Source of the DNA: a virus
Strand: one strand, 5' to 3'
UHGV virus genome: UHGV-1372088
DNA: 64,000 nt
In this document: positions 1 to 64,000 of the stretch, piece by piece
Numbering within the stretch: position 1 is the first letter of the stretch
How the letters are laid out: the number at the start of each line of letters is the position of its first letter
The notes under the pieces: model-generated
The model's database searches: none
What the model saw: only the letters and a program-made list of their open reading frames with translations
What the model was told of the DNA's origin: nothing
Position numbers and translations under genes: made by a program

Positions 1-42
1 ACCAAAAGGGCGTCATATGGCGCCCATATTCAGGGATAGAAA

Positions 43-474
43 ATGAAAAGTGCAAAAGTGAAGTTGCTGGAATCGACCTTTAAGGGATACACCGGTCTGC
101 TTTGTGGCGTTCAGTTCGAAGATGGTGTTTCTGTCGAAGAGCTACCGTTTGTGGATCAGCAGCGTATCTGCGCGTCGATGCGTGCGGAAACCATCGAAGG
201 GCGCAACGTGAGCGCGTCAGGGCAGTTCTCAGAGCGTCACAACGTCTCGCTTGAAGATGTGCTTGCCAACGAGCCCAAAGCGCCCGACGTCGCTCCTATG
301 CAGCGTGGCGTGGTAGAGCCAGAAGTACCAAAGTTCACCCGCGAAGAGCTGGAGTCGCTGGCGGACGAGCAGGGGATCTCCGGTCTGCGTGTAGTCGGTA
401 ACCGCCTGGGCGTTAAAGCGAAGGGTATCGTTGAGATGATCGACGGCATCATGAAAGCACAAGGCGGCGTCTGA
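43..474 (+). CDS. hypothetical phage protein (morphogenesis region)
   Basis: Intact 143-aa ORF, stop overlaps next start (TGATG); position upstream of connector/tail genes; no recognisable motif. Confidence 0.45.
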   Translation: MKSAKVKLLESTFKGYTGLLCGVQFEDGVSVEELPFVDQQRICASMRAETIEGRNVSASGQFSERHNVSLEDVLANEPKAPDVAPMQRGVVEPEVPKFTREELESLADEQGISGLRVVGNRLGVKAKGIVEMIDGIMKAQGGV

Positions 475-1304
475 TGGCTATGTTAGGGGCGTTCGAAAGC
501 AACCAGACGGTCAATATGACCTTCTCTGTCGATATGCTGACGGTCGATACTCTGACCTACTCAGTGTTTGATAACGCAGGAAACACCTTGTTATCTGAAC
601 AACCCGCCACGCTGGATTCTGATTACTCGGTTCAGGTGGCGATCCCGGCGGAAGTGAATCAAATCGGGGATGCGGACCGGGCATTACGTCGCGTGAAACT
701 GAAGGCCACCACCGGAACCACTACGGTCGAGTTCGAAAATGTTTACGTCCTGTTGAACAACTTTGAACTGGCCGTTTTTGAGCAGTCCTTTGCCACGCTC
801 GATGACGCGGCAATGTACGCTATCGATATGGTTAAAGGTGATGTGATCCTGAATATGAGCCGGGTCCAGCTGCGTCGTTTGCTGATTGAAGCGACCGTCA
901 GGCTGAAGCAGATGCCTTTCTCCATCCGCCGCATCTTTGGCGTCGATTACGACGACTACGACCGACCGATGAACATGCTGAATGTTCATAACGTCTATTG
1001 GGGTCAGGAGGGCCAGTATCGTATGGACCTGATTGACTGGAGCAAAATGTCACCAGAGCTGTATGCAGGATTGCCGGATGATTTCAAGAAGACGTTGCTG
1101 GTGGCTACAGTCAACGAGGTTGCCGAGATTGCTTCAACCACCGATTCACAGTCCGCTCGTGATGAGGGCATCGTATCCGAGTCCATTGGGGAAACGACCA
1201 TTGCTTATCGTCAGGGTAAGGCAGCGAATCTTACCGTCAATCGCACAACGTGGCGGCTGCTGGTGAAGTATCTCAATAACCGAACAGTTGTTCGTCGCTC
1301 GTAA
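474..1304 (+). CDS. hypothetical structural protein (head/neck region)
   Basis: 276-aa ORF immediately upstream of head-tail connector-like genes; function not recognisable from sequence. Confidence 0.45.
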   Translation: MAMLGAFESNQTVNMTFSVDMLTVDTLTYSVFDNAGNTLLSEQPATLDSDYSVQVAIPAEVNQIGDADRALRRVKLKATTGTTTVEFENVYVLLNNFELAVFEQSFATLDDAAMYAIDMVKGDVILNMSRVQLRRLLIEATVRLKQMPFSIRRIFGVDYDDYDRPMNMLNVHNVYWGQEGQYRMDLIDWSKMSPELYAGLPDDFKKTLLVATVNEVAEIASTTDSQSARDEGIVSESIGETTIAYRQGKAANLTVNRTTWRLLVKYLNNRTVVRRS

Positions 1305-1329
1305 TCGCAGGGAGGCGCAGGGAGGCGCA

Positions 1330-1677
1330 ATGAACGTAGCGTGGCAGTTGGAAGGCTCTCTTTACCGAAAGAGCAAAGAGCTGGATGTGTACGGGGAGTC
1401 GCAGTTGAGGTTTGTCGGCCGCATAAAGTTGGGCATGGTTCGTTTCGCCGATTCGGTCGAGAAGTCATCCGTCCGCGCGGATAGTTCGGCCAGCCGTGGA
1501 AAGGCGGAGCAGGAAGAGTTTGATGCGGTAATGGTCACGCCGCTCGAATCGAAGGTTCAGCAGGGCGACATTATGCTGGTGGATGGCGTGAAGCTGCGCG
1601 TCGACATGATCCACAAGCGATTCGGGTTACGAGGGAGGCCGGGTCATCTCGAAGTGGGAGCGTCAATATGGGTTTAG
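1330..1677 (+). CDS. head-tail adaptor-like protein
   Basis: 115-aa ORF from ATG 1330 preceded by tandemly duplicated GGAGG RBS; size and position typical of head-tail joining proteins. Confidence 0.4.
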   Translation: MNVAWQLEGSLYRKSKELDVYGESQLRFVGRIKLGMVRFADSVEKSSVRADSSASRGKAEQEEFDAVMVTPLESKVQQGDIMLVDGVKLRVDMIHKRFGLRGRPGHLEVGASIWV

Positions 1678-2156
1678 AGTACAACGTAGGCAAGCTGGGC
1701 CGTCTGGCCGATCGCCTGACGAACTCCCAGAAAGCCTACAAGCGAAGCCTGATTAACGACATGACCAAGCTGGCCGTAACCGCGCAGAGGCTCGCAAGAG
1801 CCCTGGCGCCATACGAAACCGGATCGCTGGAGAACAGCATTTACGCGCGGGTTAACCGAAGCGACCTTGCCAGTCTGTCAATCGAGTTGGTTGTGATGAA
1901 AGACAGAGATAGGGTGGGTTCTCTAAATGGCGGCCGCCGGTACACTGGTGATGCAAAGGTCGGCGATTACGCAGAGTACATGGAGTCTGGCCGATACAGT
2001 CTGGGGGCTCGTTCCAGGCTTAAACAGGGTGGGAATGCGCTTAGCAGGAAGGTTGGCCGACGTTTCATGGACAGGACTGCCGAGTTTATCCGAAATGAAA
2101 TGAGGCGGATCATCGCCGACAGCGCACAGAAGGCCGGCTTCGGCCGAAGGAGATAA
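1668..2156 (+). CDS. HK97 gp10-like head-tail connector/tail component
   Basis: 162 aa; segment LAVTAQRLARALAPYETGSLENSIY resembles gp10-family motif; overlaps neighbours by a few nt (operon coupling). Confidence 0.45.
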   Translation: MGLEYNVGKLGRLADRLTNSQKAYKRSLINDMTKLAVTAQRLARALAPYETGSLENSIYARVNRSDLASLSIELVVMKDRDRVGSLNGGRRYTGDAKVGDYAEYMESGRYSLGARSRLKQGGNALSRKVGRRFMDRTAEFIRNEMRRIIADSAQKAGFGRRR

Positions 2157-2157
2157 C

Positions 2158-2532
2158 GTGATCATAGAACAGTTCGCGACATTGCTGGAAAAGAAGGGTG
2201 TTGGCAAGGTGGGAAAGACCATCTTCGCTAATGCGATGGGGGCGGAGGTAAAGTCTGGCGTCATGGTGGTGACTACAGGCATTGAGATTGATGGGGATCT
2301 GCACGACTTCTATCAGGACAATATGATTGTGGTAGTCCGGGACGCCAGTATCGGCGCTGCAATGAAGCGAGCTGACCTGATTATGGCCGCTTTGCCGATG
2401 TGGGATGAGGAAGAGGCCGGTGTTCGTTTTCGTTACGTCAGGCCGCTGAATTTGCCGACTTTATTCCCAAGGAACGATGCATCTCTGTTTGAGGTGGGAA
2501 TTTCCGTTGAGTTTGCCGCCCATTTGTTGTAA
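2158..2532 (+). CDS. tail completion/terminator-like protein
   Basis: 124-aa ORF with GTG start overlapping previous stop (TAACGTG); last gene before major tail protein as in lambda Z/U position. Confidence 0.4.
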   Translation: MIIEQFATLLEKKGVGKVGKTIFANAMGAEVKSGVMVVTTGIEIDGDLHDFYQDNMIVVVRDASIGAAMKRADLIMAALPMWDEEEAGVRFRYVRPLNLPTLFPRNDASLFEVGISVEFAAHLL

Positions 2533-2610
2533 TGGTTTTATAAGTATGTGTATACTTACCGTGCTTTAGATTAAGCACCCACAATTAAAGGTAAAAGGAG
2601 TTTACCGACA

Positions 2611-3102
2611 ATGGCTAATACCCATGTAAAGAATATCAAGTTAGGCGCCTGTGCTGTTTCTTTCGGCGGCACCGATCTTGGCTACACCAAAGGCGGTGTT
2701 GAGGTAGAGATTTCCACCGAGACGCTGAAAGTCACCGTCGACCAGCAGGGCCAGACCACTCTGTCCGAGCTGGTTCAGGGTCGTAACGTCAAAGTTACCG
2801 TTCCGCTGGCCGAAAGCGTTCTGGAGAACATCGTCAACCTGATGCCTGGCTCTACCATTAGCACGGATAAGAAATCCATCTCCATCACCACCGCTCAGAG
2901 CGTGAATCTGATCGACGTGGCGCAGCAGCTGGTTCTTACCCCGCAGGATGGCACCGACTTCATTCTGACCCTGCCGAAAGCGGCCACCGCCGGCAACTTC
3001 ACTATGGCGTATAAGTTCGATGACGTCCGCGTGTTCTCTGTCGAGTTCAATGCGTACCCGGATGACGCTGGTGTTTTGGGTAGCCTCACCAGCCCAAAGT
3101 AA
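2611..3102 (+). CDS. major tail protein (short form)
   Basis: 163-aa ORF after promoter-like motif and strong RBS (AAAGGAG); precedes chaperone pair and tape measure; ends TAA directly after slippery heptamer. Confidence 0.7.
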   Translation: MANTHVKNIKLGACAVSFGGTDLGYTKGGVEVEISTETLKVTVDQQGQTTLSELVQGRNVKVTVPLAESVLENIVNLMPGSTISTDKKSISITTAQSVNLIDVAQQLVLTPQDGTDFILTLPKAATAGNFTMAYKFDDVRVFSVEFNAYPDDAGVLGSLTSPK

Positions 3103-3356
3103 GTGTGACGGGTGTGACTGTGGCGCCGGCAACTGCGTCGGTCAGGGTCGGTGCAACGACCACGCTGGCCAAAACAGTTTCCCCGTCTAACGCTGACGAT
3201 CAAACCGGCACCTGGACATCCAGTAACCCTGCCATCGCAACCGTTGATACCAAGGGCGTTGTGAGAGGGGTTGCCGCCGGTAATGCAACGGTGACGTTTG
3301 TTACGAAAGATGGTGGCTTCTCTGCCAAGTCTACCGTGACTGTGACGGCATCTTAA
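3093..3356 (+). CDS. Ig-like (Big_2) domain extension of major tail protein reached by -1 programmed frameshift
   Basis: -1 frame opens at 3084; canonical X_XXY_YYZ heptamer C_CCA_AAG at 3093-3099 in correct register, followed immediately by 0-frame TAA; downstream 83 aa (VTVAPATASVRV...TVTVTAS) is a bacterial Ig-like group 2 fold signature. Confidence 0.6.
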   Translation, partial: PKVSVTGVTVAPATASVRVGATTTLAKTVSPSNADDQTGTWTSSNPAIATVDTKGVVRGVAAGNATVTFVTKDGGFSAKSTVTVTAS

Positions 3357-3364
3357 TCAAATCA

Positions 3365-3388
3365 AGGCCCAGAAATGGGCCTCTTTAA
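3365..3388 (+). terminator. rho-independent terminator after major tail protein gene
   Basis: GC hairpin AGGCCCAGAAATGGGCCT followed by CTTTAA. Confidence 0.6.
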
Positions 3389-3400
3389 CGAGATAAAAGT

Positions 3401-3718
3401 ATGGCTAAGTTACTAAATCTGGACACGCTGGTTCCCGCCGTTAAGCAGGTTCAAATCGGCGGAAAGCAATATCCGATTGTAGAGATGAGTGTAGGTCTGT
3501 TCGCGGAAATTAAGCGCTTCGAAGGTAGCGAAATTGAATCCATGAGCATTGCTGATCAGGTTGCTGCGTATGCGGTTCTGGTTCAGAAGCTGATTCCCTC
3601 TCTGCCGCAGAATGTGTTGGACGATCTCTCCGTTATCAACCTTCAGCAAATTTTCACCTTCGCACTGAACGTTGCGGATGAAACGAACGAAGCCGCCGCT
3701 GGCGACGAAGTAAAGTAG
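3401..3718 (+). CDS. tail assembly chaperone (lambda G-like)
   Basis: 105-aa acidic protein between major tail protein and tape measure; conserved synteny. Confidence 0.6.
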   Translation: MAKLLNLDTLVPAVKQVQIGGKQYPIVEMSVGLFAEIKRFEGSEIESMSIADQVAAYAVLVQKLIPSLPQNVLDDLSVINLQQIFTFALNVADETNEAAAGDEVK

Positions 3719-4068
3719 AAACCCGCGATGAATCCGATGAGGTGGTTTTGTCCATCGACTTCGGGTTCTATTTCAGTCGTGTAGCTGCTTATTACTCCTT
3801 GCCACCGAAACAACTACTGGAAATACCGCTTGAGACATTCTGGATGATGAGTCGAAACATCGAACGAATCCAGTCAGAGCGCGACTTGAGAGATTTTCAG
3901 GTCGCCAGGGTCGCTCAGGCCGGTGTTGAAGATGCTAAGGCGTTCATGGAGGGTTTGCAGCTAAGGATTGGAAGACCTGTCATCACTGATAGGGTGTACA
4001 ACCCAGAACGAGTCAAAGCAGACCCTGACGCCAAAGCGCAATTAATGGCAGTCTTTGGAAAAGGATAG
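3682..4068 (+). CDS. tail assembly chaperone frameshift extension (lambda GT-like)
   Basis: ORF in -1 frame relative to 3401..3718, open from 3682 and overlapping the last 34 nt of the upstream gene; the canonical arrangement upstream of tape measure genes. Confidence 0.5.
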   Translation, partial: NERSRRWRRSKVETRDESDEVVLSIDFGFYFSRVAAYYSLPPKQLLEIPLETFWMMSRNIERIQSERDLRDFQVARVAQAGVEDAKAFMEGLQLRIGRPVITDRVYNPERVKADPDAKAQLMAVFGKG

Positions 4069-4071
4069 GGA

Positions 4072-7000
4072 ATGTCCGACAATATCGTAGATTTTAAGCT
4101 GATCCTCAATGATAAGGAGTTCGAGGTATCAGCTAAAAATGCCGGGAAGTTACTCAAACAGCTGAGTGTGGATGCGGGTTTAGCGTCCAAGAAAATCTCC
4201 AACCTTGATGTTTCTGTCAACTCTCTGACGCGAAACATCAAAATCTTCACCGTAGCAGTGGGTAAAGCGGCCTCGGAACTCCAGGATTTGGGAGTCGGGG
4301 CCGAACTCGCTGGCAATGCGCTTCGTGATATTCGTACTCACATTGCCGCAATCAGTCGCAGCTTAACAGTATTCAACGACCGCGTTGGCAAAACCACAAC
4401 CGCACTGAAAGGTATGGCGAGTGAGCTGCGCAAGGTTCAGTCTGAACTTTCCGACTTCAGTGATTATGCCAACCACGCAGGCAAGTCTACGCGCGACCTG
4501 ACCGCGAACGTAGACGATCTCAATAAGAAAGCCTCCACCACAAATCGTCGCTTAAACAATACGACAAAGGCACTGGCCGGCTGGAAGGACTCTGGTGACA
4601 AGGCGAAGGACGCGCTGAAAGAAATCATCAGCCAGATGGATACGCTCATTGACCGTCAGAAAGAGCTGAAGGGTTTGGGACGTGCTGATGTTGGCGGGCC
4701 AGGTCGCGGCGGTAGTGGCGGTAGTGGCGGTCGTGGCGGTAGTGGCGGCGGTCGCCACCATAGCAGTTCTTTTGGCGGCGTAAGAGGGACCATCTTTGCT
4801 TTAGGCGAAGTGGGTGATGCAGCCCGAAACGTCAGAGATATGCTGTTTGGCTGGCAAGCGCCCATCATCGAGGCAGCAGCTGAAATGCAGAAGATGCAGA
4901 TGCTTCTGCAAGGTATAAACAAGGATGCAGCCGATCCATTTGCCGCAGCGGCGAAGGATATGGACTACATCATCGCCACCGCTAAAAGTGCGCCTTTTGC
5001 GATTGGCGAGTTGACGGGCTCATTCGTCAAATTCAAGTCGGCAGGATTAGATCCGACGAATGGCTCGTGGAAGACGCTGATCGACTCCGTTGCCCGATTC
5101 GGCGGCAGTAGTGAAACGCTTGACCGCGCAGCCGTCGCTATCCAGCAGATGGCAGGTAAAGGCGTCATCTCGATGGAAGAGCTGCGTCAGCAGCTGGGTG
5201 AGGCTGTTCCTACCGCAATGAAGGCGATGGCGGACGGCATGGGCGTTACTGTAGCCGAGCTTACAAAGCAGATCTCTACCGGCACAGTGAATGCTCAGGA
5301 AGGTTTGCGTCTCATGTTCGTTGGTATGGATGCCATGAACCGTGGCGCCGCGAAGAGCATGATGGTCACCTACATTGGCGCCCTGGCTCAGATGAAGACC
5401 GCCTTCATTCAGTTCTCTAAGACGGTTGGCGATTCCGGCTATCTCGAAGCTATGTCAAAGAGTCTCAACGAGATCACCGCGTTGATGAATAGCACAGATG
5501 GCAGGATGTTTGCCGCGTCTCTGGGCCAAAACCTGGCGACCGCGATCACGTCTCTGACGTCTATGGCCAGGTGGCTTGTCCAGAATCGAGAGCTGATTAT
5601 CAATCTCGGCGCAGCTATTGCGGCGTTCGTAGGCTTCAGGTTGCTTCGCTCTGGGATCTTGGAGGTGATTAGCGTCGGCAGCCAGATGGTGTCTGTGCTC
5701 GGTAAAAGCGTAACCGGATTACAGGCTCCATTTAATCTCCTGTCAGCCTCAGTGACCAGATTTAGTCGAGCGTCAAGGCTTGGACTTGGGACTATCCCAG
5801 CTCTCCTGTTCTCGATCAGGGGTGGTCTGACGGCAGTTAAGGTGGCGTTTGCTTCTCTGTCTGCGTTCATCGTCTCCAACCCGATTGGGGCCGCATTGCT
5901 TGCGATATCGACTGCCGTAGGCGTTATCGTTTGGGCGATGGGGAAGCTGAGAGATAAGACCGCGCAGACCGTAGAAGAGCTCAAGAAGATGCCTGAGGCG
6001 ATGACGCAGATCCAGCGCACTCAGATTCTGCTCGATGTCAAGAAGCGAAACGCGGAGATTGAGCGTGACGAGAATCTTCTTCAGTCAATCAAATCAGGCA
6101 AGCTCTCGGCGGACGCTCTGCCGGCAGACATCGCAACGGGCAGACAGCTGACTGTTAAAGATGTCGAAAACAGAGTTAAAACAAACAAGGCGATAAATGG
6201 CGACTACACTGGCCTGGTCACGAAAAGCGACGAGATAAAGGCCAAGGAGACGGCATCAGGCGTAACTAAGGCGGTGTTCGAAGACATTGAGAAGCGGCTC
6301 AATGTCGGTATGGCTAAATTCGCGGCAGGTCAGATGCGAGAGAATGAGGCCAAAAGGATCGCTTTGGACGCCGACAAATCTCTCTCCAAGGAAGAGAAGG
6401 ATAAGCGCCGGGATGAGATAAACCGCTCAGAGGCAAACGCTCAAGCCGACCTCTACAAGAAGGCCGCTGACGAGATGGAAGCGCGGGTTAAAAGTGTCGC
6501 CACACAGGTTAAAAACTTGGATGAGGCGCTGAGTAAACCTGGCCTGAGTGAAGATCAGAGAAAAATCCTGACCGCTCAAAAGTACGGTTACGCGAGCAAC
6601 TATGAAGAGTCGAAGCAGCAGCTCGACGACATGCGCAACAAGGAAAAAGATACCCGAAACAGTCGCCACGGTATCCCTGACGCCAGCGGCGAATATTCCA
6701 GCGCATCCGGGGCTAAAGCCGATCACCAGGTTTACGTAGCCAGAGTTAAGAACGACTTCAAGAACGGCGCAACGAGCATCATCGGCGAAGATGGCCAGAT
6801 CGCCAAGGATGTTTTGGGTAATGACATCGAGGGCATTAACCAGTTCAGAGCCAACGAGACTATCATCTCCAAATACGGCTCAAACGTAACCGGGGAACAG
6901 CGTAAGAAAGCCGAGGAAGCGTTGACGGCTGCCATTTTGCGAGACACCCAGATCCGCACAAAGGCAGCCGAAACGGCAAGCAAGAAAGAAGAAAGTGCTA

Positions 7001-8697
7001 ACAACAAGGCGCAAAAGGCGGCCGAGCGTAAGCAGAGGGAACTTCAGAAAGAGGCTGATGGCTACAACAAGACGCTGAACTCTTCTGAGCAGATGATCTC
7101 CATGATGGAGACGGGCTCTAAGAGAACCGTTTCGTTTGCCCAGAACGTCGAGAAGACGTCCGTGTCGCTTGAGAAGCTGGCTAACTCTTCCCCTACCGAG
7201 CTCATCACGCAGGAGATGATCGACAAGGCGAAAGAGTATCTGGAGACAATGAAGACGCTGTCTCCTGACTATCTGAAGCGACTGGAGAAGAAGGCCGCCA
7301 AGAAAGATTTGGACGATGTCGCGCCAAATGCAGCCGGTATCATTAGTTCCGGGCTTGATGGTTCGCAATCCAGAGACGAGCAGGTTGAGGCGTTCAGGAC
7401 CAAGTATGACGAAAGTCTGAACGCGCTTGAGAGCCGTCGCAAGCAGTACATGAGTCAGTTGAAAGACGACCCAAGTATGCAGGTTTACGTTGAAGAGTCG
7501 ACCAAGCGGATCAATCAGCTGATTAAATCTGGCAACGTCGCGCTCATCAAAGAAACCGGCACCGCCACGCAGAAGCTGGCGCTGGAGTATGGCGATCTGG
7601 CTACGCAGATTGAAAGCGTTTGGGCGGATACCTTCTCTGGTTTGACCGACACGCTGACCGAGTTCTTCTCGACGGGCAAGGCGAGCTTCAGTGACTTCGC
7701 CTCGTCGATTATGAAGGACATCACCAAAATGATCGTGAAGAGCCAGATCACACTGCCTCTCATGAACATGTTGGGGATGGGCTCGGGACAGACGGCCATG
7801 CAGCAGACGGGCCAAGGCAATCTGATGTCGTCCCTTGCTAACCAGGGCGTCTCTCTGTTTTCTGGCGCAGCAACGAATGGCGGCGGCACCAACGTTGTTA
7901 ATGGCGACGGTAACGTGGCCACCAACAGCAAAACGGCCTCGCAGTCCGTTGGTAAGTTAGGCTCGACAACCGCATCGACGACGGAGGGTGTGAGCTCTCT
8001 TGGGACGGCGGTGGTCGGAGTCGGCGGTGCGTTAAGCAATGTGAGCACGGCGGTAGGTTCCCAGACCAAGGCGATCATGTCGAACATCTTCAGCATGAAG
8101 GGGCTACAGACCGCCTCCAATGCGCTGATGTTCACCTTCGCCGCAATGTCAGCCAGTTCCTCGTCCAAAACGAGCAAGTGGTTGGGCTTCGCGGGTACGG
8201 TAGCTTCTGGGGTCGCCTCGATATATGCCGGTGGTGGATTCAGTGGCGGCGGTTCTGGTGAATCTCCTGGCGGCGGAACGGCGATTCAGAATGCCGGGGC
8301 AAACTATAAATTCGCCAAGGGCGGGATTATGGGGCCGGATGGTGCTCTGCCGCTGCACAAGTATGCCAAGGGCGGGATTGCAACGTCGCCTCAGCTGGCG
8401 CTTTTCGGCGAGGGCTCTCATAACGAGGCATATGTCCCGCTGCCGGACGGCCGGTCCATTCCTGTCACGATGTCCGCCGAAAAGACAGCTGGTCTTGGCG
8501 CTGGTGCTGGTGTGGTGGCCCCTGTTTCCATCTCCATCAACGTTCAGGCTGACGGTGTCTCTTCTGCAAGCGGCGCTGACTCGACCCAGGGGTGGAAGGA
8601 TGCAGCTGAGAAGATGAAGGCGATCGCGCTCGACACCATCCGTCAGGAGAAGCGACCTGGCGGATCGCTTAACGCAAACACTACGGGCAACCGTTAA
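4072..8697 (+). CDS. tail tape measure protein
   Basis: 1541 aa; N-terminal coiled-coil, Gly-rich GGS(GGR) repeat, central hydrophobic segments, long Ala/Gly/Ser C-terminus; lies between chaperones and M/L/K/I/J homologues. Confidence 0.85.
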   Translation: MSDNIVDFKLILNDKEFEVSAKNAGKLLKQLSVDAGLASKKISNLDVSVNSLTRNIKIFTVAVGKAASELQDLGVGAELAGNALRDIRTHIAAISRSLTVFNDRVGKTTTALKGMASELRKVQSELSDFSDYANHAGKSTRDLTANVDDLNKKASTTNRRLNNTTKALAGWKDSGDKAKDALKEIISQMDTLIDRQKELKGLGRADVGGPGRGGSGGSGGRGGSGGGRHHSSSFGGVRGTIFALGEVGDAARNVRDMLFGWQAPIIEAAAEMQKMQMLLQGINKDAADPFAAAAKDMDYIIATAKSAPFAIGELTGSFVKFKSAGLDPTNGSWKTLIDSVARFGGSSETLDRAAVAIQQMAGKGVISMEELRQQLGEAVPTAMKAMADGMGVTVAELTKQISTGTVNAQEGLRLMFVGMDAMNRGAAKSMMVTYIGALAQMKTAFIQFSKTVGDSGYLEAMSKSLNEITALMNSTDGRMFAASLGQNLATAITSLTSMARWLVQNRELIINLGAAIAAFVGFRLLRSGILEVISVGSQMVSVLGKSVTGLQAPFNLLSASVTRFSRASRLGLGTIPALLFSIRGGLTAVKVAFASLSAFIVSNPIGAALLAISTAVGVIVWAMGKLRDKTAQTVEELKKMPEAMTQIQRTQILLDVKKRNAEIERDENLLQSIKSGKLSADALPADIATGRQLTVKDVENRVKTNKAINGDYTGLVTKSDEIKAKETASGVTKAVFEDIEKRLNVGMAKFAAGQMRENEAKRIALDADKSLSKEEKDKRRDEINRSEANAQADLYKKAADEMEARVKSVATQVKNLDEALSKPGLSEDQRKILTAQKYGYASNYEESKQQLDDMRNKEKDTRNSRHGIPDASGEYSSASGAKADHQVYVARVKNDFKNGATSIIGEDGQIAKDVLGNDIEGINQFRANETIISKYGSNVTGEQRKKAEEALTAAILRDTQIRTKAAETASKKEESANNKAQKAAERKQRELQKEADGYNKTLNSSEQMISMMETGSKRTVSFAQNVEKTSVSLEKLANSSPTELITQEMIDKAKEYLETMKTLSPDYLKRLEKKAAKKDLDDVAPNAAGIISSGLDGSQSRDEQVEAFRTKYDESLNALESRRKQYMSQLKDDPSMQVYVEESTKRINQLIKSGNVALIKETGTATQKLALEYGDLATQIESVWADTFSGLTDTLTEFFSTGKASFSDFASSIMKDITKMIVKSQITLPLMNMLGMGSGQTAMQQTGQGNLMSSLANQGVSLFSGAATNGGGTNVVNGDGNVATNSKTASQSVGKLGSTTASTTEGVSSLGTAVVGVGGALSNVSTAVGSQTKAIMSNIFSMKGLQTASNALMFTFAAMSASSSSKTSKWLGFAGTVASGVASIYAGGGFSGGGSGESPGGGTAIQNAGANYKFAKGGIMGPDGALPLHKYAKGGIATSPQLALFGEGSHNEAYVPLPDGRSIPVTMSAEKTAGLGAGAGVVAPVSISINVQADGVSSASGADSTQGWKDAAEKMKAIALDTIRQEKRPGGSLNANTTGNR

Positions 8698-8745
8698 CAA
8701 CCAAAGTGCCGCAGAGATGCGGCACACAACTCAAGGATGAGGAAA

Positions 8746-9081
8746 ATGGCCAGAGAAACATTTGGGTGGAACCCTGATTCGCAATCGAAAAAGACCATAA
8801 AGCCGAACGTGACCGTACTGAAGTTCGGTGACGACTATGAGCAACGCCAGACCATTGGTCTCAACCGCGTGAAGGAAGAGTGGAGCCTGACGTTCCAAAG
8901 GCAGCGATCGGAAGTTGAGAAAATGGACGTTTTCCTGACGAAGAGAGCTGGCGTGGAATCGTTCTACTGGAAGACGCCGCGCAACCAGACAATCATTGTG
9001 GTTTGCGACACCCACGATGTTGAGTACGACAGAGGGGCGGCGAAGTTGACCTGCACATTCAGACAGGTTTTTGAGTCTTGA
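8746..9081 (+). CDS. minor tail protein, lambda M-like
   Basis: FGDDYEQRQTIGLN and SFYWKTP motifs parallel lambda M (FGDGYSQR...GLN, SFLWTP); about 110 aa. Confidence 0.6.
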   Translation: MARETFGWNPDSQSKKTIKPNVTVLKFGDDYEQRQTIGLNRVKEEWSLTFQRQRSEVEKMDVFLTKRAGVESFYWKTPRNQTIIVVCDTHDVEYDRGAAKLTCTFRQVFES

Positions 9082-9138
9082 TATGTATGTGCTTACATAT
9101 TAACATGGATCAAATTAAGGCTTAACTCACGGAAGATT

Positions 9139-9840
9139 ATGGGAATCAAAAAGGAAATACAAAGCCTGTCACCTTCGTCGGTGATAGAGCTTTTCATTTT
9201 GGATATGTCCGTTACCACCTCTGGCGGTAAGCGGTATTTCCACGCAGGTACGAACGAGATCCGCGACAGCATCGTCTGGCAGGGCGTGGTTTACGAGCCC
9301 TGGCCACTCAAAGCGACCGGGTTCGATATCTCCGGGCAGGGCACTCTGCCTTCACCGAAAATGTCCATCGCGAACTTTGGCGGAAGCATTTCAGCTGAAG
9401 TCCAGGCTAACGATGATTTGGTCGGCTGTACCGTCATTCGTAAACGCACACTGGCTCGCTTCCTCGATGCGGTCAACTTCTCAAGTGGCGTCAATCCAAC
9501 CGCCGATCCATCTCAGTTCTTCCCGGACGAAAGCTGGTTCGTCGAGCAAAAGACGCTGGAGACTTTCGAGGTCGTCGAGTTCGAGCTGTCCAGCGTATTC
9601 GAACTGATGGGCGTGAAGCTGCCGTATCGCCAGATCATCAAGAACACCTGCCCGTGGAAATATCGCGGCACAGAGTGTGGTTACACGGGTCCGTACTTCG
9701 ACAAAGACGATAAGCAGACCTCCATTTCTGGATCTGACTACTGCACTAAACGTCTCGACTCCTGCCGCGCCCGTAAAAACTACTTTGCGAACGGCATTAT
9801 CCACTTCGGCGGTTTTCCGGGGGCCACTCGTGTCTCTTGA
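9139..9840 (+). CDS. minor tail protein, lambda L-like
   Basis: 233 aa (lambda L 232 aa); C-terminal Cys cluster CPWKYRGTECGY...C...C as in the gpL Fe-S domain. Confidence 0.7.
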   Translation: MGIKKEIQSLSPSSVIELFILDMSVTTSGGKRYFHAGTNEIRDSIVWQGVVYEPWPLKATGFDISGQGTLPSPKMSIANFGGSISAEVQANDDLVGCTVIRKRTLARFLDAVNFSSGVNPTADPSQFFPDESWFVEQKTLETFEVVEFELSSVFELMGVKLPYRQIIKNTCPWKYRGTECGYTGPYFDKDDKQTSISGSDYCTKRLDSCRARKNYFANGIIHFGGFPGATRVS

Positions 9841-10633
9841 TAGCAAGTTCATCATTGGTGAGGCGCTATCTGGCGCCTTTATGTCCTGTGCTGCCAAAAA
9901 CTACCCGAATGAAGCGTGTGGCTTTGTCGTTTCTGGCGCGGGTGGGAAGTATCTCTTCGTTGAAGCCAGAAACACGTCAGAAGACCCACAGGAGCGTTTC
10001 GTTATGCACCCTGACGACGTTATGGCTGCGGAGGATAAAGGGGATGTGGTGGCTGTGTGGCACTCTCACACTGACCAACCCGCGACACCATCAGAAGCGG
10101 ATCTGGCTGGCTGCGAAGCGACGCAGCTGCCCTGGGTTATTACCGCCATTCACAAAAACTACGACGACAGCATTGATGTCGATTTCGTCTTTTCAAGTCC
10201 CGTCGTTTTCCATCCCACAGGATTCGAGATGCCTTACACCGGCCGCATTTATGCGTTCGGCGTTTTCGACTGCTGGACCCTGTGTCGCGACTATCTTGGC
10301 CGCGAATTTGGAATCAGTCTGAACCTCCACGAAAAGTTTCGCATCCCCAACTGGAGCGAAGGCGATGTGGACATTCTCGGCGACAACTTCGCTGGTGAAG
10401 GTCTGGTTCGCCTGGCGAATGGTGAGGAACCTCAGAAGGGCGACATCTTCTTCATGCAGTACGGAAAGATGCCGGATCACTGCGCCGTCTACATCGGTGA
10501 CGACCAAATTCTCCATCACCACAAGGACCGTCTCAGCTGCCGAGCCGTCTTTGGTGGGATGTACAAAAAGCATGTGACGCACCACCTGCGCCACCGGAAT
10601 CTACTTTCAGGGAAAGAGAAATGTCTGAATTAG
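9830..10633 (+). CDS. tail assembly protein, lambda K-like (MPN/JAMM + NlpC/P60)
   Basis: EACGFVV...AVWHSHTDQPATPSEADL aligns with lambda K ESCGFVV...HSHP..SEAD; C-terminal DCWTLCRDY...H (NlpC/P60 Cys-His). Start uncertain: GTG 9830 or ATG 9890. Confidence 0.65.
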   Translation: MSLDSKFIIGEALSGAFMSCAAKNYPNEACGFVVSGAGGKYLFVEARNTSEDPQERFVMHPDDVMAAEDKGDVVAVWHSHTDQPATPSEADLAGCEATQLPWVITAIHKNYDDSIDVDFVFSSPVVFHPTGFEMPYTGRIYAFGVFDCWTLCRDYLGREFGISLNLHEKFRIPNWSEGDVDILGDNFAGEGLVRLANGEEPQKGDIFFMQYGKMPDHCAVYIGDDQILHHHKDRLSCRAVFGGMYKKHVTHHLRHRNLLSGKEKCLN

Positions 10634-11208
10634 TTCACGTTCAATTGGGCGGTGCGCTGGCGACCAACTTCGGTCGCCATTGGCATTTAAACGTCCGAAA
10701 CGCCAAACAAGCCTTTGATTTGATCGACGCCAATAAGCCTGGGTTTAAGGCGTGGATTCGCAAACACGCGAAGTCGATTAGCAAGTACCACATCCAGATT
10801 ACAAACAAGCAGGGCCACAAGTATTCAATGGATGAAACCGAGTTTCAGATGATGGGTGAAAGCGACAACATCGCCAAAATCCGCATCACGCCAGTTCCGC
10901 ATGGTAGTGGCGGGAAGGGCTTTGCGTGGTTTGAAACCGTTGTTGGGGCTGCACTTTTGGTTGCCTCGATTTTCATTCCAGCGCTGGCCCCTTTAGGCAT
11001 AGCTCTCCTGATGGCCGGCGTCCAGGGGCTTCTCTCCCCACAAGCGAAGAAAGCACAGGGGCCGGCTAACAACTCTGATGCGACCTACTTTGACGGCCCA
11101 CAAAACACGACGAATCAGGGCAACCCGGTTCAGCTTAATTACGGTGAAGAAATTCTCGTCGGATCTCAGACCGTGTCCTCATCAATCACCATTGAACAGA
11201 CCGCATAA
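10621..11208 (+). CDS. tail assembly protein, lambda I-like
   Basis: 195 aa; hydrophobic central segment; position between K-like and J-like genes. Confidence 0.55.
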   Translation: MSELVHVQLGGALATNFGRHWHLNVRNAKQAFDLIDANKPGFKAWIRKHAKSISKYHIQITNKQGHKYSMDETEFQMMGESDNIAKIRITPVPHGSGGKGFAWFETVVGAALLVASIFIPALAPLGIALLMAGVQGLLSPQAKKAQGPANNSDATYFDGPQNTTNQGNPVQLNYGEEILVGSQTVSSSITIEQTA

Positions 11209-11216
11209 GGGCGTAC

Positions 11217-14200
11217 ATGGAACAGTTCAAAAAAAGAAAACTGCCTGAAATTATCGCAGGTGCTGGCGGCAAGAAGTCGTCCGGCTCGTCAAGGACACCG
11301 GTAGAGGCGGACGACACCGTTAACTCGAATGTCAAAGTATCCATTCTGGACTTGCTGGGTGAGGGCGTTATTGGCGGTCTGAAGGACGGCGCGAAGTCGA
11401 TCTTCCTTAACGACCTGCCATTGCAGAACTCTGACGACACTTACAACCACTCAGGCGTAACCTGGTGGTTCCGTGATGGCTCTCAGGACCAGAGCATCAT
11501 CGAAGGCTTCGACTACACCGAAACGCCTAAAACCATCGGCTTGCAGGTCAAGAAAACGAGCGCCGTTACGATGGCGGTCGACAGTGACAGCGCTGACCGC
11601 TTCCGCGTCATTCTGAAATTCCCATCGCTGAAATCTGTCGACAAAAAGACGGGTGACACCAGCGGTACTTCTGTCACGTACAAATTCCAGGTGAGCAGTG
11701 CCGGCGGCGCATTTGTTGACGTGGCGCCAGAGGGCGAGTCCTCCGGGACCGTTACGCTGACCGCGAAGAAGGCCGGCGTTTATTATCGAAGCTACATACT
11801 CAACCTGCCGAAGCCGGGCTCTAAGTATCAGGTTCGTGTTGTTCGTGTTACCGACGACAACAAAGACACGACCTACCTTGCCAACGATATCTATGTGGAT
11901 ACCGTCGGGGAGATCATCAACACCAACATGAACTACCCGAACTCTGCGCTGGTCGGCCTTCGCGTCAACTCAGAGCAGTTCGGCTCGTCCATGCCGTCTC
12001 GTTCGTACCTGATTAGCGGTATGAAGATCCGCGTCCCGTCAAACTACGATGAAGTCACCAACGAATACCGAGGGACATGGGACGGTTCGTTCAAACTGAT
12101 GTCGTCCAGTAACCCGGCATGGATTCTGTATGACCTCGTGACCAATAAGCGCTATGGTCTGGGTGAGTTCGTCAGAGAGTCAATGTTTGACCTTGGCCAG
12201 CTTTATCAGATCGGCCGGTACTGCGATGCGCTGGTTGACGACGGCTTTGGTGGCAAAGAGAAACGATTCGCCATCAACACGCAGATCACCACGCTTCAGG
12301 ACGCCTATCGCTGCGTTCAGGATATTGCTGGTGCTTTCCGTGGGATGGTTTATTGGGCCGGCGGCATGGTTCATGTGACGCAGGATAGCCCGTCAGACCC
12401 GATCGCCATCTACTCAAACTCCAACGTAATTGATGGTCGATTCTCCTACAAAGGCTCTGCCCGTAAGGATCGCCCTTCTGTCGCGCTTATCACCTACAAC
12501 AACAAAGAAGACAATTACAAGCAGAATATTGAGTATGTCGAAGACTTAGAAGCCATTGAGCGCTACGGGATACGCAAGACGGAGTCTGTAGCGTTTGGTT
12601 GTACTTCTCGTGGCATGGCTCATCGTGTGGGCTTGTGGACGCTTTATACAGGGCGTATGGAGTCGGACGTTATCACGTTCCAGACAGGGATGGACTCAGC
12701 ATTCCTCGTTCCGGGCGACGTCATCCTGATTCACGACAAGTTCCGCGCCGGCCGTCGTAATTCTGGTCGTGTTGTCGCATCCACCGCAAACAGCATTACA
12801 CTGGACTCTACGGTCGACATGACCAAGGCTGGCACCATCACCTTCATTAACGCTGAAGGCCGGATGATTAGCCGCGACATCCTTGAATCTGGCGTAGTGA
12901 GCAAAGTCACCTTTAAAGATGCAGTGAACGAGGCCGACCGCCCGGTTGCTGATGGCATCTGGGTGATTTCTCAAAGCGATCTGAAACCGCTTCAGGCTCG
13001 CGTAGTTGGTGTTACCCAGGGTGAAGACGGCGTTGGTAGCACGATCACCTGTATCCAGAATAACCCGTCCAAATATGCTGCCATTGATGACGGCGCCGTG
13101 CTCATCCCGCAAAACACGACCGTCCTTGATCCGACATTCTCGAAACCCGAGAACCTGAAGATCACTGAAGGAACATACCTGTCCTCTCCGGGCAACCTAA
13201 ACGTATCGCTGACGGCGACATGGGAAGGTAAATCCGCAGAGTATTGGGTTAGCTGGCGCCGATCCGATGCCGGTAATGTGTCCAACTGGCAGACGGCCAA
13301 AGTTAACGAAGAGCAGTTCGAAGTTAAGCCGGTCGCGGAGAGCGGCAAATACGACTTCCAGGTGTACGGCGTTTCCGTCTCCGGGCGTAAGACCGAAATC
13401 CTCAGCACAACGTATCAGGTTCTGGGAACCATGACGCCTCCGGGCGCTCCATCGTCTCTGACTGCCGTTGGCGACTACCGCCAGATTATCCTTGGCTGGT
13501 CTAACCCGTCGTCCGTCGATTTGGATCACATCCAGATTTACGCCTCGAAGACCAACGACGTCACCAAGGCGACTCTGCTGGCTAAATCCACGACCACCAA
13601 CTTCACCCACAGCGGTCTGGAAGATTCGGTAACGTGGTACTACTGGATTCGCTCGGCCAACAAACGCGGCATGACCAGTGACTGGAGCTCGAAGCTCGGT
13701 ACGTCGGCAATGACGCGCGATGTATTGTCGTTCCTGCAAAACAAGATCACCGAATCCGAGCTCGCCAAAGACCTTCTGGCTGATATCGACAGCAAGGCGG
13801 TTGCTGCTGAGGTTGATGCTTCCATTGAAGACGCGAAGTCCGAAGCTACCGCGCAGGTTGAGGCCGCCAAGAAAGAGGCGTCCAGCGCCTTAAGCGCAGC
13901 CCAGGTCACGCTGAACAACGCCATCAATCAGGAAGCGACTGACCGCAATAATGCTGTTGCTGACGAAGCTAAGCAGCGCTCCCAGGCTATTTCGGCAGAA
14001 GCTGATGCGCGTACCAAGGCTATCTCCGATGAGGCTATCGCTCGCGCTGACGCAATTACAAAAGAGTCCGACACTCGCACGAGGGCAATGGCCGACGAAG
14101 TCACCGCCCGAAACAAGGCTGTCGCTGACGAAGCCGCCGCCCGGACAAAGGCTGTGTCTGACGAGGCTGTCGCTCGCGCCAAGGCTGTGTCTGATGAGGT

Positions 14201-17200
14201 GGCGGCCAGAACCAAAGCTGTCGCAGATGAGGCCACCGCTCGCGCCAAGGCGATATCTGACGAAGCCGCCGCACGCGCTACGGCAATTAGCGATTCGGTG
14301 GCGGTTGAGGCTACCGCTCGCGCGAAGGCTATCGCAGACTCCGCGTCGTCTCTCAGCGACAAAATTGAAAAAGAGGTCACCGATCGCGTCAAGGCTGTTT
14401 CCGATCTGGACACCAAAACCGCAAACGCGATCTCGTCCGAATCATCAAGCCGCATCGCTGCCATTTCTGATGAGGCAAAGACTCGCGCTGACGCTATTCT
14501 TCAGGAGAAGAACAGCCGCCAGGCGGAAATTAAAAATGTGTCCGCTCAAATGCAGACCGCCAACGAGTCTCTGGCGCAGCAGATTTCACAGGTCGCAGCG
14601 GGAACAGGCGAGCAGTTCGACAGTCTCAAGATCTGGTATTTCGATGCACAGACAACTGAAGGGTGGAGCGGCAACAAGAGCGCTATTCTGTCTGCTGACG
14701 GGTGGATTCGCTCAGGCAATGGCGTGGATGCATGGCTGACATCGCCAGCAGGTCTTGCTATCGCCGGCGCATCCTATCGCTTCATGAAGATGCGTATCCG
14801 AAAAGTGGGTAATCCAGTTTGGGAAGGTGCAATTCGCTGGATCACCAAAAGCGGCGATAGCTTCAACAACACCAATTTCATCACGGTAAGCGAACCGGAG
14901 TACAACGCCCAGGGTGTTGCTACGCTGACGGCAAGCGATATCAAGTGGAATAACGATACCGTTCACCAGATTCGTCTTGATCTTTCCATCTCGACCGATG
15001 ATTCAAACTACATCGAAGTCGACTGGATCGCCGTCGGCCGACCAACTCCGGGCGCCGGCATGGCCGCTCTGCAAGATGAGAAGACCGCCCGTACCAACGC
15101 TGATGCAGCAGAAGCAGCCAGCCGCTCAACTCTGGCAACACAGCTGCGTGGCTCTTATGACGGGACTGACATTACAAAGCTGAGCTCTGGCCTCATCTTC
15201 CAGGAGCAGCAAGCGCGTGTAACTGCCGATAAAGTAGAGGCGACCGCACGTCAGTCACTGGAAACCAAAGTGAATGACAGCGTATCGAGTATCAACAAGT
15301 CGCTCGATACGCTGAACACGAAAGACCAGGCGATGGCGTCAGACATCACCGGCCTTAAATCTTCTTTAGACGACAAAGCTGATGCGTCGGCCGTTCAGAC
15401 ACTCAAGGCGACGGTCGAGCAGCAGGGCTCGAATATCTCTACTCAGGGACAGTCGATCACCAAGCTTCAAGGCGATCTGAATACCACCAACACCAATGTT
15501 GGGAAGAAAGCCGACCAGACGGCCATGACCGCGTTACAGGGAACTGTGACCCAGCAGGGCAAGGATATCGCGGCAGCCAACAGCAGCATCTCCACCCTGA
15601 AGTCTTCTCTGGACACTACGAACGATGCGGTGGCCAAGAAAGCTGATGCGACGGCGGTCAGCGATCTGTCTTCTCGCGTAAGCGCGACAGAAGGTAGCGT
15701 GTCCAGTCAGGGCGACAGCATTGTCCAGCTGAATAACTCACTGAGCAACGCTCTGGCGGACTCTGACGCTTCAGCCAAGACTCCGAACAACCTGATCGTC
15801 AACCCATCGTTTGAGCGTGGTATGGACGGTTATATTGGCGCATCCAGTCTCAGTACGGTCGTTACTGTTCAGATACCGCATGTCGGCACAAAAGCACTGA
15901 AAATTGACCCAGGTAGCTCCGTATCTCCGGGCCAGTACATCGATTTTGTCAAAGGCCGTACTTATGAGATCGGCGTCTGGGTTAAACAGGTTTCTGGAAC
16001 AACAGATAATGGGCAGGGCAACAACAAGCTGCGAGTGGGTAATAGTGCTGGAGCGCCAGTGTTTGAGGTCCCGTTCGCAAACCTCACCATTGACTGGACG
16101 AAAGTTAGCAAACGATGGAAGGCTACCGAGACGGGAAGTCTGCCCGTTACGCTGAGCAACTATCTGACCGCCGGCAACCGCTACTTCGATGACTTCTACG
16201 TTATCGACGTAACCGACGCCGTGAACATCGATGCGAGCGCCTCCGCGATTTCTTCGTTGCAGAGTACCGTCACGCAACAAGGTAAAGACATTTCGTCGCA
16301 GTCCACCAGCATCGCTGGCCTGAACAACAGCCTGAACACAACCAACGAAAACGTCGCGAAGAAGGCTGATTCCTCTGCGGTCCAGACGTTGCAAAATACT
16401 GTGACGCAGCAGGGCAAGGATATCTCTGCCGCCAATAGCGACATCACCAATCTGAAAGGCAGTCTGGATGCGACAAACGATAAAGTCGCTACCAAGGCTG
16501 ACGCTTCAGCAATGAGTGATCTGGCGTCTCGCGTATCCCAGAATGAGAAAGGCATTGCCACGCAATCCGACTCTCTGACCAAATTGAGTAACAAGGTGTC
16601 CAGCATTGACGTCGGCGGTGTGAACCTCATCACCAACGGCGATATGAGTGCGGCGCCGGTATCTCTGCTTTCCACTACGACCAGCTTTAAATCGTTCGAT
16701 CGTACCGTGACTGCCGATGTCCGTGGCATGTCAGTGGTGACGCCTCGCTCAATAACGCTGTCCGTATGGTTTAAAGAGCTGTCCTCTGGGTTCGGGACGA
16801 CGAAGCCGTTCACCAGTGTTGTGATTGGTAAAAGCGCTGCCGGCGATAATTGGGGCGTTCGTTTCTATGCCAGCAACGGAAGTGTGTCGCAGAAAGGGGA
16901 TATGTTCGTCTGGACCGGTACGATTAACCTGAAAGCCGGCGACACGCTGTTCAATGACCCGACGACGATCCGCTTCATTCTGGAAGATAAAACCCAGAAG
17001 ACTGGCGCCATCTTCTACCGCGTTAAGTTGGAAAACGGCAACATCGCAACCGACTGGTCCGCAAGCCCGGACGAAGTGAAGTCAGGTCTGGATGCCAATG
17101 CGTCTGCACTGAATGCACTAACGACGCGCGTTGCCTCAACCGAGGGTAATGTTGAATCTCAGGGCAACAGCATCACTTCTCTGAAGAACGACCTGGCGAC

Positions 17201-20200
17201 AACCAACGCCAACGTTTCGAAGAAAGCTGACTCGTCCGCTGTAGCGACAATCCAGAGCACGGTAACGCAGCAGGGCAAGGACATTGCATCCTCCGCGTCC
17301 GACATCTCATCGCTGAAGAATAGTCTCGCCACAACGGACAGCAACGTCGCGAAGAAGGCGGACGCCTCAGCACTGCAAACTCTGCAAAACACGGTAACAC
17401 AGCAGGGTAAAGATCTGACCAGCGTTGGCAATCGTGCAACGGCGCTGGAGAACAGCCTCAAAACGACGAACGACAATGTTGCGACCAAGGCCGATGCCTC
17501 CGCGCTGTCAACGCTTCAGAATACCGTATCACAGCACGGTGATTCCATTGCGTCTCAGAGCGACTCAATAACCAGTCTGAAAAACAGCGTCGGTTCTTTG
17601 GTTAACATGGGCGACAATCTGGTTCAGGACTCCAGCTTTGACAACGGCGGGCAAACGTTCAGGACTCAGCAAAATTCTGGAACATCTGGAAGTATTGTTG
17701 CGTTTGGCGCGTTTGGTGAAAACTCGGCCGGTGTGCGTATGGTTAAAGTCAACGGTACGTCGCCTGGTCTGTTCGCTAACGGCAAACTGCCAGTTCCGGT
17801 AAATGGCGCGAGAAAATACCGTTACATTGTTCGCGCGAAGGGTGTTTCCGGGGCAATGAATATGCTGCTGCGCCGCTGGAATTTTAACGGCAATACGGAA
17901 GGGGCGTATGAAGACAAGAACAATACGCTGACAACCGACTGGCAAACCATCACCTGGGACACATCCTTCTCGCCGAAAGACGGCGTTGACGGTCAGTCCT
18001 TTGGCATCTACTGCCATCCGAACAATGGCGAGATCTGGATTGATTCATTCCAGGTGTTCGACATTACCGATGCGACCAACAATGAGACGACGGCCAGCGC
18101 GTTAAGCAATCTGTCGACGACCGTTTCCAGGCAGGGTGAAACCGTCACCTCTCAGGGTACGGCGATCACCAAGTTGCAGAATGACCTCAGCTCCACCAAG
18201 ACCGATCTGGCTAAGAAAGCGGATGCATCGGCGCTTCAGACACTGCAAAGCACCGTGACCGATCAGGGTAAGACGCTGACCAGCCAGGGTGATGCGATCA
18301 CGGCGCTGAATAACACCGTTAATACGGTGAAAGGTGATGTGGCAAAGAAAGCCGACTCCTCTGCGCTTCAGAATCTTCAGAGCACCGTAACACAGCAGGG
18401 TAAAGACATCTCCACCAATGCCAGCAACATCACGGCGCTGACTGGAAACCTTGCCACCACAAACGCTGCCGTCGCAACGAAAGCTGATGCTTCTGCGTTG
18501 AACAACCTCACAACGAGAGTGACCCAGAACGAGAAGAACATCTCTTCTCAAAGTGACGCCGTAACGAAGCTGTCCAACACGGTAAGCAACATCGCGGTAG
18601 GTAGCGCAAACCTGATTCCGAACTCCGGCACAATGGAGGGATGGTCTGACGTCATTAGCGACACCTATCGTGGCAACAAGGTCTTCTCGTTCACGAGAAA
18701 AGCCAACAGCTCAAGCTACGTTCAGTCGAACGAGATTGTGCTGGCCGGCCCGGTGGACTCCGACAGCTACGTCTACAGCTTCTGGGCGAAAGCCGCGAAG
18801 GATGGCACTGTCATCAACGCCTACTTCTACAACCCAAGCAACACGACCGGTTCTGAAACAAGCCAGGGTGTTAAGGGTAGCAGTTCTGATGGCTCTGCGG
18901 CGATCACACTGACCACCTCATGGGCGCGTTATTGGGTTAAGTGGACTCATTCTCCGACAACCGGAACGAAGCGCTTCATTCCGGCGCGACTGAACAATTC
19001 CTCAACTGCCGACCAGACTGTCTTCATCAGCTCGCCGCAGCTGGAAACCGGCAACGTCGTAACCGACTGGAAAGCGGCAGACAGTGATTTCGCCTCAGCC
19101 TCCGCGCTCAGTACGCTGACCAGCCGTGTAACCTCGGATGAAGGCGTTATTTCATCTCAGGGTTCGGCAATCGCCGATCTGAAAAACAGTCTGGCGACAA
19201 CAAACTCGACCGTTGCAACAAAGGCGGACGCTTCAGCGTTGAGTTCGCTTCAGAACACCGTAACCAAGCAGGGTACGGACCTGAAGTCGGCGTCTGATTC
19301 CATCACGACGCTGAAGAACAGCATCGCGGCGACTGATGCCAATGTTGCCAAGAAAGCGGACGCATCCGCTCTCCAGACGCTCCAGAGCACCGTCTCTACG
19401 CAAGGGGATAAGATTGCCAGTCAGGGTAATTCTATCACCAGCCTGGGCAACTCACTGGACACCGTGAAGGGCGATGTTGCGAAGAAGGCGGACACTACGG
19501 CTTTGAATAACCTTTCTACTCGGGTTAGCAATGCCGAAGATAAGATCAGCAGCAGCAGTGACGCCATCACTTCGCTGAACAGCTCGCTGAATCAGCAGTC
19601 TAAGCGCGGCGCAAACATCCTGCCAGACGGGACGTTCGAGAGCTATTCGAGCGGGTACAATATCACCAATGGTCGCGTCATCGTGACTGCTGACGATTCT
19701 CACGGCGGAAACAAATGCATCCGTGTGACACGTCCGAACGACTACACTAATTATACAGATAACAGTGACAACCACATCTTCAGCGGCTTCCAGGTTCGCG
19801 ACAACGCGGTATTCTATGTTGAGTGCTGGGTTAAGCTGGACGCCAAGAGCACGACGATGGATGGCTCGGTGCAGATTGCGGTCGGCATGTCGTTGCAGTA
19901 TCAGGATAACTCCTGGCAGTGGCCGGCACTCATTAAGTCGGCAAAAGATCTGTCCGCAGACACCTGGACGAAAGTCAGTGGCTATCTGAAGAGCAGCAAG
20001 AGCGGTATCAAACAGGCGATGGTGCGGATCTCCATACCAAACGTATCGACTGTTAAGGCGGGTAACTCCTTCCTCGTCGATGATTTTGTCATTACCGACG
20101 TGACAGACGCCTATAATGCCCAGCAGACGGCTGATGCCACTGCGAGCGCGGTATCAACGCTTCAGACGACTGTGTCCAGGCAGGGCGACAGCATCACCTC

Positions 20201-23200
20201 GCAGGGCGACAGCATCACAACCCTGAATAATGGCCTGGCCACGGCGAACAAAGCCATTGGCACCAAGGCTGATGCCTCCGCGCTGTCATCGCTGCAAAAC
20301 ACCGTTACCCAGCAGGGTGAAGACGTTGCTGCCAACACCAACAATATCACTGCGCTGTCAAATCAGGTTGTCAACGGCAAGCAGGACACTTGGGCTCGCC
20401 GCATCTACAAGTGCCAGCTTGCCAACGCCGGCACCGAACCGACGTTTAGCGACATTCAGGGGCTTTCCCCGGTATTTATGGATGAAGTGGCCGACGCAGC
20501 CAGGATGGACTTCTCTGGCGCCGGATCGTATGTAGTCGCGCATTACAAGGCGATGGTTCGTGTTGCTGCGGATACCACCATCTCTGTGTCGCCTGGCTCT
20601 CGTGTGTTTGATGACTCCGGTGCGGTGTATGTGAATGGTGTTCGTCAGGCTGCTGCGTTGTCTGGAACAGCTGTACTCAATTTCACACTGTCCGCCGGCT
20701 GGAATACTGTAGAGTTTCTGGTTAACCAGTGGACCGGTAATGCCTATGTCAATCTGGGCTTCAAGCTGGGCGACAAGGTTGCCGAGCTGTATTCTGGTCT
20801 GGGCGTCTCTTCACTGTCTTCGGCGCTGAACTCGATCAGCTCCAACGTCAGCAAGGTGGGTGATCAGGTTTCCAGCAACAGCACGGCGATCACCTCTCTG
20901 AAGAACGGCCTGAGCGATACCAACTCTACCGTTGCGAAGAAAGCGGACGCTTCGGCTCTTCAGACGCTGCAAAACACGGTTACTCAGCAAGGTAAGGATA
21001 TTGCAAGCCAAAGCGACAGTGTTACGAATCTCAGCAACGCACTAAGTAACGTTTCTATTGGTGGCGTCAACCTGATCAAAAACTCAGGCGACATGGCCGG
21101 GTGGTCTGGTAAAACCAATGAAATCTTCCGTGGCAATGCGGTGATTAGCGCGACTACTAAAGCGGGCAGTTCCTACCGAGATCTCAAGGAGATTACTCTC
21201 GACGCTCCAGTCGACAATGCAGAGTACGTTTACAGTTTCTTTGCAAAAGGCGGTGAGAACGGCCAGAGCATGACCGCTTACTTCTACAATCCTAACTCGA
21301 CGATATCTAGTGTTAGTAGCCAGGGTGTGTCAGGCGGTGATGTCGATGGTCGTATGTCATTCACTTTGACAACTGAGTGGGTTCGTTATTGGGTTAAGTG
21401 GAAGCAGAAGCCGGGAACTGGATCTAAGAGACTAATCCTTGCTCGCATCCAAGCATCTTCGACGAAAGATCAGACCGTCTCTATCACCAGCCCTAAGCTG
21501 GAAGTTGGCAATATGCCTACAGAGTGGTCTCCGGCGCCGAGCGATATGGCATCGTCTAACGATCTGTCATCGCTGAAGACTACGGTTGACGCGAATAGCG
21601 GCGCTATTCAGTCTGTAACCTCTCGCGTCCAGAAAACTGAAGACAATATCTCCACGCAGAATACCGCGATCACTAAGCTTCAGGGTGATTTGTCGACCAC
21701 CAACAATCTGTTTTCCACGAAGGCTGATTCCACCGCGCTTCAGACGCTGTCAGGTCGCGTCGATAAGACGGAGTCCAGCATCAGCACCCAGAACGATGCA
21801 ATAACCAAGCTGAACAGCAGCCTTGATACCACAAATAAAGCTGTGGCTAAAAAGGCGGAGCAGTCGTCTCTCGATACGCTGAGCGGCCGGGTATCCAGCA
21901 CTGAAAATGGGATCACGGCGGCGAACTCCAGCATCACGTCTCTGAATGCGGCTATTCGCGCAGAGAACGCGAGCAGTGGGGATTTGATTACTAACCCTAC
22001 ATTTGACCCTCAGTACGCTCAGATGGGCTTTACCGTCGTCACAACCGACACAGATGGTGTTCCAGCAAACTGTCCATTCAGATATGCGGCTAAACTTGCG
22101 TCCCGTGACCATCATCCGAACTTCAACGCCATCGTTGCAACATTGGGCGATGTGTTTGAGATTTCGGTGCTGGTGGCGTGCGGCGCTGGGAATGCTGACT
22201 TTAACCTCTATCTTTGCACAGCAAACGGCCCAACTGGTGGGATAGGTGCCCCGCTTTATAATGGCGGAAATACCAAAGCTACAAGCACCTGGACTCGCGT
22301 AACATGGAAGTTCACTGTTAGCCAGGCAATGGTTGACAAAGGCTACATTCGTCCGTTCCTGCAAATCAACCAGTCTTCACCGTTCGGTACGATCTGGTAC
22401 GTCACTGACTGGCATATGCGCAACATCACTGCGGCATCAAAGGCGCAGGATACGGCGAATGCCACCTCTAAGGCGGTCGATTCTCTGACGTCCACGGTGA
22501 ACCAACAGGGCAGCGATATTTCCTCGATCGGCTCTCGTACAACGTCGCTTGAGAATGGTCTTAGCACCACAAACGCCAACGTTTCGAAGAAGGCTGATTC
22601 TTCTGCGCTTCAGACGCTACAGAACTCGGTAACACAGCAAGGCAATGACATTTCTGGCCAAGGTTCTCGCGTAACGTCTCTGGAAAATAACCTGACGGCC
22701 GGAGCAAACCTCATTCCTAACCCAGCGATGCTTAACGGCGCTCAGGGTTGGGGTGGTTCTGAGACAACTGTTGATGGTTACGCGGCGGTCGTCAGCAGCT
22801 CAGGCTGGGGACCATCGTCGTCCTACTTCCAAGTGACGCCAGGCGACATTATCGATTTGAGCCTGATGAGCCAGAGCGCGGGCGCAGCATCCATCTCATG
22901 GGGACTCCGCTTCGACGGCCCTGGACTGAGCAATTTCTGTCTCTACGCCCCTGCGTTGACCTTCGCGGCTGGCGAGAAGAAGAGTGTATCTGCGGCTATT
23001 ACCGTACCTGCTGGCGCAACAAAGGCGATGTTCCAGGCAAGCGCTAGGGCGACTTCCGCACGTACCGTATATAACATCATTGCTACCCGCCGTGATGCTG
23101 GAACCAAAGCCAACAGCTCTGCGATTGATACGTTGAACAGCACCGTCAAAACGCAAGGTGACACGCTTAGCTCGATCGGAAGTCGTACAACTTCGCTGGA

Positions 23201-26200
23201 AAATGGGCTGAGTAGCGCTAACAGCGCTCTCTCACTGAAAGCGGACGCGTCGGCACTGTCATCGCTGACAAATACAGTGACCCAACAAGGCAAGGATCTG
23301 GATGCAGCAGAAGCCAATATAACTGCGGCGAACACCAGCATCACCTCCATGCAGGCGTCTCTGACTCGTCGCACTGTATTTACGGTAACGGCGAAAGGCA
23401 ACGGTAACAGCGCTAATCACGGTTTCTTTGATGAGTCAGGTAAAAATCTGTTTACGCCTGGTCGCAGCTATGCGCTGATCACGTTTAAAGCGAATAGCGA
23501 CGGCTCGACGGTCATTAATACCAGCAAAACCTATGACGTTTTTGGCTCTGCCAACAACGGGAAGGCGATGTCTGACGATATTGCGGCTCTGGCTAATGGC
23601 GTTTACGTTTGCGTGATGACTTATGACGAGCCGTCGGGTCAGCGTAACTCGATTGCATCTGCCTTAGAGTTGCTCGGTGGCACAACTGAAGTTATTAACT
23701 CTCTGCCATATCGCGGCGCGTACATTCTCCTTGGCCGTAAAGGCATGAAGGCCGGCGACGGTCTGGAGTTACGCGCACCTACAGGTGGTGACTCCAGCGC
23801 ATTTATTTCCACGTCCGTTGAGTTTGTGAACGGGGTAATGATGGGGTTGGGCGCCGCCGGCGGTGTGATGATGAAGGCGGATGCGAACGCCAGTGCAATC
23901 ACCACTCTGCAAAACACCGTTAAGCAGCAGGGCGACACTATCGCTTCGAGCAGTAGTGCCATCACCTCTCTGCAAAACGACATGAGGACGGTTAATGACA
24001 ATGTCTCTAAAAAGGCAGATGCATCGGCGCTTCAGACTTTGCAGAACACGGTAACGCAGCAGGGTAAAGATATCTCTACCCAAAGCGCGTCGCTGACGCA
24101 GCTCAATAACAGCCTCAGCGCGACGAATGCCAGCATCGATGCGTCGGGCAAGATCCCTGGGAACCTGATCGTCAACTCGTCATTCGAGCGCGATAAAGAT
24201 GGCTACACCGGCTGGAGCTCTATCGCCTCCGTCATCGCAGCGTCGGTGCCACACTCAGGAAGTAAAATCCTCAAGCTGGCTGCCGGCGGATCTGTGTTAG
24301 TCGGGCAGGACGTTACCTATCTGAAGGGTCGCACCTATAAAATCGGCGCATGGGCTAAGCAGGATTCAGGCACCGTTATTCAGGCTGCGGACAACACGAA
24401 GTTCCGTATCGCGGATAGCACAGGTTTGCTGGCTAGTAGTGTTTACGGTCCTTTCACGTCAAACTGGCAGGAGATTAGCTTCACCTGGAGGCCGGGTAAA
24501 GATGTGACAGCGGCGACACAGATCACCGCCTACCTGTCCGCCGGTGCGATGTATTTCGACGACTTCTACGTTATCGACATCACCGACCGCGTCGATCTGG
24601 ATGCCACGGTGTCTGCGGTTTCCGGTCTGACGACGAGAGTGTCCAATGCTGAAGGGAATATTTCTTCCCAATCCGACAGCATCACCACTCTGAACAACGG
24701 TCTTAGCACTCTGAACAAGACGGTCAGCACCAAGGCCGATGCCACGGCGCTGTCTTCACTTCAGAATACCGTGACGCAGCAGGGCAAGGATATTTCGTCG
24801 GCGAGCGGAAGCATCACCAGCCTTCAGAGCAGCCTGAATACGATCAAGGTTCAGAGCAACCCTTGGATTGACGGTACGTTTGAAACCTATGACAACAATC
24901 AGCAGCTGGGCGGCAGCACTGCGATTGTAACGACGGACTTCAAGAACAGCGGCAACAAATGTCTGAAGGTTACTCGCCCAGCCAATACCAGCGGGAATTC
25001 CGACAAGACGATCGGCTCCTATTCTGCGGTGCGCCAGAGCGCGAAATATCGCGTTGAGTTTTGGGCTATGATGCCGGCAAGTGAAGCCCCGCCGTCTGGC
25101 TGGACTGTGGTCGTTGGTCTGCACTCCATCAACAAAGATGGTGGGAATGACTGGCAGGGCATTGCGTTCGACGAGGCTGGTCTTGGCGGTCGCGACCAGT
25201 GGGTTAAGTTTACTGGTGTAGTGAAAGTGAGTCCGAGCGTTACCCGTAGCCATGTATGGATTTCTACTCGTGGTCAGAGTGGCTCCAACACACCTGGATA
25301 CGCGGTGTACATTGATGATTTCGTCATTACCGATATCACTGATGCTGCGGATGCACAGGCTACGGCGGATGCGAACGCAACAGCAATCTCATCGTTGCAG
25401 ACGAAGGTCAGCGATATCGATGGGAAAGTGACTGCCCAAACGTCGCAACTGTCTTCCATGCAGTCGAAGGTAGATGCGTCTTCTTCGAAAGTGGATCAGC
25501 TGTCTAAGACCATTTCGGACAGTCAGAGCACTCAGGCATCGTTGAACACCAGTCTTCAGTCTCAGATTGATGCCCAGGCTTCGGCCAACATCAAAAACCA
25601 GGCTGATCTGAACTCGGCGGCCACGAGCATTGCGACCATTAAGTCTACGCAGTCCACACAGGCTACGCAGCTTAGCGCAATTGCCAAGCAGCAAACCGAT
25701 ATGACGGCATCGCTGGACAATCAGTCGGCATCTATTCAGACGCTTCAGGAGTCTGTCGCGAACAACGATTCTCTGAAGAGCACCTGGATGGTGAAGATGG
25801 AGACGAACAGCGCCGGCCAGAAATATGCAGCGGGTATCGCGCTGGGTGTGGATGGGAAGAGCCAGCAAAGCCAGTTCTTGGTTCAGGCAGATCGCTTCGC
25901 GCTGATTAATACCAGCAACGGCAATACGACGACACCGTTTGTGATCGATAACGGTGTGACGTACATGAATGCCGCTTACATCAAAGATGGGGCGATCACG
26001 AACGCGAAAATTGGTGGTGAGATTAGGTCTGACAACTTCGTAGACGGATCTCAGGGCTGGCGTGTCGGAAAGGATGGTTCTTCTCAGTTCCACAACGTCG
26101 TTGTCCGAGGACATGTTGAGGCCAACAGTGGATCGTTCAGAGGCGCTGTTTATGCTACTGACGGTTGGTTCCAGGGCACCGTATACGCGAACCGTATTGA

Positions 26201-26729
26201 GGGCGACATTGGTTCCTTCGCCATCAACATCGCACAGCACCGCACGCGTAAAGTGCCGAAGGCGACATGGCAATGGTTCGAGCTGGCCAGATTCCGTCGC
26301 CAGAGCTTCGACCAGGTGATCAACATTCGCGGCGGTCTATTGCAGACCGACAGCATCACCATCGACGGCGGCGCGAAACTCCGGGCGGGTATGTCGTATT
26401 CTTCCGGCGCAGATGGAGGCCTTAATCCAGGATTCCTGTCACACGCCATGTTGTTGCGTGCCACTGGCGCAACTTCTGGCGGCGGCAGCATGGAGATCGG
26501 CATTGAGCTTATGTACGAAACAGGTGGGTGGGACCGCCTGCTGACGGCACAAGGGGAGATGAACGTCGACAATATGTCGTTTGTTGTTCCAGCTGGCAGT
26601 GGGGATGCAGTTCTTCGTTATGGTTGTTATCTTGACCGTAACGGGCAAATGGTATTAACCATCCTTTCACGATTCGACGCTTTTTCGGCGCGGAATAACA
26701 ATGTAATTCGTGGATCGTCCACACCGTAA
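11217..26729 (+). CDS. giant central tail fibre / host specificity protein (lambda J-like N- and C-termini with about 10 inserted beta-sandwich + repeat-stalk modules)
   Basis: Uninterrupted 15.5-kb ORF (5170 aa); N-terminus resembles lambda gpJ; dozens of about 35-aa repeats (ADASALQTLQNTVTQQGKDI...SLNNSL.TTN.NVAKK); about 10 beta-rich domains each ending ..DDF.ViTDvTDA; C-terminus ADRFALINTS... J-like. Confidence 0.85.
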   Translation: MEQFKKRKLPEIIAGAGGKKSSGSSRTPVEADDTVNSNVKVSILDLLGEGVIGGLKDGAKSIFLNDLPLQNSDDTYNHSGVTWWFRDGSQDQSIIEGFDYTETPKTIGLQVKKTSAVTMAVDSDSADRFRVILKFPSLKSVDKKTGDTSGTSVTYKFQVSSAGGAFVDVAPEGESSGTVTLTAKKAGVYYRSYILNLPKPGSKYQVRVVRVTDDNKDTTYLANDIYVDTVGEIINTNMNYPNSALVGLRVNSEQFGSSMPSRSYLISGMKIRVPSNYDEVTNEYRGTWDGSFKLMSSSNPAWILYDLVTNKRYGLGEFVRESMFDLGQLYQIGRYCDALVDDGFGGKEKRFAINTQITTLQDAYRCVQDIAGAFRGMVYWAGGMVHVTQDSPSDPIAIYSNSNVIDGRFSYKGSARKDRPSVALITYNNKEDNYKQNIEYVEDLEAIERYGIRKTESVAFGCTSRGMAHRVGLWTLYTGRMESDVITFQTGMDSAFLVPGDVILIHDKFRAGRRNSGRVVASTANSITLDSTVDMTKAGTITFINAEGRMISRDILESGVVSKVTFKDAVNEADRPVADGIWVISQSDLKPLQARVVGVTQGEDGVGSTITCIQNNPSKYAAIDDGAVLIPQNTTVLDPTFSKPENLKITEGTYLSSPGNLNVSLTATWEGKSAEYWVSWRRSDAGNVSNWQTAKVNEEQFEVKPVAESGKYDFQVYGVSVSGRKTEILSTTYQVLGTMTPPGAPSSLTAVGDYRQIILGWSNPSSVDLDHIQIYASKTNDVTKATLLAKSTTTNFTHSGLEDSVTWYYWIRSANKRGMTSDWSSKLGTSAMTRDVLSFLQNKITESELAKDLLADIDSKAVAAEVDASIEDAKSEATAQVEAAKKEASSALSAAQVTLNNAINQEATDRNNAVADEAKQRSQAISAEADARTKAISDEAIARADAITKESDTRTRAMADEVTARNKAVADEAAARTKAVSDEAVARAKAVSDEVAARTKAVADEATARAKAISDEAAARATAISDSVAVEATARAKAIADSASSLSDKIEKEVTDRVKAVSDLDTKTANAISSESSSRIAAISDEAKTRADAILQEKNSRQAEIKNVSAQMQTANESLAQQISQVAAGTGEQFDSLKIWYFDAQTTEGWSGNKSAILSADGWIRSGNGVDAWLTSPAGLAIAGASYRFMKMRIRKVGNPVWEGAIRWITKSGDSFNNTNFITVSEPEYNAQGVATLTASDIKWNNDTVHQIRLDLSISTDDSNYIEVDWIAVGRPTPGAGMAALQDEKTARTNADAAEAASRSTLATQLRGSYDGTDITKLSSGLIFQEQQARVTADKVEATARQSLETKVNDSVSSINKSLDTLNTKDQAMASDITGLKSSLDDKADASAVQTLKATVEQQGSNISTQGQSITKLQGDLNTTNTNVGKKADQTAMTALQGTVTQQGKDIAAANSSISTLKSSLDTTNDAVAKKADATAVSDLSSRVSATEGSVSSQGDSIVQLNNSLSNALADSDASAKTPNNLIVNPSFERGMDGYIGASSLSTVVTVQIPHVGTKALKIDPGSSVSPGQYIDFVKGRTYEIGVWVKQVSGTTDNGQGNNKLRVGNSAGAPVFEVPFANLTIDWTKVSKRWKATETGSLPVTLSNYLTAGNRYFDDFYVIDVTDAVNIDASASAISSLQSTVTQQGKDISSQSTSIAGLNNSLNTTNENVAKKADSSAVQTLQNTVTQQGKDISAANSDITNLKGSLDATNDKVATKADASAMSDLASRVSQNEKGIATQSDSLTKLSNKVSSIDVGGVNLITNGDMSAAPVSLLSTTTSFKSFDRTVTADVRGMSVVTPRSITLSVWFKELSSGFGTTKPFTSVVIGKSAAGDNWGVRFYASNGSVSQKGDMFVWTGTINLKAGDTLFNDPTTIRFILEDKTQKTGAIFYRVKLENGNIATDWSASPDEVKSGLDANASALNALTTRVASTEGNVESQGNSITSLKNDLATTNANVSKKADSSAVATIQSTVTQQGKDIASSASDISSLKNSLATTDSNVAKKADASALQTLQNTVTQQGKDLTSVGNRATALENSLKTTNDNVATKADASALSTLQNTVSQHGDSIASQSDSITSLKNSVGSLVNMGDNLVQDSSFDNGGQTFRTQQNSGTSGSIVAFGAFGENSAGVRMVKVNGTSPGLFANGKLPVPVNGARKYRYIVRAKGVSGAMNMLLRRWNFNGNTEGAYEDKNNTLTTDWQTITWDTSFSPKDGVDGQSFGIYCHPNNGEIWIDSFQVFDITDATNNETTASALSNLSTTVSRQGETVTSQGTAITKLQNDLSSTKTDLAKKADASALQTLQSTVTDQGKTLTSQGDAITALNNTVNTVKGDVAKKADSSALQNLQSTVTQQGKDISTNASNITALTGNLATTNAAVATKADASALNNLTTRVTQNEKNISSQSDAVTKLSNTVSNIAVGSANLIPNSGTMEGWSDVISDTYRGNKVFSFTRKANSSSYVQSNEIVLAGPVDSDSYVYSFWAKAAKDGTVINAYFYNPSNTTGSETSQGVKGSSSDGSAAITLTTSWARYWVKWTHSPTTGTKRFIPARLNNSSTADQTVFISSPQLETGNVVTDWKAADSDFASASALSTLTSRVTSDEGVISSQGSAIADLKNSLATTNSTVATKADASALSSLQNTVTKQGTDLKSASDSITTLKNSIAATDANVAKKADASALQTLQSTVSTQGDKIASQGNSITSLGNSLDTVKGDVAKKADTTALNNLSTRVSNAEDKISSSSDAITSLNSSLNQQSKRGANILPDGTFESYSSGYNITNGRVIVTADDSHGGNKCIRVTRPNDYTNYTDNSDNHIFSGFQVRDNAVFYVECWVKLDAKSTTMDGSVQIAVGMSLQYQDNSWQWPALIKSAKDLSADTWTKVSGYLKSSKSGIKQAMVRISIPNVSTVKAGNSFLVDDFVITDVTDAYNAQQTADATASAVSTLQTTVSRQGDSITSQGDSITTLNNGLATANKAIGTKADASALSSLQNTVTQQGEDVAANTNNITALSNQVVNGKQDTWARRIYKCQLANAGTEPTFSDIQGLSPVFMDEVADAARMDFSGAGSYVVAHYKAMVRVAADTTISVSPGSRVFDDSGAVYVNGVRQAAALSGTAVLNFTLSAGWNTVEFLVNQWTGNAYVNLGFKLGDKVAELYSGLGVSSLSSALNSISSNVSKVGDQVSSNSTAITSLKNGLSDTNSTVAKKADASALQTLQNTVTQQGKDIASQSDSVTNLSNALSNVSIGGVNLIKNSGDMAGWSGKTNEIFRGNAVISATTKAGSSYRDLKEITLDAPVDNAEYVYSFFAKGGENGQSMTAYFYNPNSTISSVSSQGVSGGDVDGRMSFTLTTEWVRYWVKWKQKPGTGSKRLILARIQASSTKDQTVSITSPKLEVGNMPTEWSPAPSDMASSNDLSSLKTTVDANSGAIQSVTSRVQKTEDNISTQNTAITKLQGDLSTTNNLFSTKADSTALQTLSGRVDKTESSISTQNDAITKLNSSLDTTNKAVAKKAEQSSLDTLSGRVSSTENGITAANSSITSLNAAIRAENASSGDLITNPTFDPQYAQMGFTVVTTDTDGVPANCPFRYAAKLASRDHHPNFNAIVATLGDVFEISVLVACGAGNADFNLYLCTANGPTGGIGAPLYNGGNTKATSTWTRVTWKFTVSQAMVDKGYIRPFLQINQSSPFGTIWYVTDWHMRNITAASKAQDTANATSKAVDSLTSTVNQQGSDISSIGSRTTSLENGLSTTNANVSKKADSSALQTLQNSVTQQGNDISGQGSRVTSLENNLTAGANLIPNPAMLNGAQGWGGSETTVDGYAAVVSSSGWGPSSSYFQVTPGDIIDLSLMSQSAGAASISWGLRFDGPGLSNFCLYAPALTFAAGEKKSVSAAITVPAGATKAMFQASARATSARTVYNIIATRRDAGTKANSSAIDTLNSTVKTQGDTLSSIGSRTTSLENGLSSANSALSLKADASALSSLTNTVTQQGKDLDAAEANITAANTSITSMQASLTRRTVFTVTAKGNGNSANHGFFDESGKNLFTPGRSYALITFKANSDGSTVINTSKTYDVFGSANNGKAMSDDIAALANGVYVCVMTYDEPSGQRNSIASALELLGGTTEVINSLPYRGAYILLGRKGMKAGDGLELRAPTGGDSSAFISTSVEFVNGVMMGLGAAGGVMMKADANASAITTLQNTVKQQGDTIASSSSAITSLQNDMRTVNDNVSKKADASALQTLQNTVTQQGKDISTQSASLTQLNNSLSATNASIDASGKIPGNLIVNSSFERDKDGYTGWSSIASVIAASVPHSGSKILKLAAGGSVLVGQDVTYLKGRTYKIGAWAKQDSGTVIQAADNTKFRIADSTGLLASSVYGPFTSNWQEISFTWRPGKDVTAATQITAYLSAGAMYFDDFYVIDITDRVDLDATVSAVSGLTTRVSNAEGNISSQSDSITTLNNGLSTLNKTVSTKADATALSSLQNTVTQQGKDISSASGSITSLQSSLNTIKVQSNPWIDGTFETYDNNQQLGGSTAIVTTDFKNSGNKCLKVTRPANTSGNSDKTIGSYSAVRQSAKYRVEFWAMMPASEAPPSGWTVVVGLHSINKDGGNDWQGIAFDEAGLGGRDQWVKFTGVVKVSPSVTRSHVWISTRGQSGSNTPGYAVYIDDFVITDITDAADAQATADANATAISSLQTKVSDIDGKVTAQTSQLSSMQSKVDASSSKVDQLSKTISDSQSTQASLNTSLQSQIDAQASANIKNQADLNSAATSIATIKSTQSTQATQLSAIAKQQTDMTASLDNQSASIQTLQESVANNDSLKSTWMVKMETNSAGQKYAAGIALGVDGKSQQSQFLVQADRFALINTSNGNTTTPFVIDNGVTYMNAAYIKDGAITNAKIGGEIRSDNFVDGSQGWRVGKDGSSQFHNVVVRGHVEANSGSFRGAVYATDGWFQGTVYANRIEGDIGSFAINIAQHRTRKVPKATWQWFELARFRRQSFDQVINIRGGLLQTDSITIDGGAKLRAGMSYSSGADGGLNPGFLSHAMLLRATGATSGGGSMEIGIELMYETGGWDRLLTAQGEMNVDNMSFVVPAGSGDAVLRYGCYLDRNGQMVLTILSRFDAFSARNNNVIRGSSTP

Positions 26730-26732
26730 CAT

Positions 26733-26757
26733 GGCGCCCCGGAAGGGCGCCCTTTAT
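26733..26757 (+). terminator. hairpin terminator after J-like gene
   Basis: GGCGCCCCGGAAGGGCGCC hairpin then CTTTAT. Confidence 0.45.
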
Positions 26758-26782
26758 ACCGAATTAACTAAAGGAAGAGATA

Positions 26783-28288
26783 ATGAGTATGTACGAAGTT
26801 GGCACCGTAGCGGGTGCCGCAAATCAGGCGAAAGTGACTGGTACGACGACGAAATGGTCCAATGCCGCGCTGGGTGTCCAGCAAGGTTCTATTCTGGTTG
26901 TTTACAGGAGCGGCAATGCAGATCTGTATGCGATCAAGTCTGTCGATAGCGACACACAGTTAACGCTGTCCAGAAATATCACTGTCGCTTTCTCTGGCGC
27001 GTCGTATGGCATTATTACGTCAGAGACAGCCAGCACGTCAGCTTTTGCCAATCAGCTCGCCAGCGCGTTCTCCCTTTGGCGTAGCGTCGTCGAAGGATGG
27101 TCTGCTGCGCTGACGTCGACGGGCAACATTACGATGACAGATCCCATCACAGGAGTGTCAGTTACGGTCCCTGCCATTAATGGCATGGCCAGGATTGCCG
27201 GCGGCAACAACTTAACCGGAACGCAGAGCCTCGACAGCGACGACTCCGGTTTTATCCTCGGAAAAAATGGCGACATAGGTCTTATCAAGAAAAGCGGAAC
27301 CTATGGGAAGGTTATGGTGGGAAAATCGTCTCGATTCTCAGTCGTTCGAAGCGACAAAGACCGGATATCGGCAACTGACGAACAGACTGAAATTTTTGGC
27401 GTTGAAGCTAACGGTGACGTCAAAGTCGCGAACTCACTTTATGCTAAAGGTGTTCTACAAAGTGATTATCAGGTTAAAGCGCAAAGTATCGAGCTTTCCT
27501 ATACAACACCGTATATCGACTTCCATTATGGGAATAGCACGGCAGACTATACTCACCGAATTATTGCGGATGACCCGGTCGCATTAGGGTTCGAGTGCAG
27601 TCTTCGAGTTGCCAAAAATATTCGCGCGCAGGAGGGTATCAAAGCCGATTTATATGTGCGTGCCGCCAGTCGTGCCGGCATCATAGCGCAATATGACAGT
27701 GACCCCGGCGGAAATATCGGTGATCTTCGAGTTGCCCCAATCGTATGCAGTCAATTCGCAACTGTAGGCGCTGATGGAAACGGGAACGCTGGCGCGAATT
27801 TTTGGTTTGAGGAACACATAGGTTACAACCACCGTCTGGTAACTCAGGTCAAGGGATATGGTGCGGCGGTTCAGTATTGGCATCATCGCAGCGATGGGAT
27901 GATTTGGAATAGTCAACGTGGGGATGTGGCATGGGCTGCAACCTCTGATAAAAATCTCAAGCATGATATTAAGCCCACAGACGGTCGACAGTCTCTGGAT
28001 AACATCAACGCTATGGACCTCGTTACGTTTGTTTATAACGATGACGAAAAAGGCAGAACGAGACGTGGCGTGATAGCGCAGCAACTTCAGGAGATTGACC
28101 CATGCTATGTGAAGGTTAGTCGTGGCGAAATACTCAAAGATGAAACTGAAGACGGCACGGGGACTCCGGTTGTTGTTGAGAAGCTCGTTCTGGACACCAA
28201 CCCTCTCTTGATGGATGCACTGAGTGCCATTCAGGTTTTGTCGAGAGAGATTGAATCCCTAAAAGCTGAGTTAGCCTTGCGCTCTTAG
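26783..28288 (+). CDS. side tail fibre with C-terminal intramolecular chaperone (peptidase S74) domain
   Basis: 501 aa; C-terminal SDKNLKHDIKP...GVIAQQLQEIDP...LSREIESLKAELAL matches the autoproteolytic chaperone domain of T5 pb1 / endosialidase-type fibres. Confidence 0.65.
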   Translation: MSMYEVGTVAGAANQAKVTGTTTKWSNAALGVQQGSILVVYRSGNADLYAIKSVDSDTQLTLSRNITVAFSGASYGIITSETASTSAFANQLASAFSLWRSVVEGWSAALTSTGNITMTDPITGVSVTVPAINGMARIAGGNNLTGTQSLDSDDSGFILGKNGDIGLIKKSGTYGKVMVGKSSRFSVVRSDKDRISATDEQTEIFGVEANGDVKVANSLYAKGVLQSDYQVKAQSIELSYTTPYIDFHYGNSTADYTHRIIADDPVALGFECSLRVAKNIRAQEGIKADLYVRAASRAGIIAQYDSDPGGNIGDLRVAPIVCSQFATVGADGNGNAGANFWFEEHIGYNHRLVTQVKGYGAAVQYWHHRSDGMIWNSQRGDVAWAATSDKNLKHDIKPTDGRQSLDNINAMDLVTFVYNDDEKGRTRRGVIAQQLQEIDPCYVKVSRGEILKDETEDGTGTPVVVEKLVLDTNPLLMDALSAIQVLSREIESLKAELALRS

Positions 28289-28375
28289 GTTGCGATGATA
28301 TGTAAGTGTATACATACTAGCCTAGTGCGGCTATCATACAGGCTGGAATCGGTTTGACAGACATGGAGGACGAAA

Positions 28376-28690
28376 ATGTCAAACGAAATGCACGGTGTGA
28401 GCCGCACGGAAGTGGAGCGCATTGCGCAAATTGTCGCACGAGAGGTCTTGCAGGGCTTGCGCGACGAGGTTGGGGAAGAGGTCGATAAGCGTCTTAAGGC
28501 TTATCTCGGAGACATGACGTCGACGCAGCACAGCATTCAACACGCGAATCTGGACAAGCTGCTCAACCGAATGGACGCCATCTCAAGCGGATTTTTCGGT
28601 GGGGTCGTTTCGAAGGTGACGTCTTTCCTGATCACAGCATTGCTGCTGGGGCTTGCAGCATACGGCGTTAAAAGTGGAATTGGACAGTAA
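28376..28690 (+). CDS. membrane protein, possible holin/antiholin
   Basis: 104 aa with a single C-terminal TM helix (VTSFLITALLLGLAAYGV); first gene of putative lysis cassette. Confidence 0.35.
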   Translation: MSNEMHGVSRTEVERIAQIVAREVLQGLRDEVGEEVDKRLKAYLGDMTSTQHSIQHANLDKLLNRMDAISSGFFGGVVSKVTSFLITALLLGLAAYGVKSGIGQ

Positions 28691-28700
28691 GGGGAAAAGG

Positions 28701-29390
28701 ATGACTCCAAGAGGTATTCGTAACAACAACCCAGGCAATCTGGATAACACGAACCCGTGGCAAGGTCTTGTGGCCAACAAGAACGAATCGCGGTTCGCAA
28801 CATTCAAGGATGCGACATGGGGGATTCGTGCATTGGCGGTCACGCTGATCACTTATCACGACAAGCGCAAAGCGAAAGACGGCTCTCGAATCGACACGAT
28901 CCGCGAAGTTGTCGAGCGCTGGGCGCCACCGTCCGAAAACGACACCACGGCCTACGTTAAGGCGGTGTCCAAGGCGGTTGGCGTGTCGCCAGATATGGAA
29001 ATCGATTTGCACCAGTACCAGATTCTGAAGCCTACCGTCGAGGCGATTATTCGTCACGAGAACGGGCAGGGTCCGCTGAAGACGGCAAATACGTGGTATT
29101 CCGACGACGTCATCGACGAAGGTTTACGCCGTGCCGGTGTTGTGAAGCCGACCAAGGCAGTGAAGTCCATCCCTGTTACCAAGGAGACGGCCGGCGCTTC
29201 ATTGACCGCCTCTCTCGGTATTGCGCAGCTGGCGCAGATTGCACCGCAGATCAACGATGCAATGAACAAGGCGCAGGACAACATTTCCAGCGGTGATTGG
29301 GTGCGCATTGGGTTTGGTGTCGCGACGATCGTGATTGCCGGCTTCATTGCCTGGTCGCAGGTTCGCAAGTATCAGAAAGGGACAATCTGA
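28701..29390 (+). CDS. putative muralytic/endolysin-like protein with C-terminal membrane anchor
   Basis: 229 aa; N-terminal GIRNNNPGNL motif; C-terminal TM helix WVRIGFGVATIVIAGFIAW; lies between membrane protein and spanins. Confidence 0.35.
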   Translation: MTPRGIRNNNPGNLDNTNPWQGLVANKNESRFATFKDATWGIRALAVTLITYHDKRKAKDGSRIDTIREVVERWAPPSENDTTAYVKAVSKAVGVSPDMEIDLHQYQILKPTVEAIIRHENGQGPLKTANTWYSDDVIDEGLRRAGVVKPTKAVKSIPVTKETAGASLTASLGIAQLAQIAPQINDAMNKAQDNISSGDWVRIGFGVATIVIAGFIAWSQVRKYQKGTI

Positions 29391-29647
29391 TGGGTGTAGT
29401 AGTCGCTTTGATTAGTAAGTTCAAAGTGGCGCTGGCGACGGCTTCGGCCGTCGTTTTAGTGCTTTTCGGCGCTTACATGTTAGGTGGTCGCTATGCTCGG
29501 CGAGCGGTCGAAATTAAAGAGATCCGCGAAGAAGGTCTTCGCAATAAGAAAATCGTAGAGGCAAAGGTTGAAACATCAAAGCAAGTTGCAAGTCGGTCTG
29601 ATGATGCCGTGCATTCTGAGCTTCAGTCTGATTGGATGCGCGATTAA
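29390..29647 (+). CDS. i-spanin (Rz-like)
   Basis: N-terminal TM helix then charged coiled-coil region; start overlaps previous stop (TGATG). Confidence 0.5.
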   Translation: MGVVVALISKFKVALATASAVVLVLFGAYMLGGRYARRAVEIKEIREEGLRNKKIVEAKVETSKQVASRSDDAVHSELQSDWMRD

Positions 29648-29801
29648 AAAGCCGGTCACAATAGGCTTTTGTGACGTGTCGGCACCAATATACGCAAGTC
29701 GATCCGATCTCATGACGCCGGAAACGGAGCGTCAGATCCTCGAACATAATTTACTAGGTAAGAGACTGTGTGCTTGGGGAAAAAAGAAATCCGTTGATTG
29801 A
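29568..29801 (+). CDS. o-spanin (Rz1-like) lipoprotein in +1 frame overlapping i-spanin
   Basis: Signal peptide with lipobox SLIGC; gene begins inside i-spanin gene in a different frame (Rz/Rz1 architecture). Confidence 0.5.
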   Translation: MKHQSKLQVGLMMPCILSFSLIGCAIKKPVTIGFCDVSAPIYASRSDLMTPETERQILEHNLLGKRLCAWGKKKSVD

Positions 29802-29806
29802 TGGCT

Positions 29807-29839
29807 GAGCGCCCGCATTTAGAGGCGCTCGTTTTTTTT
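29807..29839 (+). terminator. rho-independent terminator after lysis cassette
   Basis: GAGCGCCCGCATTTAGAGGCGCTC hairpin followed by T9. Confidence 0.7.
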
Positions 29840-30070
29840 GTTAGTTGCAGCCTGATTAATGTCTGCACATCGTCGCAACGTAACGCATTTTGAGACGTTC
29901 TAATCGTTACTGGTACGTTTGCTTATCGACCCTCTCTCCATGCCACCAGCACCCCAATCCCTTCGTTTAAAACGACACCCAAGCCAAGCTATTGCATTTT
30001 ACAGCGAATCGAAAAGCGGCTAGTATTCCCTAAACAAGAAAACAACATGTTTACTAACGAGGCAGTGTAT

Positions 30071-30736
30071 ATGCAAACTACCGTTATAGTTGTTGGTGGA
30101 ACAAAAGGCGGACCGGGCAAATCAACAATCGCCCAGCAAATAGCCGCCTATCTCATCCTGAAAAAGAAAAAAACCGTGTTCATTCTCGACATCGACCCCC
30201 AGATGACGACCGCTCGCTGGTGCGAAGACCGCTCTGAGAATGAAGATTTGACCATCATCCCATTCGCCGCCAAACAGCACGATATCGATCAGACTATCGC
30301 CAGCTTGCGAGGAAGATATGACTTTGTGGTTATCGATGCAGGGGGCTTTGACTCCGACATTCAGCGACATGCTCTGAGACACTCTGACGTCGTTCTTCTG
30401 CCGCTAAGACCGAAACGTCGCGATCTGCGTTCACTTGGCGATGTGGATACCGTTGTCGCGGCAGCCAGAGCGTCTAATCCAGATCTGAAAGCCTACGTCG
30501 TCATGAATCAGTGTCCGTCATTGCCGTCTCAGGCGAAGCGCATTCTGGTGGCGAAGGATGTATGTGAGACGTTTGGTCTGGAAACCACACCGGTCAATCT
30601 TTACAACCGCAACGTGTACGACGATGCAGAGTGGGCGGGGCGTTCCATCTTTGAAGTGACTGGCTCTGAACGTGATCCGAAAGCGGAAGCGGAAATTCAA
30701 GAAGTCACCAATTTTATTCTTTCTGGAGGTAATTAA
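30071..30736 (+). CDS. parA: ParA/Soj-family partition ATPase
   Basis: Deviant Walker A VVGGTKGGPGKST at N-terminus, ParA-like length; followed by small DNA-binding partner gene. ATG 30071 preferred over 30047 (RBS GAGG). Confidence 0.75.
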   Translation: MQTTVIVVGGTKGGPGKSTIAQQIAAYLILKKKKTVFILDIDPQMTTARWCEDRSENEDLTIIPFAAKQHDIDQTIASLRGRYDFVVIDAGGFDSDIQRHALRHSDVVLLPLRPKRRDLRSLGDVDTVVAAARASNPDLKAYVVMNQCPSLPSQAKRILVAKDVCETFGLETTPVNLYNRNVYDDAEWAGRSIFEVTGSERDPKAEAEIQEVTNFILSGGN

Positions 30737-30738
30737 GC

Positions 30739-31179
30739 ATGGCGGACGATTTGAAGAAGGCTGGTGGGTTTGGTGACTTGACAAGCGGTGCTCGTCAATC
30801 GAAGCGCATCGAAGAAGCCGACAAACCGGCTCGCGTATCAAACAAGACCCAAGGCGCTCCACTGAAAGGTAAGACGGCAATCAGAAGTCGCACCATCAGC
30901 CTGGAAGAAGAGTACGTTGAGTTCATGGAAATTCTGGTTAAGCGCCTTCCTGACCTAAGTCTGTCACGATCAGATATCGTCCGTGTTGCACTGGTCGCTC
31001 TCAGCAAGATGAAAGCCGAGAAGCTGAAGTCTGTCATCGAACAGAACCGTTTGACCACCAGCAATGAAGTCGGTCTTCGCATTACCGAACTGGAACGAGA
31101 GTTCGACAAAGCCGAACGAGAAGAGCTGTTGAAGACTATCACGCCGGAAGAGTTGGAAAGGCTAATTGACCGCAGCTGA
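30739..31179 (+). CDS. ParB-like centromere-binding partner
   Basis: 146 aa, Lys/Arg-rich N-terminus, helical C-terminus; immediately downstream of parA and upstream of repeat region. Confidence 0.45.
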   Translation: MADDLKKAGGFGDLTSGARQSKRIEEADKPARVSNKTQGAPLKGKTAIRSRTISLEEEYVEFMEILVKRLPDLSLSRSDIVRVALVALSKMKAEKLKSVIEQNRLTTSNEVGLRITELEREFDKAEREELLKTITPEELERLIDRS

Positions 31180-31196
31180 TTTTGGAAAGCTGGCCT

Positions 31197-31503
31197 ACCC
31201 CTATATGTTTTAAGATCTTTTAAAAGAAAGTTATTAAATATATACAGAGCTAGGCTTTTTAACGCATTCAAAAGGCTTGAAAAGACAACACCCAGATACC
31301 TTTCAGGTACTGGCTGTTAACGTCAAAACCCAGAGTCAAAACCACGGAGTAAGGCATCTGAAAGATGCCTGGCTCCGTTCAGTTAAAGACGGTTCTGGGG
31401 TACTTGTTTTAAGTCAAAGCCCAGCCTTTTCTTCCTTCAAAAAGACCTAGCTCTGTATATCTTTTAATACTTTCTTTTAAAGTCTTTAAAAACATATAGG
31501 GGT
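31197..31503. repeat. about 55-bp imperfect inverted repeats flanking a 190-bp core with GTCAAAACC iterons and a GGCATCTGAAAGATGCC hairpin (candidate parS and/or ori)
   Basis: Left arm CCCCTATATGTTTTAAGATCTTTTAAAAGAAAG...CAGAGCTAGG and its reverse complement at 31447-31503; direct repeats AGTCAAAACC x2 plus a variant; non-coding. Confidence 0.6.
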
Positions 31504-31634
31504 ATTCGACGTTCACCCCAGACCTCAAAAAGAAGCCGCCAAAGAACCTACATTTCCCACTTTTAAAAATCACGCAGCCACATTACACTTGGCACAATTG
31601 TAAGTATGTAAGTGTATACATAGGCATCATAAAA

Positions 31635-32357
31635 ATGATAAAGCTGCACATGGCGCTGGATTTCGAAAAGTACGACATTCTGGAGACGATGGATACCGCG
31701 ACAATGGACTTGTGGGTATCCCAGCACGTCGGTCTTTCCCGATGCAAGGCTGAATCGTCGCTGTACACCAGTAAGTGGTTCGACTACCGCACCATGCACC
31801 CTCTTGTGGCCACCTGTCTTTTTACCGAAGTGTATAAGCTCAAACACTCCCAGATTACCCGTACCCACGGAAGAGAGGATCTGGTGAAAGCCTACTTTAC
31901 CACAGGTTTGAAGAGAGTTTCATACCTTGACATGTCGAAGGCGAACATCACGTCTCTTTGGAAAGCGAGACAGGTGGCGGACAGGTACTGCGTCCCATAC
32001 GACTACTTTGTCGAGACCATCCTCAGCATCGCAGCATCGAGACTATGGGATAAGCTGCCGCGACCGCAGCATATGTGGCAGGAAGATCTCATTGAGATTT
32101 TTGAAGAGAAGATGAAGACGCGCATGAAGACCACCTTCGACGATTCCGATTTCAGCTTCCAGAACGCATCCCAGATTGTCAACCGTGAAATTCAGATGGC
32201 TTATTGCCAGTGGATCATCAACCGCGTGAAGGATATGCCGTCCAGCAAGCGTGTTTACGCTATCGCTAATGTCGCCGTCCTGAATCGCCTCGTGCCGATG
32301 TCCGTCATGCAGAAGTGCTTTCCGGCCGAGTCGGAGAGAGCTCAGGTCTTCTGTTGA
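31635..32357 (+). CDS. hypothetical protein (possible replication initiator by position)
   Basis: 240-aa ORF between repeat region and helicase gene, preceded by promoter-like motif; no recognisable motifs. Confidence 0.45.
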   Translation: MIKLHMALDFEKYDILETMDTATMDLWVSQHVGLSRCKAESSLYTSKWFDYRTMHPLVATCLFTEVYKLKHSQITRTHGREDLVKAYFTTGLKRVSYLDMSKANITSLWKARQVADRYCVPYDYFVETILSIAASRLWDKLPRPQHMWQEDLIEIFEEKMKTRMKTTFDDSDFSFQNASQIVNREIQMAYCQWIINRVKDMPSSKRVYAIANVAVLNRLVPMSVMQKCFPAESERAQVFC

Positions 32358-32422
32358 TGCCCTTGTGTAGTTTGAAATAATTAACCCATGAAACAAGTTG
32401 TTTAGGAAATAAGAGAAAGGAC

Positions 32423-33772
32423 ATGTCAGAAGATACCAGCGTATTGCACACCGGTAAGCCACTGTCTGAAGAGTTTAACGACGACTTTCAGAACCGCCTG
32501 GCCGCCTATTTTTGTCGCGACTTCCAGTTCACCAGCCGCGCCGGTGATTTGGTTGAGCCCGATCAGTTTTCAAGTGCAGCCAACGGCTTTCTGGTAGACC
32601 TGGTCGGTTCGTACTTCAAGATGTACCGCAGCATTCCTTCGACGAAGGTGCTGGTCGAGCTTGTTCTTCAGGCCAACAAAAAGGGTCGCATCCGCGCCGA
32701 GCTCATGCCAGATATTAAGGCGGCGATTGCCCGCTGCATCAAAGAGCCGCTGACGGACACGAATTACATGGTCGATAAGGTGGCCACGTTCGCTCGTTCC
32801 TGTGCTTTCGATGACGCGCTGATCAAAGCCGCCACGCTGAAGGAGAAGGGCGAGTTCGAGAAAGCGATGGTCGTCATGAACAAGGTCAACATGGTTGGCG
32901 CTTCAGGCGCAGACGATGTTTACGATTATCTGGCCCGTGAAGAGGAACGTCTGGCCGCGCGTGACTTTGAAGCGTCGGATGATTACGTGCCAAACTCCAT
33001 CCCGACCGGCGTCCGCATTCTGGATAAGACGCTTTATCAGAAGGGCTGGGGCCGCCGTGAGATGGTTCTGATTATGGGCTTCGCTAAAGCAGGTAAGTCG
33101 ACTGCGATGGGCGAGTTCGCAGTAAACGCAATTCTGGCGGGTTATAACGCGCTCTACGTCTCTCTGGAAGTGCACACATCCATTTTGTCAGACAGGTTCG
33201 ATGCGCGTCTCTCTGAGCTTCCTATGGAGAAATTGACGGAACGACGCGATGAGGTGCATCGGAAGCTACGCGATATCGGCGCGGATGGGAAACTCGGTTC
33301 GCTATGGATTGTCGAGCGTCCGTCTGGTTCCTTCTCTCCGGCAGACCTGGACCGTCTTATCGATAGCATGGGAGCATCCGGGAAGAAGGTCGATATGGTT
33401 GTTGTCGACTATGCCGATCTGATGAGAGCGACGAACCCATCCAAAGACGACCGCGTTGATGTGAAGAACATTTACACCGATCTTCGTGCCGTGTTCGATA
33501 AACATAACGTTGCAGGTATGACTGCTTCGCAGACAAACCGTGACGGTGGAAGTGCAGAAACAGCGACCATGATGCACGCCGCAGACAACATCGAGAAGGT
33601 CCGTATCGCCGACCTGATTATCTCAATCAACAAAACGGAAGAGGAAGCGGAGAAAGGCGAAGCGCGTTTGTTCTTTGCGGGCTCTCGTAACCAGAAAGGC
33701 GGGTTTGCTCTGCGTGTCCAGCAAGATCTGGAGCAAATGCGATTCATTAAGAGCGTGTTAGGCGTCATCTAA
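32423..33772 (+). CDS. DnaB-like replicative DNA helicase
   Basis: 449 aa; C-terminal RecA-fold with Walker A GFAKAGKST and DnaB-like motifs. Confidence 0.7.
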   Translation: MSEDTSVLHTGKPLSEEFNDDFQNRLAAYFCRDFQFTSRAGDLVEPDQFSSAANGFLVDLVGSYFKMYRSIPSTKVLVELVLQANKKGRIRAELMPDIKAAIARCIKEPLTDTNYMVDKVATFARSCAFDDALIKAATLKEKGEFEKAMVVMNKVNMVGASGADDVYDYLAREEERLAARDFEASDDYVPNSIPTGVRILDKTLYQKGWGRREMVLIMGFAKAGKSTAMGEFAVNAILAGYNALYVSLEVHTSILSDRFDARLSELPMEKLTERRDEVHRKLRDIGADGKLGSLWIVERPSGSFSPADLDRLIDSMGASGKKVDMVVVDYADLMRATNPSKDDRVDVKNIYTDLRAVFDKHNVAGMTASQTNRDGGSAETATMMHAADNIEKVRIADLIISINKTEEEAEKGEARLFFAGSRNQKGGFALRVQQDLEQMRFIKSVLGVI

Positions 33773-33808
33773 AAAAAAGGTGCGGGCTGAGGCTACGCAC
33801 CTTATTTC
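33771..33808. terminator. bidirectional-type terminator (A8-hairpin-T-rich)
   Basis: AAAAAAAAGGTGCGGGCTGAGGCTACGCACCTTATTTC. Confidence 0.55.
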
Positions 33809-33903
33809 AGTATCGAAATCAAACTTAACCGGTTTTTTGGAACCGAGAAAATACACATGAGATTAAATCTTACCAAAAGCGCCATTTCTGGCAAGAGGTA
33901 GAT

Positions 33904-35022
33904 ATGTCAGAGCTTCAGGAATTATCGGAAGAGCTGGACTTCGAGCAGTGGCTTGACTCCGAGGGCGTAACGTATCGTCGCGGTTCTGTTTCGTCTCGCG
34001 GTCGAGAGCTGAATATCAAAGAGTGTCCGCACTGCGGCAGCGCCGGCTGGAAACTTTATTTCAACGTAACGACCGGCCTGGGTAAGTGCTTCGCGGGCGA
34101 TCACCCGGAAGACGTTCAGTTTAACAAGCTGACATTCATGAAAAGCCATTTAGGTTGCAACTGGACGCAGCTTAAACAGACGATCAAAGACGAGCTCCGT
34201 CAGCAGGGCTGGAAGCCAAAGACAACCGAAGAAGAGACGCTGGAAAGCAAGCGGGAGCTGGTCAGCGATCTGACGTTGCCATTTCACTACATGCTTCCCA
34301 TCGAGGGCCAGCTGCCAACGTATCTGGTGGGGCGAAACGTGGGCGTCGACCTGACCACGTATTTCGATTTGCGCTACTGCGTGAACGGCCAGCACGTCTA
34401 TCTCGACTATGTGACGAAGAAGCCGAAGATGCAGTGTTTCGATATGCGCATCCTGATCCCCGTCTACAGTCTCGATGGTGAGATGAAGACGTTCCAGGGG
34501 CGTGACGTCACCGGCGTAGCGGAGAAGCGCTATCTCTTCCCCAACGGACTGCCGGCGTCGGGGAAATTTCTCTACAACGGCCACAATGCGATTGGCAAAA
34601 AGACGGTCGTCGTTTGTGAAGGTGTTTTCGATGTCATAGGGGCCAAGCGAGCGCTGGCGACGGAAATATCCATCAGAGAGCTTGTGGAGCCAGTGGGGAC
34701 GTTCGGTATGCACTTGAGTGGAAACGTCCGTGGTGAGGATGAAGACCAGCTGGGGGCGTTTCTGGAGCTCAAAAAGCAGGGGCTGGAAACCGTCGTCATG
34801 ATGTGGGATAGCGAGAAGCAAGCGATACACAACACGTTTGGCGCGGCCAGACGTCTTATTTCGATTGGGTTGAAAGTCAGGATCGCCTGTTTGGGCGAGG
34901 AAGGACTCGACCCAGGCTCAGCAACTAACGAGCAAATCATCCGGGCCTTCTATCGTGCCAAGCAGTACACCAAGGCACTGGAAATGATGGCAATGTTAAA
35001 AGGAATCGAGGCGTTAAAATGA
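33904..35022 (+). CDS. DNA primase (zinc-binding + TOPRIM)
   Basis: CPHCGS...C...H zinc motif near N-terminus; TOPRIM-like VVVCEGVFDV and DxD region; preceded by a 14-codon leader ORF sharing the GAGAAAATACACATG start context. Confidence 0.65.
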   Translation: MSELQELSEELDFEQWLDSEGVTYRRGSVSSRGRELNIKECPHCGSAGWKLYFNVTTGLGKCFAGDHPEDVQFNKLTFMKSHLGCNWTQLKQTIKDELRQQGWKPKTTEEETLESKRELVSDLTLPFHYMLPIEGQLPTYLVGRNVGVDLTTYFDLRYCVNGQHVYLDYVTKKPKMQCFDMRILIPVYSLDGEMKTFQGRDVTGVAEKRYLFPNGLPASGKFLYNGHNAIGKKTVVVCEGVFDVIGAKRALATEISIRELVEPVGTFGMHLSGNVRGEDEDQLGAFLELKKQGLETVVMMWDSEKQAIHNTFGAARRLISIGLKVRIACLGEEGLDPGSATNEQIIRAFYRAKQYTKALEMMAMLKGIEALK

Positions 35023-35834
35023 AAGAGATCAGAGCGTTTGTCGAAAGAGAGGCGAAGTTCGTATTCGCGCACTTGCTTGAAAATAAGGGGATCACCGCGA
35101 AAAGACGACAGACCATCGAAGAGCGAAGCATTGATTACGCGGTCAACTTGCTACCTCGCAAAGAAATTTTTGATGACGTGATAATGATGACGCAACCCGG
35201 ATGCATCGCAGCAGTGAGCATGGCGCGGTTTGGGCCTCACTACCTTGTTGCGCTCTCCGACGACTTCCCTATGACGGCCGAGGCGTCCAAATGTTCATTC
35301 CTGATTGTGTTGATGGAAAGACGAAACAGAGGTCAGTATTTGCCAAAATCAAATACGTCGCTGGTCTTTACTCGTGACGAGTATTCCGACACCGCCTCCA
35401 TGTTTAACGAGTCGATTGATCATTTCAGACCGATCGATGAAAAATTGAGAGGCTTAACTGTAGACAGTGAGATGCCTAGCGTCATCATCGAAAGACCCAA
35501 AGATTTACTGTCTCGTATTGGGACGGAGGATAAGGGGGCGATCGCGGCGAGCATCAATCAGCACATTCACACCGCACTGGATAACGCCTTCTCTGACTTT
35601 GAGCCGGACGCAATGAATATCATCTCTTCAGCCAGTCGATTTGTTGGTGGCATGTTGGGCGAGTATGGCCGGGAGTTCGTTCGCAAGGCAACACATATAG
35701 AAACTCTTCTCGTGCAGACGCGATCCAATCTCGCTGGCCGCGTCGAAGAGCTTATTGCCTCAACCGCATTAGATGAATCAAGGCTGTCGTCCGACAAGCC
35801 ACAAGGCTTTAGCCACCTCTGGGGCATGTTCTAA
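35019..35834 (+). CDS. hypothetical protein
   Basis: 271-aa ORF, start overlaps primase stop (ATGA). Confidence 0.45.
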   Translation: MKEIRAFVEREAKFVFAHLLENKGITAKRRQTIEERSIDYAVNLLPRKEIFDDVIMMTQPGCIAAVSMARFGPHYLVALSDDFPMTAEASKCSFLIVLMERRNRGQYLPKSNTSLVFTRDEYSDTASMFNESIDHFRPIDEKLRGLTVDSEMPSVIIERPKDLLSRIGTEDKGAIAASINQHIHTALDNAFSDFEPDAMNIISSASRFVGGMLGEYGREFVRKATHIETLLVQTRSNLAGRVEELIASTALDESRLSSDKPQGFSHLWGMF

Positions 35835-35913
35835 CCTCAACAATTCACTGCCATGCCGTTGCACTTCGTTTATGATATATGTATAAGTAAGTGCATACAT
35901 AGGTGCAACGAGC

Positions 35914-36357
35914 ATGAGCAAGATAAATATCAGCAAACTTCCTTCAATTTCCAACAACAGCTATTACCTGAAGTGCTCTGCGCCGTCTGCGAACGGCAAA
36001 GATATGGGGTGTAGCTACACGGTATGTCAACACACTGTCATTACGTTTCAGGCCGGAAAACTTAAGGGATTTGATGGTTGTCGCAAGGCGATCGCTGAGC
36101 GCAAATGCAAAGCCGTTGGAATGATGGTCGAGGAAATTAAGTCGGGGGTTCCGATTTACTTCGTCGATAGCGCTGAAGAAATCCGTCTCGTTGAAGAGGA
36201 ACGAGCCAGGTCAAGCATCTTCGCCGCGCGGAAAAAATCGTCTCCGACGTTCGCATCTCGTATCGCCAAAACCGAATCAGTGCCGGCCGCTAAGCCAGCG
36301 GCTCCAATCGTAGATATTTACGCGGAGCTCGTCGCGGCCGAATTGTCCAGTAAATAA
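35914..36357 (+). CDS. hypothetical protein
   Basis: 147-aa ORF after promoter-like TAAGTGCATACATAGG motif. Confidence 0.45.
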   Translation: MSKINISKLPSISNNSYYLKCSAPSANGKDMGCSYTVCQHTVITFQAGKLKGFDGCRKAIAERKCKAVGMMVEEIKSGVPIYFVDSAEEIRLVEEERARSSIFAARKKSSPTFASRIAKTESVPAAKPAAPIVDIYAELVAAELSSK

Positions 36358-36385
36358 GCTGTTTACATAATAAGAGAGAGTACAC

Positions 36386-36877
36386 ATGAAACTGTCATAT
36401 ACGCCAGTTGTAGGCGAGCTATGCCAAATATCCGCGCAGTATCTTGGTGCCGGGTGGTTTGACTGCCAGGTGCTGGCGATGTCGGAGTTCGGTATTTGTG
36501 TGAATGTTACGAAGGAAGACGGGAAGAACTTCTTCTGGATTGACTCGACCGACGAGAGCGTGGCGGCCGACTTCCGTCGCAGCCTGTCTTTCCATCTCCA
36601 CTGGGCCAACAAAGAGACTAACGACCGTGTCGAGATGATATGTGTCGCCGACGACGCAACGACGCCTGAGAGCCGCACAAACAAGATTGTCGCATATATC
36701 GATCGTACTTCCGGCGTTGTGTCTTGCCTCCAGTCTAATGACTTCCTCGACAGATTCGAACGTGTGGAGGGTTTAGACGACTTCCCATCCGCTCCGCAGC
36801 CTCAAGACGGTTGCGACATTCTGGAATCTCAAGACGACCCGATCATCACATCAGCCACACTGGAGGCCACTGCCTAA
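36386..36877 (+). CDS. hypothetical protein
   Basis: 163-aa ORF; start context GAGAGAGTACACATG. Confidence 0.45.
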   Translation: MKLSYTPVVGELCQISAQYLGAGWFDCQVLAMSEFGICVNVTKEDGKNFFWIDSTDESVAADFRRSLSFHLHWANKETNDRVEMICVADDATTPESRTNKIVAYIDRTSGVVSCLQSNDFLDRFERVEGLDDFPSAPQPQDGCDILESQDDPIITSATLEATA

Positions 36878-38205
36878 TGGAAAAGCTGATCGCATTACGT
36901 GACAAACTGGACGCCATTAAAGCGATGGGGACCAATGCCAAAAAAGTCGCCCTGGCTGAGCTGAACGAGTTTGAGCAAAGCATGGTGTCAATGATGCTCA
37001 ACCCGTTCATCCGATTCGGGGTGAAGAAATACAGCGTCGCGGAGCCAGCGCTGGAGAATAAAATCCCTGATGAAGACGCTATCGATATTCTCAACTCCCT
37101 GGCCAGCCGTAAGCTCACTGGTAACAGCGCTATTGCGATGGTGGAGCAAGCTATTTCAGACATGACAGAGGAAGGGCAAGACGTGTTCCGCCGCTTCCTG
37201 ATTAAAGATCCGAAGGCCGGCATCGGCATTAGCCTGTGCAATAAAATCTTCGACAACCCGATTCCGGTGTTCGAGGTTCAGCTGGCCACGTCGTACAAAG
37301 AAAAAGGCGACAAGTATCCGTTTAAGGAAAACCCGAAAGCCAAATTCCCGATGATTGCCAGCCTCAAGCTGGACGGGATGCGCGTCATTGCCGAAGTCAT
37401 CGTTGACGAGGAAGAGGTTAACTTCCTGTCCCGCACCGGCAACCCGGTAACGTCTCTCGACCATCTGAAGCCAGCAGTATTAGATTTGGCGCGTATGACG
37501 CCGCATAAGCACATCTTCTTTGATGGTGAAGCGACGGCCGGTTCGTTCAACGATTCCATCTCAGCGCTGCGTAAAAAAGGCGTATCAGCTATTGGAGCGG
37601 TGTTCCACGTCTTCGATTACTTCTTGCCTGAATGGAAAGCCATTGCCAAAACGAAGGAGTACAAAAAGACCGGCCGCGTCCTGAAAGATCGCCATATCGA
37701 TTTGTGCAGCTGGACTAACTGGAAACGTCGACCGGACAACCAATACAAAGGCGACGTGCGACTACATCCCTTCCAGCTGGTGCATAGCCATAAAGAGTTT
37801 ATCGATCTGTTTATGGCGGCGCTGGACGCCAACGAAGAGGGGTACATGGCGAAAGACCCGTTCTCCGTTTATGAATTTAAGCGCACCAAAAGCTGGTGGA
37901 AGATGAAGGATGAGATTGAGGCCGATGGTGAAATTGTCGGGTTCAAGCCAGGTAAAGAGGATTCGGCATTCGCCCACACTCTCGGCTCGGTAACTATTCG
38001 CCTGGAGAACGGCGTGGAAGTTGAAGCATCCGGCATCAAGCATATGTACCTGGATGAGATCTGGAACAATCAGGAAAAGTATATGGGGCGTATCGTGAAG
38101 GTTAATGCCCACGAAGAGACGCCAGACGGCAGTTTACGCCATCCGCGCCTTAAATGGCCATCCTGTCTGCGCGACACCGAAGATCGTATTGGTGACAAAG
38201 AATGA
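36877..38205 (+). CDS. ATP-dependent DNA ligase
   Basis: Motif I KLDGMR (adenylation lysine), downstream EEGYMAKDP motif; about 440 aa; start ATG overlaps upstream stop (TAATG). Confidence 0.8.
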   Translation: MEKLIALRDKLDAIKAMGTNAKKVALAELNEFEQSMVSMMLNPFIRFGVKKYSVAEPALENKIPDEDAIDILNSLASRKLTGNSAIAMVEQAISDMTEEGQDVFRRFLIKDPKAGIGISLCNKIFDNPIPVFEVQLATSYKEKGDKYPFKENPKAKFPMIASLKLDGMRVIAEVIVDEEEVNFLSRTGNPVTSLDHLKPAVLDLARMTPHKHIFFDGEATAGSFNDSISALRKKGVSAIGAVFHVFDYFLPEWKAIAKTKEYKKTGRVLKDRHIDLCSWTNWKRRPDNQYKGDVRLHPFQLVHSHKEFIDLFMAALDANEEGYMAKDPFSVYEFKRTKSWWKMKDEIEADGEIVGFKPGKEDSAFAHTLGSVTIRLENGVEVEASGIKHMYLDEIWNNQEKYMGRIVKVNAHEETPDGSLRHPRLKWPSCLRDTEDRIGDKE

Positions 38206-38380
38206 TGGACGGTTTGGCTGGAGTTGGCTTGTTGGCCTTTCTTCTGGGTTTCTTTCTGGGCAGCATGATGCTCATATCGATAAAGAAAGACAACGTTGAG
38301 GCCGGGTTCATGGGGTTCAGGGGCCGGATTTATCGGATCGTGGATGTGACACATGTTGTAAAAGCCCAGAGCGGGGAGTA

Positions 38381-38593
38381 GTGATTCAGCTAACGAAGCG
38401 GGAGCTGGCCACACTGTTCGAAATTGATAAGTGTGGTTACTTCCTGGAAAACTGGCGACCAAAGACAAGGGCGCGTTTAGAGCGCGTCCGTTTGGTTGAT
38501 ATGAAGGAGTCGAACGGAGAGATACGCTACAAGCTGTCCGACGTCGGCAGAGAACTGATTTTGGCTTTAATGGAATCAAAAGGGAGTGTTTGA
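38381..38593 (+). CDS. small hypothetical protein
   Basis: 70-aa ORF. Confidence 0.3.
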   Translation: MIQLTKRELATLFEIDKCGYFLENWRPKTRARLERVRLVDMKESNGEIRYKLSDVGRELILALMESKGSV

Positions 38594-38831
38594 AATGATG
38601 GATATTGTTTTGTATGCGGCGGTAGTCGTCAGCTTGTTTTACACGTCGGCCAGTCTCGTTGGGTGGCTGTTCAATCTGTTCTCTGCAAAGTGCCTGGCAG
38701 ATAAGAAAACCGTTCAGAATGGTGCATCCAAGCTTATTAGCCTGGTGATTCTGCGCTGGGGCGAGCTCAGGAAAGAGACCGCTTATGAGATCGTCACAGG
38801 CGGCTATGTCGTGACAATCAAAAAAAAATAG
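38586..38831 (+). CDS. small hypothetical membrane protein
   Basis: 81 aa with N-terminal hydrophobic helix. Confidence 0.3.
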   Translation: MFEMMDIVLYAAVVVSLFYTSASLVGWLFNLFSAKCLADKKTVQNGASKLISLVILRWGELRKETAYEIVTGGYVVTIKKK

Positions 38832-39263
38832 CGGTTTAGATATATAAGTGTTTACATACATGCTCGTAATGTATAAGATTGTTTTGTTTTCGGAGTGATG
38901 CGATTTTTGCGGAGTTTTAGAAACTGACCACAAAGATAAATGCAAACGATGATGTAGTTCTGATGGCGGCTTAATAGCCTATAAGTCAGTGAGGTCTTCC
39001 GATTCCTCATTAACAAATTCGGCGCACTGATCCGGTGTGATTAATAATGGATAGCGGAGACTTGCTGGTGAATAGGCGATACTGACCCACGTACCCTTAA
39101 CCACGCGATAGAGTCAGACGGCGAGTCTCTGCGAACATGGGTGATGGCCTTTTAGTTTGTCGATTAGCTGTGCATAGCGTCGGCGAGCGAAGTCTGGTGA
39201 CTTAAAGGTTTATTCCGATGCCTGATGTGTGAAATGCAAATAGCATATTTGAGGCTGAGGATT

Positions 39264-39291
39264 GCGGGTTCGATTCCCGCGTCACTCTCCC
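39264..39291 (+). other. isolated tRNA T-arm-like element (GCGGGTTCGATTCCCGC + acceptor-like tail), no matching 5' acceptor found
   Basis: Perfect GGTTCGATTCC T-loop consensus; followed by 15-bp inverted repeat CAGCTGTTTGGGTGG / CCGCCCAAACAGCTG at 39297-39375. Confidence 0.3.
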
Positions 39292-39703
39292 ACGTTTCAG
39301 CTGTTTGGGTGGTTAGGAGCATTTCCAATAACCATATCCCGGTTTCAGCCCGCAACTGACCGCCCAAACAGCTGCGTCGTGTGTGATTACTTAATGTCTC
39401 ATTTCATCTTGGGTTAATTTGAAATTGCGACGTAGCGCCTTTCTCAAAACATGAAGAGGGTTTTGAGAAAGTGCGTGCTTACGATCGGGCTTTCTTTTGC
39501 CATTGACAGTCTTCTTCAACGACTTGATATGTTGATCATAAGCCCAGCCGGGGGTGGCGTGATAACACCGGCTGATTGAGATGTTTGTCTAAGGAAGGAG
39601 ACTTTGGTATTGGTCTCCGATCTCACCTCCAGGCCATCGAATATGCCTCCGCTGTTTGGTGACAGGCTCAGTCCGTTCCCTCTTAACGATAAAAGAGGTG
39701 CAA

Positions 39704-39786
39704 GCAAACAAAGCAGTCTGGTTGACTGCGGCCGAGGAAGACGTCTTATCCGGCAGAGAGTGGTTAGATTCCGCTTGTTTGCGCCA
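39704..39786 (+). tRNA. tRNA-like gene (7-bp acceptor, D-arm, T-arm GGTTAGATTCC, encoded CCA; anticodon arm non-canonical)
   Basis: GCAAACA pairs TGTTTGC 7/7, D-stem GCAG/CTGC with GG in loop, T-stem AGTGG/CCGCT, discriminator G then CCA; anticodon region cannot be folded into a 5-bp/7-nt arm by hand. Confidence 0.35.
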
Positions 39787-39822
39787 ACCTAAAGGGCTTT
39801 TTCGAGAGTCCTTCAGATTGGA

Positions 39823-39899
39823 TACCCAATGCGACAAAACGGTAAGTCGAGAGGATGCTGAGTCCGATGATGCAGGTTCGAGTCCTGCTTGGGTGACTT
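39823..39899 (+). tRNA. tRNA-like element (acceptor, U8, D-arm, T-arm GGTTCGAGTCC; anticodon arm defective)
   Basis: TACCCAA/TTGGGTG acceptor pairing, D-stem CGAC/GTCG with GG in loop, T-stem GCAGG/CCTGC; no CCA; possible pseudo-tRNA. Confidence 0.3.
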
Positions 39900-40104
39900 A
39901 TCTAAGATGATGTGATTCCATACATCACTTAGTGTCGAGGTCTAAATGGTGCGGCCATCAACCGCGTAAACAGCCATTAGATCCGAGCCACAAGCCTCGT
40001 CTGGCACTAACGTAAAGTGCAAGTGACGTGAAATTCAGGCTGTACGGCCAGAAGAGTAGCGTCGCGAACCATAGATCAACTTCATAATTTAAAAGAGAAT
40101 ACAC

Positions 40105-40716
40105 ATGTCTGAAGTCAAGAAGGTCATTACCGTAGCTGAACGCTCCACCAAAACTCTGGTTAAAATCGTTGCTGATGGCCAGAAGGTGCTTGCTGAACTG
40201 GCCTCTATGGCTGATTCAAACGTTATTCTGGCCGAAGAGATTGAGTTTAAACAAGGTCAGCTGGCTGATATCGAAAACCAGATCGCCTCTACCGAGCGTG
40301 AAGCTAAAGCCCAGCTGCGTCTGCGTGTAATCGAAAACGAAGACAAAGTTCTGGCCGATCTGATGAAAGCGCGTGGCTATGCCGTCATCACCTTCTCTGA
40401 TCTGGATTCTCTGAACTCTGAACTGGTCGCGGCCAAAACCGATAACGAGTACGCAGTATCCGAAGCGCGTGAAGCTGGTTATCAGGCAGCAGCTGCTAAA
40501 TTTGGCGCAGAGAACCGTGAACTGGCATCCCAGCACAAAGTTGAACTGGCAGAGTTTAAGGCTCAGGCGGTTGCTAAAAACCAACGCATCTCTGACCTGG
40601 AAGCGCAGGTTTCCGAACTGCGTGGTCAGATCACCGCAGAGCGTGAAACTCGTCTGGAGATCGCTAAAGCTGATGCTGGTCGTGCAGGTGTGGTTGTGAA
40701 CGCCGGCAAGAACTAA
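40105..40716 (+). CDS. coiled-coil protein, Ala/Glu/Lys-rich
   Basis: 203-aa ORF with start context AAGAGAATACACATG, followed by two strong hairpins. Confidence 0.5.
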   Translation: MSEVKKVITVAERSTKTLVKIVADGQKVLAELASMADSNVILAEEIEFKQGQLADIENQIASTEREAKAQLRLRVIENEDKVLADLMKARGYAVITFSDLDSLNSELVAAKTDNEYAVSEAREAGYQAAAAKFGAENRELASQHKVELAEFKAQAVAKNQRISDLEAQVSELRGQITAERETRLEIAKADAGRAGVVVNAGKN

Positions 40717-40849
40717 TGTCGACTTGGCCTCTTCGGAGGCCATAGCCGAAAGACTGATTGCGATTGTTCTTTCGGCTGTGACTCGACCCATAGCAACTCC
40801 ATTGTATCGAGATAGACACGATAGAAACTTTTGTTCGCGCAAAAACCAA

Positions 40850-40873
40850 AGGAGCCGAAAGGCTCCTTTTTTG
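40850..40873 (+). terminator. rho-independent terminator
   Basis: AGGAGCCGAAAGGCTCCT hairpin + T6. Confidence 0.65.
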
Positions 40874-40887
40874 TATCAGGAGAAAGG

Positions 40888-41709
40888 ATGACCAGCAAAA
40901 CTATCAACCCACCGCTGAAGTGGCCAGGCGGGAAGCGAACCGTGATGGGGTTCATCAACCAACACTTCCCAGAGGGCCGGCGACTCATCGAGCCATTCGT
41001 CGGTGGCGGTTCCGTTTTCCTGAATGCCGGGTTTGACCGCAATCTACTGAATGACGTCAACCCGGATCTGATTAACTTTTACCGCCAGCTGGTGGCCGGT
41101 GGCGCCGGTTTCGTTGAAATGGCGAGAGAGCTGTTTTCCAAAAACAGTGAAGGCGAGTATTACGACATCCGTGAGAAATTTAGAGCGCGAGATTCTGCGC
41201 CGGATATTCAAGCAGCCTACTTCCTGTATCTCAACCGGCACTGTTTCAACGGGCTGGTCCGCTACAACCAGGCTGGTGCGTTTAATGTCGGGTATGGGAA
41301 ATACAAAGCGCCCCATTTCCCAGAGGCAGAGATGCTTGCGTTGATCCAGATGGCTGGCTTGCGAGAACTGGCGTTTGTTTGTGGCGACTTCGACAGTGTC
41401 ATAGAGGAAGCGGGGGATGGTGACGTTGTATTCTGCGATCCGCCATACGAACCCATGCCAGATAAAAATGGCTTCACAGCGTACTCAGGGGCGACCTTCA
41501 GCTTCGCGGACCAAGAGCGTCTGACTCGTCTGCTGATCGCGGCCACGGAGCGTGGGGCGCGTGTGATGATAACCAATAGCGGAGCGCCAAAGATTCTGGA
41601 GCTGTACCACAACAACGGATTCACGCAGCGCCGGTTATCCGCTCGTCGCTCCATCTCATGCTCAGATTCCGGGCGTGAGACGGTAAGTGACGTGTTGGCC
41701 ATTATTTGA
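40888..41709 (+). CDS. dam: DNA adenine methyltransferase (Dam/D12-class N6-MTase)
   Basis: N-terminal KWPGGK...EPFVGGGSVF (AdoMet-binding motif I) and catalytic DPPY motif; ATG 40888 with RBS AGGAGAAAGG. Confidence 0.8.
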   Translation: MTSKTINPPLKWPGGKRTVMGFINQHFPEGRRLIEPFVGGGSVFLNAGFDRNLLNDVNPDLINFYRQLVAGGAGFVEMARELFSKNSEGEYYDIREKFRARDSAPDIQAAYFLYLNRHCFNGLVRYNQAGAFNVGYGKYKAPHFPEAEMLALIQMAGLRELAFVCGDFDSVIEEAGDGDVVFCDPPYEPMPDKNGFTAYSGATFSFADQERLTRLLIAATERGARVMITNSGAPKILELYHNNGFTQRRLSARRSISCSDSGRETVSDVLAII

Positions 41710-41788
41710 AACACGAATATATGTAATGACATACATATGTGATAGCGGTATATTCCAGATGTCACTCATCAATTAAAGGGATTTTAAA

Positions 41789-42544
41789 ATGGGTTTACCA
41801 CGTAAGAAGGCTCGCAAAGCAGGGAAAGGGGATCACGCATTACGCGGTCGTCGCGCTGATTACATCATTGTCGATGATCTGGCAGACGTCCAGACCCCGC
41901 GCTCCAAGCGGGACAATACACCCATTGAAGCACGTAATGAGGCTCAGGGTCATTACCTGGCCAACATTCAAGCCAAGTCGCTAATCATCGCCACCGGCGA
42001 AGCCGGCTGCGGCAAAACGTTCCTGGCCACCGCGTATGCTGCGGACCGTCTGCTTGCGAAAGACGTCCAGCGCATTATTGTTACCCGCCCCGTACTGCAA
42101 GCTGAAGAAGATTTGGGCTTTCTTCCGGGTGATGTGGGTGAGAAGTTTGCCCCCTACTTCCGACCCGTCTATGACGTTCTCCAGAAGCGTCTGGGCGCGT
42201 CCTTCCTCGAATACTGTCTCAAGCCAGAAGTCGCCAAAGTAGAGATCGCCCCGTTCGCTTATATGCGTGGCCGGACGTTTGAGGACGCTGTGGTCATTCT
42301 GGATGAAGCGCAAAACGTTACACCGTCACAGATGAAAATGTTCCTGACCCGCATGGGCGAGAATGTCACCGTCATTGTGAACGGCGATGTGACACAGTGC
42401 GACCTTCCGTTGGAGATTGAGTCCGGTCTGGACGATGCTCTTCGCCGCTTCAAACCCAGCCGTGATGTGGGGATGGTCGAGTTCTCGTTAGAAGATTGCG
42501 TCCGCTCTGACCTCTGTAAAGTTGCACTAGATGCCTACCAGTAA
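41789..42544 (+). CDS. phoH: PhoH-like ATPase
   Basis: P-loop GEAGCGKTFLATAYA; PhoH-family length and downstream motifs. Confidence 0.75.
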   Translation: MGLPRKKARKAGKGDHALRGRRADYIIVDDLADVQTPRSKRDNTPIEARNEAQGHYLANIQAKSLIIATGEAGCGKTFLATAYAADRLLAKDVQRIIVTRPVLQAEEDLGFLPGDVGEKFAPYFRPVYDVLQKRLGASFLEYCLKPEVAKVEIAPFAYMRGRTFEDAVVILDEAQNVTPSQMKMFLTRMGENVTVIVNGDVTQCDLPLEIESGLDDALRRFKPSRDVGMVEFSLEDCVRSDLCKVALDAYQ

Positions 42545-42554
42545 GGAAACACAA

Positions 42555-43100
42555 ATGTCCAGAGTGGTATTGCCGAAATATCAAAGCATTAAAGTTGTGG
42601 AGGCGGCCAAGATTGCGAGAATCCACGGTCAGGTAATGCTGTTATCCTTCTGCAATCATGTAACACGCTCTGAATTGGGCCACGTTACCAAAGTTGAAGT
42701 AGAACAGAATTACATCGACAAACATCAGCCGCAAGTTGGCGGATATTACGTTCGTTACGAAGATGGATATGAGTCCTACTCACCACAAGACCCATTTGAA
42801 TCAGGTTATTTGCCGCTCGAAACCGCTATCCATGCCGCCAAAGTCGGTGCATCTTTTGGTATTGCGATCGAGATGCTGAAAGACGGCCATCGCGTCGCTC
42901 GCAAAGGCTGGAACGGCAAAGGTATGTTCTTGCGCATGGTGTCAGGCAAACAGTACGACGTCGCTTGCGGCATTGCTCGTGATCTGGAGCTGGCGCCCTG
43001 GATTGGGATGAAAACAGCGGACGATAAGTTTGTTCCCTGGCTGGCCAGCCAGAGCGATATGCTGGCTGAGGATTGGGTGATTGTGGAGGTCGCTAAATGA
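42555..43100 (+). CDS. hypothetical protein (KGWNGKG motif, DUF2829-like)
   Basis: 181-aa ORF; RKGWNGKGMFL motif recalled from a phage-associated domain of unknown function. Confidence 0.4.
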   Translation: MSRVVLPKYQSIKVVEAAKIARIHGQVMLLSFCNHVTRSELGHVTKVEVEQNYIDKHQPQVGGYYVRYEDGYESYSPQDPFESGYLPLETAIHAAKVGASFGIAIEMLKDGHRVARKGWNGKGMFLRMVSGKQYDVACGIARDLELAPWIGMKTADDKFVPWLASQSDMLAEDWVIVEVAK

Positions 43101-43342
43101 AAGACCAGCACACCAAAATCAAAGGCTATCGTGATCTGTCGGCTGAGGAAATCGCGCTGATGAACGAAGGCAAAGAGCTGGCCCAGAAAGTCGGCGAGTT
43201 CGTTGAGAAGCTGGAGCGTGCTGAGTTTGCCAAAACTGGCGATGAAGTACCGGACAAACGCTGGCTTGCCATCGGTAAAACCGACCTGCAAAAAGGCTTT
43301 ATGTCTGTGATCCGCAGCATCGCAAAACCAACAACTTTCTGA
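43097..43342 (+). CDS. small hypothetical protein
   Basis: 81 aa, start overlaps previous stop. Confidence 0.35.
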   Translation: MKDQHTKIKGYRDLSAEEIALMNEGKELAQKVGEFVEKLERAEFAKTGDEVPDKRWLAIGKTDLQKGFMSVIRSIAKPTTF

Positions 43343-43349
43343 GGCTGAG

Positions 43350-43568
43350 ATGACTCCAGAACAATTTGCATATTGGTTACAAGGGTTCGTCGAGCTCAAT
43401 GGCCAGCAACCGACTGACGCGCAGTGGGACAGCATTAAAGAGCACCTGCAAACCGTGTTTAAAAAGGTGACGTCGTCCGTGCCGCCTACAGGTCCAGTCC
43501 CTCGTGGTGGCCTGGAGCAGCTTCGTGGCTCGGCACTTGATCAAACTCTCTTATCATTATCTTGCTAG
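43350..43568 (+). CDS. small hypothetical protein
   Basis: 72-aa ORF. Confidence 0.35.
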   Translation: MTPEQFAYWLQGFVELNGQQPTDAQWDSIKEHLQTVFKKVTSSVPPTGPVPRGGLEQLRGSALDQTLLSLSC

Positions 43569-43576
43569 GAAAACGC

Positions 43577-43825
43577 ATGAAAATTACCATCTACGGTAAA
43601 GAAGACTGTTCATACTGCAAACGTGCGGTTGAGCTCTCCAAACAGCTTATCGAACGTGGTTGCGCGGATTCGTACACCTACTTCAACATCGTCGAAGAGG
43701 GGTTCGACGCGGCGACACTCAGTATTATTTTGGGCCGACCGGTCCGAACCGTTCCGCAGATCCTTGTCGATGGGGTCGCCATCGGCGGGTATACGGAACT
43801 GGCCACACTCGCTACAACGCTTTAA
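43577..43825 (+). CDS. glutaredoxin/NrdH-like redoxin
   Basis: MKITIYGKEDCSYCKRA: CxxC active site in the classic glutaredoxin N-terminal context; 82 aa. Confidence 0.7.
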   Translation: MKITIYGKEDCSYCKRAVELSKQLIERGCADSYTYFNIVEEGFDAATLSIILGRPVRTVPQILVDGVAIGGYTELATLATTL

Positions 43826-43831
43826 GTCACA

Positions 43832-43860
43832 AAGGCCCGGTCTAACCGGGCCTTCTTCTC
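43832..43860 (+). terminator. rho-independent terminator
   Basis: AAGGCCCGGTCTAACCGGGCCTT hairpin then CTTCTCC. Confidence 0.6.
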
Positions 43861-43943
43861 CCCGCACCGCCTTCCTCAATTTGTAGACACGAACGCAAAA
43901 AGAGATTAAATTAGCTCTAAATTTAGAGTTAATCGGAGGTTTT

Positions 43944-44195
43944 ATGTTCACTGAAACGGTACTGGCCAAACGCACATCGTCTATTAGCGAGTTCAAGAAG
44001 AACCCGTCCGCCGCAATGAGTGAGTCGCATGGCGAGCCTGTCGCTGTCCTGAGCCACAACAAGCCGGCCTTTTACTGCGTCCCACCTGCTCTGTTTGCCC
44101 TCATGATGGACCAGATTGGCGACCAGCTCCTTCTGGATAAGGCTATGTCTCGACTGGATGATGATGAGGTGGAAGTCACCCTGGATCAGCTTTAA
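43944..44195 (+). CDS. Phd/YefM-family antitoxin
   Basis: 83 aa; ...SISEFKKNPSAAM...EPVAVLSHNKPAFYCVP matches the Phd/YefM antitoxin fold signature; acidic C-terminus; immediately upstream of toxin with TAATG overlap. Confidence 0.6.
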   Translation: MFTETVLAKRTSSISEFKKNPSAAMSESHGEPVAVLSHNKPAFYCVPPALFALMMDQIGDQLLLDKAMSRLDDDEVEVTLDQL

Positions 44196-44518
44196 TGGGC
44201 GACAATTTTACAACAAAGCTGACGTTCAAAAGGCTTGCTCTGGCCGAGTGGGAGTCGCTATCCACACCCATAAGGGATAAGTTCAAGAAGGTTTTGGCTA
44301 AGCGTCTGGAGTCACTGGATTCGCTGACGATGCCGAAAAATAGGCTCTCTCTTCAGCATAATTGCTACAAGATTAAGCTGAAGAACGACGGCTATCGTTT
44401 GGCCTATACGGTAAAAAATGACGAGTCCGGCACCGTCACCGTCGTAGTAACTGTCGTTGCGGTGGACCGCCGTGATGAAATTTACAATGAGTTGAAAAAG
44501 AGACTTAATGACGAATAG
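44195..44518 (+). CDS. RelE/ParE-family toxin
   Basis: 107 aa; C-terminal ...CYKIKLKNDGYRLAYTVKND...VTVVVTVVAVDRRDEIY matches the RelE/ParE pattern (yRirvGdyRviY...ilrighRkdvY). Confidence 0.6.
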   Translation: MGDNFTTKLTFKRLALAEWESLSTPIRDKFKKVLAKRLESLDSLTMPKNRLSLQHNCYKIKLKNDGYRLAYTVKNDESGTVTVVVTVVAVDRRDEIYNELKKRLNDE

Positions 44519-44558
44519 AGAACGGGAAAATAAACCCGCTCTGGGCATAAGGCAGAAC

Positions 44559-44867
44559 ATGACCACCGAAGAAATGCGCGACTTCCTTTTGCAAAACAAC
44601 TTTATGCGCGTCAGACAGCTGGAGGATGGAAGTTGGATCGGCACGATGAAGTTGATGTTCACCACGTCAGTTTGCATGGACATCGATGAGCTTTCCCCCT
44701 TCCGCTATCGCTGGTGCTTCGCGGACCCGGAGGAAGCGAATCACTTCTTTGATACGGCAGTCGACTTTGACGAAGTTCCGACTCGTCGAACGTCACTGAA
44801 AGGACACCGGTATCGGGGAGAGCCTTTGCTGCGCGAAAAAGACGAATTTGGATTTGATAAATGGTAG
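44559..44867 (+). CDS. hypothetical protein
   Basis: 102-aa ORF from ATG 44559. Confidence 0.35.
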   Translation: MTTEEMRDFLLQNNFMRVRQLEDGSWIGTMKLMFTTSVCMDIDELSPFRYRWCFADPEEANHFFDTAVDFDEVPTRRTSLKGHRYRGEPLLREKDEFGFDKW

Positions 44868-44903
44868 GCGCAAGCCTGCCAGAATCCACCATAACCCACC
44901 TTC

Positions 44904-44934
44904 TTGATTCCATACTTATATAGTATGGAATCAA
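44904..44934. promoter_or_regulatory. perfect 31-bp palindrome (13-bp arms TTGATTCCATACT, 5-bp AT spacer) 60 bp upstream of recombinase gene; candidate recombination site or operator
   Basis: TTGATTCCATACTTATATAGTATGGAATCAA read directly; arms are exact reverse complements. Confidence 0.55.
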
Positions 44935-44993
44935 AGGTAAAATGAAGCTATATTTGGCATCATCCTGCCACCCATTTCCTATCAGGGAGCGTT

Positions 44994-46016
44994 ATGAGCC
45001 TCGACCTCGATCACCAAAAAGCCATCGAAAACAGTTCAGTTGAGACAGTCGCCTATCTGGAACAGTGTCGGGCGATGTCCGGCAAGCAGCTGCTGGACGC
45101 CCCGGACGAAATGACATTTGAGATGGGCTTCCGCATTTTCACCAGGCTTTCACTTCTCGTCACCCGGCGCCGGCCGGAGATAGCGGTCCACTGTGTCCTG
45201 ATTCACATCATGCCGATGTTGCAATCAAAACAAATTGCCGCCATAAAGCGATCCGACATTAACAAAATCATAAATGGCCTGGTGCTGGACGGCAAGATTG
45301 TCCAGAGCCGACGAGTCTTTTCTGTTATGAAACAGTTCCTTAGCTGGTGCGAGTTCCAGGGCCACATCGAGACGTCGCCCCTGGCGTCCATCTCGCTAAA
45401 TAAGGTTGCCGGCGGCGTTCGCATGAAGCCGAGAGAGCGGATCTTGAGCGACGAAGAGATAAACCTGTTCTGGACGATGTGGGATTTGGCCGACGTTGAC
45501 GACTGCACCAAGTGGGCCGCCCGCCTCATTCTCTGTTCAGCCAGAAGACCGGATGAGGTGCTAAGGGCCAGGCGCAGTGAGTTCGATCTTGATAGAGATG
45601 TATGGAATCAGGGTACGCGCAACAAGTCCGCAAGACGACACACACTCCCCATAAGTCCAATTATGAGGGAGTGTATTGAGTCATTGTTTTTGGCCGGAGG
45701 TAACAGCGAGTGGCTGGTTCCGTCAAAAAGAAGGGAGGGCAATCCGGTATCCAAAGTGCTGATTTCTCAGGCATCACGTCGGATACAGGGATTGTCCTAC
45801 AGTGGATTTAATGAACCTTTTGAGATTCGAGACTTAAGGCGCACAGCCAGAAGTGCGTTTTCGCGCCTTAAGATCTCTCAAGAGGTAGCACGACAAATTA
45901 TGAATCACTCGCCAGAAGGTCTGGATAACGTATACAACAAGCACGACTACTTGGATGAAATGGCCGAAGCTATGTTGAAATATTCAACCTTTTTAAGAAG
46001 TTGCATTAAAGGGTAG
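44994..46016 (+). CDS. int: tyrosine site-specific recombinase/integrase
   Basis: 340 aa; C-terminal catalytic region ...RDLRRTARSAFS...IMNHSPEGLDNVYNKHDYLDE (R..HxxR...Y pattern of tyrosine recombinases). Confidence 0.75.
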   Translation: MSLDLDHQKAIENSSVETVAYLEQCRAMSGKQLLDAPDEMTFEMGFRIFTRLSLLVTRRRPEIAVHCVLIHIMPMLQSKQIAAIKRSDINKIINGLVLDGKIVQSRRVFSVMKQFLSWCEFQGHIETSPLASISLNKVAGGVRMKPRERILSDEEINLFWTMWDLADVDDCTKWAARLILCSARRPDEVLRARRSEFDLDRDVWNQGTRNKSARRHTLPISPIMRECIESLFLAGGNSEWLVPSKRREGNPVSKVLISQASRRIQGLSYSGFNEPFEIRDLRRTARSAFSRLKISQEVARQIMNHSPEGLDNVYNKHDYLDEMAEAMLKYSTFLRSCIKG

Positions 46017-46386
46017 ACTTCAGACGCTCTATCTCCGCCGTCAACTCTTCTTTGGATTTCTTCAGTAGTTCGTTTTCTTTACGGAGTGCGTCGAGGTCTG
46101 CCTCGAACTTCTTCACCATCTTCTCTTCACGGGTGGCGAAGTGGTTGAAAATGGCAGGCTCGCGTTCTTCCAGAACCATCATCATAAATTTGTGGCCGTT
46201 GATTCCAGTTGCATAGGCAAATGGAAGGACGCGGTCGAATGATAGATGTGTTTTCCCGGCCTTGATAATTGAGAGAGTGTTTACGTTGGGGAACCCCACT
46301 TCAGTCGCTATTTGACCTTGTGTTTTTCCAGAGTCGATTATAGCCGCATCCATGAGGGGGCGGTATTTGCCGATATCTACTGTCAT
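46006..46386 (-). CDS. HTH (XRE-type) transcriptional regulator with C-terminal coiled coil
   Basis: 126-aa minus-strand ORF; TQGQIATEVGFPNVNTLSII helix-turn-helix; leucine-heptad C-terminus; convergent on recombinase, facing an AT-rich 340-bp non-coding region. Confidence 0.55.
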   Translation of the reverse strand: MTVDIGKYRPLMDAAIIDSGKTQGQIATEVGFPNVNTLSIIKAGKTHLSFDRVLPFAYATGINGHKFMMMVLEEREPAIFNHFATREEKMVKKFEADLDALRKENELLKKSKEELTAEIERLKSTL

Positions 46387-46724
46387 TTAATTCACCTTTT
46401 CGATGATATTTGAAGTTTGCTGCTTGTTTGTTGTTCTATGAGAATATCTTAACTAAGTAAGTACATACAATATAGCACAGATAAATATACAGATACACAG
46501 CATAAAAACAAGTTAAGGTCATCGCCTCAATAACTACTTGTTTAGGTAGGTTTTTTTAACTTGACAACCATCAAGGCCAGTAACAATCTTTTACAAAATG
46601 GCAGAATTATGTCAAAAATGTGAATTTATTAACTTAAGAATATTCCTTTTATTGTAATTGCAGAGTATATTCACGCTTATATTTTTGATAGATGTGAGAC
46701 TTACAGGGATAAGGTTTTTGAAAT

Positions 46725-46946
46725 ATGCAAGATACAATCAATTCGCTGGAAAATTTGAAGGTTATGACCTCCCTTATCCTTTCGCGGGAGGTGGCGGCAA
46801 CACTAAGTGTTGATTATCAATTCACCCCTATCAACGAGCAATGTCAGGATCTTCTGGCCTCTGTTCTGACGTCCGGCGACAAGAAGTTCGCGGTCATGCA
46901 GCACCCCATCAACAGCACCCTGGCCATCATCTACCGCTTCGTTTAG
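46725..46946 (+). CDS. small hypothetical protein
   Basis: 73-aa ORF in otherwise non-coding AT-rich region. Confidence 0.25.
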   Translation: MQDTINSLENLKVMTSLILSREVAATLSVDYQFTPINEQCQDLLASVLTSGDKKFAVMQHPINSTLAIIYRFV

Positions 46947-47030
46947 TACGCCCCCTTACTTTGATCGTTGAGTGCCGCTGTAAGATGTTTATACTTAGTT
47001 TATAAGTAAACACTTACAGAGGCATTAGAT

Positions 47031-49097
47031 ATGGCAACCGCGCAGCAAGTATCCATTTTCCGTGACGCAATTAAGAAAGTAACAACCATCCTTGCTGGTA
47101 AAGACTTGCCTGTCATTGAGCGTGGGCGAAAAGCCTATGTTCGATATCACAACGACGAGCCCGTCGAAATCTGCATCCCATCCATACCGGATGACGCAAG
47201 CGAGAAGTTCATGGAGGCGATTCGTGGATTTGTCGATCATGAAGTCGCGCACATACTTTTCACCGACAACAAGGCCATCACGGCAGCCACTGGCGGGAAG
47301 AAGATTAAGGCGTTTTTCATCCTGAATGCGGTAGAGGACGTCTTCATTGAAAAGAAGATGTCGAAGCTGTTTGCCGGTTCCAACGCCAACCTCATCGCCA
47401 CCCGTCGTCACGTCATTGAGGACGTTTTCACGCCTCGCTTACGCGATGCTCTGGCCCAGAGTGCAGATGAGGTCCAGCTGTTCCGTAACTTCTTCCTTGT
47501 GCCAGCGCTACGTTCGTGGGGCGGCCAGTTGGACTTCATCTCCTTCATGGAGGAGCACGGAAAGCATGTAGGCGAAGTCTGCGCTTTCCTTGAAGGCAAA
47601 GGTATTCGCGCTGATATTGAGAACCTGGATAAGAGTCTCGATTCGCTGGCGCTCGCCGGAAAAATCACCAAGTGGCTCAATGAGTTTTCGGATCTGAAAG
47701 AGAAAGACGAACCAGAAAAAGAGAAGTCCGAGGCGAAAGAAAAGCCTGAAGAATCGGAGGAAGAAGCCGAGGAAGATCAGCCAGACGAAGAAGTTGAAGA
47801 TGCTGATGAGGGCGACGAAGAGGTTGGCGAAGACGAAGACGAAGATGAATCCGAAGCCGAAGATGCTGACGAAGACGCTGACGAAGCCGAAGACGCTGAC
47901 GAAGCCGAAGAGGGTGACGAAGCCGAAGAGAGTGACGAAGCCGAAGAGAGTGACGAAGCCGAAGAGAGTGACGAAGCCGAAGACGCTGACGAAGCCGAAG
48001 AGGATGATCTGCCTTCTCTCATCGACGCTCTTATGAAAGCTGAAAGCAGCGATGGTGATGATCTGTCTATCGAAAAGGCGCTGAATGAAATCATGGGCAT
48101 TGAGGAAGTGATGTCCACTGAAGACAAAAGCTACCGCCCTTTTGAGCGCACTAGCGACTATATGGGGCCTCTGGAAGACGCAGACGCCTTTATGCGAAAA
48201 GTATTTGGAGACCCAGAGAACAGCCGTCTGTACGTGGCTCCATATGGCGTTGAAGGCTATAAAATTGAGGACGACGAGAGATGTCTTCGTACCTTTTCTC
48301 GGATCGGCAAAAAAATGGACGCAGGTGATGATACCGCAGCGGCGATAGCCAAAGACCTGGAACGCGCCATCGCATCCAAAAACAGGACCATGTTTATCCC
48401 CGGCCAAAAGAAAGGGAAGGTTCATGGGCCGAGTCTGTATCGCCTCAACATGAATGATGACCGCGTGTTCCGCCAGAAGGACGAGAAGCGAGCGGTTAAT
48501 GCGTGTGTGCAGCTGGCGATCGATATGTCGGGCTCAATGTCGGGCGAGCGCATCCATATGGCGGCAATGGCAGCATATACGATGGCAAAGGCGCTGGATG
48601 CCATCAAGGTTCCTTGCATCGTTACTGGCTTCACCACTGGCACAATGCCAAGAGGGAGTTGGCATAACGAGTCCACCAGCAGACCCTTCACACGATTTGA
48701 ATCGCTTTTCCTTCCTATCCTGAAAGGATGGAATCGCAAGGCAGACTCTCTGGAAACTCGTCGTAATTTGGGCCACGTTATGAAAGGCGTACCACTGCTC
48801 AACAATGTCGACGGTGAAAGCATTCGCTCTCTTTCGCGTCACTTCAATGATCGCAAAGAGGACCGCAAGATAATGATTGTGCTCAGCGACGGTGAACCAC
48901 ATGCAGTTGGTCGCGGATTCGCCAACGACTTGAGGAAAGCGGTTGGCGACATTGAGCAAACTGGCATCGACCTGTATGGCGTGGGCATCCAGACCACTGC
49001 ACCAAAAAGGTTCTACACAAAGTCGGTCGTTATCCACAATCTGCCAGACCTTGGCAAAGAATTAATCAGACTGATTGCGGGATCTCTGATCGAGTAA
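47031..49097 (+). CDS. CobT-like protein: N-terminal domain, 110-aa poly-acidic tract, C-terminal vWA domain
   Basis: 688 aa; aa 215-330 almost entirely D/E/A/S with tandem DEAEES repeats; C-terminal MIDAS motif DMSGSMSGER; paired with downstream AAA+ gene. Confidence 0.65.
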   Translation: MATAQQVSIFRDAIKKVTTILAGKDLPVIERGRKAYVRYHNDEPVEICIPSIPDDASEKFMEAIRGFVDHEVAHILFTDNKAITAATGGKKIKAFFILNAVEDVFIEKKMSKLFAGSNANLIATRRHVIEDVFTPRLRDALAQSADEVQLFRNFFLVPALRSWGGQLDFISFMEEHGKHVGEVCAFLEGKGIRADIENLDKSLDSLALAGKITKWLNEFSDLKEKDEPEKEKSEAKEKPEESEEEAEEDQPDEEVEDADEGDEEVGEDEDEDESEAEDADEDADEAEDADEAEEGDEAEESDEAEESDEAEESDEAEDADEAEEDDLPSLIDALMKAESSDGDDLSIEKALNEIMGIEEVMSTEDKSYRPFERTSDYMGPLEDADAFMRKVFGDPENSRLYVAPYGVEGYKIEDDERCLRTFSRIGKKMDAGDDTAAAIAKDLERAIASKNRTMFIPGQKKGKVHGPSLYRLNMNDDRVFRQKDEKRAVNACVQLAIDMSGSMSGERIHMAAMAAYTMAKALDAIKVPCIVTGFTTGTMPRGSWHNESTSRPFTRFESLFLPILKGWNRKADSLETRRNLGHVMKGVPLLNNVDGESIRSLSRHFNDRKEDRKIMIVLSDGEPHAVGRGFANDLRKAVGDIEQTGIDLYGVGIQTTAPKRFYTKSVVIHNLPDLGKELIRLIAGSLIE

Positions 49098-49207
49098 CGT
49101 TCTTTTTTCCAACCTAAAAATATGTATGTACTTACTTGCTTACCTATATCGAGTAAGTACAATTCATATAACTAAACGACATTACTCAAATAACGACGGA
49201 GATACGC

Positions 49208-50437
49208 ATGGATCAGGTTAAAGAAGTTGCTGCGGAAAACGAAGGTTCTGAGTGCATTCAGTGCTCGTGGTGTGGCGAGTATAGCCACCACATAGGCCAG
49301 CATCTTCTTAAAGGTCGCTGCAACAACATTCCTGCGGAGCTCGTTGGTCTGGAGCCAGCCGAACTGTTCAAAAAGTACAAGGCGATGCATCCAGACGCCC
49401 CAACCATGAGCCAGCTGGCGGCGGCGAAGATCCGCGAAGCATACAAGAAGGCAGATGGGAAAGTGTCGGCGAAGGATGAGGTTGTCAGCTACGCCATTGC
49501 CGAATTTAAAACAGAGCTAGTGCCAGCTCACGGGGTGTTTGGGTTAAAGCTGTCGGCACTCTCTCGCAGCAATGGCGAGCCGCTGATGGTCAACGTAAAC
49601 GTCAATACGCCGTTCCCAGAACTGGTCCCGGAGATCCGCGAGGACTATGTCTTCGGTGATGTCGAGTTGCTGAAAGATGTCCTGATGATGCTGGAAACCG
49701 GTATCCCAGGCTACATCTTCGGCCACGCTGGTACTGGCAAAAGCACAATTATTTCGCAGGTTTGCGCTCGCCTTAATCGTCCGATGATCCGCGCCCAACA
49801 TACAGCGTCGACTGAAGAGTCGCAAATCGTCGGCCAGATTCTGGCGAAAAACGGCAGCACTTACTTCGAGCCTGGTCTTCTGTCTCTGGCTATGCGCTTA
49901 GGTTGGGTTTATCTGGCGGATGAGTACGACTTTGCCTACCCACAAATCCTCGGAATCTATCAGCCGGTTCTTGAAGGCGAGGCGCTGACGTTGAAAGAGG
50001 CCACTCCAGAGTGGAGAACCGTTAAACCACACGCCAAGTTCGCTTTCATCGGTACTGGTAACACCAACGGATCAGGCGATGAAACCGGTCTGTATCAAGG
50101 TACGAACATTCAGAACGCCGCCAACTTCTCACGCTTTGGCATCGTGGCTGAATCCCAATACATGAAGGCGGCGCAGGAAATCGACATGCTGGTCAATATC
50201 GGCGTCGACTTCGATTCGGCTAAGAATCTGGTGAAGTTCGCGACGGAAGTTCGCTCCGCTTACATCTCAGGAAAGGTGTCGCAGCCAATCGGTCCGCGTG
50301 AGCTGAAGCTGGCAGCCATCGTCGGTCTGGCACGAGGCAATCTCTCTCTTGGCATCAACAAGGCATACGCCAACAAGATGCCGTCCGTCAGCGCCCAGGT
50401 CGTCCGTGAAATAGCCCAGCGCATCTTCGGTGTCTAA
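49208..50437 (+). CDS. CobS/MoxR-like AAA+ ATPase with N-terminal Cys4 zinc-ribbon
   Basis: 409 aa; Walker A GHAGTGKST, Walker B/sensor region LADEYDF; N-terminal CIQCSWCGEY...C. Confidence 0.7.
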   Translation: MDQVKEVAAENEGSECIQCSWCGEYSHHIGQHLLKGRCNNIPAELVGLEPAELFKKYKAMHPDAPTMSQLAAAKIREAYKKADGKVSAKDEVVSYAIAEFKTELVPAHGVFGLKLSALSRSNGEPLMVNVNVNTPFPELVPEIREDYVFGDVELLKDVLMMLETGIPGYIFGHAGTGKSTIISQVCARLNRPMIRAQHTASTEESQIVGQILAKNGSTYFEPGLLSLAMRLGWVYLADEYDFAYPQILGIYQPVLEGEALTLKEATPEWRTVKPHAKFAFIGTGNTNGSGDETGLYQGTNIQNAANFSRFGIVAESQYMKAAQEIDMLVNIGVDFDSAKNLVKFATEVRSAYISGKVSQPIGPRELKLAAIVGLARGNLSLGINKAYANKMPSVSAQVVREIAQRIFGV

Positions 50438-50440
50438 TCC

Positions 50441-50632
50441 ATGAATAAAGGCTGCTTCGGATCATACGTCGTGGCGTCTGAAGTGAATGAGGTTTGTCTG
50501 GCTTGCCCAGACAAGCCTCTTTGCCACGAAAAGGTAAAAGAGACGCTGAAAGAACATTTCGGGGATGTTGAAGGCTTCCCCATCGACAACATAGGAAAGC
50601 GCAGAAAAAGCGCTAAGGCTAAAAACACATGA
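50441..50632 (+). CDS. small Cys-rich protein
   Basis: 63 aa with C..C..C..C spacing (CLACPDKPLC). Confidence 0.3.
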   Translation: MNKGCFGSYVVASEVNEVCLACPDKPLCHEKVKETLKEHFGDVEGFPIDNIGKRRKSAKAKNT

Positions 50633-52998
50633 AAACTTTACTCATTCGCACCGACTTTTCTTTGGGCGAATCGTCTCTTAAGGCGAACAGAGCGCCCATC
50701 GTTGCAGCGGAGAAAGGTTACACCTCGATCATTGTCGCAGATACCAACAATATCGCAGCCATTATCCCGGCCCAGCAGAATGCGCCTGAAGGATTCGATG
50801 TGATCGCCGGCGTTCGGGTGCTACTCGTTGACGACGTGGAGTATGAGCATCGCTTACGTGAAGAAGGGATCGCCAAGAAGGATGCGCCAGCGCCAGTGAG
50901 AAAGCGGATGTATAGCTTTACCATTCTCGTGAAGAACGACGCAGGGTATGGCGATGTGTGCGAGCTACTGACTATCGCCAATATGCGCGAAAACTTTTAT
51001 ATGGTTCCTCGACTGTCTATCGACCATTTGGCCGCCATCTATGCTCGCGGCAATGTGATCATCATGAACAGCGATCGCGACAGTGTTTTCCACCGCGACG
51101 ACTTCGTTAAAATCATTTCTGCGTTGGTCCGTTCCGGCGGCGCAGAGAACTTCTACAGCGTCGTTTACCCGATCTCCACTCCATTGTATGACCAACTCAA
51201 TTCACGCGCTCTGAAGGTCGCACAAGCGCTTAAATTGAATCCTGTGGCCATGTACCCCGCTTACTACGAAAGTGAGGAAGATGCTGACCTGAAAGACGTC
51301 GCGCACCTCGTCATCAACAACATCAAACTCGATCAGGATTATCGCTTCCGCTTCCCGTATCAGCGCGACAACGGCATTCAGGATCGCAAGCATTTACTGA
51401 CCCGGCTGAAAGAGTTTTCTATCCGCATGGGCGTACCGGTTCATCCTGATATGGTCACGGTCAATCAGGACAAAATGACGGAAGCATGTGCGTGGCGGTG
51501 GAAGCCAATGCCAGTCACGCTGCCAAAGCTGGCAGACAACGAGGCGAAAGCGCTGACGGAGCTGGCCATCGCCGGCTTGCGTAAGCGTTTAACGACAATC
51601 CAGTTTGGCTACAAGCCGAATACAAAAGACTTCGGCATATACACCGCTCGCCTGAAGTACGAACTGGAAACGCTTATCAAGTTGGGTTTCTGCGGTTACT
51701 TCCTGATGGTGGAGAATCTGATCAGCTGGGCGCGGAGTAACGACATTCCGACCGGCCCAGGTCGTGGTTCTGCGGCGGGTTCGTTGGTGGCGTGGGCCAT
51801 TGGTATTACTAACATCGATCCGATTCGCCACGGCTTGCTGTTTGAGCGATTCATCAACCCAGAGCGTCTCGACTTACCGGACGTCGATGCCGACTTCAGT
51901 CAGGTCCATCGCCCACGAGTTCTGGAGTATCTGGAATCCCATTACGGCGAAGAGTATGTGGCCGGCATCCCCAACTTCACCTATCTGGGGATGGCGTCGG
52001 CATTGCGCGATACAGGTCGTATCTTTGGCGTCAGCGCGGATGATTTGGCGGTATCGAAGCAACTCAAGCCGTTTGACGACGAAGGTCTGTCTCTGGAAGA
52101 AGCCAGGGAAGAGTTGTCGGCGCTCGACAAGTATGCAAAAGCGAATCCGAAGGCGTTCGAGTCCGCGACCAAAATTCAGTCATTGATGCGTGGGTTTGGT
52201 AAACACGCAGCGGGTGTGATCGTGTCTGGCGTTCCACTGACAGAAAGGACTCCCGTCGAAAGACGTGGTGATTCGCGCTGTATCGCGTTTGACAAGCGTT
52301 ACTGCGAGGCAATGGGTCTTATCAAGCTGGACGTGTTGGGACTGGCTACGCTCGATTTGCTGGCTTTATCACGCCAGTACGTCAAAGAGCAGACAGGTCT
52401 GGAAGTGGACCTCGATGCAATCCCACTGGACGACAAGAAGGTGCTTGGGGAGATGGCGGAAGGTCACACCATTGGAATCTTCCAGTTGGACGGCGGAACC
52501 ATGCGCAAATTGCTGAAGAGCATTGGCGGCGGCATCGAACCATTAACCTTCGAATCTACCGTCGCAGTAACCGCACTCCATCGACCTGGCCCAATGCAAT
52601 CTGGCATGGAAGACACTTACGTCAAGGTGGCGATCGGTTATCAAAACCCAGAGTCGATTCACCCCATGATTGACCACGTTACGGAAAGCACAAACGGCGT
52701 ACTGGTTTACCAGGAGCAGATCATGAAGTCCGCGCAGATTCTGGCCGGATTCACGTTCGCGGAGGCGGACAACATCAGGAAAGCGATTGGCAAAAAGGAC
52801 GTCGAGAAGATGCACAAAATCGGTGGCGAGTTCGTGCAACGCGCGACTGAAGGGTGGATTGAGGTCGAGATGGACGACGGATCGGTTGTCCAGGTTCAGA
52901 AGACGTCGATGCATATGTGTTCCGACGGCAAGCGTCGGACCATTTACCAGGCCATTGACGAAGATGCCGATATTATGATGTTGGACGCCGCGCATTAA
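50629..52998 (+). CDS. dnaE: DNA polymerase III alpha (DnaE-type), N-terminal fragment (PHP + palm/fingers)
   Basis: 789 aa; N-terminal PHP-like start; GYFLMVENLISWARSNDIPTGPGRGSAAGSLVAWAIGITNIDP...FERFINPERLDLPDVDADF aligns with E. coli DnaE catalytic core; ends with 47-aa insertion relative to DnaE. Confidence 0.8.
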   Translation: MKTLLIRTDFSLGESSLKANRAPIVAAEKGYTSIIVADTNNIAAIIPAQQNAPEGFDVIAGVRVLLVDDVEYEHRLREEGIAKKDAPAPVRKRMYSFTILVKNDAGYGDVCELLTIANMRENFYMVPRLSIDHLAAIYARGNVIIMNSDRDSVFHRDDFVKIISALVRSGGAENFYSVVYPISTPLYDQLNSRALKVAQALKLNPVAMYPAYYESEEDADLKDVAHLVINNIKLDQDYRFRFPYQRDNGIQDRKHLLTRLKEFSIRMGVPVHPDMVTVNQDKMTEACAWRWKPMPVTLPKLADNEAKALTELAIAGLRKRLTTIQFGYKPNTKDFGIYTARLKYELETLIKLGFCGYFLMVENLISWARSNDIPTGPGRGSAAGSLVAWAIGITNIDPIRHGLLFERFINPERLDLPDVDADFSQVHRPRVLEYLESHYGEEYVAGIPNFTYLGMASALRDTGRIFGVSADDLAVSKQLKPFDDEGLSLEEAREELSALDKYAKANPKAFESATKIQSLMRGFGKHAAGVIVSGVPLTERTPVERRGDSRCIAFDKRYCEAMGLIKLDVLGLATLDLLALSRQYVKEQTGLEVDLDAIPLDDKKVLGEMAEGHTIGIFQLDGGTMRKLLKSIGGGIEPLTFESTVAVTALHRPGPMQSGMEDTYVKVAIGYQNPESIHPMIDHVTESTNGVLVYQEQIMKSAQILAGFTFAEADNIRKAIGKKDVEKMHKIGGEFVQRATEGWIEVEMDDGSVVQVQKTSMHMCSDGKRRTIYQAIDEDADIMMLDAAH

Positions 52999-53082
52999 AC
53001 AATACAATAAGTAAAGCTGTAAACAATGTAATTAGTAGCGCAGTAAACAAGGTGTTTGCTGCGTCACATGGAGAAAATACAC

Positions 53083-54252
53083 ATGAAAGTCGCAAAAATA
53101 GTGTCCGAAAGACCGGGCTTGTCAGAAGAGAAGGCCAAAGAGATCTGGGACGCATTCGAGAAGTTCGGCGGCTATGGGTTTAACAAATCTCACTCCGCCG
53201 CCTATGCCACCATCTCCTACCAAAGCATGTACATGAAGGTACACCATCCGGCAGAGTTCTTTGCGGCCGCGCTATCCATTCTCGGCGAAGACAAACACCA
53301 GGCGATAGTGAAGGACGCGGCAACTTATGGCGTTCGCGTCATGCCGCCGGACGTCAACATTTCAAGCGGACGCATCGAAATCGGAAAGCTGCCTTCTGGC
53401 CAGATAGCGTTATTCGCCCCCTTCTCTTCCGTTAAAGGTTGCTCGGACAACGGATGCGCTGCCATCGTGAATGCGCGGCAGAAGGTCGGTGGGAAGTTCG
53501 AAACCTATGAGCAGTTTGAGATGGCCGTGGAGAAACGAGCCTGTAATGCTCGCATACGTGAAGGACTGATGCGCGTCGGGGCGTTCGCTTCCATTCAGCC
53601 AGGCACATTGCCGGCAGACGCTGAAGACCGCAAGAAGGATCAGGCGGAGTTGATGGGTAGTCTCTTTACCGGCACCGTGAAGATCGGTCGCGTGTTCGAG
53701 TCGACGCCACGGAAGACGGCGGAGCTGTCCGTTCTGATGGAAGAGATGCGCAGCAAGCTGGGCCTGGGCGAGAGTATGGTGACGCCATACATCGGCCTGA
53801 AGCCAAAGGTCATGATCATCCTGAACAACGCCAATGGCAGTGATGCCAAGAGCGGCATATTCATGAATAAGGGGTATGAGGACTTCAAGGGGCGCATTGC
53901 CAACACTCTGGGTCTCCGTATGGGCGATCTTTACGTCACTGGCGTCATGAAGCGAGCAAAGGGGAAGGATGAGCAGTACACCAAGGATGAAGAGGAAGTG
54001 TTTATCGAAGGTATGCGTCGTGAAATCGAGATCATGAACCCAACATACATCCTTGCGTGTGGAGCTTACGCTTCAAGGCTGTTTAACGAGAAGGACAAGA
54101 TGGGTGATTTGACTGGTCGCAAAGAGTATTTCGCGGACAAAGACTTCACCGTCTTCCATGCTTTCACACCGGGCGTCCTTCACTTCCGCCCGGAGGAAGG
54201 TGAAAAGCTGGATGAAATTTTGAAAGATCTCTGCGACGCGATTGAAGGCTAA
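53083..54252 (+). CDS. dnaE: DNA polymerase III alpha (DnaE-type), C-terminal fragment
   Basis: FEKFGGYGFNKSHSAAYATISYQSMYMKVHHPAEFFAAA matches DnaE ...EKFAGYGFNKSHSAAYA...HYPAEF; separated from N-fragment by TAA + 84 nt containing a promoter-like motif. Confidence 0.75.
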   Translation: MKVAKIVSERPGLSEEKAKEIWDAFEKFGGYGFNKSHSAAYATISYQSMYMKVHHPAEFFAAALSILGEDKHQAIVKDAATYGVRVMPPDVNISSGRIEIGKLPSGQIALFAPFSSVKGCSDNGCAAIVNARQKVGGKFETYEQFEMAVEKRACNARIREGLMRVGAFASIQPGTLPADAEDRKKDQAELMGSLFTGTVKIGRVFESTPRKTAELSVLMEEMRSKLGLGESMVTPYIGLKPKVMIILNNANGSDAKSGIFMNKGYEDFKGRIANTLGLRMGDLYVTGVMKRAKGKDEQYTKDEEEVFIEGMRREIEIMNPTYILACGAYASRLFNEKDKMGDLTGRKEYFADKDFTVFHAFTPGVLHFRPEEGEKLDEILKDLCDAIEG

Positions 54253-54364
54253 CGCAACTACCAAAATCCGCCTTAATTCAGCGCTTTACCCCCTTCCCCA
54301 CTGAGATAAAATCTACCAAACAACGAAACTACTTGTTTGGTAGATAACTCGTAAGGCAGTCAAA

Positions 54365-54670
54365 ATGAAAAAAACTCTGGTCGGTTTATTGCTTCTGGTT
54401 CCAGCGGCCGCGTTCGCTGAATGCACCACCGTGGGTGAATACACATCTTGCATGTACATCGACGGCAACCATGTTCGCCAGGTGACAACCGGACCTGGCG
54501 GCCAGCGTATCGAGCAAAATACGCGACTCAATTCTGACGGCAGCATCGACGGCTACACGACGGGCGACTTGGGTGATCACACCACCTCTATCCGCCGGCT
54601 TCCTGATGGCAACACCATGATCAAGACTGACGGCAAAACGCAGATCTGCAACGAGCTTAAATGCTACTGA
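54365..54670 (+). CDS. secreted small Cys-containing protein (moron candidate)
   Basis: Signal peptide MKKTLVGLLLLVPAAAFA; 4 Cys in mature part; own terminator (54677-54698). Confidence 0.55.
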   Translation: MKKTLVGLLLLVPAAAFAECTTVGEYTSCMYIDGNHVRQVTTGPGGQRIEQNTRLNSDGSIDGYTTGDLGDHTTSIRRLPDGNTMIKTDGKTQICNELKCY

Positions 54671-54676
54671 CCACAA

Positions 54677-54698
54677 GGGGTGAAAGCCCCTTTTTTTT
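54677..54698 (+). terminator. rho-independent terminator
   Basis: GGGGTGAAAGCCCC + T8. Confidence 0.7.
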
Positions 54699-54739
54699 GC
54701 GATAACATATATGTACACACTTACATATACAGACAGCAC

Positions 54740-55174
54740 ATGAACAAATCTCTCATTGAACAAATCCTGGAAGACCTCAACTTCGACAAAAACAATCTCG
54801 ATGAGGTTTGGCGCGAACAACCACGCCTTCTGATGCAGTACGGATACAAGCTGGCCGAAGCAGAGCGATCGATGGCCGACGCCAAGCGAAAGCTGGACGT
54901 CACGGAGGCGAGAATCTATCGAGAAGCCCGTTCAAAGCTGGGTTTTGACGGCGTCAGGATCAGCGAAAGCACACTGGACTCTCGCGTAAAAAGCGACCCC
55001 TCCTACGTCACCGCTCGCGCTCTCTATGACGACAGCAAGTATCAGGTGGATGTTTATAAGCAGGCTGTATCAGCGTTTTCTCACCGCAGAGACATGATCG
55101 TCCAGGCGTCAAAGGCATTCATCATCGAGATGGAAAGGTTGGGCGATGGGCGTTTTTCTGGCCCCCGCAGTTAA
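54740..55174 (+). CDS. hypothetical protein
   Basis: 144-aa ORF after promoter-like motif. Confidence 0.45.
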   Translation: MNKSLIEQILEDLNFDKNNLDEVWREQPRLLMQYGYKLAEAERSMADAKRKLDVTEARIYREARSKLGFDGVRISESTLDSRVKSDPSYVTARALYDDSKYQVDVYKQAVSAFSHRRDMIVQASKAFIIEMERLGDGRFSGPRS

Positions 55175-55307
55175 TCCTTCTTCCCGCATTTTGTATCTTG
55201 CTTATATGCAAATACATAACTAATATAGCTGTGTCGAATACGACCAGAACGCCACTAACGCTAATGCGCAGCCGGCCATATAAAAAAAGAAAATCGAGGA
55301 TTTACAC

Positions 55308-56270
55308 ATGTCAGTTCAAGCACTGTTACGCCGCAGTAAGAAGGCTCTCGAAGAGGCACGTCCTAGTCGTGGGCAGGATTTGGAGAAGCTGAAAGCAGGT
55401 GAAAACTATCTGCGAATCTTCCCGAACAAAGCGGACCCGGAGAACGGCGACTTCTTCCACCCATACGGTTTGCACTATGCCAAGCAAACTGGACCGGATG
55501 GCAAAATTCAATATTCGGCGGTCCTGTGTCAGCACCATACCCACAACAAACATTGCGCCATCTGCGACATGGTTGAAGAGGCAAAAATCTACCATCGCGG
55601 CAACGAAGCGATGAAAGATATGATCAACGATGTGCGAGCCGGTTTGCGCTATGTCGTTATGGGTATGCTGTCGAACAATGAAAACTTCTCTGGCTGCGAA
55701 GGTCCGAAACTTATCGACCTGCCTCAGACGGTATTGGATGACATCATTGCTCTGATGGAACAGGACTACGAAGACGAAGTCGGTGAGCCACTGAGTCGTG
55801 AGCGTGGTTTTGCATATCTGATCAAGCGTACCGGCACCGGTCGCGACACCAAGTATGAAATTACGCCTAAACGTAAACTGAAGTCTCCGATCACCCAGGC
55901 TCAGCTTGACGCACAGCCTAACTATCTGGATTTCGTGAACCAGAACGATTCAGCGAAAATTCCGCTGACTACCCGCATGGTATCCGCAACTCTGGGTATC
56001 GCTCCACCAGCAGGTTTAGCGGACAGTGCCGGCGCTCTGCCAGGTATGTCCGTTGGCGCACTGCCGGGCATGTCCGAAGGCTCAACCTATCTTCCGAAAG
56101 AAGAGCCGGTTGGCAAAGGCATTGATAACGAAATCCTGAACGAAGAGCTGGAACGCGCTGAAGAGGCGGTCTATGAAGAAGTGAAGGAGTCGAAGGCAGC
56201 TGAAGCAGCTCCGGCGCAGGAAGACAGTTTCGAAGATGAGTTAGCGGCACTCGCTGCGCTCGGAATGTAA
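55308..56270 (+). CDS. T4 gp32-like single-stranded DNA-binding protein
   Basis: KLKAGENYLRIFPNKADPENGDFF vs gp32 [26 protein letters not shown]; His/Cys cluster HHTHNKHCAICD at the position of the gp32 zinc site; acidic C-terminal tail. Confidence 0.55.
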   Translation: MSVQALLRRSKKALEEARPSRGQDLEKLKAGENYLRIFPNKADPENGDFFHPYGLHYAKQTGPDGKIQYSAVLCQHHTHNKHCAICDMVEEAKIYHRGNEAMKDMINDVRAGLRYVVMGMLSNNENFSGCEGPKLIDLPQTVLDDIIALMEQDYEDEVGEPLSRERGFAYLIKRTGTGRDTKYEITPKRKLKSPITQAQLDAQPNYLDFVNQNDSAKIPLTTRMVSATLGIAPPAGLADSAGALPGMSVGALPGMSEGSTYLPKEEPVGKGIDNEILNEELERAEEAVYEEVKESKAAEAAPAQEDSFEDELAALAALGM

Positions 56271-56331
56271 CCCACCATTCCTGCAACTAACGGGCGTCTA
56301 CGGACGCTCGTTTCATTTGGAGAGCAAGCCT

Positions 56332-57288
56332 ATGAATTATCTCTTCGTCGACGGCAATGGGTTGGGTTACTACCACCATGAGTCTGACAAGCTGAGTAAC
56401 GGTGACATGGAAGTTCAGGCCATCTTTGGCTTCCTGAAAAACGTTCGTCGCTATGCGTCCATCCTGAGAGCGCGACCGGTCATCCTGTGGGATGGTTTCT
56501 CAGATAAGCGCCGCGAATTTTACCCGGAGTACAAATCCAATCGCGATGAAGACGCGAAAATGAAGGCGATGAAGGAAGGCTTCGCCAAGCAGAAGCCTTT
56601 CATTAAAGACATTATGCGTGTGGCCGGCGTCAACCAAATTACCGCCGTGGATGGCGAGGCAGACGACCTGGCTGGCATGTTGGTGGCCAAATACCGCCAC
56701 GACGACAACGTCGAAAACGTCTATCTGCTTACCGGCGACTCTGACTGGAAGCAGCTGGTTAACGAGAAGACGACGTGGGTCGCCTTACGTGAAGATGCCA
56801 AGCATAAGCGCATCAACATGGAAATGTTCGCAGAGCTGACCGGCTACCCAACGCCAAAAGCGTTTCTTGAAGGTAAAGCGCTGCAAGGTGATAAGTCGGA
56901 CAACATTCAGCAGGTGGGCGGCATTGGCGAGAAAGGTGCGCAGGATCTGCTTCACGAGTATGGCTCAATCGTCTCTCTGGTTCGCGGCATCAACGATGGC
57001 TCAATCGTCATTGACTCCGGGCGTAATAAAACAGCCGTCAACAAGTTGGCTCGCAACGAGTTCAATGAGAAGACAGGCTGCAAGATGCTGGATGCTTTTC
57101 TGCGAAACATCAAACTGATGAACCTCATCCAGACGCAATTTGCCCCAACCAAGCTGGATATCGTTCGCGGCGAGCAGGACTTTAAGGGGCTGGAAGAGTT
57201 GTGTAATCGGCTGAATTTCCGGTCCATCGTAGAGGACTTTGAGGTGTTTGTGGTGCCATTTGGTCGCTACTGCGGGGCTTCCTCATGA
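56332..57288 (+). CDS. 5'-3' exonuclease / flap endonuclease (FEN, RNase H-like)
   Basis: N-terminal LFVDGNGLGY, GEADD motif, LLTGDSDWKQL; H3TH region; 319 aa. Confidence 0.65.
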   Translation: MNYLFVDGNGLGYYHHESDKLSNGDMEVQAIFGFLKNVRRYASILRARPVILWDGFSDKRREFYPEYKSNRDEDAKMKAMKEGFAKQKPFIKDIMRVAGVNQITAVDGEADDLAGMLVAKYRHDDNVENVYLLTGDSDWKQLVNEKTTWVALREDAKHKRINMEMFAELTGYPTPKAFLEGKALQGDKSDNIQQVGGIGEKGAQDLLHEYGSIVSLVRGINDGSIVIDSGRNKTAVNKLARNEFNEKTGCKMLDAFLRNIKLMNLIQTQFAPTKLDIVRGEQDFKGLEELCNRLNFRSIVEDFEVFVVPFGRYCGASS

Positions 57289-57572
57289 TTACGTCCATTG
57301 TACGTTTGGGAGAGACAACCACGGCGAACAAGCTGGCTATGGAAATGGCGCACCAGTTTGGCACGTACTCGATCAACGGGTTCAAAAGCATTCTCGAAAC
57401 CAACGGGTTGAAGCTGACTTACCGCGAAAAATTGATGGTTGTCGATCATTTGATGACCGCATTAACCCGAATCACAAAACTATTTTCATCTGGCGGTCTG
57501 TCATTCGACGCAGAGAAGGCGAAGACATACATCGTCCATCAATTAAACACAGGGGTAGAACAAAATGGCTAA
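57285..57572 (+). CDS. hypothetical protein
   Basis: 95-aa ORF overlapping neighbours by 4-8 nt. Confidence 0.35.
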   Translation: MITSIVRLGETTTANKLAMEMAHQFGTYSINGFKSILETNGLKLTYREKLMVVDHLMTALTRITKLFSSGGLSFDAEKAKTYIVHQLNTGVEQNG

Positions 57573-58632
57573 AAGTCCATTGGCGTTGGCGTTAGGCAAG
57601 AAGCTGGGTAAAAACGACGAAATCCAGAAGGTTGAGCAGTGGATTGATACCGGATACCCGCCGCTGAATGAAGTGGTATCAGGGGATCTGGAAGGCGGTT
57701 TCCCATGCGGGCGCATCGTTGAGGTGTTCGGTCCTCCGTCGGCTGGTAAGACGTTCCTTGCCACCAAAGCGATGATTGCCGCTCAGAAAGCGGGTGGCGT
57801 CTCAATGTTCCTCGACCACGAGAACAGCTTCGATGTTGGTATGGCTGTCGGTATGGGTCTGAATGCGGATGAAGACGAAGGTCAGTGGATCTACAAACAG
57901 CCAGACACTTTTGAAGACGCGATCGACTTAACAGGCCAGCTCCTTTCAGCGATCCGTAAAGGAGAGTTGATCCCAGCTGACGCGCCAATCGTCATCGTTT
58001 ACGACTCGCTTGCCTCGATGGTTCCGCGCCAGAAGTTCGAGAAGTTCGAGAAGATGGCGGACGGCACGGCCAAAGAGAAAGACGAGCTGAATATGAACGA
58101 CAACACGGCGCTGGCGCGAGCGACCTCAGCTAACCTGCCGACGCTGGCTAAGTGGGCGCAGAAATATAACGCCTGTCTCATCTTCCTGAACCAAGTTCGT
58201 ACCAAAATGGGCGTAATGTTCGGCGATCCGACCACGTCACCGGGTGGCGACTCTCCGAAGTTCTACGCTTCCGTCCGAATCAAGTTGGGCGGTGGCCAGC
58301 TGAAAGACGGTGGTGATCGCGTTGGTCAGCGTGTTACCGCCGAAGCCGTGAAGAACAAGGTCGCGCCGCCATTCGGCAAATGTGAGTGGAACTTCTACTT
58401 CGATCCGTCCCGCAGCCTGGACGTTATGGAGTCGATGGTGGAATACATGCTGGAGAATGGCTATCTGCCTAAGAGCGCGACCGGGCGCATCGAGATCGAC
58501 GGCAAGAAGTACACCAAGTCCCAGATTGTCGATTTGTACCGTAAGCAGGATTTGTCGACCGTCGTGAAAGCGATCAAGCGTATTCAGGCGAGTCGAGTGA
58601 AGGAAGAAGTCGAAGAGGCTGAGGAAGCGTAG
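57565..58632 (+). CDS. RecA/UvsX-family recombinase
   Basis: GRIVEVFGPPSAGKTFLATKA Walker A in RecA context; acidic C-terminus; 355 aa. Confidence 0.75.
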   Translation: MAKSPLALALGKKLGKNDEIQKVEQWIDTGYPPLNEVVSGDLEGGFPCGRIVEVFGPPSAGKTFLATKAMIAAQKAGGVSMFLDHENSFDVGMAVGMGLNADEDEGQWIYKQPDTFEDAIDLTGQLLSAIRKGELIPADAPIVIVYDSLASMVPRQKFEKFEKMADGTAKEKDELNMNDNTALARATSANLPTLAKWAQKYNACLIFLNQVRTKMGVMFGDPTTSPGGDSPKFYASVRIKLGGGQLKDGGDRVGQRVTAEAVKNKVAPPFGKCEWNFYFDPSRSLDVMESMVEYMLENGYLPKSATGRIEIDGKKYTKSQIVDLYRKQDLSTVVKAIKRIQASRVKEEVEEAEEA

Positions 58633-58650
58633 TCGACCGACAAAACAATC

Positions 58651-58678
58651 AGGCGCCCAATGGGCGCCTTTTTTTTTG
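58651..58678 (+). terminator. rho-independent terminator
   Basis: AGGCGCCCAATGGGCGCCT + T9. Confidence 0.75.
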
Positions 58679-58734
58679 CTTGTTTGTATGTATTCATTTA
58701 CATACTATATGTGTAAGAAAGCAACGAGGAGCTT

Positions 58735-58926
58735 ATGAAAACGAATACTTATCTACGCCTATGCGTCTTCGCCATTGTTGGGTCGATGATGGTCGGAGTC
58801 CTAATCCCCTGGCTGGTGTCGCAAAAGGACGATTTTGCTGTAGCAGCCGGCGTCTGTTTATTGCTCACCGTTCCGTGGGCCTCATACAAATTTTTCAAAG
58901 CGTTATTCAAAGAGGGTGAAGAGTGA
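58735..58926 (+). CDS. small membrane protein
   Basis: 63 aa, two hydrophobic segments. Confidence 0.35.
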   Translation: MKTNTYLRLCVFAIVGSMMVGVLIPWLVSQKDDFAVAAGVCLLLTVPWASYKFFKALFKEGEE

Positions 58927-59750
58927 AAAAGAAAATTATCGCACTGGCTGTCGTTCTGTCGGCATTTGTAATGACCGGTTGTGACAACGTAGCGCCAGGT
59001 GAGCGCGGCATTTTGGTCAACAAGCTGGGGTCTGATAAAGGTGTAGGGGAAGTGGTTGGCGTAGGTCGCTACTGGACCGGCATGAACACCACGCTCTACA
59101 CGTTCCCAACGTTCAAGCAGATGAAGACTTATGACGAGCCTTTCCTGTTCCAGATGAGCGACGGTACGACGATCGGCTACCACATCGGCATGAGCTATCT
59201 GGTTGAGCCGGATAAAGTCGCCACTATTTTCCAGACGTATCGCAAGGGCGTTGACGACATTACCGACACTGATATGCGTCAGAAGATCGCAGACTCGCTT
59301 AACCGTCTGGCATCTCGCATGACCACGGATAAGTTCATCGACGGCGGCAAGTCTGAAATGCTCGATGAAGCGCTTTCCGACATTAAAGAGCAGATGGCCC
59401 CCGTCGGTATTCAGGTTCTCAGTCTCTCCTATCAGGGTCGCCCAGAGTACCCGGCCAACGTCATTGCCAGCATTAACGCCAAAGTGACTGCCAACCAGAC
59501 CACCCTTCAGCGTGAGCAGGAAGTTAAGCAGCGCGAAGCAGAAGCAAACATGGCTCGCGCACAAGCTGCGGGTGAAGCAGACGCCAAGCTGACGCTGGCG
59601 AAAGCTGAAGCGGACTCTATCACTATTCGTGGTAAGGCGCTGCGCGAAAACCCGGAGATCATGAATCTCGAAGCCATCAACAAATGGAACGGAACCCTGC
59701 CTCAGTACATGACGTCGGGCACTCAGACGCCGTTCATTGCCGTCAAGTAA
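58923..59750 (+). CDS. SPFH/band-7 (prohibitin/HflKC-like) lipoprotein
   Basis: Lipoprotein signal ...VMTGC; SPFH-like beta/alpha core and Ala/Glu-rich coiled-coil (QREQEVKQREAEANMARAQAAGEADAKLTLAKAEA) typical of band-7 proteins. Confidence 0.6.
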   Translation: MKKKIIALAVVLSAFVMTGCDNVAPGERGILVNKLGSDKGVGEVVGVGRYWTGMNTTLYTFPTFKQMKTYDEPFLFQMSDGTTIGYHIGMSYLVEPDKVATIFQTYRKGVDDITDTDMRQKIADSLNRLASRMTTDKFIDGGKSEMLDEALSDIKEQMAPVGIQVLSLSYQGRPEYPANVIASINAKVTANQTTLQREQEVKQREAEANMARAQAAGEADAKLTLAKAEADSITIRGKALRENPEIMNLEAINKWNGTLPQYMTSGTQTPFIAVK

Positions 59751-59763
59751 CTCACTTCAAATC

Positions 59764-59786
59764 AGGCGTCCATTGGACGCCTTTTC
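59764..59786 (+). terminator. rho-independent terminator
   Basis: AGGCGTCCATTGGACGCCT + TTTCC. Confidence 0.55.
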
Positions 59787-60072
59787 CAACTCCGTACAAT
59801 AACAAATAAGCAAACAACTTGTTTAGAAAACAGGATTTACGAGTGGTACGCCTTTTAAAAATAAAATCAGCAAAAGAATCGTTTCTAGTGGACGCCAGAA
59901 TGCGTGGTCGACTGGTGTATGTGCCTGGCGGCAATCTGAATGACAAAAGGTTTGTCAGCACACTGAGAAAGCAAAAGTCGTCACACGGGCCTCTTAACTT
60001 GATGAAAACGGGCCAGCTTTACTACAACGCTGGCGACAGGAAACCAGAGAACGGGCAAATGCTGGTGGACGT

Positions 60073-60228
60073 ATGATTGATTGCAAAAACTGCGGTGAAC
60101 AAATGGATGGCGACGGCTACAGTCGCGTCATTCATTGCCCAAACGCCAATGTTGAAAAATATGATTACCACGAACCGGACGCGGAGCCGGTTTTTTGTGA
60201 CGAAGAGGTAGATGATGGCCAGAAATAA
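60073..60228 (+). CDS. small Cys4 zinc-ribbon protein (51 aa)
   Basis: CKNC...C...C spacing; not in ORF track because <60 aa; read directly. Confidence 0.3.
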   Translation: MIDCKNCGEQMDGDGYSRVIHCPNANVEKYDYHEPDAEPVFCDEEVDDGQK

Positions 60229-61129
60229 ACAGAAGCCAAAAGTAGAAAAAGGTAAAAGCATATTCGGCAAGGACGTCGAGACTCATCCAGCATATGGATT
60301 GGTCCGTGTCGGTCGTGTCAGTACGTCAGGCGCTAACCTGTTCGATTCCGACATCGACCACCGAGAGTTCATTGAGTTAACGTTCCACTCAGCCGTCATC
60401 GAGCGCGACGGATACAGCAATCACATTTCCAGAGGCGAAGACCGCAAGCCTCTTCTGACAGTCCAATTAAGCGCCGCGCAATGGGCAGCGATGGTTTCCA
60501 GCTTCGGCATTGGCGACGGCGTTCCGTGTACGCTATCGACGATCCGCGACGGCAAGGTCGTTGCCCTGCCTGAAATTGATAAATCGGAAACCATGCACGA
60601 GCGCTTCAGTAATCAAATCGAGATGCGGGTTCGCAAGGACGTCGAGAAGATTTCGGCAATTGTCGATCAACTCGGTTCACTAATTGCCAGCGGAAAAATT
60701 GGCAAGCGTGATTTGCGCGACCTTTACGATTCACTCTCCAGTGCGGTCAACAACCTGCCAGGCAACATGGCATTCGGCACAGAGCTAACCCAAGAAGCGG
60801 TCGACAAAATCGTGGCGTCCGGGAAAGCGGAAGTCGAGGCGTACATTGCCGGCGCCGCGATGCGTCTGGGTCTTGAGCAAATGACCACATCCGGCCAAGA
60901 AATAGGGATCAACGAAAAGATTTTGCAGATGCTGGAGAGCAATGATGGCGAAAGCCGCTCACGCGAAGACGGTCATGTTTTGTATGAAACCGGTGACGCT
61001 GATGCGCCCGACTGCATAAAGGATCGCAATGGCGAGGTGGTATTGAGTCAGTGTCGTCTTTGTGGGAAAGGTGAAGTCCAGATTGACGGCAGCAAGTGTC
61101 AAGGCGCAAGGAGTAAGCCAAATGCGTAA
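60212..61129 (+). CDS. hypothetical protein
   Basis: 305-aa ORF. Confidence 0.45.
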   Translation: MMARNKQKPKVEKGKSIFGKDVETHPAYGLVRVGRVSTSGANLFDSDIDHREFIELTFHSAVIERDGYSNHISRGEDRKPLLTVQLSAAQWAAMVSSFGIGDGVPCTLSTIRDGKVVALPEIDKSETMHERFSNQIEMRVRKDVEKISAIVDQLGSLIASGKIGKRDLRDLYDSLSSAVNNLPGNMAFGTELTQEAVDKIVASGKAEVEAYIAGAAMRLGLEQMTTSGQEIGINEKILQMLESNDGESRSREDGHVLYETGDADAPDCIKDRNGEVVLSQCRLCGKGEVQIDGSKCQGARSKPNA

Positions 61130-61316
61130 CAAGCACCCAGGCTGCTGCTACTGCTGCAAAAAGTGGGTAGCCCGTGGCGAAGGCCGCGTTGAGACATTTT
61201 GCGGCCGGAGTCGCGTTATCCACATCGAGTGTTCTCAGAATAAAAGTCAGGAAAGAGGCAGCGTTACGATTGCGCTAAAGCCATTTTTAAAGAGTGTATC
61301 GGTAGGGAATGTATGA
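61125..61316 (+). CDS. small Cys-rich protein
   Basis: GCCYCCKKW...C...C; ATG 61125 overlaps upstream stop. Confidence 0.3.
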   Translation, partial: RNKHPGCCYCCKKWVARGEGRVETFCGRSRVIHIECSQNKSQERGSVTIALKPFLKSVSVGNV

Positions 61317-61603
61317 CTAAGCCTTTGCATGTTTTGTTTTGTGAGATGTACGAGCAAGAGATCGAGGCGACCAAGTTGCCTGAGCAGGTCTTGCTGCTTA
61401 AATATCTGAAGGAAGCCAAAGACGATCTGCCGGTTGAGACGGATGCTGATTGGTTCTTTTCCGCCTGGCGAAAAGTCGACGTCATTTACTCAAGATGTTT
61501 AGGCAGCAAGGACATGATTGTCTGGAACCTCTGTCACTTTGATGATGCCATTCATCGCGTGGCTGAAAAATTCCCTTGGCCGAAATCGGATGAGAAGCAA
61601 TGA
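61313..61603 (+). CDS. hypothetical protein
   Basis: 96-aa ORF, ATGA overlaps on both sides. Confidence 0.4.
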   Translation: MTKPLHVLFCEMYEQEIEATKLPEQVLLLKYLKEAKDDLPVETDADWFFSAWRKVDVIYSRCLGSKDMIVWNLCHFDDAIHRVAEKFPWPKSDEKQ

Positions 61604-62286
61604 ACAGCAGTAAGCACTTTGACAGCCAGATTCACGAACTCGGTCACTTTGCGAATGATTGCAGCAATGACGATATCAAAAACGAGCCTATGTTCTTCAA
61701 CTGCGACCTTGATTTCGCATGGGATAACGGCGGCAACATAACACGCAGCTTCATTAGCAATCTGCCTTATGACTGGCAAGACGAAGGCATCGTATTTGAT
61801 TCTCGCGTTCACATGCTTATGCCAGGCTGGTATCCCGCTATACCAGGCTTCCACCATGACGACGTGCCGCGCCCGGACATTCCGGTGGGTCAGCACTTCA
61901 TCACCGCTGGTCAACCGGACTACGACAATCCGCGCTACCTTTCCGAGCACATCCTCGGTTTGGTTAACGCAGACATCTGCCCTACCAACTTCGCCATTGG
62001 AAAGTGCGAGATGCCGCAGATCCCAGACGGCGAGTTAATTTACCGGCGCTGGCATAGTGAAGTGGAGCGACTGATAGAGAGTGGCGAAATGGAGCGTGTG
62101 GCCATCAGGGACAGGACTTTGACTGCATTCGACTGGCAGACTTTCCATTCAGGAGAAAAAGCCATACAGCATGGCTGGCGCTGGTTTGGGCGTGTGTCCC
62201 GCAATACGGACAGAGTGAAGAAGATAACCAACGAGATCCGCGTCAATGCGCAGGTCTATCTTGAGTTCCCCATGCAGGGTTGGTGA
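61600..62286 (+). CDS. hypothetical protein (His-rich, possible metal-dependent enzyme)
   Basis: 228-aa ORF; HELGHF and FHHDD motifs. Confidence 0.4.
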   Translation: MNSSKHFDSQIHELGHFANDCSNDDIKNEPMFFNCDLDFAWDNGGNITRSFISNLPYDWQDEGIVFDSRVHMLMPGWYPAIPGFHHDDVPRPDIPVGQHFITAGQPDYDNPRYLSEHILGLVNADICPTNFAIGKCEMPQIPDGELIYRRWHSEVERLIESGEMERVAIRDRTLTAFDWQTFHSGEKAIQHGWRWFGRVSRNTDRVKKITNEIRVNAQVYLEFPMQGW

Positions 62287-62289
62287 CAG

Positions 62290-62514
62290 ATGAAAAAAGT
62301 TAAAATTTCAAAAGTATGCCCGTGTGGACGTGGCCTTAGAAGTCATGTTGACCTGCTATGCGCTCACTGTCGCGGAAAGGATGGAAAGCGCAAGAAGGAG
62401 GAATATTACAAGCGACTTGATGCCTTCCGGGCCCAACTACAGATGGATATGTTCGGCTTTATTGTTGACGATTTGAGCGAGCATCGAACGTTTTTCGTCA
62501 ATGTTAGAAAATAA
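62290..62514 (+). CDS. small Cys4 zinc-ribbon protein
   Basis: CPCGRG...CAHCRG. Confidence 0.35.
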   Translation: MKKVKISKVCPCGRGLRSHVDLLCAHCRGKDGKRKKEEYYKRLDAFRAQLQMDMFGFIVDDLSEHRTFFVNVRK

Positions 62515-62559
62515 GGCAACAGCTTTACGCCTGATGATTGGCAATACCCAGCAAATAAA

Positions 62560-62588
62560 GAGCCGCACATGTTGCGGCTTTTTGTCTT
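62560..62588 (+). terminator. rho-independent terminator
   Basis: AGCCGCACATGTTGCGGCT + TTTTGTCTTTG. Confidence 0.65.
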
Positions 62589-62721
62589 TGTTACTTGATG
62601 ATATGTATTCACATAGATAACATATAAGAATAGAGCCTTTCCATATTTGCGGCGCAGCTTAGACGCCGTGGCCAAAACCATATAATTAGCAAACAAGTTG
62701 TTTACTACGTTAGAGAAAATC

Positions 62722-63123
62722 ATGAAAGACGTAATCCCCGAAGAGTTCCTTGAGAAGGCAGTTGGTGCAGTGGAGAAGTCCAGATATTGGGAGCTCCTCG
62801 ACTGCCCTATCGTATTAAGTCTGGCAGAGACGCAAGCCAGACTCGCGGGAGAGCGCATCCCTCACGCCATCAGGACTTCAGCCAGACGTATGCTTACGCG
62901 CGTTAAGGAAGCGGAGGCAAGACGTCTCCTGATGGGTGTAGCCAATGCGATGGACCCAGCTGAGAAAATGAAGGAGTTCGAAAATTACCGCGCGAGAATG
63001 GTCTGGCTGGTGGCCTCGGAACTTCTCGAAGCGGCCCGTATTGGTAGCGTTGCGCAGTACCGGAAGCAACGACAGGAGATAGCGACCCGCTCTAAAGCCG
63101 TCGCCAGCGCCTTGGCCATTTAA
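62722..63123 (+). CDS. hypothetical protein
   Basis: 133 aa from ATG 62722 (RBS GAGAAAATC), 19 nt downstream of AAACAAGTTGTTT palindrome. Confidence 0.45.
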   Translation: MKDVIPEEFLEKAVGAVEKSRYWELLDCPIVLSLAETQARLAGERIPHAIRTSARRMLTRVKEAEARRLLMGVANAMDPAEKMKEFENYRARMVWLVASELLEAARIGSVAQYRKQRQEIATRSKAVASALAI

Positions 63124-63155
63124 GCGCGAATTATGCCGAAACAAGTTGGGACTGA

Positions 63156-63341
63156 ATGAAAACAATATTAGTGACCGTCGAAATCGACGTACCGGACCAC
63201 GCCTCACGCAAAGATATTGCCGACTTCGTTGATGTCGAATACGGCCAAGTTGGCGGCATGAAGCTTGATAATCCGTGCCGTGGCGATGCGACAGAGATCG
63301 TGAGTGCAACGTGGGAACCGGCCGAGAAAGAGAGAGGTTGA
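63156..63341 (+). CDS. small hypothetical protein
   Basis: 61-aa acidic ORF. Confidence 0.3.
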   Translation: MKTILVTVEIDVPDHASRKDIADFVDVEYGQVGGMKLDNPCRGDATEIVSATWEPAEKERG

Positions 63342-63344
63342 AAA

Positions 63345-64000
63345 TGGGTAAAGAAGACGAGTCATTCCGTGCGGCCTTTGATGTCTGGCAGGATAAAACG
63401 GATTGGGTGCAGAAAGATCGGCGCTTTGACGTGCTAAATCCCTGGGGTATGCATCGCGCCGACGTGCTGAAGGCATTTATCGAGCATTTGGAAGGTCGCA
63501 TTACGGAGCTGGAGCTTGATTGTGCCGAGTATCTCAAGTTTAAAGAAGTGATGGAAATGGCCTCACAGCATCTTGCGAACGACGAGCCGTTAGACCTTGA
63601 ATCTTTGTTCAGGGGCGAATTGGCGTCGGCCATGTTCTCGATGATGTTTGCCGGCGAGTTTAAGCGCAGCGGCGCGACCAATTACCTTGAACTTAGTTAT
63701 GACGTTCCTGAGTTTGGTGGCGTGATTGTCACCATCCAGAAGCAGGACGGCAAGACGCCAGGCCAGCGAATTGGGGAGCTGGAAGAAAGAATCGCCGAGC
63801 TGGAGTCCCGCACCGTCACCGTGAAGATGCCAAAGCCACACGCCCACTTAATCTGGATTCAGGCAGGTCATGCGCCAGATGATTACTGGGATGATGTAGC
63901 GGTATCTCATAGCGAGAAAGACCGTTGCTGTGATGGCTCAGAGCGCTATCCGGTTTATGCACGCTGGGAAATTGAAGAGATGCTTACCGCCGCTGGCATC
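63345..64000 (+). CDS. hypothetical protein (5' partial in window, continues past end)
   Basis: Open frame from ATG 63345 to window end. Confidence 0.4.

Follow-up and report, generated by a model that had tools for sequence, protein, structure and literature searches.

The 64,000 nt window analyzed here, that is, the whole stretch of DNA from virus genome UHGV-1372088, contains a non-coding island whose first product would be an RNA derived from tmRNA, designated here the tag RNA (~38886 to ~39138). Its structured core, derived from tmRNA (38886–39053), is homologous to tmRNA in both orientations, combines RNA structure with a tag that is conserved as coding sequences are, and is widely distributed, in 762 phage records from unrelated families of enterobacterial phages, P1 and Felix O1 included, with neighboring tRNAs in the same orientation. 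The island (38830–40100) possibly constitutes an operon of non-coding RNAs in an SSU5-like phage-plasmid of Klebsiella; this is part of our best explanation, which we judge as a whole and consider plausible, if somewhat short of probable. A preliminary description of the region had correctly observed the island, with its tRNA-like elements and hairpins, but had missed its dominant feature, the tag RNA at the 5′ end. Likewise, its statement that no ORF above 80 aa occurs in the region is slightly off, because two TTG-started ORFs exceed this size:

39589–39837, minus strand: ORF with a TTG start, 82 aa
39656–39910, plus strand: ORF with a TTG start, 84 aa

Both ORFs overlap tRNA-like elements and neither had a match in Pfam or PHROG; there is no supported gene in 38830–40100. 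Protein-coding readings of the ORFs of the island were discarded for lack of Pfam or PHROG hits, as was an alternative ATG frame (MQTMM*) that is lost in relative L048. Additionally, close relatives differ by indels of 1, 2 and 4 nt in 39476–39640, which argues against coding in this stretch. Identity among plasmids reaches 98–100% over 38942–39435, with 65–90% in their flanks. The motif GGTTMGANTCC occurs three times in the window (39267, 39762, and 39875), every time within the island, against an expectation of 0.17 copies; none of 100 shuffles reached three.

The tag frame and its structured core

The tag RNA and its putative promoter comprise the following features:

38851–38879, plus strand: sigma-70-like promoter TTTACA-17-TAAGAT, the sole promoter-like site found in 38500–40300
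38886–38919, plus strand: 5′ antisense segment, a reverse-complemented copy of nt 68–104 of host tmRNA
38920–38941, plus strand: leader GAAACTGACCACAAAGATAAAT, 5′ of the resume codon, with U(−5), A(−4) and a sense match to ssrA 80–89
38942–38974, plus strand: tag frame GCA AAC GAT GAT GTA GTT CTG ATG GCG GCT TAA (ANDDVVLMAA*)
38960–38989, plus strand: helix-5-like stem around the stop codon (CTGA 38960–38963 / TCAG 38986–38989)
38990–39022, plus strand: H-type pseudoknot, with hairpin TGAGG 38990–38994 / CCTCA 39005–39009 and loop-to-3′ stem CCGA 38999–39002 / TCGG 39019–39022
39030–39052, plus strand: hairpin ATCC/GGAT with a conserved 15-nt loop, GGTGTGATTAATAAT
39053–39133, plus strand: lineage-specific spacer closed by GCGGAGAC 39053–39060 / GTCTCTGC 39126–39133

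The promoter places the predicted RNA start just 5′ of GTTTTCG, and its −35 and −10 hexamers are retained in relatives. Equivalent promoters occur directly 5′ of the element in phage C1 (TTGACA-17-TAGATT), Erwinia phage Panisse and Aeromonas phage pIS4-A, while the P1 copy lies within the leader of the C1-controlled ban operon and those of lambdoid prophages between Q and the holin gene. Same-strand tRNAs were found at up to 1.5 kb from the element in 57 of 141 loci, and opposite-strand tRNAs in none. The minimal unit, in the N4-like phage S5, consists of the core plus ~100 nt and a terminator.

The phage RNA aligns in sense with ssrA 80–128. The lineages read share U(−5) and A(−4), and this also holds for L048, whose leader is the variant AAUAAUC. 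The resume codon, GCA or GCT, opens a short frame ended by a stop codon, and the pattern of variation indicates that this frame is conserved in a coding manner. It is 10 codons long in 110 out of 110 distinct homologues, which specify 19 different tag peptides fitting AN[DE]......[AV]A; variability by codon position is 1.94/1.54/3.17, with third positions varying most, codon 10 appears as GCT, GCG, GCA, and GCC, and the frame ends in TAA (31), TAG (2), or TGA (2). Moreover, the P1 frame, for ANDDLMMVAA, contains a 6-nt deletion and a 6-nt insertion, with its length preserved. With thresholds at 85%, ARAGORN placed the same resume site and tag in the P1-like and Taipeivirus copies. The best Rfam match of the core was tmRNA_permuted, and the tag region aligned with the tag part of this model with 29.7 bits (E 8e-4), below the threshold of 47.

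Both the stem enclosing the stop codon and the H-type pseudoknot downstream of it covary. Among 66 sequences, the four pairs of the former have changed on both sides, with 100% of the cells paired; the pseudoknot hairpin shows double changes in three of five pairs (99.7% of cells paired), and the loop-to-3′ stem changed from GC to AU in 17 sequences and from AU to GC in nine (99.6%). The stem at 39030–39052 is fully different between lineages (GCCC/GGGC, TCCCTGA/TCAGGGA, GGCGGGAG/CTCCCGCC), with double changes in the four pairs tested, around a nearly constant loop. For the core overall, 95.7% of the cells are paired, with double changes in 13 of 17 pairs and 142 compensatory cells vs. 43 ± 9 in shuffles, and slid controls were 29–52% paired. 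The pairing that closes the spacer appears in the minimum-energy fold of 38884–39296; the spacer is 99% identical among Klebsiella plasmids, and no counterpart appeared in other groups of phages. A hammerhead-like motif in the inserts of some lineages (CCTGACGAG...CGAAAC) was dismissed, since it had no Rfam hammerhead match.

The phage RNA has no counterparts of tmRNA PK1, PK3, and PK4 and we found no conserved tRNA-like domain in it. An acceptor stem built from its 5′ and 3′ ends, accompanied by a T-arm and CCA, is lacking, and the N4-like and C1-type units have no T-loop. As for alanine identity (G3:U70 and A73), the stem that can be drawn in the window has G3:C70 and U73; G3:U70 and A73 occur only in a separate tRNA-like element of Felix O1, missing from the window. 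With default settings, ARAGORN detected no tmRNA across the window and six homologous loci, nor did Rfam at gathering score in any lineage tested, and the Rfam tmRNA model (RF00023) matches only a 17-nt T-arm in the window (17 bits vs. 47). The permuted-tmRNA calls made by ARAGORN at lowered thresholds were rejected: their tags are right, and the proposed tRNA-like domains pair unconvincingly.

Unannotated copies of the element are present in the model phages P1, P7, and Felix O1, in phage-plasmids and prophages of Klebsiella and E. coli, and in groups of therapeutic phages (Ackermannviridae and those of the Felix O1-like and N4-like types). The tag RNA is not described by any Rfam family or record annotation, and a full-text search of a literature library retrieved no description of the element, yielding only two genome announcements in which a tmRNA call by ARAGORN is mentioned for Felix O1-like phages.

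The antisense 5′ segment

Using blastn, 38886–38919 aligned plus/minus with E. coli ssrA. The region of host tmRNA copied, nt 68–104, comprises the end of PK1, the leader, the resume codon and tag codons 1–5. Local alignments in 10 lineages scored 14–21.5 in antisense vs. 6–8.5 in sense (p ≤ 0.002–0.008); the sense scores are at the level of shuffles, and we therefore rejected the segment as a sense homolog of the 5′ end of tmRNA. RNAduplex predicted −25 to −37 kcal/mol for the segment with ssrA, always at ssrA 67–104, vs. −13 to −22 kcal/mol with the RNA's own tag region, and upon cofolding the predicted dimer of tag RNA and tmRNA was 10–15 kcal/mol more stable than the separate RNAs. The segment thus shows the extended complementarity, above chance and kept across lineages, of a trans-acting antisense RNA, and its target site is conserved in Enterobacterales and nearly invariant in Enterobacteriaceae.

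Sequences GUUUUCG(UC) and GCGAC of the segment fit GACGAAAAC and GUCGC in the host, whereas GAUGAUGUU and AAUGC occupy the corresponding positions in the template of the phage itself; the N4-like variant GCGAUUAUGCGG loses cis pairing and gains 8 bp with the host. The fit to the codons of the host, and not to those of the phage, indicates that the segment is aimed at the host. The hosts of the sampled phages have almost identical tmRNA targets, and no phage from a host with a divergent tag region (e.g., Yersinia, ANDSQYESAALAA) was recovered. Pairing of the segment with the leader of its own RNA is possible as well, in a weaker hairpin that would be compatible with a role in cis; among five close relatives, the segment is the least conserved part (74% identity). 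A conserved partner for GUUUUCG in the same RNA was discarded, with none consistent in the two loci scanned and none on reading other lineages.

Downstream tRNA-like elements and hairpins

The rest of the island contains:

39139–39292, plus strand: tRNA-like element 1 (154 nt), with acceptor GGGTGAT 39139–39145 / GTCACTC 39281–39287, T-arm 39264–39280, tail TCCCA and a 118-nt insert with conserved GTGAAATGCAAATAGC
39298–39375, plus strand: 19-bp hairpin with a 39-nt loop and no U-tract (−41.2 kcal/mol, z = −4.8)
39439–39471, plus strand: 12-bp perfect hairpin CTTTCTCAAAAC/GTTTTGAGAAAG (z = −4.8)
39476–39640, plus strand: fast-evolving spacer including a weak 7-bp hairpin (89% identity; indels of 1, 2, and 4 nt)
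39704–39786, plus strand: tRNA-like element 2, with a long hairpin of 4-nt loop replacing the anticodon arm, G73 and an encoded CCA
39823–39897, plus strand: tRNA-Gln(CUG)-derived element, with good acceptor, D-arm and T-arm and a defective anticodon arm
39898–40060, plus strand: conserved structured tail (98% identity among relatives, z = −2.9); the next gene is at 40105

The T-arm GCGGGTTCGATTCCCGC reported previously is confirmed at 39264–39280, within an element that has the 118-nt insert instead of a D-arm and an anticodon arm. Element 1 is 100% identical in five Klebsiella plasmids and has a homolog in 54 Kuttervirus records. In that from PhiSH19, the stems are GAGUGUG / CGCACUC and UCGGG / CCCGA, so that acceptor positions 6–7 and the first T-stem pair differ from the window on both sides; homology begins and stops at the acceptor strands, and covariation with the Kuttervirus homolog is limited to the acceptor stem and the T-arm. 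In the 83-nt element 2 the 7-bp acceptor, the D-arm (a 6-bp D-like hairpin), the T-arm, and the encoded CCA all fold as described, and an anticodon arm with a 7-nt loop is lacking. Its T-loop is GGTTAGATTCC in the window vs. the canonical GGTTCGATTCC in four aligned Klebsiella relatives. ARAGORN identified it as tRNA-Phe in two relatives (L046 and L048), and neither ARAGORN nor Rfam made a call in the window; nevertheless, we favor the long hairpin with a 4-nt loop over the tRNA-Phe reading because of a compensatory change from G28:C51 to A:U in L047 and L049 (alignment columns 1042/1065).

The third element, described as 74 nt at 39823–39896, was called tRNA-Gln(CUG) by ARAGORN and scored 31 bits with the Rfam tRNA model (threshold 29). 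A search of the island with both programs, as had been proposed, yielded only this weak tRNA (39823–39897) and no tmRNA. Although U1, the CUG anticodon and a D-arm of Gln type are present in it, two of the five pairs in its anticodon stem are mismatched, position 33 is G, not U, and its minimum-energy fold has a 4-bp stem with a 5-nt loop. The acceptor is still paired in relatives, with changes from U1·G72 to U1:A72 and from A2:U71 to G2·U71. The anticodon arm is thus non-canonical in both longer elements, as previously noticed, with a mismatched stem in 39823–39897 and a 4-nt-loop hairpin in 39704–39786. Three readings had been offered for these elements, true tRNAs, pseudogenes and tRNA-derived structured RNAs; they are partly supported, in that the software and covariation results for each element make the last one right for two of the three. 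Elements 39139–39292 and 39704–39786 are tRNA-like and unable to decode.

Of the hairpins noted earlier, the 15-bp inverted repeat is present, one base away from its reported position and with one G·U pair (arms 39298–39312 / 39361–39375), and it can be prolonged into the 19-bp hairpin at 39298–39375. This hairpin is kept in relatives and none of 200 shuffles was as stable; likewise, the 12-bp hairpin retains its stem in relatives, with an A:U pair changed to G·U. CAGCCGG/CCGGCTG also exists (39545–39551 / 39568–39574), 1–2 bases from where it was first placed, but its fold is at chance level (z = −1.2); it lies within the only fast-evolving stretch of the island, and in relatives the 3′ arm is disrupted. 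Finally, phage SSU5 has a 50-nt stretch (39984–40033) in common with the tail.

Possible roles of the tag RNA and relation to known systems

The tmRNA-SmpB system is the main ribosome-rescue system of bacteria and a drug target. The tag RNA appears to keep the half of tmRNA that acts as messenger (leader, resume codon, 10-codon frame, stop-enclosing helix, and pseudoknot), and we tentatively propose, as a credible reading of the sequences that still falls short of an expectation, that by pairing with host tmRNA it blocks the tag template of the latter or takes its place. The 5′ segment would anneal to host tmRNA nt 68–104, hiding the resume codon of the host together with the initial codons. 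Because the tag RNA would thereby be tethered to the alanine-charged tRNA-like domain of the host and SmpB, translation by rescued ribosomes would continue on the template of the phage, and ANDDVVLMAA would be added in place of ANDENYALAA, altering the fate of the tagged proteins during infection. The three downstream tRNA-like elements may be substrates of RNase P and 3′ processing enzymes, whose predicted cuts would divide the long transcript and set the 3′ end of the tag RNA; other phages have true tRNA genes or an intrinsic terminator at the position of these elements. Against this explanation, we know of no precedent for a template supplied in trans via a duplex, the modeled duplex would disrupt part of PK1 in host tmRNA, and 38896–38902 can pair with 39281–39287 beside the T-arm, giving a one-piece tmRNA-like outline. 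That Enterobacterales phages reprogram ribosome rescue, with a tag RNA devoid of a tRNA-like domain docking on charged tmRNA and supplying its own template, we consider possible but less likely than not.

The antisense homology and the predicted duplex with host tmRNA would also be compatible with an RNA acting solely against tmRNA, whose 5′ segment blocks it or triggers its cleavage and leaves phage proteins untagged, the tag-like part being an untranslated decoy or scaffold, e.g., for SmpB, S1, or a protease adaptor. This possibility gains from the unavailability of a tRNA-like domain in cis and from the suggestion that a sequence of mycobacteriophage DS6A inhibits tmRNA (PMC4131195). Nevertheless, a decoy is not expected to hold exactly 10 codons, to swap three stop codons, to use four Ala codons at position 10 or to preserve its length through paired 6-nt indels, and we regard this role as unlikely.

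Less likely still is an autonomous phage tmRNA, whose tRNA-like domain, in cis or on a second piece, would be charged and cooperate with SmpB of the host, the antisense similarity being a relic. GAGUGAU (38896–38902) indeed pairs with GUCACUC (39281–39287) beside a canonical T-arm, a tmRNA at 38893–39290 is called when ARAGORN is run with thresholds at 85%, and just 3′ of its core Felix O1 has a tRNA-like element that lacks a D-arm and contains G3:U70, A73, and CCA; additionally, a tmRNA call by ARAGORN is mentioned in genome announcements for Felix O1 and Moogle (PMC4319497, PMC4392139). However, as a general solution the one-piece tmRNA of the window (5′ GGAGTGAT, 3′ GTCACTCT) was rejected, since four close relatives share the 3′ strand unchanged and lack the 5′ one, and the element with the T-arm possesses a separate, covarying 5′ strand (39139–39145). 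The lack of alanine identity in the window stem, of any T-loop in the N4-like and C1-type units and of default ARAGORN or Rfam calls in any lineage also speaks against it. Very improbable, lastly, is a functionless remnant, either an ordinary decaying tRNA cluster or an ssrA/tRNA attachment site. One marginal tRNA call and a T-arm identical to that of ssrA at 15 of 17 positions agree with it, but not the conservation of 38942–39435 over its flanks, the occurrence of the core in 762 records of unrelated phage families or its covarying structure. The attachment remnant contemplated in the preliminary description is likewise unsupported, because the copied part of ssrA is its internal messenger region, not the 3′ end, and the sequence 3′ of the T-arm is unlike ssrA.

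A messenger half joined to an antisense copy of the host sequence would imply that phages routinely interfere with, or redirect, tagging during infection. If the proposed template swap on host tmRNA is true, stalled chains would get a viral tag (ANDDVVLMAA, ANDNVFLAVA, and others) and not the host degradation tag. This would be the first case of a virus taking over trans-translation, and also of a template reaching tmRNA in trans. The tag RNA would also account for part of the long non-coding stretches adjoining phage tRNA clusters, and such islands should not be annotated as tRNA pseudogenes.

The phage RNA resembles bacterial tmRNA (SsrA, RF00023, with SmpB) in its A-rich leader, U(−5)/A(−4), GCA resume codon and 10-residue tag, which starts with AND and ends in small hydrophobic residues and Ala, as well as in the stop codon within a helix and the pseudoknot directly 3′ of it. 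It differs in being phage-borne, in lacking a conserved acceptor/T-arm domain, G3:U70 and pseudoknots PK1, PK3, and PK4, and in having, at its 5′ end, an additional copy of the messenger region in antisense. As in the two-piece permuted tmRNAs of alpha-proteobacteria and cyanobacteria (RF01849, RF04321), template and 3′ acceptor part would be on separate base-paired chains; in these, however, both pieces derive from one gene and the coding piece has the 5′ acceptor strand, whereas the partner proposed here is a complete host tmRNA paired at its messenger region.

The precursor of the C4 antisense RNA of P1 and P7 is processed by RNase P through a tRNA-like processing signal. Acceptor and T-arm mimics occur beside small RNAs in non-coding phage transcripts in both cases, although the window elements are unrelated in sequence to C4 and their cleavage is a prediction. 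AgvB and AsxR are prophage-encoded anti-sRNAs of enterohaemorrhagic E. coli and, like the role proposed here, represent phage-borne RNAs that pair with an abundant host regulatory RNA to neutralize it; the tag RNA would differ in its target, tmRNA, and in carrying a conserved reading frame in addition. In 2014, Hudson, Lau and Williams compiled tmRNA sequences from phages, among them mycobacteriophages (e.g., Bxz1) and Bacillus phage G, and among 543 RefSeq bacterial viruses in that census ssrA occurred only in eight mycobacteriophages (PMC4131195). Like these, the element described here is tmRNA-derived and carried by phages and, as in DS6A, one half of tmRNA is kept; the DS6A sequence is barely more than a tRNA-like domain (PMC4131195), whereas here it is the messenger half that has been retained.

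The tmRNA-derived core of the island

The region is 99.6–100% identical to Klebsiella pneumoniae plasmids CP110757.1 and LR890700.1 (104–110 kb, non-mobilizable) and its kinship with phage SSU5 is only distant, relationships that identify the window, on sequence grounds, as part of an SSU5-like phage-plasmid. In a permissive Rfam scan, 38877–38974 hit the section of a tmRNA model that encodes the tag; the main content of the island (38830–40100) is an RNA derived from tmRNA, widespread among phages and apparently undescribed, with a candidate mode of action only, and its core was absent from the preliminary description. The features are as follows:

ending at 38831, small genes, left neighbours of the island
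38886–39053, core of the tag RNA
core helix 1, stem closing around the stop codon
core helix 2, hairpin
core helix 3, pseudoknot of a hairpin loop with downstream bases
core helix 4, hairpin with a near-invariant 15-nt loop
40105, right neighbour, conserved phage gene of unknown function (phrog_9325)

The core, of about 170 nt, occurs in 762 phage records, in 443 plasmid records, the majority being P1-like phage-plasmids of E. coli, and in 151 of the 5,426 complete E. coli genomes, generally without annotation. It is flanked by the Q antiterminator and the holin gene in lambdoid prophages, lies upstream of the tRNA cluster in Ackermannviridae and within it in Felix O1 and Erwinia Ea214-like phages, and in P1 is found in the leader of the ban operon, which is repressed by C1, with a "dicF-like region" on one side and tRNA-Asn on the other; it has its own promoter and terminator in phage C1, is followed by around 100 nt and an intrinsic terminator in N4-like phages, and is also carried by Aeromonas phage pIS4-A. 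The site is unannotated or labelled "hypothetical protein" in the records, only the neighbouring dicF-like region being annotated in that of P1, and no family in Rfam 15 covers it. In their census of tmRNA, Hudson, Lau and Williams reported ssrA in only eight mycobacteriophages among 543 RefSeq bacterial viruses, adding Bacillus phage G and DS6A, with the tRNA-like domain only, from beyond that set (PMC4131195). For Felix O1 and Moogle, two genome announcements mention an ARAGORN tmRNA, without analysis (PMC4319497, PMC4392139); beyond these, we found no description of the core in the full-text literature, whose coverage was incomplete, and an earlier one may exist.

Judging from translations and the annotation of related records, neighbouring ORFs 36811–38205, 40831–41709, and 41789–42544 resemble DNA ligase, a Dam-type adenine methyltransferase and PhoH; the P1 copy, too, comes directly after dmt, a Dam-family methyltransferase gene. 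In a K. quasipneumoniae plasmid (locus L048, 187–693), 6 nt separate the end of an HNH endonuclease gene from the tag RNA that follows it, and another HNH gene adjoins an element annotated as tRNA-OTHER in Klebsiella phage Roth49, which hints at a spread of RNA modules with homing-endonuclease assistance.

Reading frame and structure of the core

The frame starting at 38942, GCA AAC GAT GAT GTA GTT CTG ATG GCG GCT TAA, specifies ANDDVVLMAA, whereas the tag of host tmRNA is ANDENYALAA. All 110 distinct cores have a frame of 10 codons, and their 19 peptides match AN[DE]......[AV]A without exception; the three stop codons are all represented and codon variability peaks at third positions. Each of the four Ala codons is found at codon 10, the resume codon is GCT in one relative, and a 6-nt deletion plus a 6-nt insertion preserve the length of the P1 frame. 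Bases U(-5) and A(-4) before the resume codon are kept, and they are the counterparts of U85 and A86, the frame-setting bases of E. coli tmRNA. Neither a start codon nor a ribosome-binding site was found for the tag frame, and an alternative ATG frame is not conserved. The comparison of these sequences thus points to a frame kept as coding, and to its being read.

Covariation of the four helices was tested in an alignment of 66 diverse cores. Bases were paired in 95.7% of the cells, versus just 29–52% in slid controls, both-sided changes occurred in 13 of the 17 pairs, and there were 142 compensatory cells compared to 43 ± 9 in shuffles. From the resume codon onwards, the core has the same layout as tmRNA: a template, a helix around the stop codon and a pseudoknot.

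tRNA-like elements and hairpins

The motifs in the preliminary description are all present, with coordinates off by no more than 1–2 bases, and T-loop motif GGTTMGANTCC occurs three times in the 64 kb, always within the island (expected, 0.17). ARAGORN and Rfam retrieved a single gene from the whole window, a tRNA-Gln(CUG) at 39823–39897 (31 bits; threshold 29), which has good acceptor stem, D-arm and T-arm, two non-standard pairs in the anticodon stem and a G at position 33. The 83-nt element (39704–39786) is called tRNA-Phe in two relatives with a canonical T-loop, and two further relatives show a double change, G:C to A:U, that speaks for a putative long hairpin, with a 4-nt loop, replacing the anticodon arm. 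The isolated T-arm is part of a 154-nt element (39139–39292) with homologs in 54 Kuttervirus genomes; the comparison shows a G:C to U:A change in the T-stem, changes on both strands at acceptor positions 6 and 7, and limits of homology that are exactly the acceptor strands. From these calls and comparisons, the island contains two mimics of an acceptor/T-arm and one element derived from a tRNA, whose ability to decode is doubtful. The observation itself was real, and its original reading as phage tRNAs, pseudogenes or tRNA-derived RNAs was partly right. Of 141 loci, 57 have same-strand tRNAs no more than 1.5 kb from the core and none has tRNAs on the opposite strand, and the position after the core is occupied in other phages by true tRNAs or terminators; like these, the tRNA-like elements most likely define RNA ends via RNase P and 3′ processing.

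The 154-nt element also contains a conserved GTGAAATGCAAATAGC (39229–39244; 399–416 in locus L229) that is similar to ATAAATGCAAACGAT, the context of the tag RNA's resume codon; a frame starting at the GCA of GTGAAATGCAAATAGC extends across the T-arm and shows no conservation as protein.

The large hairpin at 39298–39375 is far more stable than shuffles (z = -4.8), and the same z value was obtained for a previously unlisted 12-bp hairpin (39439–39471); the 7-bp hairpin exists in sequence, but its stability is not above that of shuffles. The island had been described as lacking ORFs above 80 aa; it has two, of 82 and 84 aa, neither with a family match, and the indels in its single variable stretch are not multiples of three in length.

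After the core, lambdoid, P1-like, and C1-type phages carry at least one repeated long hairpin, CACAAC(A)GGTAAGAGCAtt ... agTGCTCTTWYCGTTGTG, whose stems covary (e.g., GGGTA/TACCC in P1) and whose loops hold interchangeable "cargo" of 40–250 nt, with T-arm-like hairpins in some; small structured RNAs appear to form an array of cassettes here. One cargo type, after the core in loci L008, L017, L025, L028, L035, and L038, contains CCTGACGAGTCCATGAGGGACGAAACGC, resembling a hammerhead ribozyme core, with no Rfam hammerhead match in L008. A GGTGAATGCGC... module 3′ of the hairpin units is matched by STnc100, an Rfam family for a candidate small RNA of Salmonella; therefore, at least one part of the arrays is already catalogued as sRNA. 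These features, outside of the window, are:

L001 3890–4420, L045 (P1-like) 3110–3720, L002 3160–3300, repeated long hairpins
L034 2223–2436, minus strand, STnc100 match, 48.7 bits
L045 3690–3810, STnc100 match, 30.4 bits

The antisense segment and candidate mode of action

Using blastn, the 5′ segment (38886–38919) aligned in reverse to nt 68–104 of E. coli ssrA, a stretch that runs from the end of PK1 through the leader and the resume codon to codons 1–5. Across ten lineages the antisense alignment scored 14–21.5, versus 6–8.5 in sense and up to 17 in shuffles, and ended at nt 104 in every one. The predicted duplex of 21 variants with host tmRNA, at one site, has -25 to -37 kcal/mol, that with the RNA's own template is clearly weaker, and cofolding favours the heterodimer by 10–15 kcal/mol. 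Host and phage templates differ at two places (the GUC preceding the resume codon, and the GAC GAA AAC codons), and the segment matches the host at both; its N4-like variant has lost pairing to its own leader and gained pairing to the host. The host target is almost invariant among Enterobacteriaceae, consistent with GUUUUCG being conserved in the phage RNAs. In a set of five close Klebsiella plasmids (window 38886–38941 versus 38942–39435), the promoter plus antisense segment share 65–74% identity, the segment itself being the most variable part (74%), while the next ca. 500 nt share 98–100%, suggesting either that recombination has taken place at this 5′ module or that the host-directed segment evolves fast.

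Motif ACTGACC occurs three times in the window (38922, 39080, and 39354) in similar contexts, GAAACTGACCAC, GATACTGACCCAC, and GCAACTGACCGCC; near nt 292, E. coli tmRNA carries AGACTGACT.

Bases 38896–38902 can pair with 39281–39287, beside the T-arm, and ARAGORN uses this pairing at 85% thresholds. We nevertheless treat the core as having no tRNA-like domain of its own because the 5′ site is altered in four close relatives with an identical 3′ site, the stem would carry G3:C70 and U73, the T-arm element owns a separate covarying 5′ strand, C1-type and N4-like units have no T-loop, and Felix O1 has a separate, D-arm-less tRNA-like element (G3:U70, A73, CCA) just 3′ of the core.

This D-arm-less element (Felix O1 locus L051, 1694–1775; Roth49 locus L148, 2508–2589, annotated there as tRNA-OTHER) has, besides its encoded CCA and alanine identity, an anticodon-like loop with UCU, and occurs with 83–90% identity in Felix O1-like and SSU5-like phages, myoviruses of around 150 kb and a 378-kb phage. 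It is also found alone in other phages, was not found in the window, and may mimic a tmRNA domain or act as a recoding tRNA.

The coding-type frame, the absence of initiation signals and of a tRNA-like domain, and the host-directed antisense segment are most simply explained if the tag RNA docks on host tmRNA. The host template would then be blocked, and the ribosome may in addition resume on that of the phage. Alternatively, the RNA could be a pure inhibitor of host tmRNA or part of an autonomous two-part phage tmRNA; docking on host tmRNA remains our preferred account.

Follow-up and report, generated by a model that had tools for sequence, protein, structure and literature searches.

The closest characterised architecture to the gene pair described here is that of StbD/StbE, known from R485 of Morganella morganii and from pEP36 of Erwinia pyrifoliae. 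A published classification (PMC3141249 Table 2) counts StbD among the Phd superfamily, and the stbD/stbE genes, isolated as plasmid stabilisers, stabilise plasmids, inhibit translation and are bacteriostatic (PMC3827094). More generally, phage-plasmids are known to use toxin-antitoxin (TA) systems as modules for their persistence (PMC11652158, PMC7969092). P1-like elements carry phd-doc persistently, and in SSU5-like phage-plasmids TA systems fall within the variable 'shell' genome (both PMC7969092). Phage defence is also a role now more and more often attributed to TA modules (PMC10440598, PMC10865869).

The viral DNA analysed here, 64,000 nucleotides referred to as the window, is a Klebsiella phage-plasmid of the SSU5-like kind. 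It encodes tail, DNA polymerase, RecA and gp32-like genes along with a ParA-type ATPase gene at 30047-30736 followed by a 146-aa ORF, and is a plasmid prophage with a ParA-type partition operon, in agreement with a preliminary description that had spoken of a phage with partition genes. Within it we detected two small genes in an arrangement like that of StbD/StbE, together with a set of putative control elements, and we consider it likely (a probability of roughly 0.8) that they form a functional type II TA module of the StbD/StbE kind, with addiction as the best explanation of its role. The features, from 5' to 3', are:

43827 to 44558, plus strand: TA cassette (approximate extent, ~730 bp), which related phage-plasmids either have or lack as a whole
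43832 to 43854, plus strand: terminator-like hairpin AAGGCCCGGT/ACCGGGCCTT, a 10-nt perfect inverted repeat, then the T-rich tail TTCTTCT
43884 to 43912, plus strand: sigma-70-type promoter-like site by sequence match, TAGACA, 17 nt, TAAATT
43910 to 43933, unstranded: candidate operator, with the -10 hexamer on one side and the ribosome-binding site on the other; imperfect inverted repeat of 24 bp
43935 to 43939, plus strand: Shine-Dalgarno GGAGG, as read from the sequence, 4 nt 5' of the antitoxin ATG
43944 to 44195, plus strand: antitoxin gene, 83 aa, ATG start (Pfam, PHROG, AF2/Foldseek, dN/dS)
44193 to 44197, plus strand: TAATG stop/start overlap, with antitoxin TAA 44193-44195 and toxin ATG 44195-44197 sharing 1 base
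44195 to 44518, plus strand: RelE-type toxin gene, 107 aa, ATG start (Pfam, RelE homology, AF2/Foldseek, dN/dS)
44369-44371 (K59), 44375-44377 (K61), 44396-44398 (R68), 44468-44473 (R92/R93) and 44483-44485 (Y97), plus strand: predicted catalytic codons, by RelE residue mapping
44516 to 44543, plus strand: hairpin AGAGAACGGG-AAAAUAAA-CCCGCUCU over the toxin stop codon, -12.7 kcal/mol, z = -2.4

Both ORFs and the overlap between them were found where the preliminary description had placed them. The layout is that of type II TA systems, with two small co-oriented genes, antitoxin first, that overlap and stay paired across contexts, and the 1-nt overlap was kept at every intact homologous locus, so that translation of the toxin is probably coupled to that of the antitoxin. 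Since both proteins clear their Pfam gathering scores, the toxin matches RelE and the pair recurs in unrelated contexts, the two-gene TA pair is confirmed at the sequence level as real and above chance expectation.

Upstream of the pair, the terminator-like hairpin appears to mark the upstream border of the cassette's own transcription unit; it lies 3' of the upstream glutaredoxin gene. The promoter-like site that follows has T(A/G)GACA and TAAA(A)T equivalents 5' of homologous pairs in other contexts. The candidate operator contains a perfect 14-bp palindrome, CTCTAAATTTAGAG, at 43915-43928, which occurs once in the 64-kb window, and TTAG-containing repeats or palindromes were present at the equivalent position in all homologous loci, in differing arrangements. 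By analogy with the known behaviour of Phd/YefM antitoxins, this palindrome would be bound by the antitoxin. At the other end, no terminator was called at 44516-44543, and the predicted hairpin there is not a canonical terminator, since a U tract is absent; it may instead stabilise the transcript or dampen read-through into the next gene. No Rfam elements were detected in or near the cassette, the sole match in the window being a tRNA at 39823-39896.

We suggest that one dedicated promoter drives both genes and that the TAATG overlap ties toxin translation to antitoxin translation, with the antitoxin or an antitoxin-toxin complex most likely repressing the promoter through the palindrome, which would cover the transcription start region. 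The RelE-type toxin would enter the ribosomal A site and cut mRNA, arresting translation, while the N-terminal domain of the antitoxin, with its Phd/YefM fold, would bind DNA and its C-terminal helix and tail would wrap around the toxin and neutralise it. Because the cassette sits on a low-copy plasmid prophage, the most likely effect would be addiction, in which cells that lose the element, and with it the supply of a presumably labile antitoxin, enter post-segregational growth arrest. We regard this molecular identity and mechanism as highly probable, and give about even odds to addiction or selfish persistence being the main role.

The pair, comprising proteins of 83 aa and 106-108 aa with the 1-nt overlap, was present in six independent contexts: a chromosome beside thyA, an Erwinia megaplasmid, another enterobacterial contig and three diverged phage-plasmid lineages. 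Both genes are under strong purifying selection (dN/dS 0.03-0.09 overall; 0.03-0.06 for the antitoxin and 0.06-0.09 for the toxin). Homologues numbered 2354 among PLSDB records and 5 among phage records, megablast with the locus as query gave no match among 50,697 phage records, and the carrier element itself is represented only among plasmid-deposited records. The pair is an ordinary, common and already annotated TA module: PGAP gives near-identical Klebsiella plasmids the same Phd/YefM and RelE/ParE reading, and the exact proteins are already public as "antitoxin StbD / Phd/YefM family" and "RelE/StbE".

Among related phage-plasmids, the pair is an optional cassette that stands outside the core maintenance functions of the family. 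In relatives without it (L006 and L007), the alignment to the window ends at 43826 and resumes at 44559, borders that are approximate given that the flanks are only ~67-72% identical, and the slot so defined has a glutaredoxin gene on one side and a tyrosine recombinase gene on the other. About 16 of about 27 related PLSDB phage-plasmids were without the pair and 7 carried a disrupted toxin, all of them evidently maintained. In some relatives, a type I restriction-modification (R-M) cassette takes the place of the first 31 codons of the toxin, and this insertion, which marks a successful sublineage, has left the promoter and antitoxin intact. Inspection of the cassette edges by eye showed no obvious flanking direct repeats and no obvious target-site duplications.

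We also considered whether the downstream ORF might be the third gene of a translationally coupled system, since an ATG at 44508 overlaps the end of the toxin gene, and rejected this. This ORF is kept in relatives without the pair, in which the alignment begins no earlier than 44559, its PGAP start falls at the position equivalent to 44559, and it survives where the toxin has been destroyed; it is therefore an independent neighbour. It belongs to phrog_24748, a family for which the function is not known.

Given that the pair is absent or disrupted in most relatives, both addiction and defence were kept as readings of its role, the two that the preliminary description had also named. As seen above, most related elements are maintained without an intact pair, an observation that runs against addiction, and the counter-defence neighbours and the R-M slot fit defence or competition equally well. 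The same module could have been selected for anti-phage defence through abortive infection, or for competition between mobile elements, a role that we think possible yet on balance unlikely. Under this reading, once an infecting phage shuts off host transcription the labile antitoxin would run out, RelE would be released and translation would halt, a route to which we assign the same tentative standing. The slot is a variable accessory one that adjoins Tad2-like and Acb2/Tad1-like counter-defence genes, its equivalent in relatives is occupied by a type I R-M system and by a toxin pair of YafO type, and the pair studied here is dispensable for the upkeep of most related elements. One SSU5-like plasmid of Klebsiella that carries an R-M system reportedly gives defence against both phages and plasmids (PMC8969562). 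Against defence, the antitoxin, the toxin, ORF3 and the neighbours had no match in PADLOC-DB v2 at E<=0.01, a trigger or sensor component is not evident, the homologues are overwhelmingly plasmid-borne, and the characterised stbD/stbE members came to light as plasmid stabilisers (PMC3827094). The cassette site can also be seen as a hotspot of defence and counter-defence. We think it doubtful that the cassette serves, beyond addiction, as a weapon against sibling phage-plasmids and superinfecting phages. The orphan antitoxin of the R-M sublineage, as carried by elements of the pKqq_SB1124_3 type, could then be an 'anti-addiction' immunity gene that helps to displace pair-bearing elements.

The cassette could also be a purely selfish hitch-hiker that persists through its own addictive property while the phage-plasmid and the host gain nothing, which we find improbable. 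Its patchy presence, with loss and disruption across related elements, would fit such a hitch-hiker, as would the movement of the identical module among chromosomes, plasmids and phage-plasmids. The GC content of the cassette (0.46-0.53) is the same as that of the flanks and gives no sign of foreign origin, which is also compatible with a selfish module. However, the pair occupies the same slot in three lineages at a nearly saturated dS of ~0.8-2 and is under strong purifying selection, which speaks for a long history of vertical inheritance. An identical pattern would be expected of a selfish module, though, and sequence alone cannot separate it from addiction.

It is very unlikely that the pair in the window is an inactive relic annotated through homology only. 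Decayed copies do exist in relatives, with the N-terminal 31 codons of the toxin replaced and with a 4-aa deletion, and PGAP still labels them 'RelE family toxin'. The window copy, in contrast, has its full length and all of the conserved residues, it has a predicted promoter, a ribosome-binding site and the overlap, and its dN/dS against intact copies of other lineages is 0.05-0.07.

For the toxin, the preliminary description had proposed a RelE/ParE pattern. This pattern was borne out, with the motif GYRLAYTVKNDESGTVTVVVTVVAVDRRDEIY present in the second protein and a PF05016 match over residues 10-93 of 31.4 bits, above the gathering score of 23, as well as a match to phrog_1213, 'RelE-like toxin' (6.1e-12). 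A phmmer search of the toxin against the whole PDB returned E. coli RelE chains only (E=6e-14 to 4e-13), with no other toxins, YoeB included, at E<=10, and BLASTP against E. coli K-12 RelE gave 40% identity (E=5e-20). The RelE catalytic residues K52, K54, R61, R81 and Y87 correspond to K59, K61, R68, R93 and Y97 of the toxin, where the equivalence of R81 with R93 requires a 2-residue gap and an ungapped alignment pairs R81 with D91. Across 19 family members, K59, K61, R68, R92 and Y97 were invariant and R93 was at least 90% conserved. The score against NCBIfam TIGR02385 (RelE_StbE) did not reach the cut-off (14.8 versus 27.9 bits), a shortfall that weakens membership of that subfamily and leaves the claim of RelE homology intact.

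The RelE fold runs beta-alpha-alpha, then an antiparallel sheet and a C-terminal helix. The AF2 model of the toxin has this topology, with a strand at 5-11, helices at 13-21 and 24-37, four strands and a helix at 95-106, at the moderate confidence of a pLDDT of only 69.5. Foldseek placed RelE structures, both ribosome-bound and free, at ranks 1-10 with probability 1.0 and a TM-score of up to 0.80 against ribosome-bound RelE, whereas ParE appeared from rank 11 (TM ~0.4, E at least 6e-3) and HigB had a probability of ~0.1. A ParE-type DNA gyrase poison is extremely unlikely: the best Pfam family is named ParE_toxin and there is a weak ParE-like match to PF15781 (E=0.002, under its cut-off), but PF05016 spans the entire RelE/ParE superfamily, RelE alone is matched by sequence in the PDB, ParE ranks 11th or lower by structure, and the catalytic Lys, Arg and Tyr of RelE are conserved. 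On homology and predicted structure, we class the toxin with the RelE-type mRNA interferases and not with the ParE-type gyrase poisons, which narrows the original RelE/ParE label.

In the antitoxin, residues ~10-47 form an N-terminal domain of Phd/YefM fold and residues 48-70 a long helix, and the C-terminal tail, which is acidic, ends in VEVTLDQL. The Phd/YefM signature proposed for it held up, if marginally, against PF02604 (31.0 versus 29.8 bits), a family precomputed for 31 of the 33 antitoxin homologues found, and the protein also matched phrog_2268, 'antitoxin' (3.3e-17), and was similar to YafN at its N-terminus (residues 4-61, 6.7e-11). Its AF2 model (pLDDT 88) had Phd/YefM-fold antitoxins as all of its top 35 Foldseek matches, with probabilities of 0.6-1.0 and, for so small a protein, weak E-values of at least 0.014. 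The top matches included PfiA, YefM, Phd, RelB1/RelB2 of M. tuberculosis and the N-terminal domain of VapB46.

The antitoxin tail is similar to residues 53-79 of RelB, with the last ~26 residues collinear to the final residue. In a search of the PDB with a 27-sequence antitoxin HMM, the RelB C-terminus was the only match other than DnaT, at a PDB-wide E of 0.1-0.17 and a conditional E of ~1e-6 to 5e-6. Single-sequence BLASTP against RelB aligned the last 8 residues only (E=0.058), and hhalign with a shallow 6-sequence antitoxin profile did not recover the resemblance. These matches hint, if weakly, at a RelB-like, RelE-binding tail, and the antitoxin may be a chimera that joins this tail to a Phd/YefM DNA-binding domain.

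The significance of these results beyond annotation is small. They add the assignment of a mechanism, with RelE-type mRNA cleavage predicted over ParE-type gyrase poisoning, and the recognition of the pair as an optional cassette, housed in a variable slot that can take up R-M and YafO modules as well. They also reveal that, in related Klebsiella elements, many of the genes publicly annotated as 'RelE family toxin' are truncated remnants. For the curing or engineering of clinically common Klebsiella phage-plasmids, it would be useful to know which lineages retain an intact addiction module.

Doc has a Fic fold and is a kinase that acts on EF-Tu. The preliminary description had compared the pair with phd-doc of P1, and the comparison stands for the antitoxin, which shares the fold of Phd (its operator complex, 4zm2, was among the Foldseek matches), and for the presumed role, as P1 Phd/Doc is likewise the addiction module of a plasmid prophage. 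It does not stand for the toxin, a predicted RelE-fold endoribonuclease that is unrelated to Doc. The Phd/Doc class was rejected for the toxin, which is of RelE fold with no Fic/Doc Pfam match, so that the antitoxin fold alone is common to the two systems. Unlike the persistent phd-doc of P1, the pair is also optional in its own phage-plasmid family.

RelB/RelE of E. coli K-12 (Qin prophage) shares with the cassette its toxin fold and catalytic residues, and the relBE genes likewise overlap by one nucleotide. The DNA-binding domain of RelB is a ribbon-helix-helix, whereas the N-terminal domain of our antitoxin is of Phd/YefM type by both Pfam score and predicted fold and has no detectable N-terminal similarity to RelB. 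The RelB/RelE class was rejected, as the antitoxin has no RelB/DinJ ribbon-helix-helix N-terminal domain and only its C-terminal ~26 residues are RelB-like. The ParD/ParE class was rejected as well, the toxin ranking closer to all RelE structures and having the RelE catalytic residues. Among other systems, the N-terminal domain of the antitoxin is like those of YafN (by sequence) and YefM (at the fold level). YoeB belongs to the same superfamily as the toxin, with no sequence match at E<=10, and YafO is different from it; a YafO-family toxin gene lies a few genes downstream in relatives and is absent from the window.

Both partners are homologous to a pair on an IncI1 plasmid, annotated as 'plasmid stabilization protein' and RelE/ParE toxin (antitoxin 42% identical, E=1e-20; toxin 45%, E=1e-23), and homologous pairs of this kind are also found on other enterobacterial plasmids. 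Compared with RelE and the IncI1 toxin, the cassette toxin is ~12 residues longer, with a short N-terminal extension, insertions in the loop between helices 2 and 3 and in a beta-hairpin, and two residues fewer before the catalytic Tyr. With StbD/StbE, the cassette shares an upstream Phd-superfamily antitoxin of ~83 aa, an overlapping downstream RelE-type toxin and a plasmid-borne location, a likeness drawn from architecture, the IncI1 homologues and the names that IMG gives to these very proteins ('antitoxin StbD' and 'mRNA interferase RelE/StbE'). It differs from StbD/StbE in a toxin that scores under the TIGR02385 RelE_StbE cut-off and in its carrier, which here is a phage-plasmid instead of a conjugative plasmid.

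We detected a toxin-antitoxin pair in the variable slot between the glutaredoxin (grx) and tyrosine recombinase genes. The preliminary description had proposed two small coupled genes joined by TAATG, encoding a Phd/YefM antitoxin and a RelE/ParE toxin; both open reading frames were recovered with their coordinates exact, and both family calls held. The features of the locus are as follows.

40831-41709, Dam methylase gene
41789-42544, PhoH gene
42531-43100, Tad2-like gene (PF11195, 90.4 bits; PGAP name DUF2829)
43097-43342, Acb2/Tad1 hairpin gene (PF24729, 59.5 bits)
43832-43854, terminator-like hairpin at the end of the upstream glutaredoxin gene
43884-43912, promoter-like site, TAGACA-17-TAAATT
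43915-43928, perfect 14-bp palindromic core, CTCTAAATTTAGAG, within a 24-bp imperfect inverted repeat
43944-44195, plus strand, antitoxin gene (83 aa)
44195-44518, plus strand, toxin gene (107 aa)
44516-44543, hairpin without a U tract, overlapping the toxin stop
44559-44867 (alternative start 44508), ORF3, the small gene directly downstream of the pair (phrog_24748, 8.8e-40)

The antitoxin stop TAA (44193-44195) and toxin start ATG (44195-44197) have one base in common. As read from the sequence, the antitoxin ATG has a GGAGG ribosome-binding site 4 nt 5' of it and no strong site precedes the toxin gene, consistent with translational coupling. The antitoxin matched PF02604 (PhdYeFM_antitox) marginally, at 31.0 bits versus a cut-off of 29.8, and the toxin matched PF05016 (ParE_toxin), whose scope is the entire RelE/ParE superfamily, at 31.4 versus 23 bits; PHROG families concurred ('antitoxin', 3.3e-17; 'RelE-like toxin', 6.1e-12). 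Genes of 83 and 106-108 aa with the identical 1-nt overlap recur on a 439-kb contig, flanked by thyA and the ppdA-recC region, on an Erwinia 326-kb plasmid beside malM/lamB, on another enterobacterial contig, and on phage-plasmids, and tblastn found toxin relatives on 2354 PLSDB plasmids versus only 5 phage records. Among three phage-plasmid lineages, dN/dS was 0.03-0.09 for both genes at a dS of about 0.8-2, where synonymous sites are near saturation, indicating that both genes are kept by selection.

Several comparisons place the toxin in the RelE branch. Searched against all PDB sequences, it matched only E. coli RelE (6e-14 to 4e-13), with no hit to ParE, HigB, YoeB, or YafQ at E<=10, and it shares 40% identity with the authentic K-12 RelE sequence of NC_000913 (E=5e-20). 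The family alignment pairs RelE catalytic residues K52, K54, R61, R81, and Y87 with toxin K59, K61, R68, R93, and Y97, though matching R81 to R93 requires a 2-residue gap, and the ungapped HMMER alignment puts D91 at the R81 position with R92 and R93 directly after. Across 19 full-length toxin relatives, no substitution was seen at K59, K61, R68, R92, or Y97, and conservation at R93 is at least 90%. The toxin AlphaFold2 model, of moderate confidence (pLDDT 69.5), has RelE topology; its six best structure matches are free, RelB-bound, and ribosome-bound E. coli RelE (probability 1.0, TM <=0.80), followed by other RelE proteins, with ParE appearing only from rank 11 at a TM of about 0.4. The toxin missed the NCBIfam TIGR02385 (RelE_StbE) cut-off, at 14.8 versus 27.9 bits, and so is a somewhat divergent member. 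We conclude that it is a predicted RelE-type ribosome-dependent mRNA interferase. A gyrase-poisoning, ParE-type toxin is very unlikely, given the RelE-only PDB matches, the catalytic residues, and the structure ranking.

In the antitoxin model (pLDDT 88, confident), a beta-alpha-alpha-beta-beta fold leads into a long helix and then an extended tail. Phd/YefM-fold antitoxins account for every one of its best 35 PDB matches, among them YefM, Phd (also with operator DNA), PfiA, and M. tuberculosis antitoxins whose partners are RelE toxins. A precomputed PF02604 match is present in 31 of the 33 antitoxin homologues found. Similarity to YafN (6.7e-11) and to the DnaT N-domain covers the first 60 residues; for residues ~18-55 (window 43944-44110), the best PDB sequence matches lie in the N-terminal domain of DnaT, a replication-restart protein (E=3e-4 for the antitoxin family profile; NCBIfam DnaT, 2e-6), which reflects kinship of that domain with Phd/YefM/YafN-type antitoxins. 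The C-terminal end, VEVTLDQL, is similar to VRVTLDEL of RelB. We stated the hypothesis of a RelB-like tail ahead of the profile search, in which the only non-DnaT PDB matches of a 27-sequence antitoxin profile were RelB residues 53-79 and the RelBc peptide, collinear with profile positions 58-83 and forming the segment bound to RelE in 4fxe and 2kc8. These matches had PDB-wide E values of 0.1-0.17 (conditional E 1e-6 to 5e-6) and were not recovered by hhalign with a shallow profile, giving weak to moderate support for such a tail. The antitoxin is probably modular, with a Phd/YefM DNA-binding domain and a RelB-like toxin-binding tail. Hybrid antitoxin-toxin pairings are well documented; Leplae et al. 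assigned StbD as well as YafN to the Phd antitoxin superfamily (PMC3141249).

The 24-bp repeat overlaps the promoter-like site directly 5' of the ribosome-binding site, and its core occurs once in the 64-kb window. T(A/G)GACA and TAAA(A)T hexamers with the same spacing are found at homologous loci in other contexts, as are TTAG-containing repeats or palindromes at the same position, in arrangements that vary by lineage. This layout is as expected for autorepression by a putatively operator-binding antitoxin. Given family membership, we put the probability at roughly 85% that the toxin would cleave mRNA in the A site, RelE-style, and that the Phd/YefM-type antitoxin would both neutralise it and repress its own promoter. 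The hairpin at the toxin stop lacks a U tract, making read-through into the next gene likely, and ORF3 is probably co-transcribed with the pair in the window. ORF3 had no match in Pfam, PDB, or PADLOC searches; it is conserved and always directly follows the slot, irrespective of whether the pair is there, missing, or disrupted.

The window represents an SSU5/pHCM2-like plasmid prophage, encoding a tape-measure protein, tail fibre, DNA polymerase, RecA, gp32-like protein, and DnaB-like helicase. Partition genes had also been claimed, and a ParA-type ATPase gene does lie at 30047-30736, within an apparent partition locus spanning 30047-31179; the ATPase is small (229 aa; MipZ/AAA_31/CbiA matches), and the 146-aa open reading frame that follows after 2 nt, which has no family assignment, is presumably the centromere-binding partner. 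Elsewhere, a single 5170-aa open reading frame downstream of the tape-measure gene (11217-26729) presumably encodes a giant tail or host-recognition protein, and a tRNA-Gln gene (anticodon CTG, 39823-39897; ARAGORN and Rfam, the latter at 31 bits, barely over the gathering score) sits in an ORF-poor stretch at about 38.9-40.1 kb. An AT-rich intergenic stretch (46400-46850; GC 0.29-0.35 versus about 0.5 elsewhere) could be a regulatory or origin-like region; it is flanked by a CobT/VWA-like gene and a divergent, coiled-coil/regulator-like 126-aa open reading frame (46006-46386, minus strand) annotated XRE/HTH in relatives.

Across 43500-45000, four non-mobilizable Klebsiella plasmids (104-114 kb) match the locus at 98-99.5% identity, and on these PGAP already labels a Phd/YefM antitoxin and a RelE/ParE toxin. 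The exact antitoxin sequence occurs on 282 contigs and the exact toxin on 62, under the IMG names 'antitoxin StbD' and 'mRNA interferase RelE/StbE'. Among about 27 PLSDB plasmids with a common upstream phoH-grx segment, the grx-to-recombinase interval varies, and homology breakpoints limit the cassette to roughly 43827-44558. The pair is intact in 4; another 7 keep the promoter and antitoxin, with toxin codons 1-31 (window 44198-44288) replaced by a 6.3-kb type I restriction-modification (R-M) cassette, hsdM-hsdS-hsdR; the remaining 16 have no match to the pair, and in two of these that we looked at, the next gene follows grx directly. In two more lineages an intact pair also fills this slot, with toxins that are 84% and 78% identical, so the presence is old and relatives without the pair have probably lost it. 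A second putative TA pair, made up of a 127-180-aa protein and a 138-aa YafO-family toxin (PF13957), is found in some relatives but not in the window, where the equivalent place is near 44868-44993; others have an unrelated reverse-strand 194-aa gene between ORF3 and the recombinase. Coordinates in the related loci (L numbers) are as follows.

L005 (NZ_CP084809.1) 11339-17656, type I R-M cassette, also in L002-L004
L002 4688-5619, L005 18274-19205, L007 9496-10427, YafO-family pair between ORF3 and the tyrosine recombinase

The toxin remnant in R-M-bearing relatives has a further 12-nt in-frame deletion (VSVV). For just two of the remnant proteins, the contig counts are 56 and 54; PGAP names them 'RelE family toxin', probably an annotation artefact, and the orphan antitoxin of this sublineage might act as anti-addiction immunity. 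The Tad2-like and Acb2/Tad1 genes, both of known counter-defence families, lie directly upstream of grx and the cassette, and together with the Dam methylase and PhoH genes look like a counter-defence cluster; in some relatives a Sequestin-domain gene (PF21825) replaces PhoH and Tad2. From these genes and the variable slot contents, the surroundings are an accessory defence/counter-defence region adjoining a conserved tyrosine recombinase.

Plasmid-prophage addiction is the simplest reading of the pair's role, less certain than the mechanism, as it matches StbDE (PMC3827094) and the accepted view of TA modules in phage-plasmids (PMC11652158). Most relatives nevertheless do without an intact pair, and their slot houses R-M and other accessory modules, both of which would suit a role in defence or inter-element competition; we consider this role less likely than addiction. 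Pure selfishness, which the same two observations would also fit, seems less likely still. PADLOC defence models gave no match.

The pair was correctly spotted but is ordinary: its family, hybrid architecture, plasmid and phage-plasmid occurrence, and these exact proteins were already known and annotated. Our modest additions are to place the toxin in the RelE rather than the ParE branch, to propose a probable RelB-like tail for its Phd/YefM antitoxin, to delimit the cassette, and to record that R-M insertion has decapitated the toxin in a widespread Klebsiella phage-plasmid sublineage, leaving an orphan antitoxin and a remnant to which pipelines go on giving a toxin name. TA and R-M systems have been noted in the SSU5 shell genome (PMC7969092), and StbDE systems, found as plasmid stabilisers, inhibit translation and are bacteriostatic (PMC3827094). 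Homologues of both partners sit together on an IncI1 conjugative plasmid, annotated as a 'plasmid stabilization protein' and a RelE/ParE toxin, with 42% identity between the antitoxins (E=1e-20) and 45% between the toxins (E=1e-23).

Follow-up and report, generated by a model that had tools for sequence, protein, structure and literature searches.

The stretch of DNA analysed here (64,000 nt, hereafter the window) belongs to a Klebsiella phage-plasmid of the SSU5-like type, ~110 kb in size, and it displays a tyrosine recombinase gene, int, which is preceded by a palindromic site. Judging by analogy with known systems, we propose that the two probably form a self-contained plasmid multimer-resolution module, which would work like Cre/loxP and would derive from a P4-like integrase lineage. 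Since the site lies by the gene on plasmids and no chromosome in the genomes searched was seen to carry it, the pair most likely keeps plasmid copies single and does not serve phage insertion. The original prediction, made from the letters of the DNA, had already placed multimer resolution ahead of integration; this preference is now favoured by the invariance of the site in 93/93 related loci, by the concerted change of both arms between two clades, by the free variation of the spacer, by an occurrence restricted to plasmids in 5,426 E. coli genomes and by the lack of any orphan full site in 185,579 species genomes. The features on which the analysis draws are as follows.

39823–39897, tRNA-Gln, 5 kb upstream of int
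39913–39926, plus strand, candidate orphan half-site TGATTCCATACATC, 16 nt past tRNA-Gln and 5 kb upstream of int
43944–44195, plus strand, Phd/YefM antitoxin gene, upstream of int and on the same strand
44195–44518, plus strand, ParE/RelE toxin gene, upstream of int and on the same strand
44508–44867, plus strand, gene for a PHROG 24748 protein, upstream of int and on the same strand
44904–44934, no strand assigned, candidate core recombination site (presence, rarity by chance, arm conservation, concerted arm change)
44994–46016, plus strand, tyrosine recombinase gene int, 340 aa (Pfam, PHROG, lambda Int alignment, AlphaFold model)
45597–45610, minus strand, candidate half-site TGATTCCATACATC inside int, ~690 bp downstream of the core site
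46006–46386, minus strand, predicted HTH-type regulator gene, 126 aa with a C-terminal coiled coil (PHROG 8, Cyrano homology)
46387–46724, no strand assigned, AT-rich intergenic region (GC 0.29 versus ~0.5 around it)
46725–46946, plus strand, 73-aa ORF, with a 70–73-aa ORF at the equivalent position in relatives

The palindrome and the recombinase

The palindrome consists of TTGATTCCATACT-TATAT-AGTATGGAATCAA at 44904–44934, its 13-nt arms match without a mismatch and its end is separated from the int ATG by 59 nt, in agreement with the distance of ~60 bp that had been predicted. According to 200 first-order Markov simulations, 64 kb should by chance contain 0.03 perfect inverted repeats with arms of at least 13 nt and a spacer of at most 12 nt; two of such size are observed, at 44904–44934 and at 54311–54345. 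The window has a single match to the 11-N7-11 pattern with up to three mismatches allowed, and 0/100 shuffles have one. The palindrome had been described as a 13-5-13 site: its presence and the perfect 13-nt arms stand, but the geometry does not, as homologous sites give 11-7-11. The conserved unit, found in 99/99 sites of the two clades, has arms of 11 (locally 12–14) bp and a 7-bp spacer, which in the window correspond to a left arm TGATTCCATAC (44905–44915), a spacer TTATATA (44916–44922) and a right arm GTATGGAATCA (44923–44933). The outer T/A pair (44904/44934) lengthens the symmetry of the palindrome locally only, and the 13-5-13 look arises because the spacer of this lineage, TTATATA, has complementary ends.

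The int product matches PF00589 over residues 172–318 (30.7 bits, cut-off 27.1) and PHROG 1 'integrase' (4e-38). Alignment with lambda Int assigns the catalytic residues to R185, K211, R279-x-x-R282, H305 and Y314; five of the six are canonical, and the first His position is occupied by Arg (R279). Across 28 diverse family members R185, K211, R282, H305 and Y314 are invariant or nearly so, with H305 present in at least 90% of them. The HxxR box reads RDLR in int, R279 is invariant in the family ('RDLRRT') and outgroup integrases have 'HDLRRT'. The assignment to the tyrosine recombinases, originally made on an R...H..R...Y signature, is correct, while the signature itself holds only approximately, the box being RxxR with an invariant R279. 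The Arg in this box, which may affect catalysis, is a point that can be put against the resolution reading.

In the AlphaFold model of the int product (pLDDT 88) the N-terminus is entirely helical; the model reaches a target-normalised TM-score of 0.72 to lambda Int residues 75–356, with Tn1549 Int, XerH, XerA and IntI also matched. Lambda Int is the closest solved structure in both sequence and fold searches, and outside the family the sequence is nearest to integrases of the P4/SXT type, which share ~30% identity and have PF13356. In Pfam, neither PF13356 nor any other arm-domain match was obtained for the int product, and ~75 N-terminal residues of the outgroup integrases have no counterpart in it. 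The modelled fold comprises two domains, a helical N-terminal core-binding domain and a catalytic domain; as predicted from this model, the int product is a two-domain recombinase of simple architecture, without an arm-binding domain.

Site and gene among relatives and on plasmids

A single-protein search of IMG/VR yielded no loci, and relatives were recovered with an alignment as query. The set that we call clade 1 comprises 93 loci, 80 of them collected through protein homology alone, and the exact TGATTCCATAC-N7-GTATGGAATCA is present in 93/93, 75–130 bp before int. The clade-1 recombinases are only 53–64% identical and the flanks of the site have diverged; information content is 2.0 bits at 22/22 arm positions, 0.89 in the spacer and 0.7–0.9 in the flanks. 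The 7-bp spacer occurs in 11 variants among elements with overlapping host genera. The clade-2 recombinases (42–49% identical) come from Pantoea, Rahnella, Xenorhabdus, Providencia and Erwinia, and their genes are preceded at 84–173 bp by TGACTCCAGAC-N7-GTCTGGAGTCA, again with a spacer of 7. Both arms thus differ in concert between the clades, and one locus is a mixed-arm intermediate. Copies of clade 2 are also found on non-phage megaplasmids (260–720 kb) of Pantoea, Rahnella and Erwinia, where the neighbouring genes and promoters differ; as these neighbours are unrelated, the recombinase is the sole constant partner of the site.

The homology around the site also counts in favour of the proposed module. 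Among locus pairs with the same spacer, 174 share at least 200 nt downstream but less than 40 nt upstream of the site, and the reverse pattern was seen in 2. In the window, the genes at 43944–44867 belong to a variable region whose end is the left arm of the palindrome, and the gene upstream of the site varies in identity and orientation among relatives; in Cyrano and pJN2-26 it is encoded on the other strand. On the other hand, a variable region of gene insertion could by itself account for the loss of homology at the left arm.

Four non-mobilizable Klebsiella plasmids of 104–114 kb match the int region at 97–99% identity. One of the four encodes phage portal, terminase, capsid and tail genes together with a RepB initiator and ParB-family proteins, and its single annotated site-specific recombinase is the int homologue. 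A near-identity search of phage records matched nothing, the element being represented among plasmid records only. The int gene was found in 252 of 5,426 complete E. coli genomes (254 places) and the site likewise in 252 (472 places), the two co-occurring and on plasmids only, with 0 copies of either on the chromosomes of these genomes. In a collection of 185,579 species genomes we obtained 7 exact full sites, 7/7 adjoining int, and no orphan attB-like full site with both arms exact. A search of host genomes for attB copies had been proposed alongside the palindrome, and in both collections it returned neither a chromosomal nor an orphan full site; it covered exact arms in one genome per species and blastn-level matches in E. 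coli, with no Klebsiella-specific collection. Plasmid records with the int gene number 932 (936 places), nearly always with one copy per record, and 899/932 are typed as non-mobilizable. Overall, about a thousand plasmids of enterobacteria have the palindrome next to the recombinase gene, and a Yersinia pestis contig of 108 kb carries both gene and site. The window has one full site, and recombinase and site travel together with one site per replicon, as a multimer-resolution system should. Two fused or oversized plasmids (246 kb and 188 kb) were inspected for fusion at the site, which is intact in both.

Proposed multimer resolution and the competing readings

Cre/loxP, XerCD/cer and further tyrosine recombinases of the simple type serve as models for the steps of the proposed mechanism. 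The core site would consist of two inverted binding arms of 11–12 bp flanking an asymmetric 7-bp crossover spacer, with each arm taking one recombinase protomer. When homologous recombination dimerises the plasmid, two directly repeated sites would synapse, Tyr314 would cut at the spacer borders and strand exchange through a Holliday junction would turn the dimer into monomers, which the partition system could segregate. The polarity of the site would come from the spacer alone and, because the two sites of a dimer are always identical, the spacer would be free to drift or flip at no cost.

Cre of phage-plasmid P1 acts in plasmid multimer resolution (PMC7969092), and its loxP site has a 13-8-13 geometry (PMC10250229). 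Like Cre/loxP, and also Dre/rox, Vika/vox and Panto/pox, the system of the window pairs a phage-plasmid tyrosine recombinase that lacks an arm-binding domain with its site; as with loxP, this site is a perfect inverted repeat with a short asymmetric spacer, lies beside the gene and is presumed to serve multimer resolution. Unlike in the Cre case, no sequence relationship is detectable (no Cre chain in the search of solved structures), the fold matches are weak (Foldseek E about 0.02–0.1, versus 5e-8 for lambda Int), the catalytic box is RxxR where Cre-type enzymes have HxxR, and arms of 11–12 bp with a 7-bp spacer replace the 13-8-13 of loxP. Membership of the Cre family and the 13-8-13 lox geometry were both tested and neither was found. 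Published screens for Cre-type sites demanded an 8-bp spacer and arms of 13–15 bp, and would thus miss a site of the type seen in the window.

P4/SXT-type and lambda-type integrases, the closest relatives by sequence (~30%) and by solved structure, typically have a 7-bp overlap region. The int product differs from them in that PF13356 is absent, its core arms are perfectly symmetric, and neither a chromosomal partner site nor chromosomal copies were found. XerCD likewise resolves multimers through tyrosine recombinases, at dif/cer-type sites (PMC5357621). Xer is a host-encoded heterodimer acting on two different arms, whereas a plasmid-encoded single protein here faces identical arms, in a site with no sequence relationship to dif. 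Sites of the dif/cer type have ~11-bp arms and a central region of 6–8 bp. TnpI/IRS of Tn4430 has a simple tyrosine recombinase used for resolution, with extra copies of the binding motif outside the core (PMC2847244). These accessory motifs are confined to ~116 bp of compact site, whereas the half-sites of the window are 0.7–5 kb from the core. The TnpI accessory motifs are DR1 and DR2, and further plasmid-encoded tyrosine recombinases dedicated to multimer resolution are ResD/rfsF of plasmid F and Rsd/crs of Salmonella virulence plasmids; neither ResD nor Rsd was among the sequence or structure matches of the int product.

The transcription of int bears on what the module does. In 88/93 clade-1 loci the promoter of int is overlapped by a LexA box, and in relatives the site is located ~25 nt before the -35 hexamer of this promoter. 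In relatives the promoter has the form TTGATC-17-TAATAT and the box the form TACTGT-N8-ACAGT. The LexA-overlapped promoter is missing in the window lineage, where transcripts of the toxin-antitoxin operon upstream probably continue across the site into int; a promoter and terminator scan around the palindrome gave no prediction at the site. The LexA box of most relatives suggests a role linked to SOS or prophage induction, which housekeeping resolution does not require. The main role could then lie in the phage cycle, either in circularising injected, terminally redundant DNA, which is the second role of Cre/loxP, or in processing the products of replication once SOS has been induced. In line with such a role, ciprofloxacin induces the related phage-plasmid Cyrano 39-fold (PMC9928086). 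Nonetheless we consider it unlikely, as the module is retained on non-phage megaplasmids and in the window lineage, which has no LexA-controlled promoter.

The location of the site ahead of the -35 hexamer in relatives, and in the read-through path from the upstream operon in the window, would also suit an operator, at which a dimeric protein (the recombinase repressing itself, or another protein) controls transcription into int with no strand exchange. We regard an operator-only function as improbable. Single half-sites elsewhere are compatible with a DNA-binding regulator and the His-to-Arg change in the catalytic box might signal reduced catalysis; however, the remaining catalytic residues, the nucleophilic tyrosine among them, are invariant or nearly so in the 28 diverse members, which is unexpected for a mere repressor. 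Invariant arms around a spacer of fixed length (7 bp) and free sequence are a hallmark of crossover regions, and the module is retained on megaplasmids next to other neighbours and promoters. Autoregulation and recombination are compatible with each other.

Integration into the host chromosome, with site and gene acting as an attP/integrase pair as the annotation 'site-specific integrase' implies, is not supported by the genome surveys and appears very improbable. All E. coli places of the gene (254) and of the site (472) are on plasmids with 0 on chromosomes, the 185,579 species genomes are devoid of an orphan full site with both arms exact, and each of the 11 spacer variants would require its own attB. 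The perfectly symmetric arms, the protein without an arm-binding domain, the presence of the module on 260–720-kb non-phage megaplasmids and the typing of 899 of the 932 gene-bearing records as non-mobilizable plasmids argue in the same direction. These observations have to be set against the ~30% identity to P4/SXT-type integrases, the nearest outside the family, the position of lambda Int as closest solved structure and a half-site of the element 16 nt from a tRNA gene.

That the palindrome is an RNA or ssDNA hairpin, a terminator or stabiliser of the upstream operon that has nothing to do with the recombinase, is scarcely credible: the predicted transcript fold is strong (-27.9 kcal/mol over 86 nt, z = -6.4) and the palindrome lies 37 nt past the stop codon of ORF 44508–44867, but a U-run is absent on both strands, the terminator scan is empty there, the arm sequence itself and not just its pairing is conserved over 93 loci while the loop varies, the upstream gene changes identity and orientation in relatives (opposite strand in Cyrano and pJN2-26), and an Rfam scan of 38900–47100 gave the tRNA and sub-threshold matches only, leaving the palindrome without a family. 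The idea of a terminator was dropped after the terminator scan and the fold analysis.

Few large plasmids of Enterobacterales are as common as the SSU5-like phage-plasmids and their relatives, and the multimer-resolution reading offers a testable stability determinant for phage-plasmids. Some SSU5-like phage-plasmids or relatives carry resistance genes (PMC9600943). The recombinase gene is routinely labelled 'integrase'. In recent surveys, by contrast, the absence of integrases is given as typical of phage-plasmids (PMC12977533), and a defined 29-bp target together with a plasmid-maintenance role for the gene would resolve the mismatch between this label and the surveys. The two natural specificities (TGATTCCATAC and TGACTCCAGAC), the natural intermediate and the free 7-bp spacers provide a system for recombinase-site co-evolution, and they may be a source of orthogonal recombination tools outside the Cre family. 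An earlier description of the site was not found in the searchable literature, the subscription-only papers on pMT1, pHCM2 and SSU5-like plasmids being outside its scope.

Single half-sites and the opposite-strand regulator

The half-sites comprise one in int and one or two located 1.3–5 kb upstream by the tRNA cluster, and they form a nested inverted pair around the core. On the sense strand the int half-site reads GAT GTA TGG AAT CA, which encodes D-V-W-N-Q, and its synonymous positions are retained in 11 of 12 diverse representatives. A matching internal half-site was not found in the clade-2 loci; the internal half-site thus fails to change together with the arms, which weakens the case for its function, although that case still stands. 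The 14-mer at 39913–39926 is retained at the homologous locus in relatives, with flanks there only ~74% identical. It is doubtful that the recombinase also recognises the conserved TGATTCCATACATC half-sites as working parts of the system. Were they true targets, they could be one-arm secondary crossover sites, as with the Rci shufflon recombinase, long-range accessory sites that enforce a topology allowing only resolution, or operators by which the recombinase controls genes of the phage-plasmid, and any such role would take the system beyond a Cre/loxP analogue. Conserved single half-sites 0.7–5 kb from the core have no place in a Cre-like scheme. The upstream orphan half-sites were also considered as relics of an inverted int fragment, as hinted by a short AAGATCGAA resemblance; BLAST of the 300-nt flanks revealed no int homology and these half-sites belong to two ordinary homologous loci, so that the idea was rejected.

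The regulator gene predicted on the opposite strand is indeed present at 46006–46386; it is convergent with int, and the 3' ends of the two genes overlap by 11 nt. For its product, PHROG 8 'transcriptional regulator' is matched at 1.5e-7, and CYRAN_45 of Cyrano, a 'putative repressor', shares 46% identity with it over 71 aa. No Pfam HTH match was obtained for the regulator even at E<=5; its homologues match HTH_19/HTH_3 below Pfam thresholds, with HTH_19 at 8e-4 for the 46%-identical homologue. The AT-rich non-coding region had likewise been recognised correctly (46387–46724, GC 0.29), and it separates the regulator from a rightward operon (73-aa ORF, CobT-like, AAA ATPase), the first ORF of which (46725–46946) has no family match. 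Within this region, AAACAAGTT/ACTTGTTT half-sites had been proposed. We confirmed a genuine 8-bp inverted repeat made of AAACAAGT (46506–46513) and ACTTGTTT (46536–46543), but not its conservation, the AAACAAGT/ACTTGTTT motif being missing where relatives have the corresponding region. What these relatives have in common is a motif of the GTAAGTA type, close to the regulator start. Finally, expression of the Cyrano homologue of the regulator in the lysogen has been reported (PMC9928086).

Candidate core site and its covariation with the recombinase

As stated in the original prediction, a 31-bp palindrome with exact 13-nt arms, TTGATTCCATACT-TATAT-AGTATGGAATCAA, lies upstream of the recombinase gene. 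Simulating the window 200 times with a first-order Markov model gives an expectation of 0.03 per 64 kb for perfect inverted repeats with arms of at least 13 nt and a spacer of at most 12 nt; two were observed. The second one, ATCTACCAAACAA-CGAAACTAC-TTGTTTGGTAGAT, separates ORF 53056-54252 from ORF 54365-54670 and has no T-run 3' of it. A perfect palindrome with 12-nt arms, CTTTCTCAAAAC-ATGAAGAGG-GTTTTGAGAAAG (39439-39471), is also found in the non-coding stretch 38946-40104, together with tRNA-Gln and tmRNA-like fragments (sub-threshold scores).

Features of the window discussed here
44904-44934: palindrome containing the core site, 37 nt past the stop of ORF 44508-44867 and 59 nt ahead of the ATG of ORF 44994-46016
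54311-54345: second palindrome with perfect 13-nt arms
44994-46016 (+): recombinase gene, 340 aa
45600-45610: arm 11-mer inside the recombinase gene
39913-39923: arm 11-mer, 16 nt after tRNA-Gln
46006-46386 (-): HTH-type regulator, convergent with the recombinase gene, 3' ends overlapping by 11 nt
46387-46724: AT-rich region, 338 bp

Escherichia phage Cyrano and Klebsiella phage pJN2-26 have the same arms upstream of the gene with a different centre, and the comparison gives TGATTCCATAC-N7-GTATGGAATCA. The predicted 13-5-13 geometry is therefore replaced by 11-N7-11, the former being apparent in the window because its spacer TTATATA has complementary ends. Alongside several plasmid loci, we collected 80 IMG/VR loci fetched via protein alignment only and 7 that a pattern scan across 185,579 species genomes had turned up; the exact 11-N7-11 sequence was present in 93/95 loci, each time between 75 and 130 bp ahead of the start codon. 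The arms are invariant in every locus retrieved by protein homology alone, while the recombinases of these loci are just 53-64% identical to that of the window. Information content, computed from 18 diverse representatives, is 2.0 bits at every one of the 22 arm positions, against a mean of 0.89 bits for the spacer and 0.7-0.9 bits for the 20-nt flanks.

The two loci lacking the exact site are Pantoea and Rahnella megaplasmids, where TGACTCCAGAC-N7-GTCTGGAGTCA stands in front of the gene. In Xenorhabdus, Providencia and Erwinia, the genes of a second recombinase group (clade 2) are preceded by these arms too, combined with five different 7-bp spacers; relative to the window-type clade 1, 2 of the 11 arm positions are altered, in concert on both arms, and a metagenomic locus is intermediate (TGACTCCAGAC-TTATTAG-GTATGGAGTCA). 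The Xenorhabdus and Providencia copies are in a phage-plasmid context with adjoining HTH and CobT-like genes, whereas those of Pantoea, Rahnella and Erwinia have unrelated neighbours, e.g. H-NS, ovoA and transporters. Since the neighbours vary, the recombinase is the sole constant partner of the palindrome, which argues, from sequence comparison, that the arms would be recognised by the recombinase and not by the HTH protein, a partition protein or an initiator.

Read in gene orientation, the spacer takes 11 forms, among which three pairs are exact reverse complements: TTATATA/TATATAA (window 44916-44922 and related loci L014/L016), CTATAGA/TCTATAG (L018 and L017) and CTATTAA/TTAATAG (L032 and L008/L030). 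The flanks are colinear in two of these pairs. The 7-bp centre thus appears to have flipped several times between perfect arms, a change that should carry no cost at a resolution site. On the right flank (window 44940-44950), diverse loci, including those without a LexA-controlled promoter, share an A-run (+7 to +10) and a TA that is invariant (+16/+17), which could serve as a further element for binding or bending.

The recombinase and the elements that carry it

The predicted tyrosine recombinase is borne out by Pfam PF00589 (above threshold) and PHROG 1 (4e-38); the central domain of phage integrases is matched as well, though more weakly. Alignment to lambda Int places the catalytic positions at R185, K211, R279, R282, H305 and Y314, all invariant or nearly so in a 28-member alignment (H305 in at least 90%). 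The first His of the predicted signature did not hold, as the usual His of the HxxR box is Arg across the family; the closest outgroup integrases read HDLRRT. The arm-binding domain PF13356 is absent from the family and present in its nearest relatives (~30% identity). An AlphaFold model (pLDDT 88, N-terminus all-helical) superposes best on lambda Int without the arm-binding domain, followed by Tn1549 Int, XerH, XerA and IntI, while Cre is a weak structural match. In membership tests the recombinase/site pair fell outside both the Cre family and the heterobivalent integrases.

Four Klebsiella plasmids typed as non-mobilizable (104-114 kb) match the window region at 97-99% identity, and no near match was found among phage records. 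One of the four, CP056499, has the phage genes for portal, terminase, capsid, tape measure and tail, together with genes for a RepB-family initiator, for ParB-family proteins and for nucleotide metabolism; the window-type recombinase is its sole annotated site-specific recombinase. Recombinases 55-57% identical are encoded by Cyrano, pJN2-26 and similar ~110-kb phage-plasmids, Cyrano being an SSU5-like phage-plasmid with ~5.5 copies per cell that is induced by ciprofloxacin (PMC9928086). The gene was found in 932 plasmid records, mostly 100-115-kb plasmids from Klebsiella, Escherichia, Enterobacter, Yersinia, Salmonella and Citrobacter; more distant recombinases (43-47% identity) are encoded on Pantoea and Rahnella plasmids of 260-720 kb. 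The recombinase/site pair is both widespread and well supported. On the 62-kb E. albertii plasmid p3RM15115 (L094, 3001-4020) the gene is unannotated and apparently frameshifted around the VWNQG codons, so this would be a shortened plasmid with a probable pseudogene; upstream, the core site remains intact.

Elsewhere in the window, a single 5,170-aa ORF spans 11217-26729 (+) in the tail region, where a relative has an annotated DUF1983 tail protein, and a CobT-like VWA protein with a long acidic DE-rich repeat is encoded at 47031-49097 (+). A match to the Yersinia sRNA Ysr251 in Rfam (42346-42539, minus strand; 47.6 bits, below the gathering score of 100) lies antisense to the 3' end of a phoH-like gene.

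Resolution, integration and other readings

The original prediction had proposed searching host genomes for the site as attB. With a 63-nt query carrying the Cyrano version, we found the site in 252 of the 5,426 complete E. coli genomes searched, with 472 matches, all plasmid-borne and none chromosomal; each record gives two because the palindrome matches on both strands. The recombinase gene was likewise in 252 E. coli genomes (254 places), always on plasmids. No orphan attB-like site was found in the 185,579 species genomes, where all 7 exact full sites adjoin the gene. Related elements of overlapping host genera have many different spacers; in an attP/attB scheme each would need a matching chromosomal partner, whereas drift is costless for a resolution site because both partners are always copies of each other. 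Large fused plasmids keep the core site intact. The plasmid-only distribution, the lack of orphan sites in that scan, the spacer variety, the missing arm-binding domain, the structural matches of the model and the intact site of the fused plasmids support the predicted preference, namely that the pair would more likely serve multimer resolution than chromosomal integration. On the 246-kb K. pneumoniae plasmid p187-1 (L102) a group II intron with an ltrA reverse transcriptase/maturase (~540-2470) sits directly after the LexA-box palindrome and before the recombinase ATG, with the core site intact 2 kb upstream.

Besides resolution, a role in the phage cycle is possible, for instance circularising the injected DNA, or some function that follows SOS induction, as a LexA-box-like element is found at the recombinase promoter in 88/93 clade-1 loci. 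There, a sigma-70-like promoter (TTGATC/TTGACC, 17 nt, TAATAT/TAAATA) lies between site and ATG, directly followed by TACTGT-N8-ACAGT (~2949-2968 in L002 and 2953-2972 in L003, two related loci). This segment is absent from the window (44935-44993) and a close relative, leaving a gap of 60 nt versus ~92-101 nt, and likewise from three Chimaeribacter loci; no promoter was predicted between site and ATG in the window. Transcripts of the upstream toxin-antitoxin operon probably run on across the site into the recombinase gene in the window lineage. A palindrome acting solely as an operator is possible but would leave unexplained the invariance of the whole catalytic set, tyrosine included. The palindrome is unlikely to act as a terminator or RNA hairpin: the predicted hairpin would be stable, but a U-run is absent, a terminator scan found none, the arm sequence is conserved while the loop varies, and the identity and strand of the upstream gene differ among relatives.

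Functionally, the pair would resemble Cre/loxP of P1, from which it differs in lineage, arm and spacer lengths, and one catalytic residue. Published screens for new Cre-type systems (PMC10250229) would have missed the site because they required 13-15-bp arms and an 8-bp spacer. Phage-plasmid surveys list tyrosine recombinases among the persistent SSU5-group genes and raise dimer resolution as a general possibility (PMC7969092); a later paper describes phage-plasmids as typically without integrases (PMC12977533). No paper defining the core site was found in the openly searchable literature.

Extra half-sites and the adjacent regulator

The exact arm 11-mer occurs four times in the window, with ~0.7 copies expected when up to one mismatch is allowed; two copies form the palindrome, and the other two share the longer form TGATTCCATACATC (45597-45610 and 39913-39926). 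The internal half-site is exact in 45/93 clade-1 loci, and xTA TGG AAT CA is retained in 11 of 12 diverse non-Chimaeribacter representatives although the first codon is V, L or I; codon-invariant columns make up just 1% of those with a conserved amino acid. No matching internal half-site was found in clade 2. Upstream copies, constant in orientation, are present in at least 32 loci and fall into two homologous loci whose flanks are ~74% identical, with the 14-mer unchanged. Judged by this retention, the extra half-sites look to be under selection. The upstream half-sites lie 1.3-5 kb from the recombinase gene and are also found in L002, L008, L041, L043, L056, L062 and other related loci.

The opposite-strand regulator was recovered through PHROG 8 ('transcriptional regulator', 1.5e-7) and 46% identity over 71 residues to Cyrano CYRAN_45, an annotated putative repressor expressed in the lysogen (PMC9928086). 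Its predicted XRE-type HTH has no Pfam match of its own, homologues reaching HTH_19 and HTH_3 sub-threshold; the C-terminus is coiled-coil-like. The adjoining region is AT-rich as predicted (GC 0.29) and contains the proposed AAACAAGT/ACTTGTTT motif as an inverted repeat, which is not found in relatives. These have a GTAAGTA-type motif close to the regulator start (L003 ~4505-4525; L002 ~4515-4535), which is also present at 46443-46466 of the window and would be a better operator candidate than AAACAAGT/ACTTGTTT. The motif forms a perfect palindrome, GGTAAGTACTTACC, in pJN2-26 and occurs as two tandem TTTAGTAAGTAA copies in L093 (~4350-4400).
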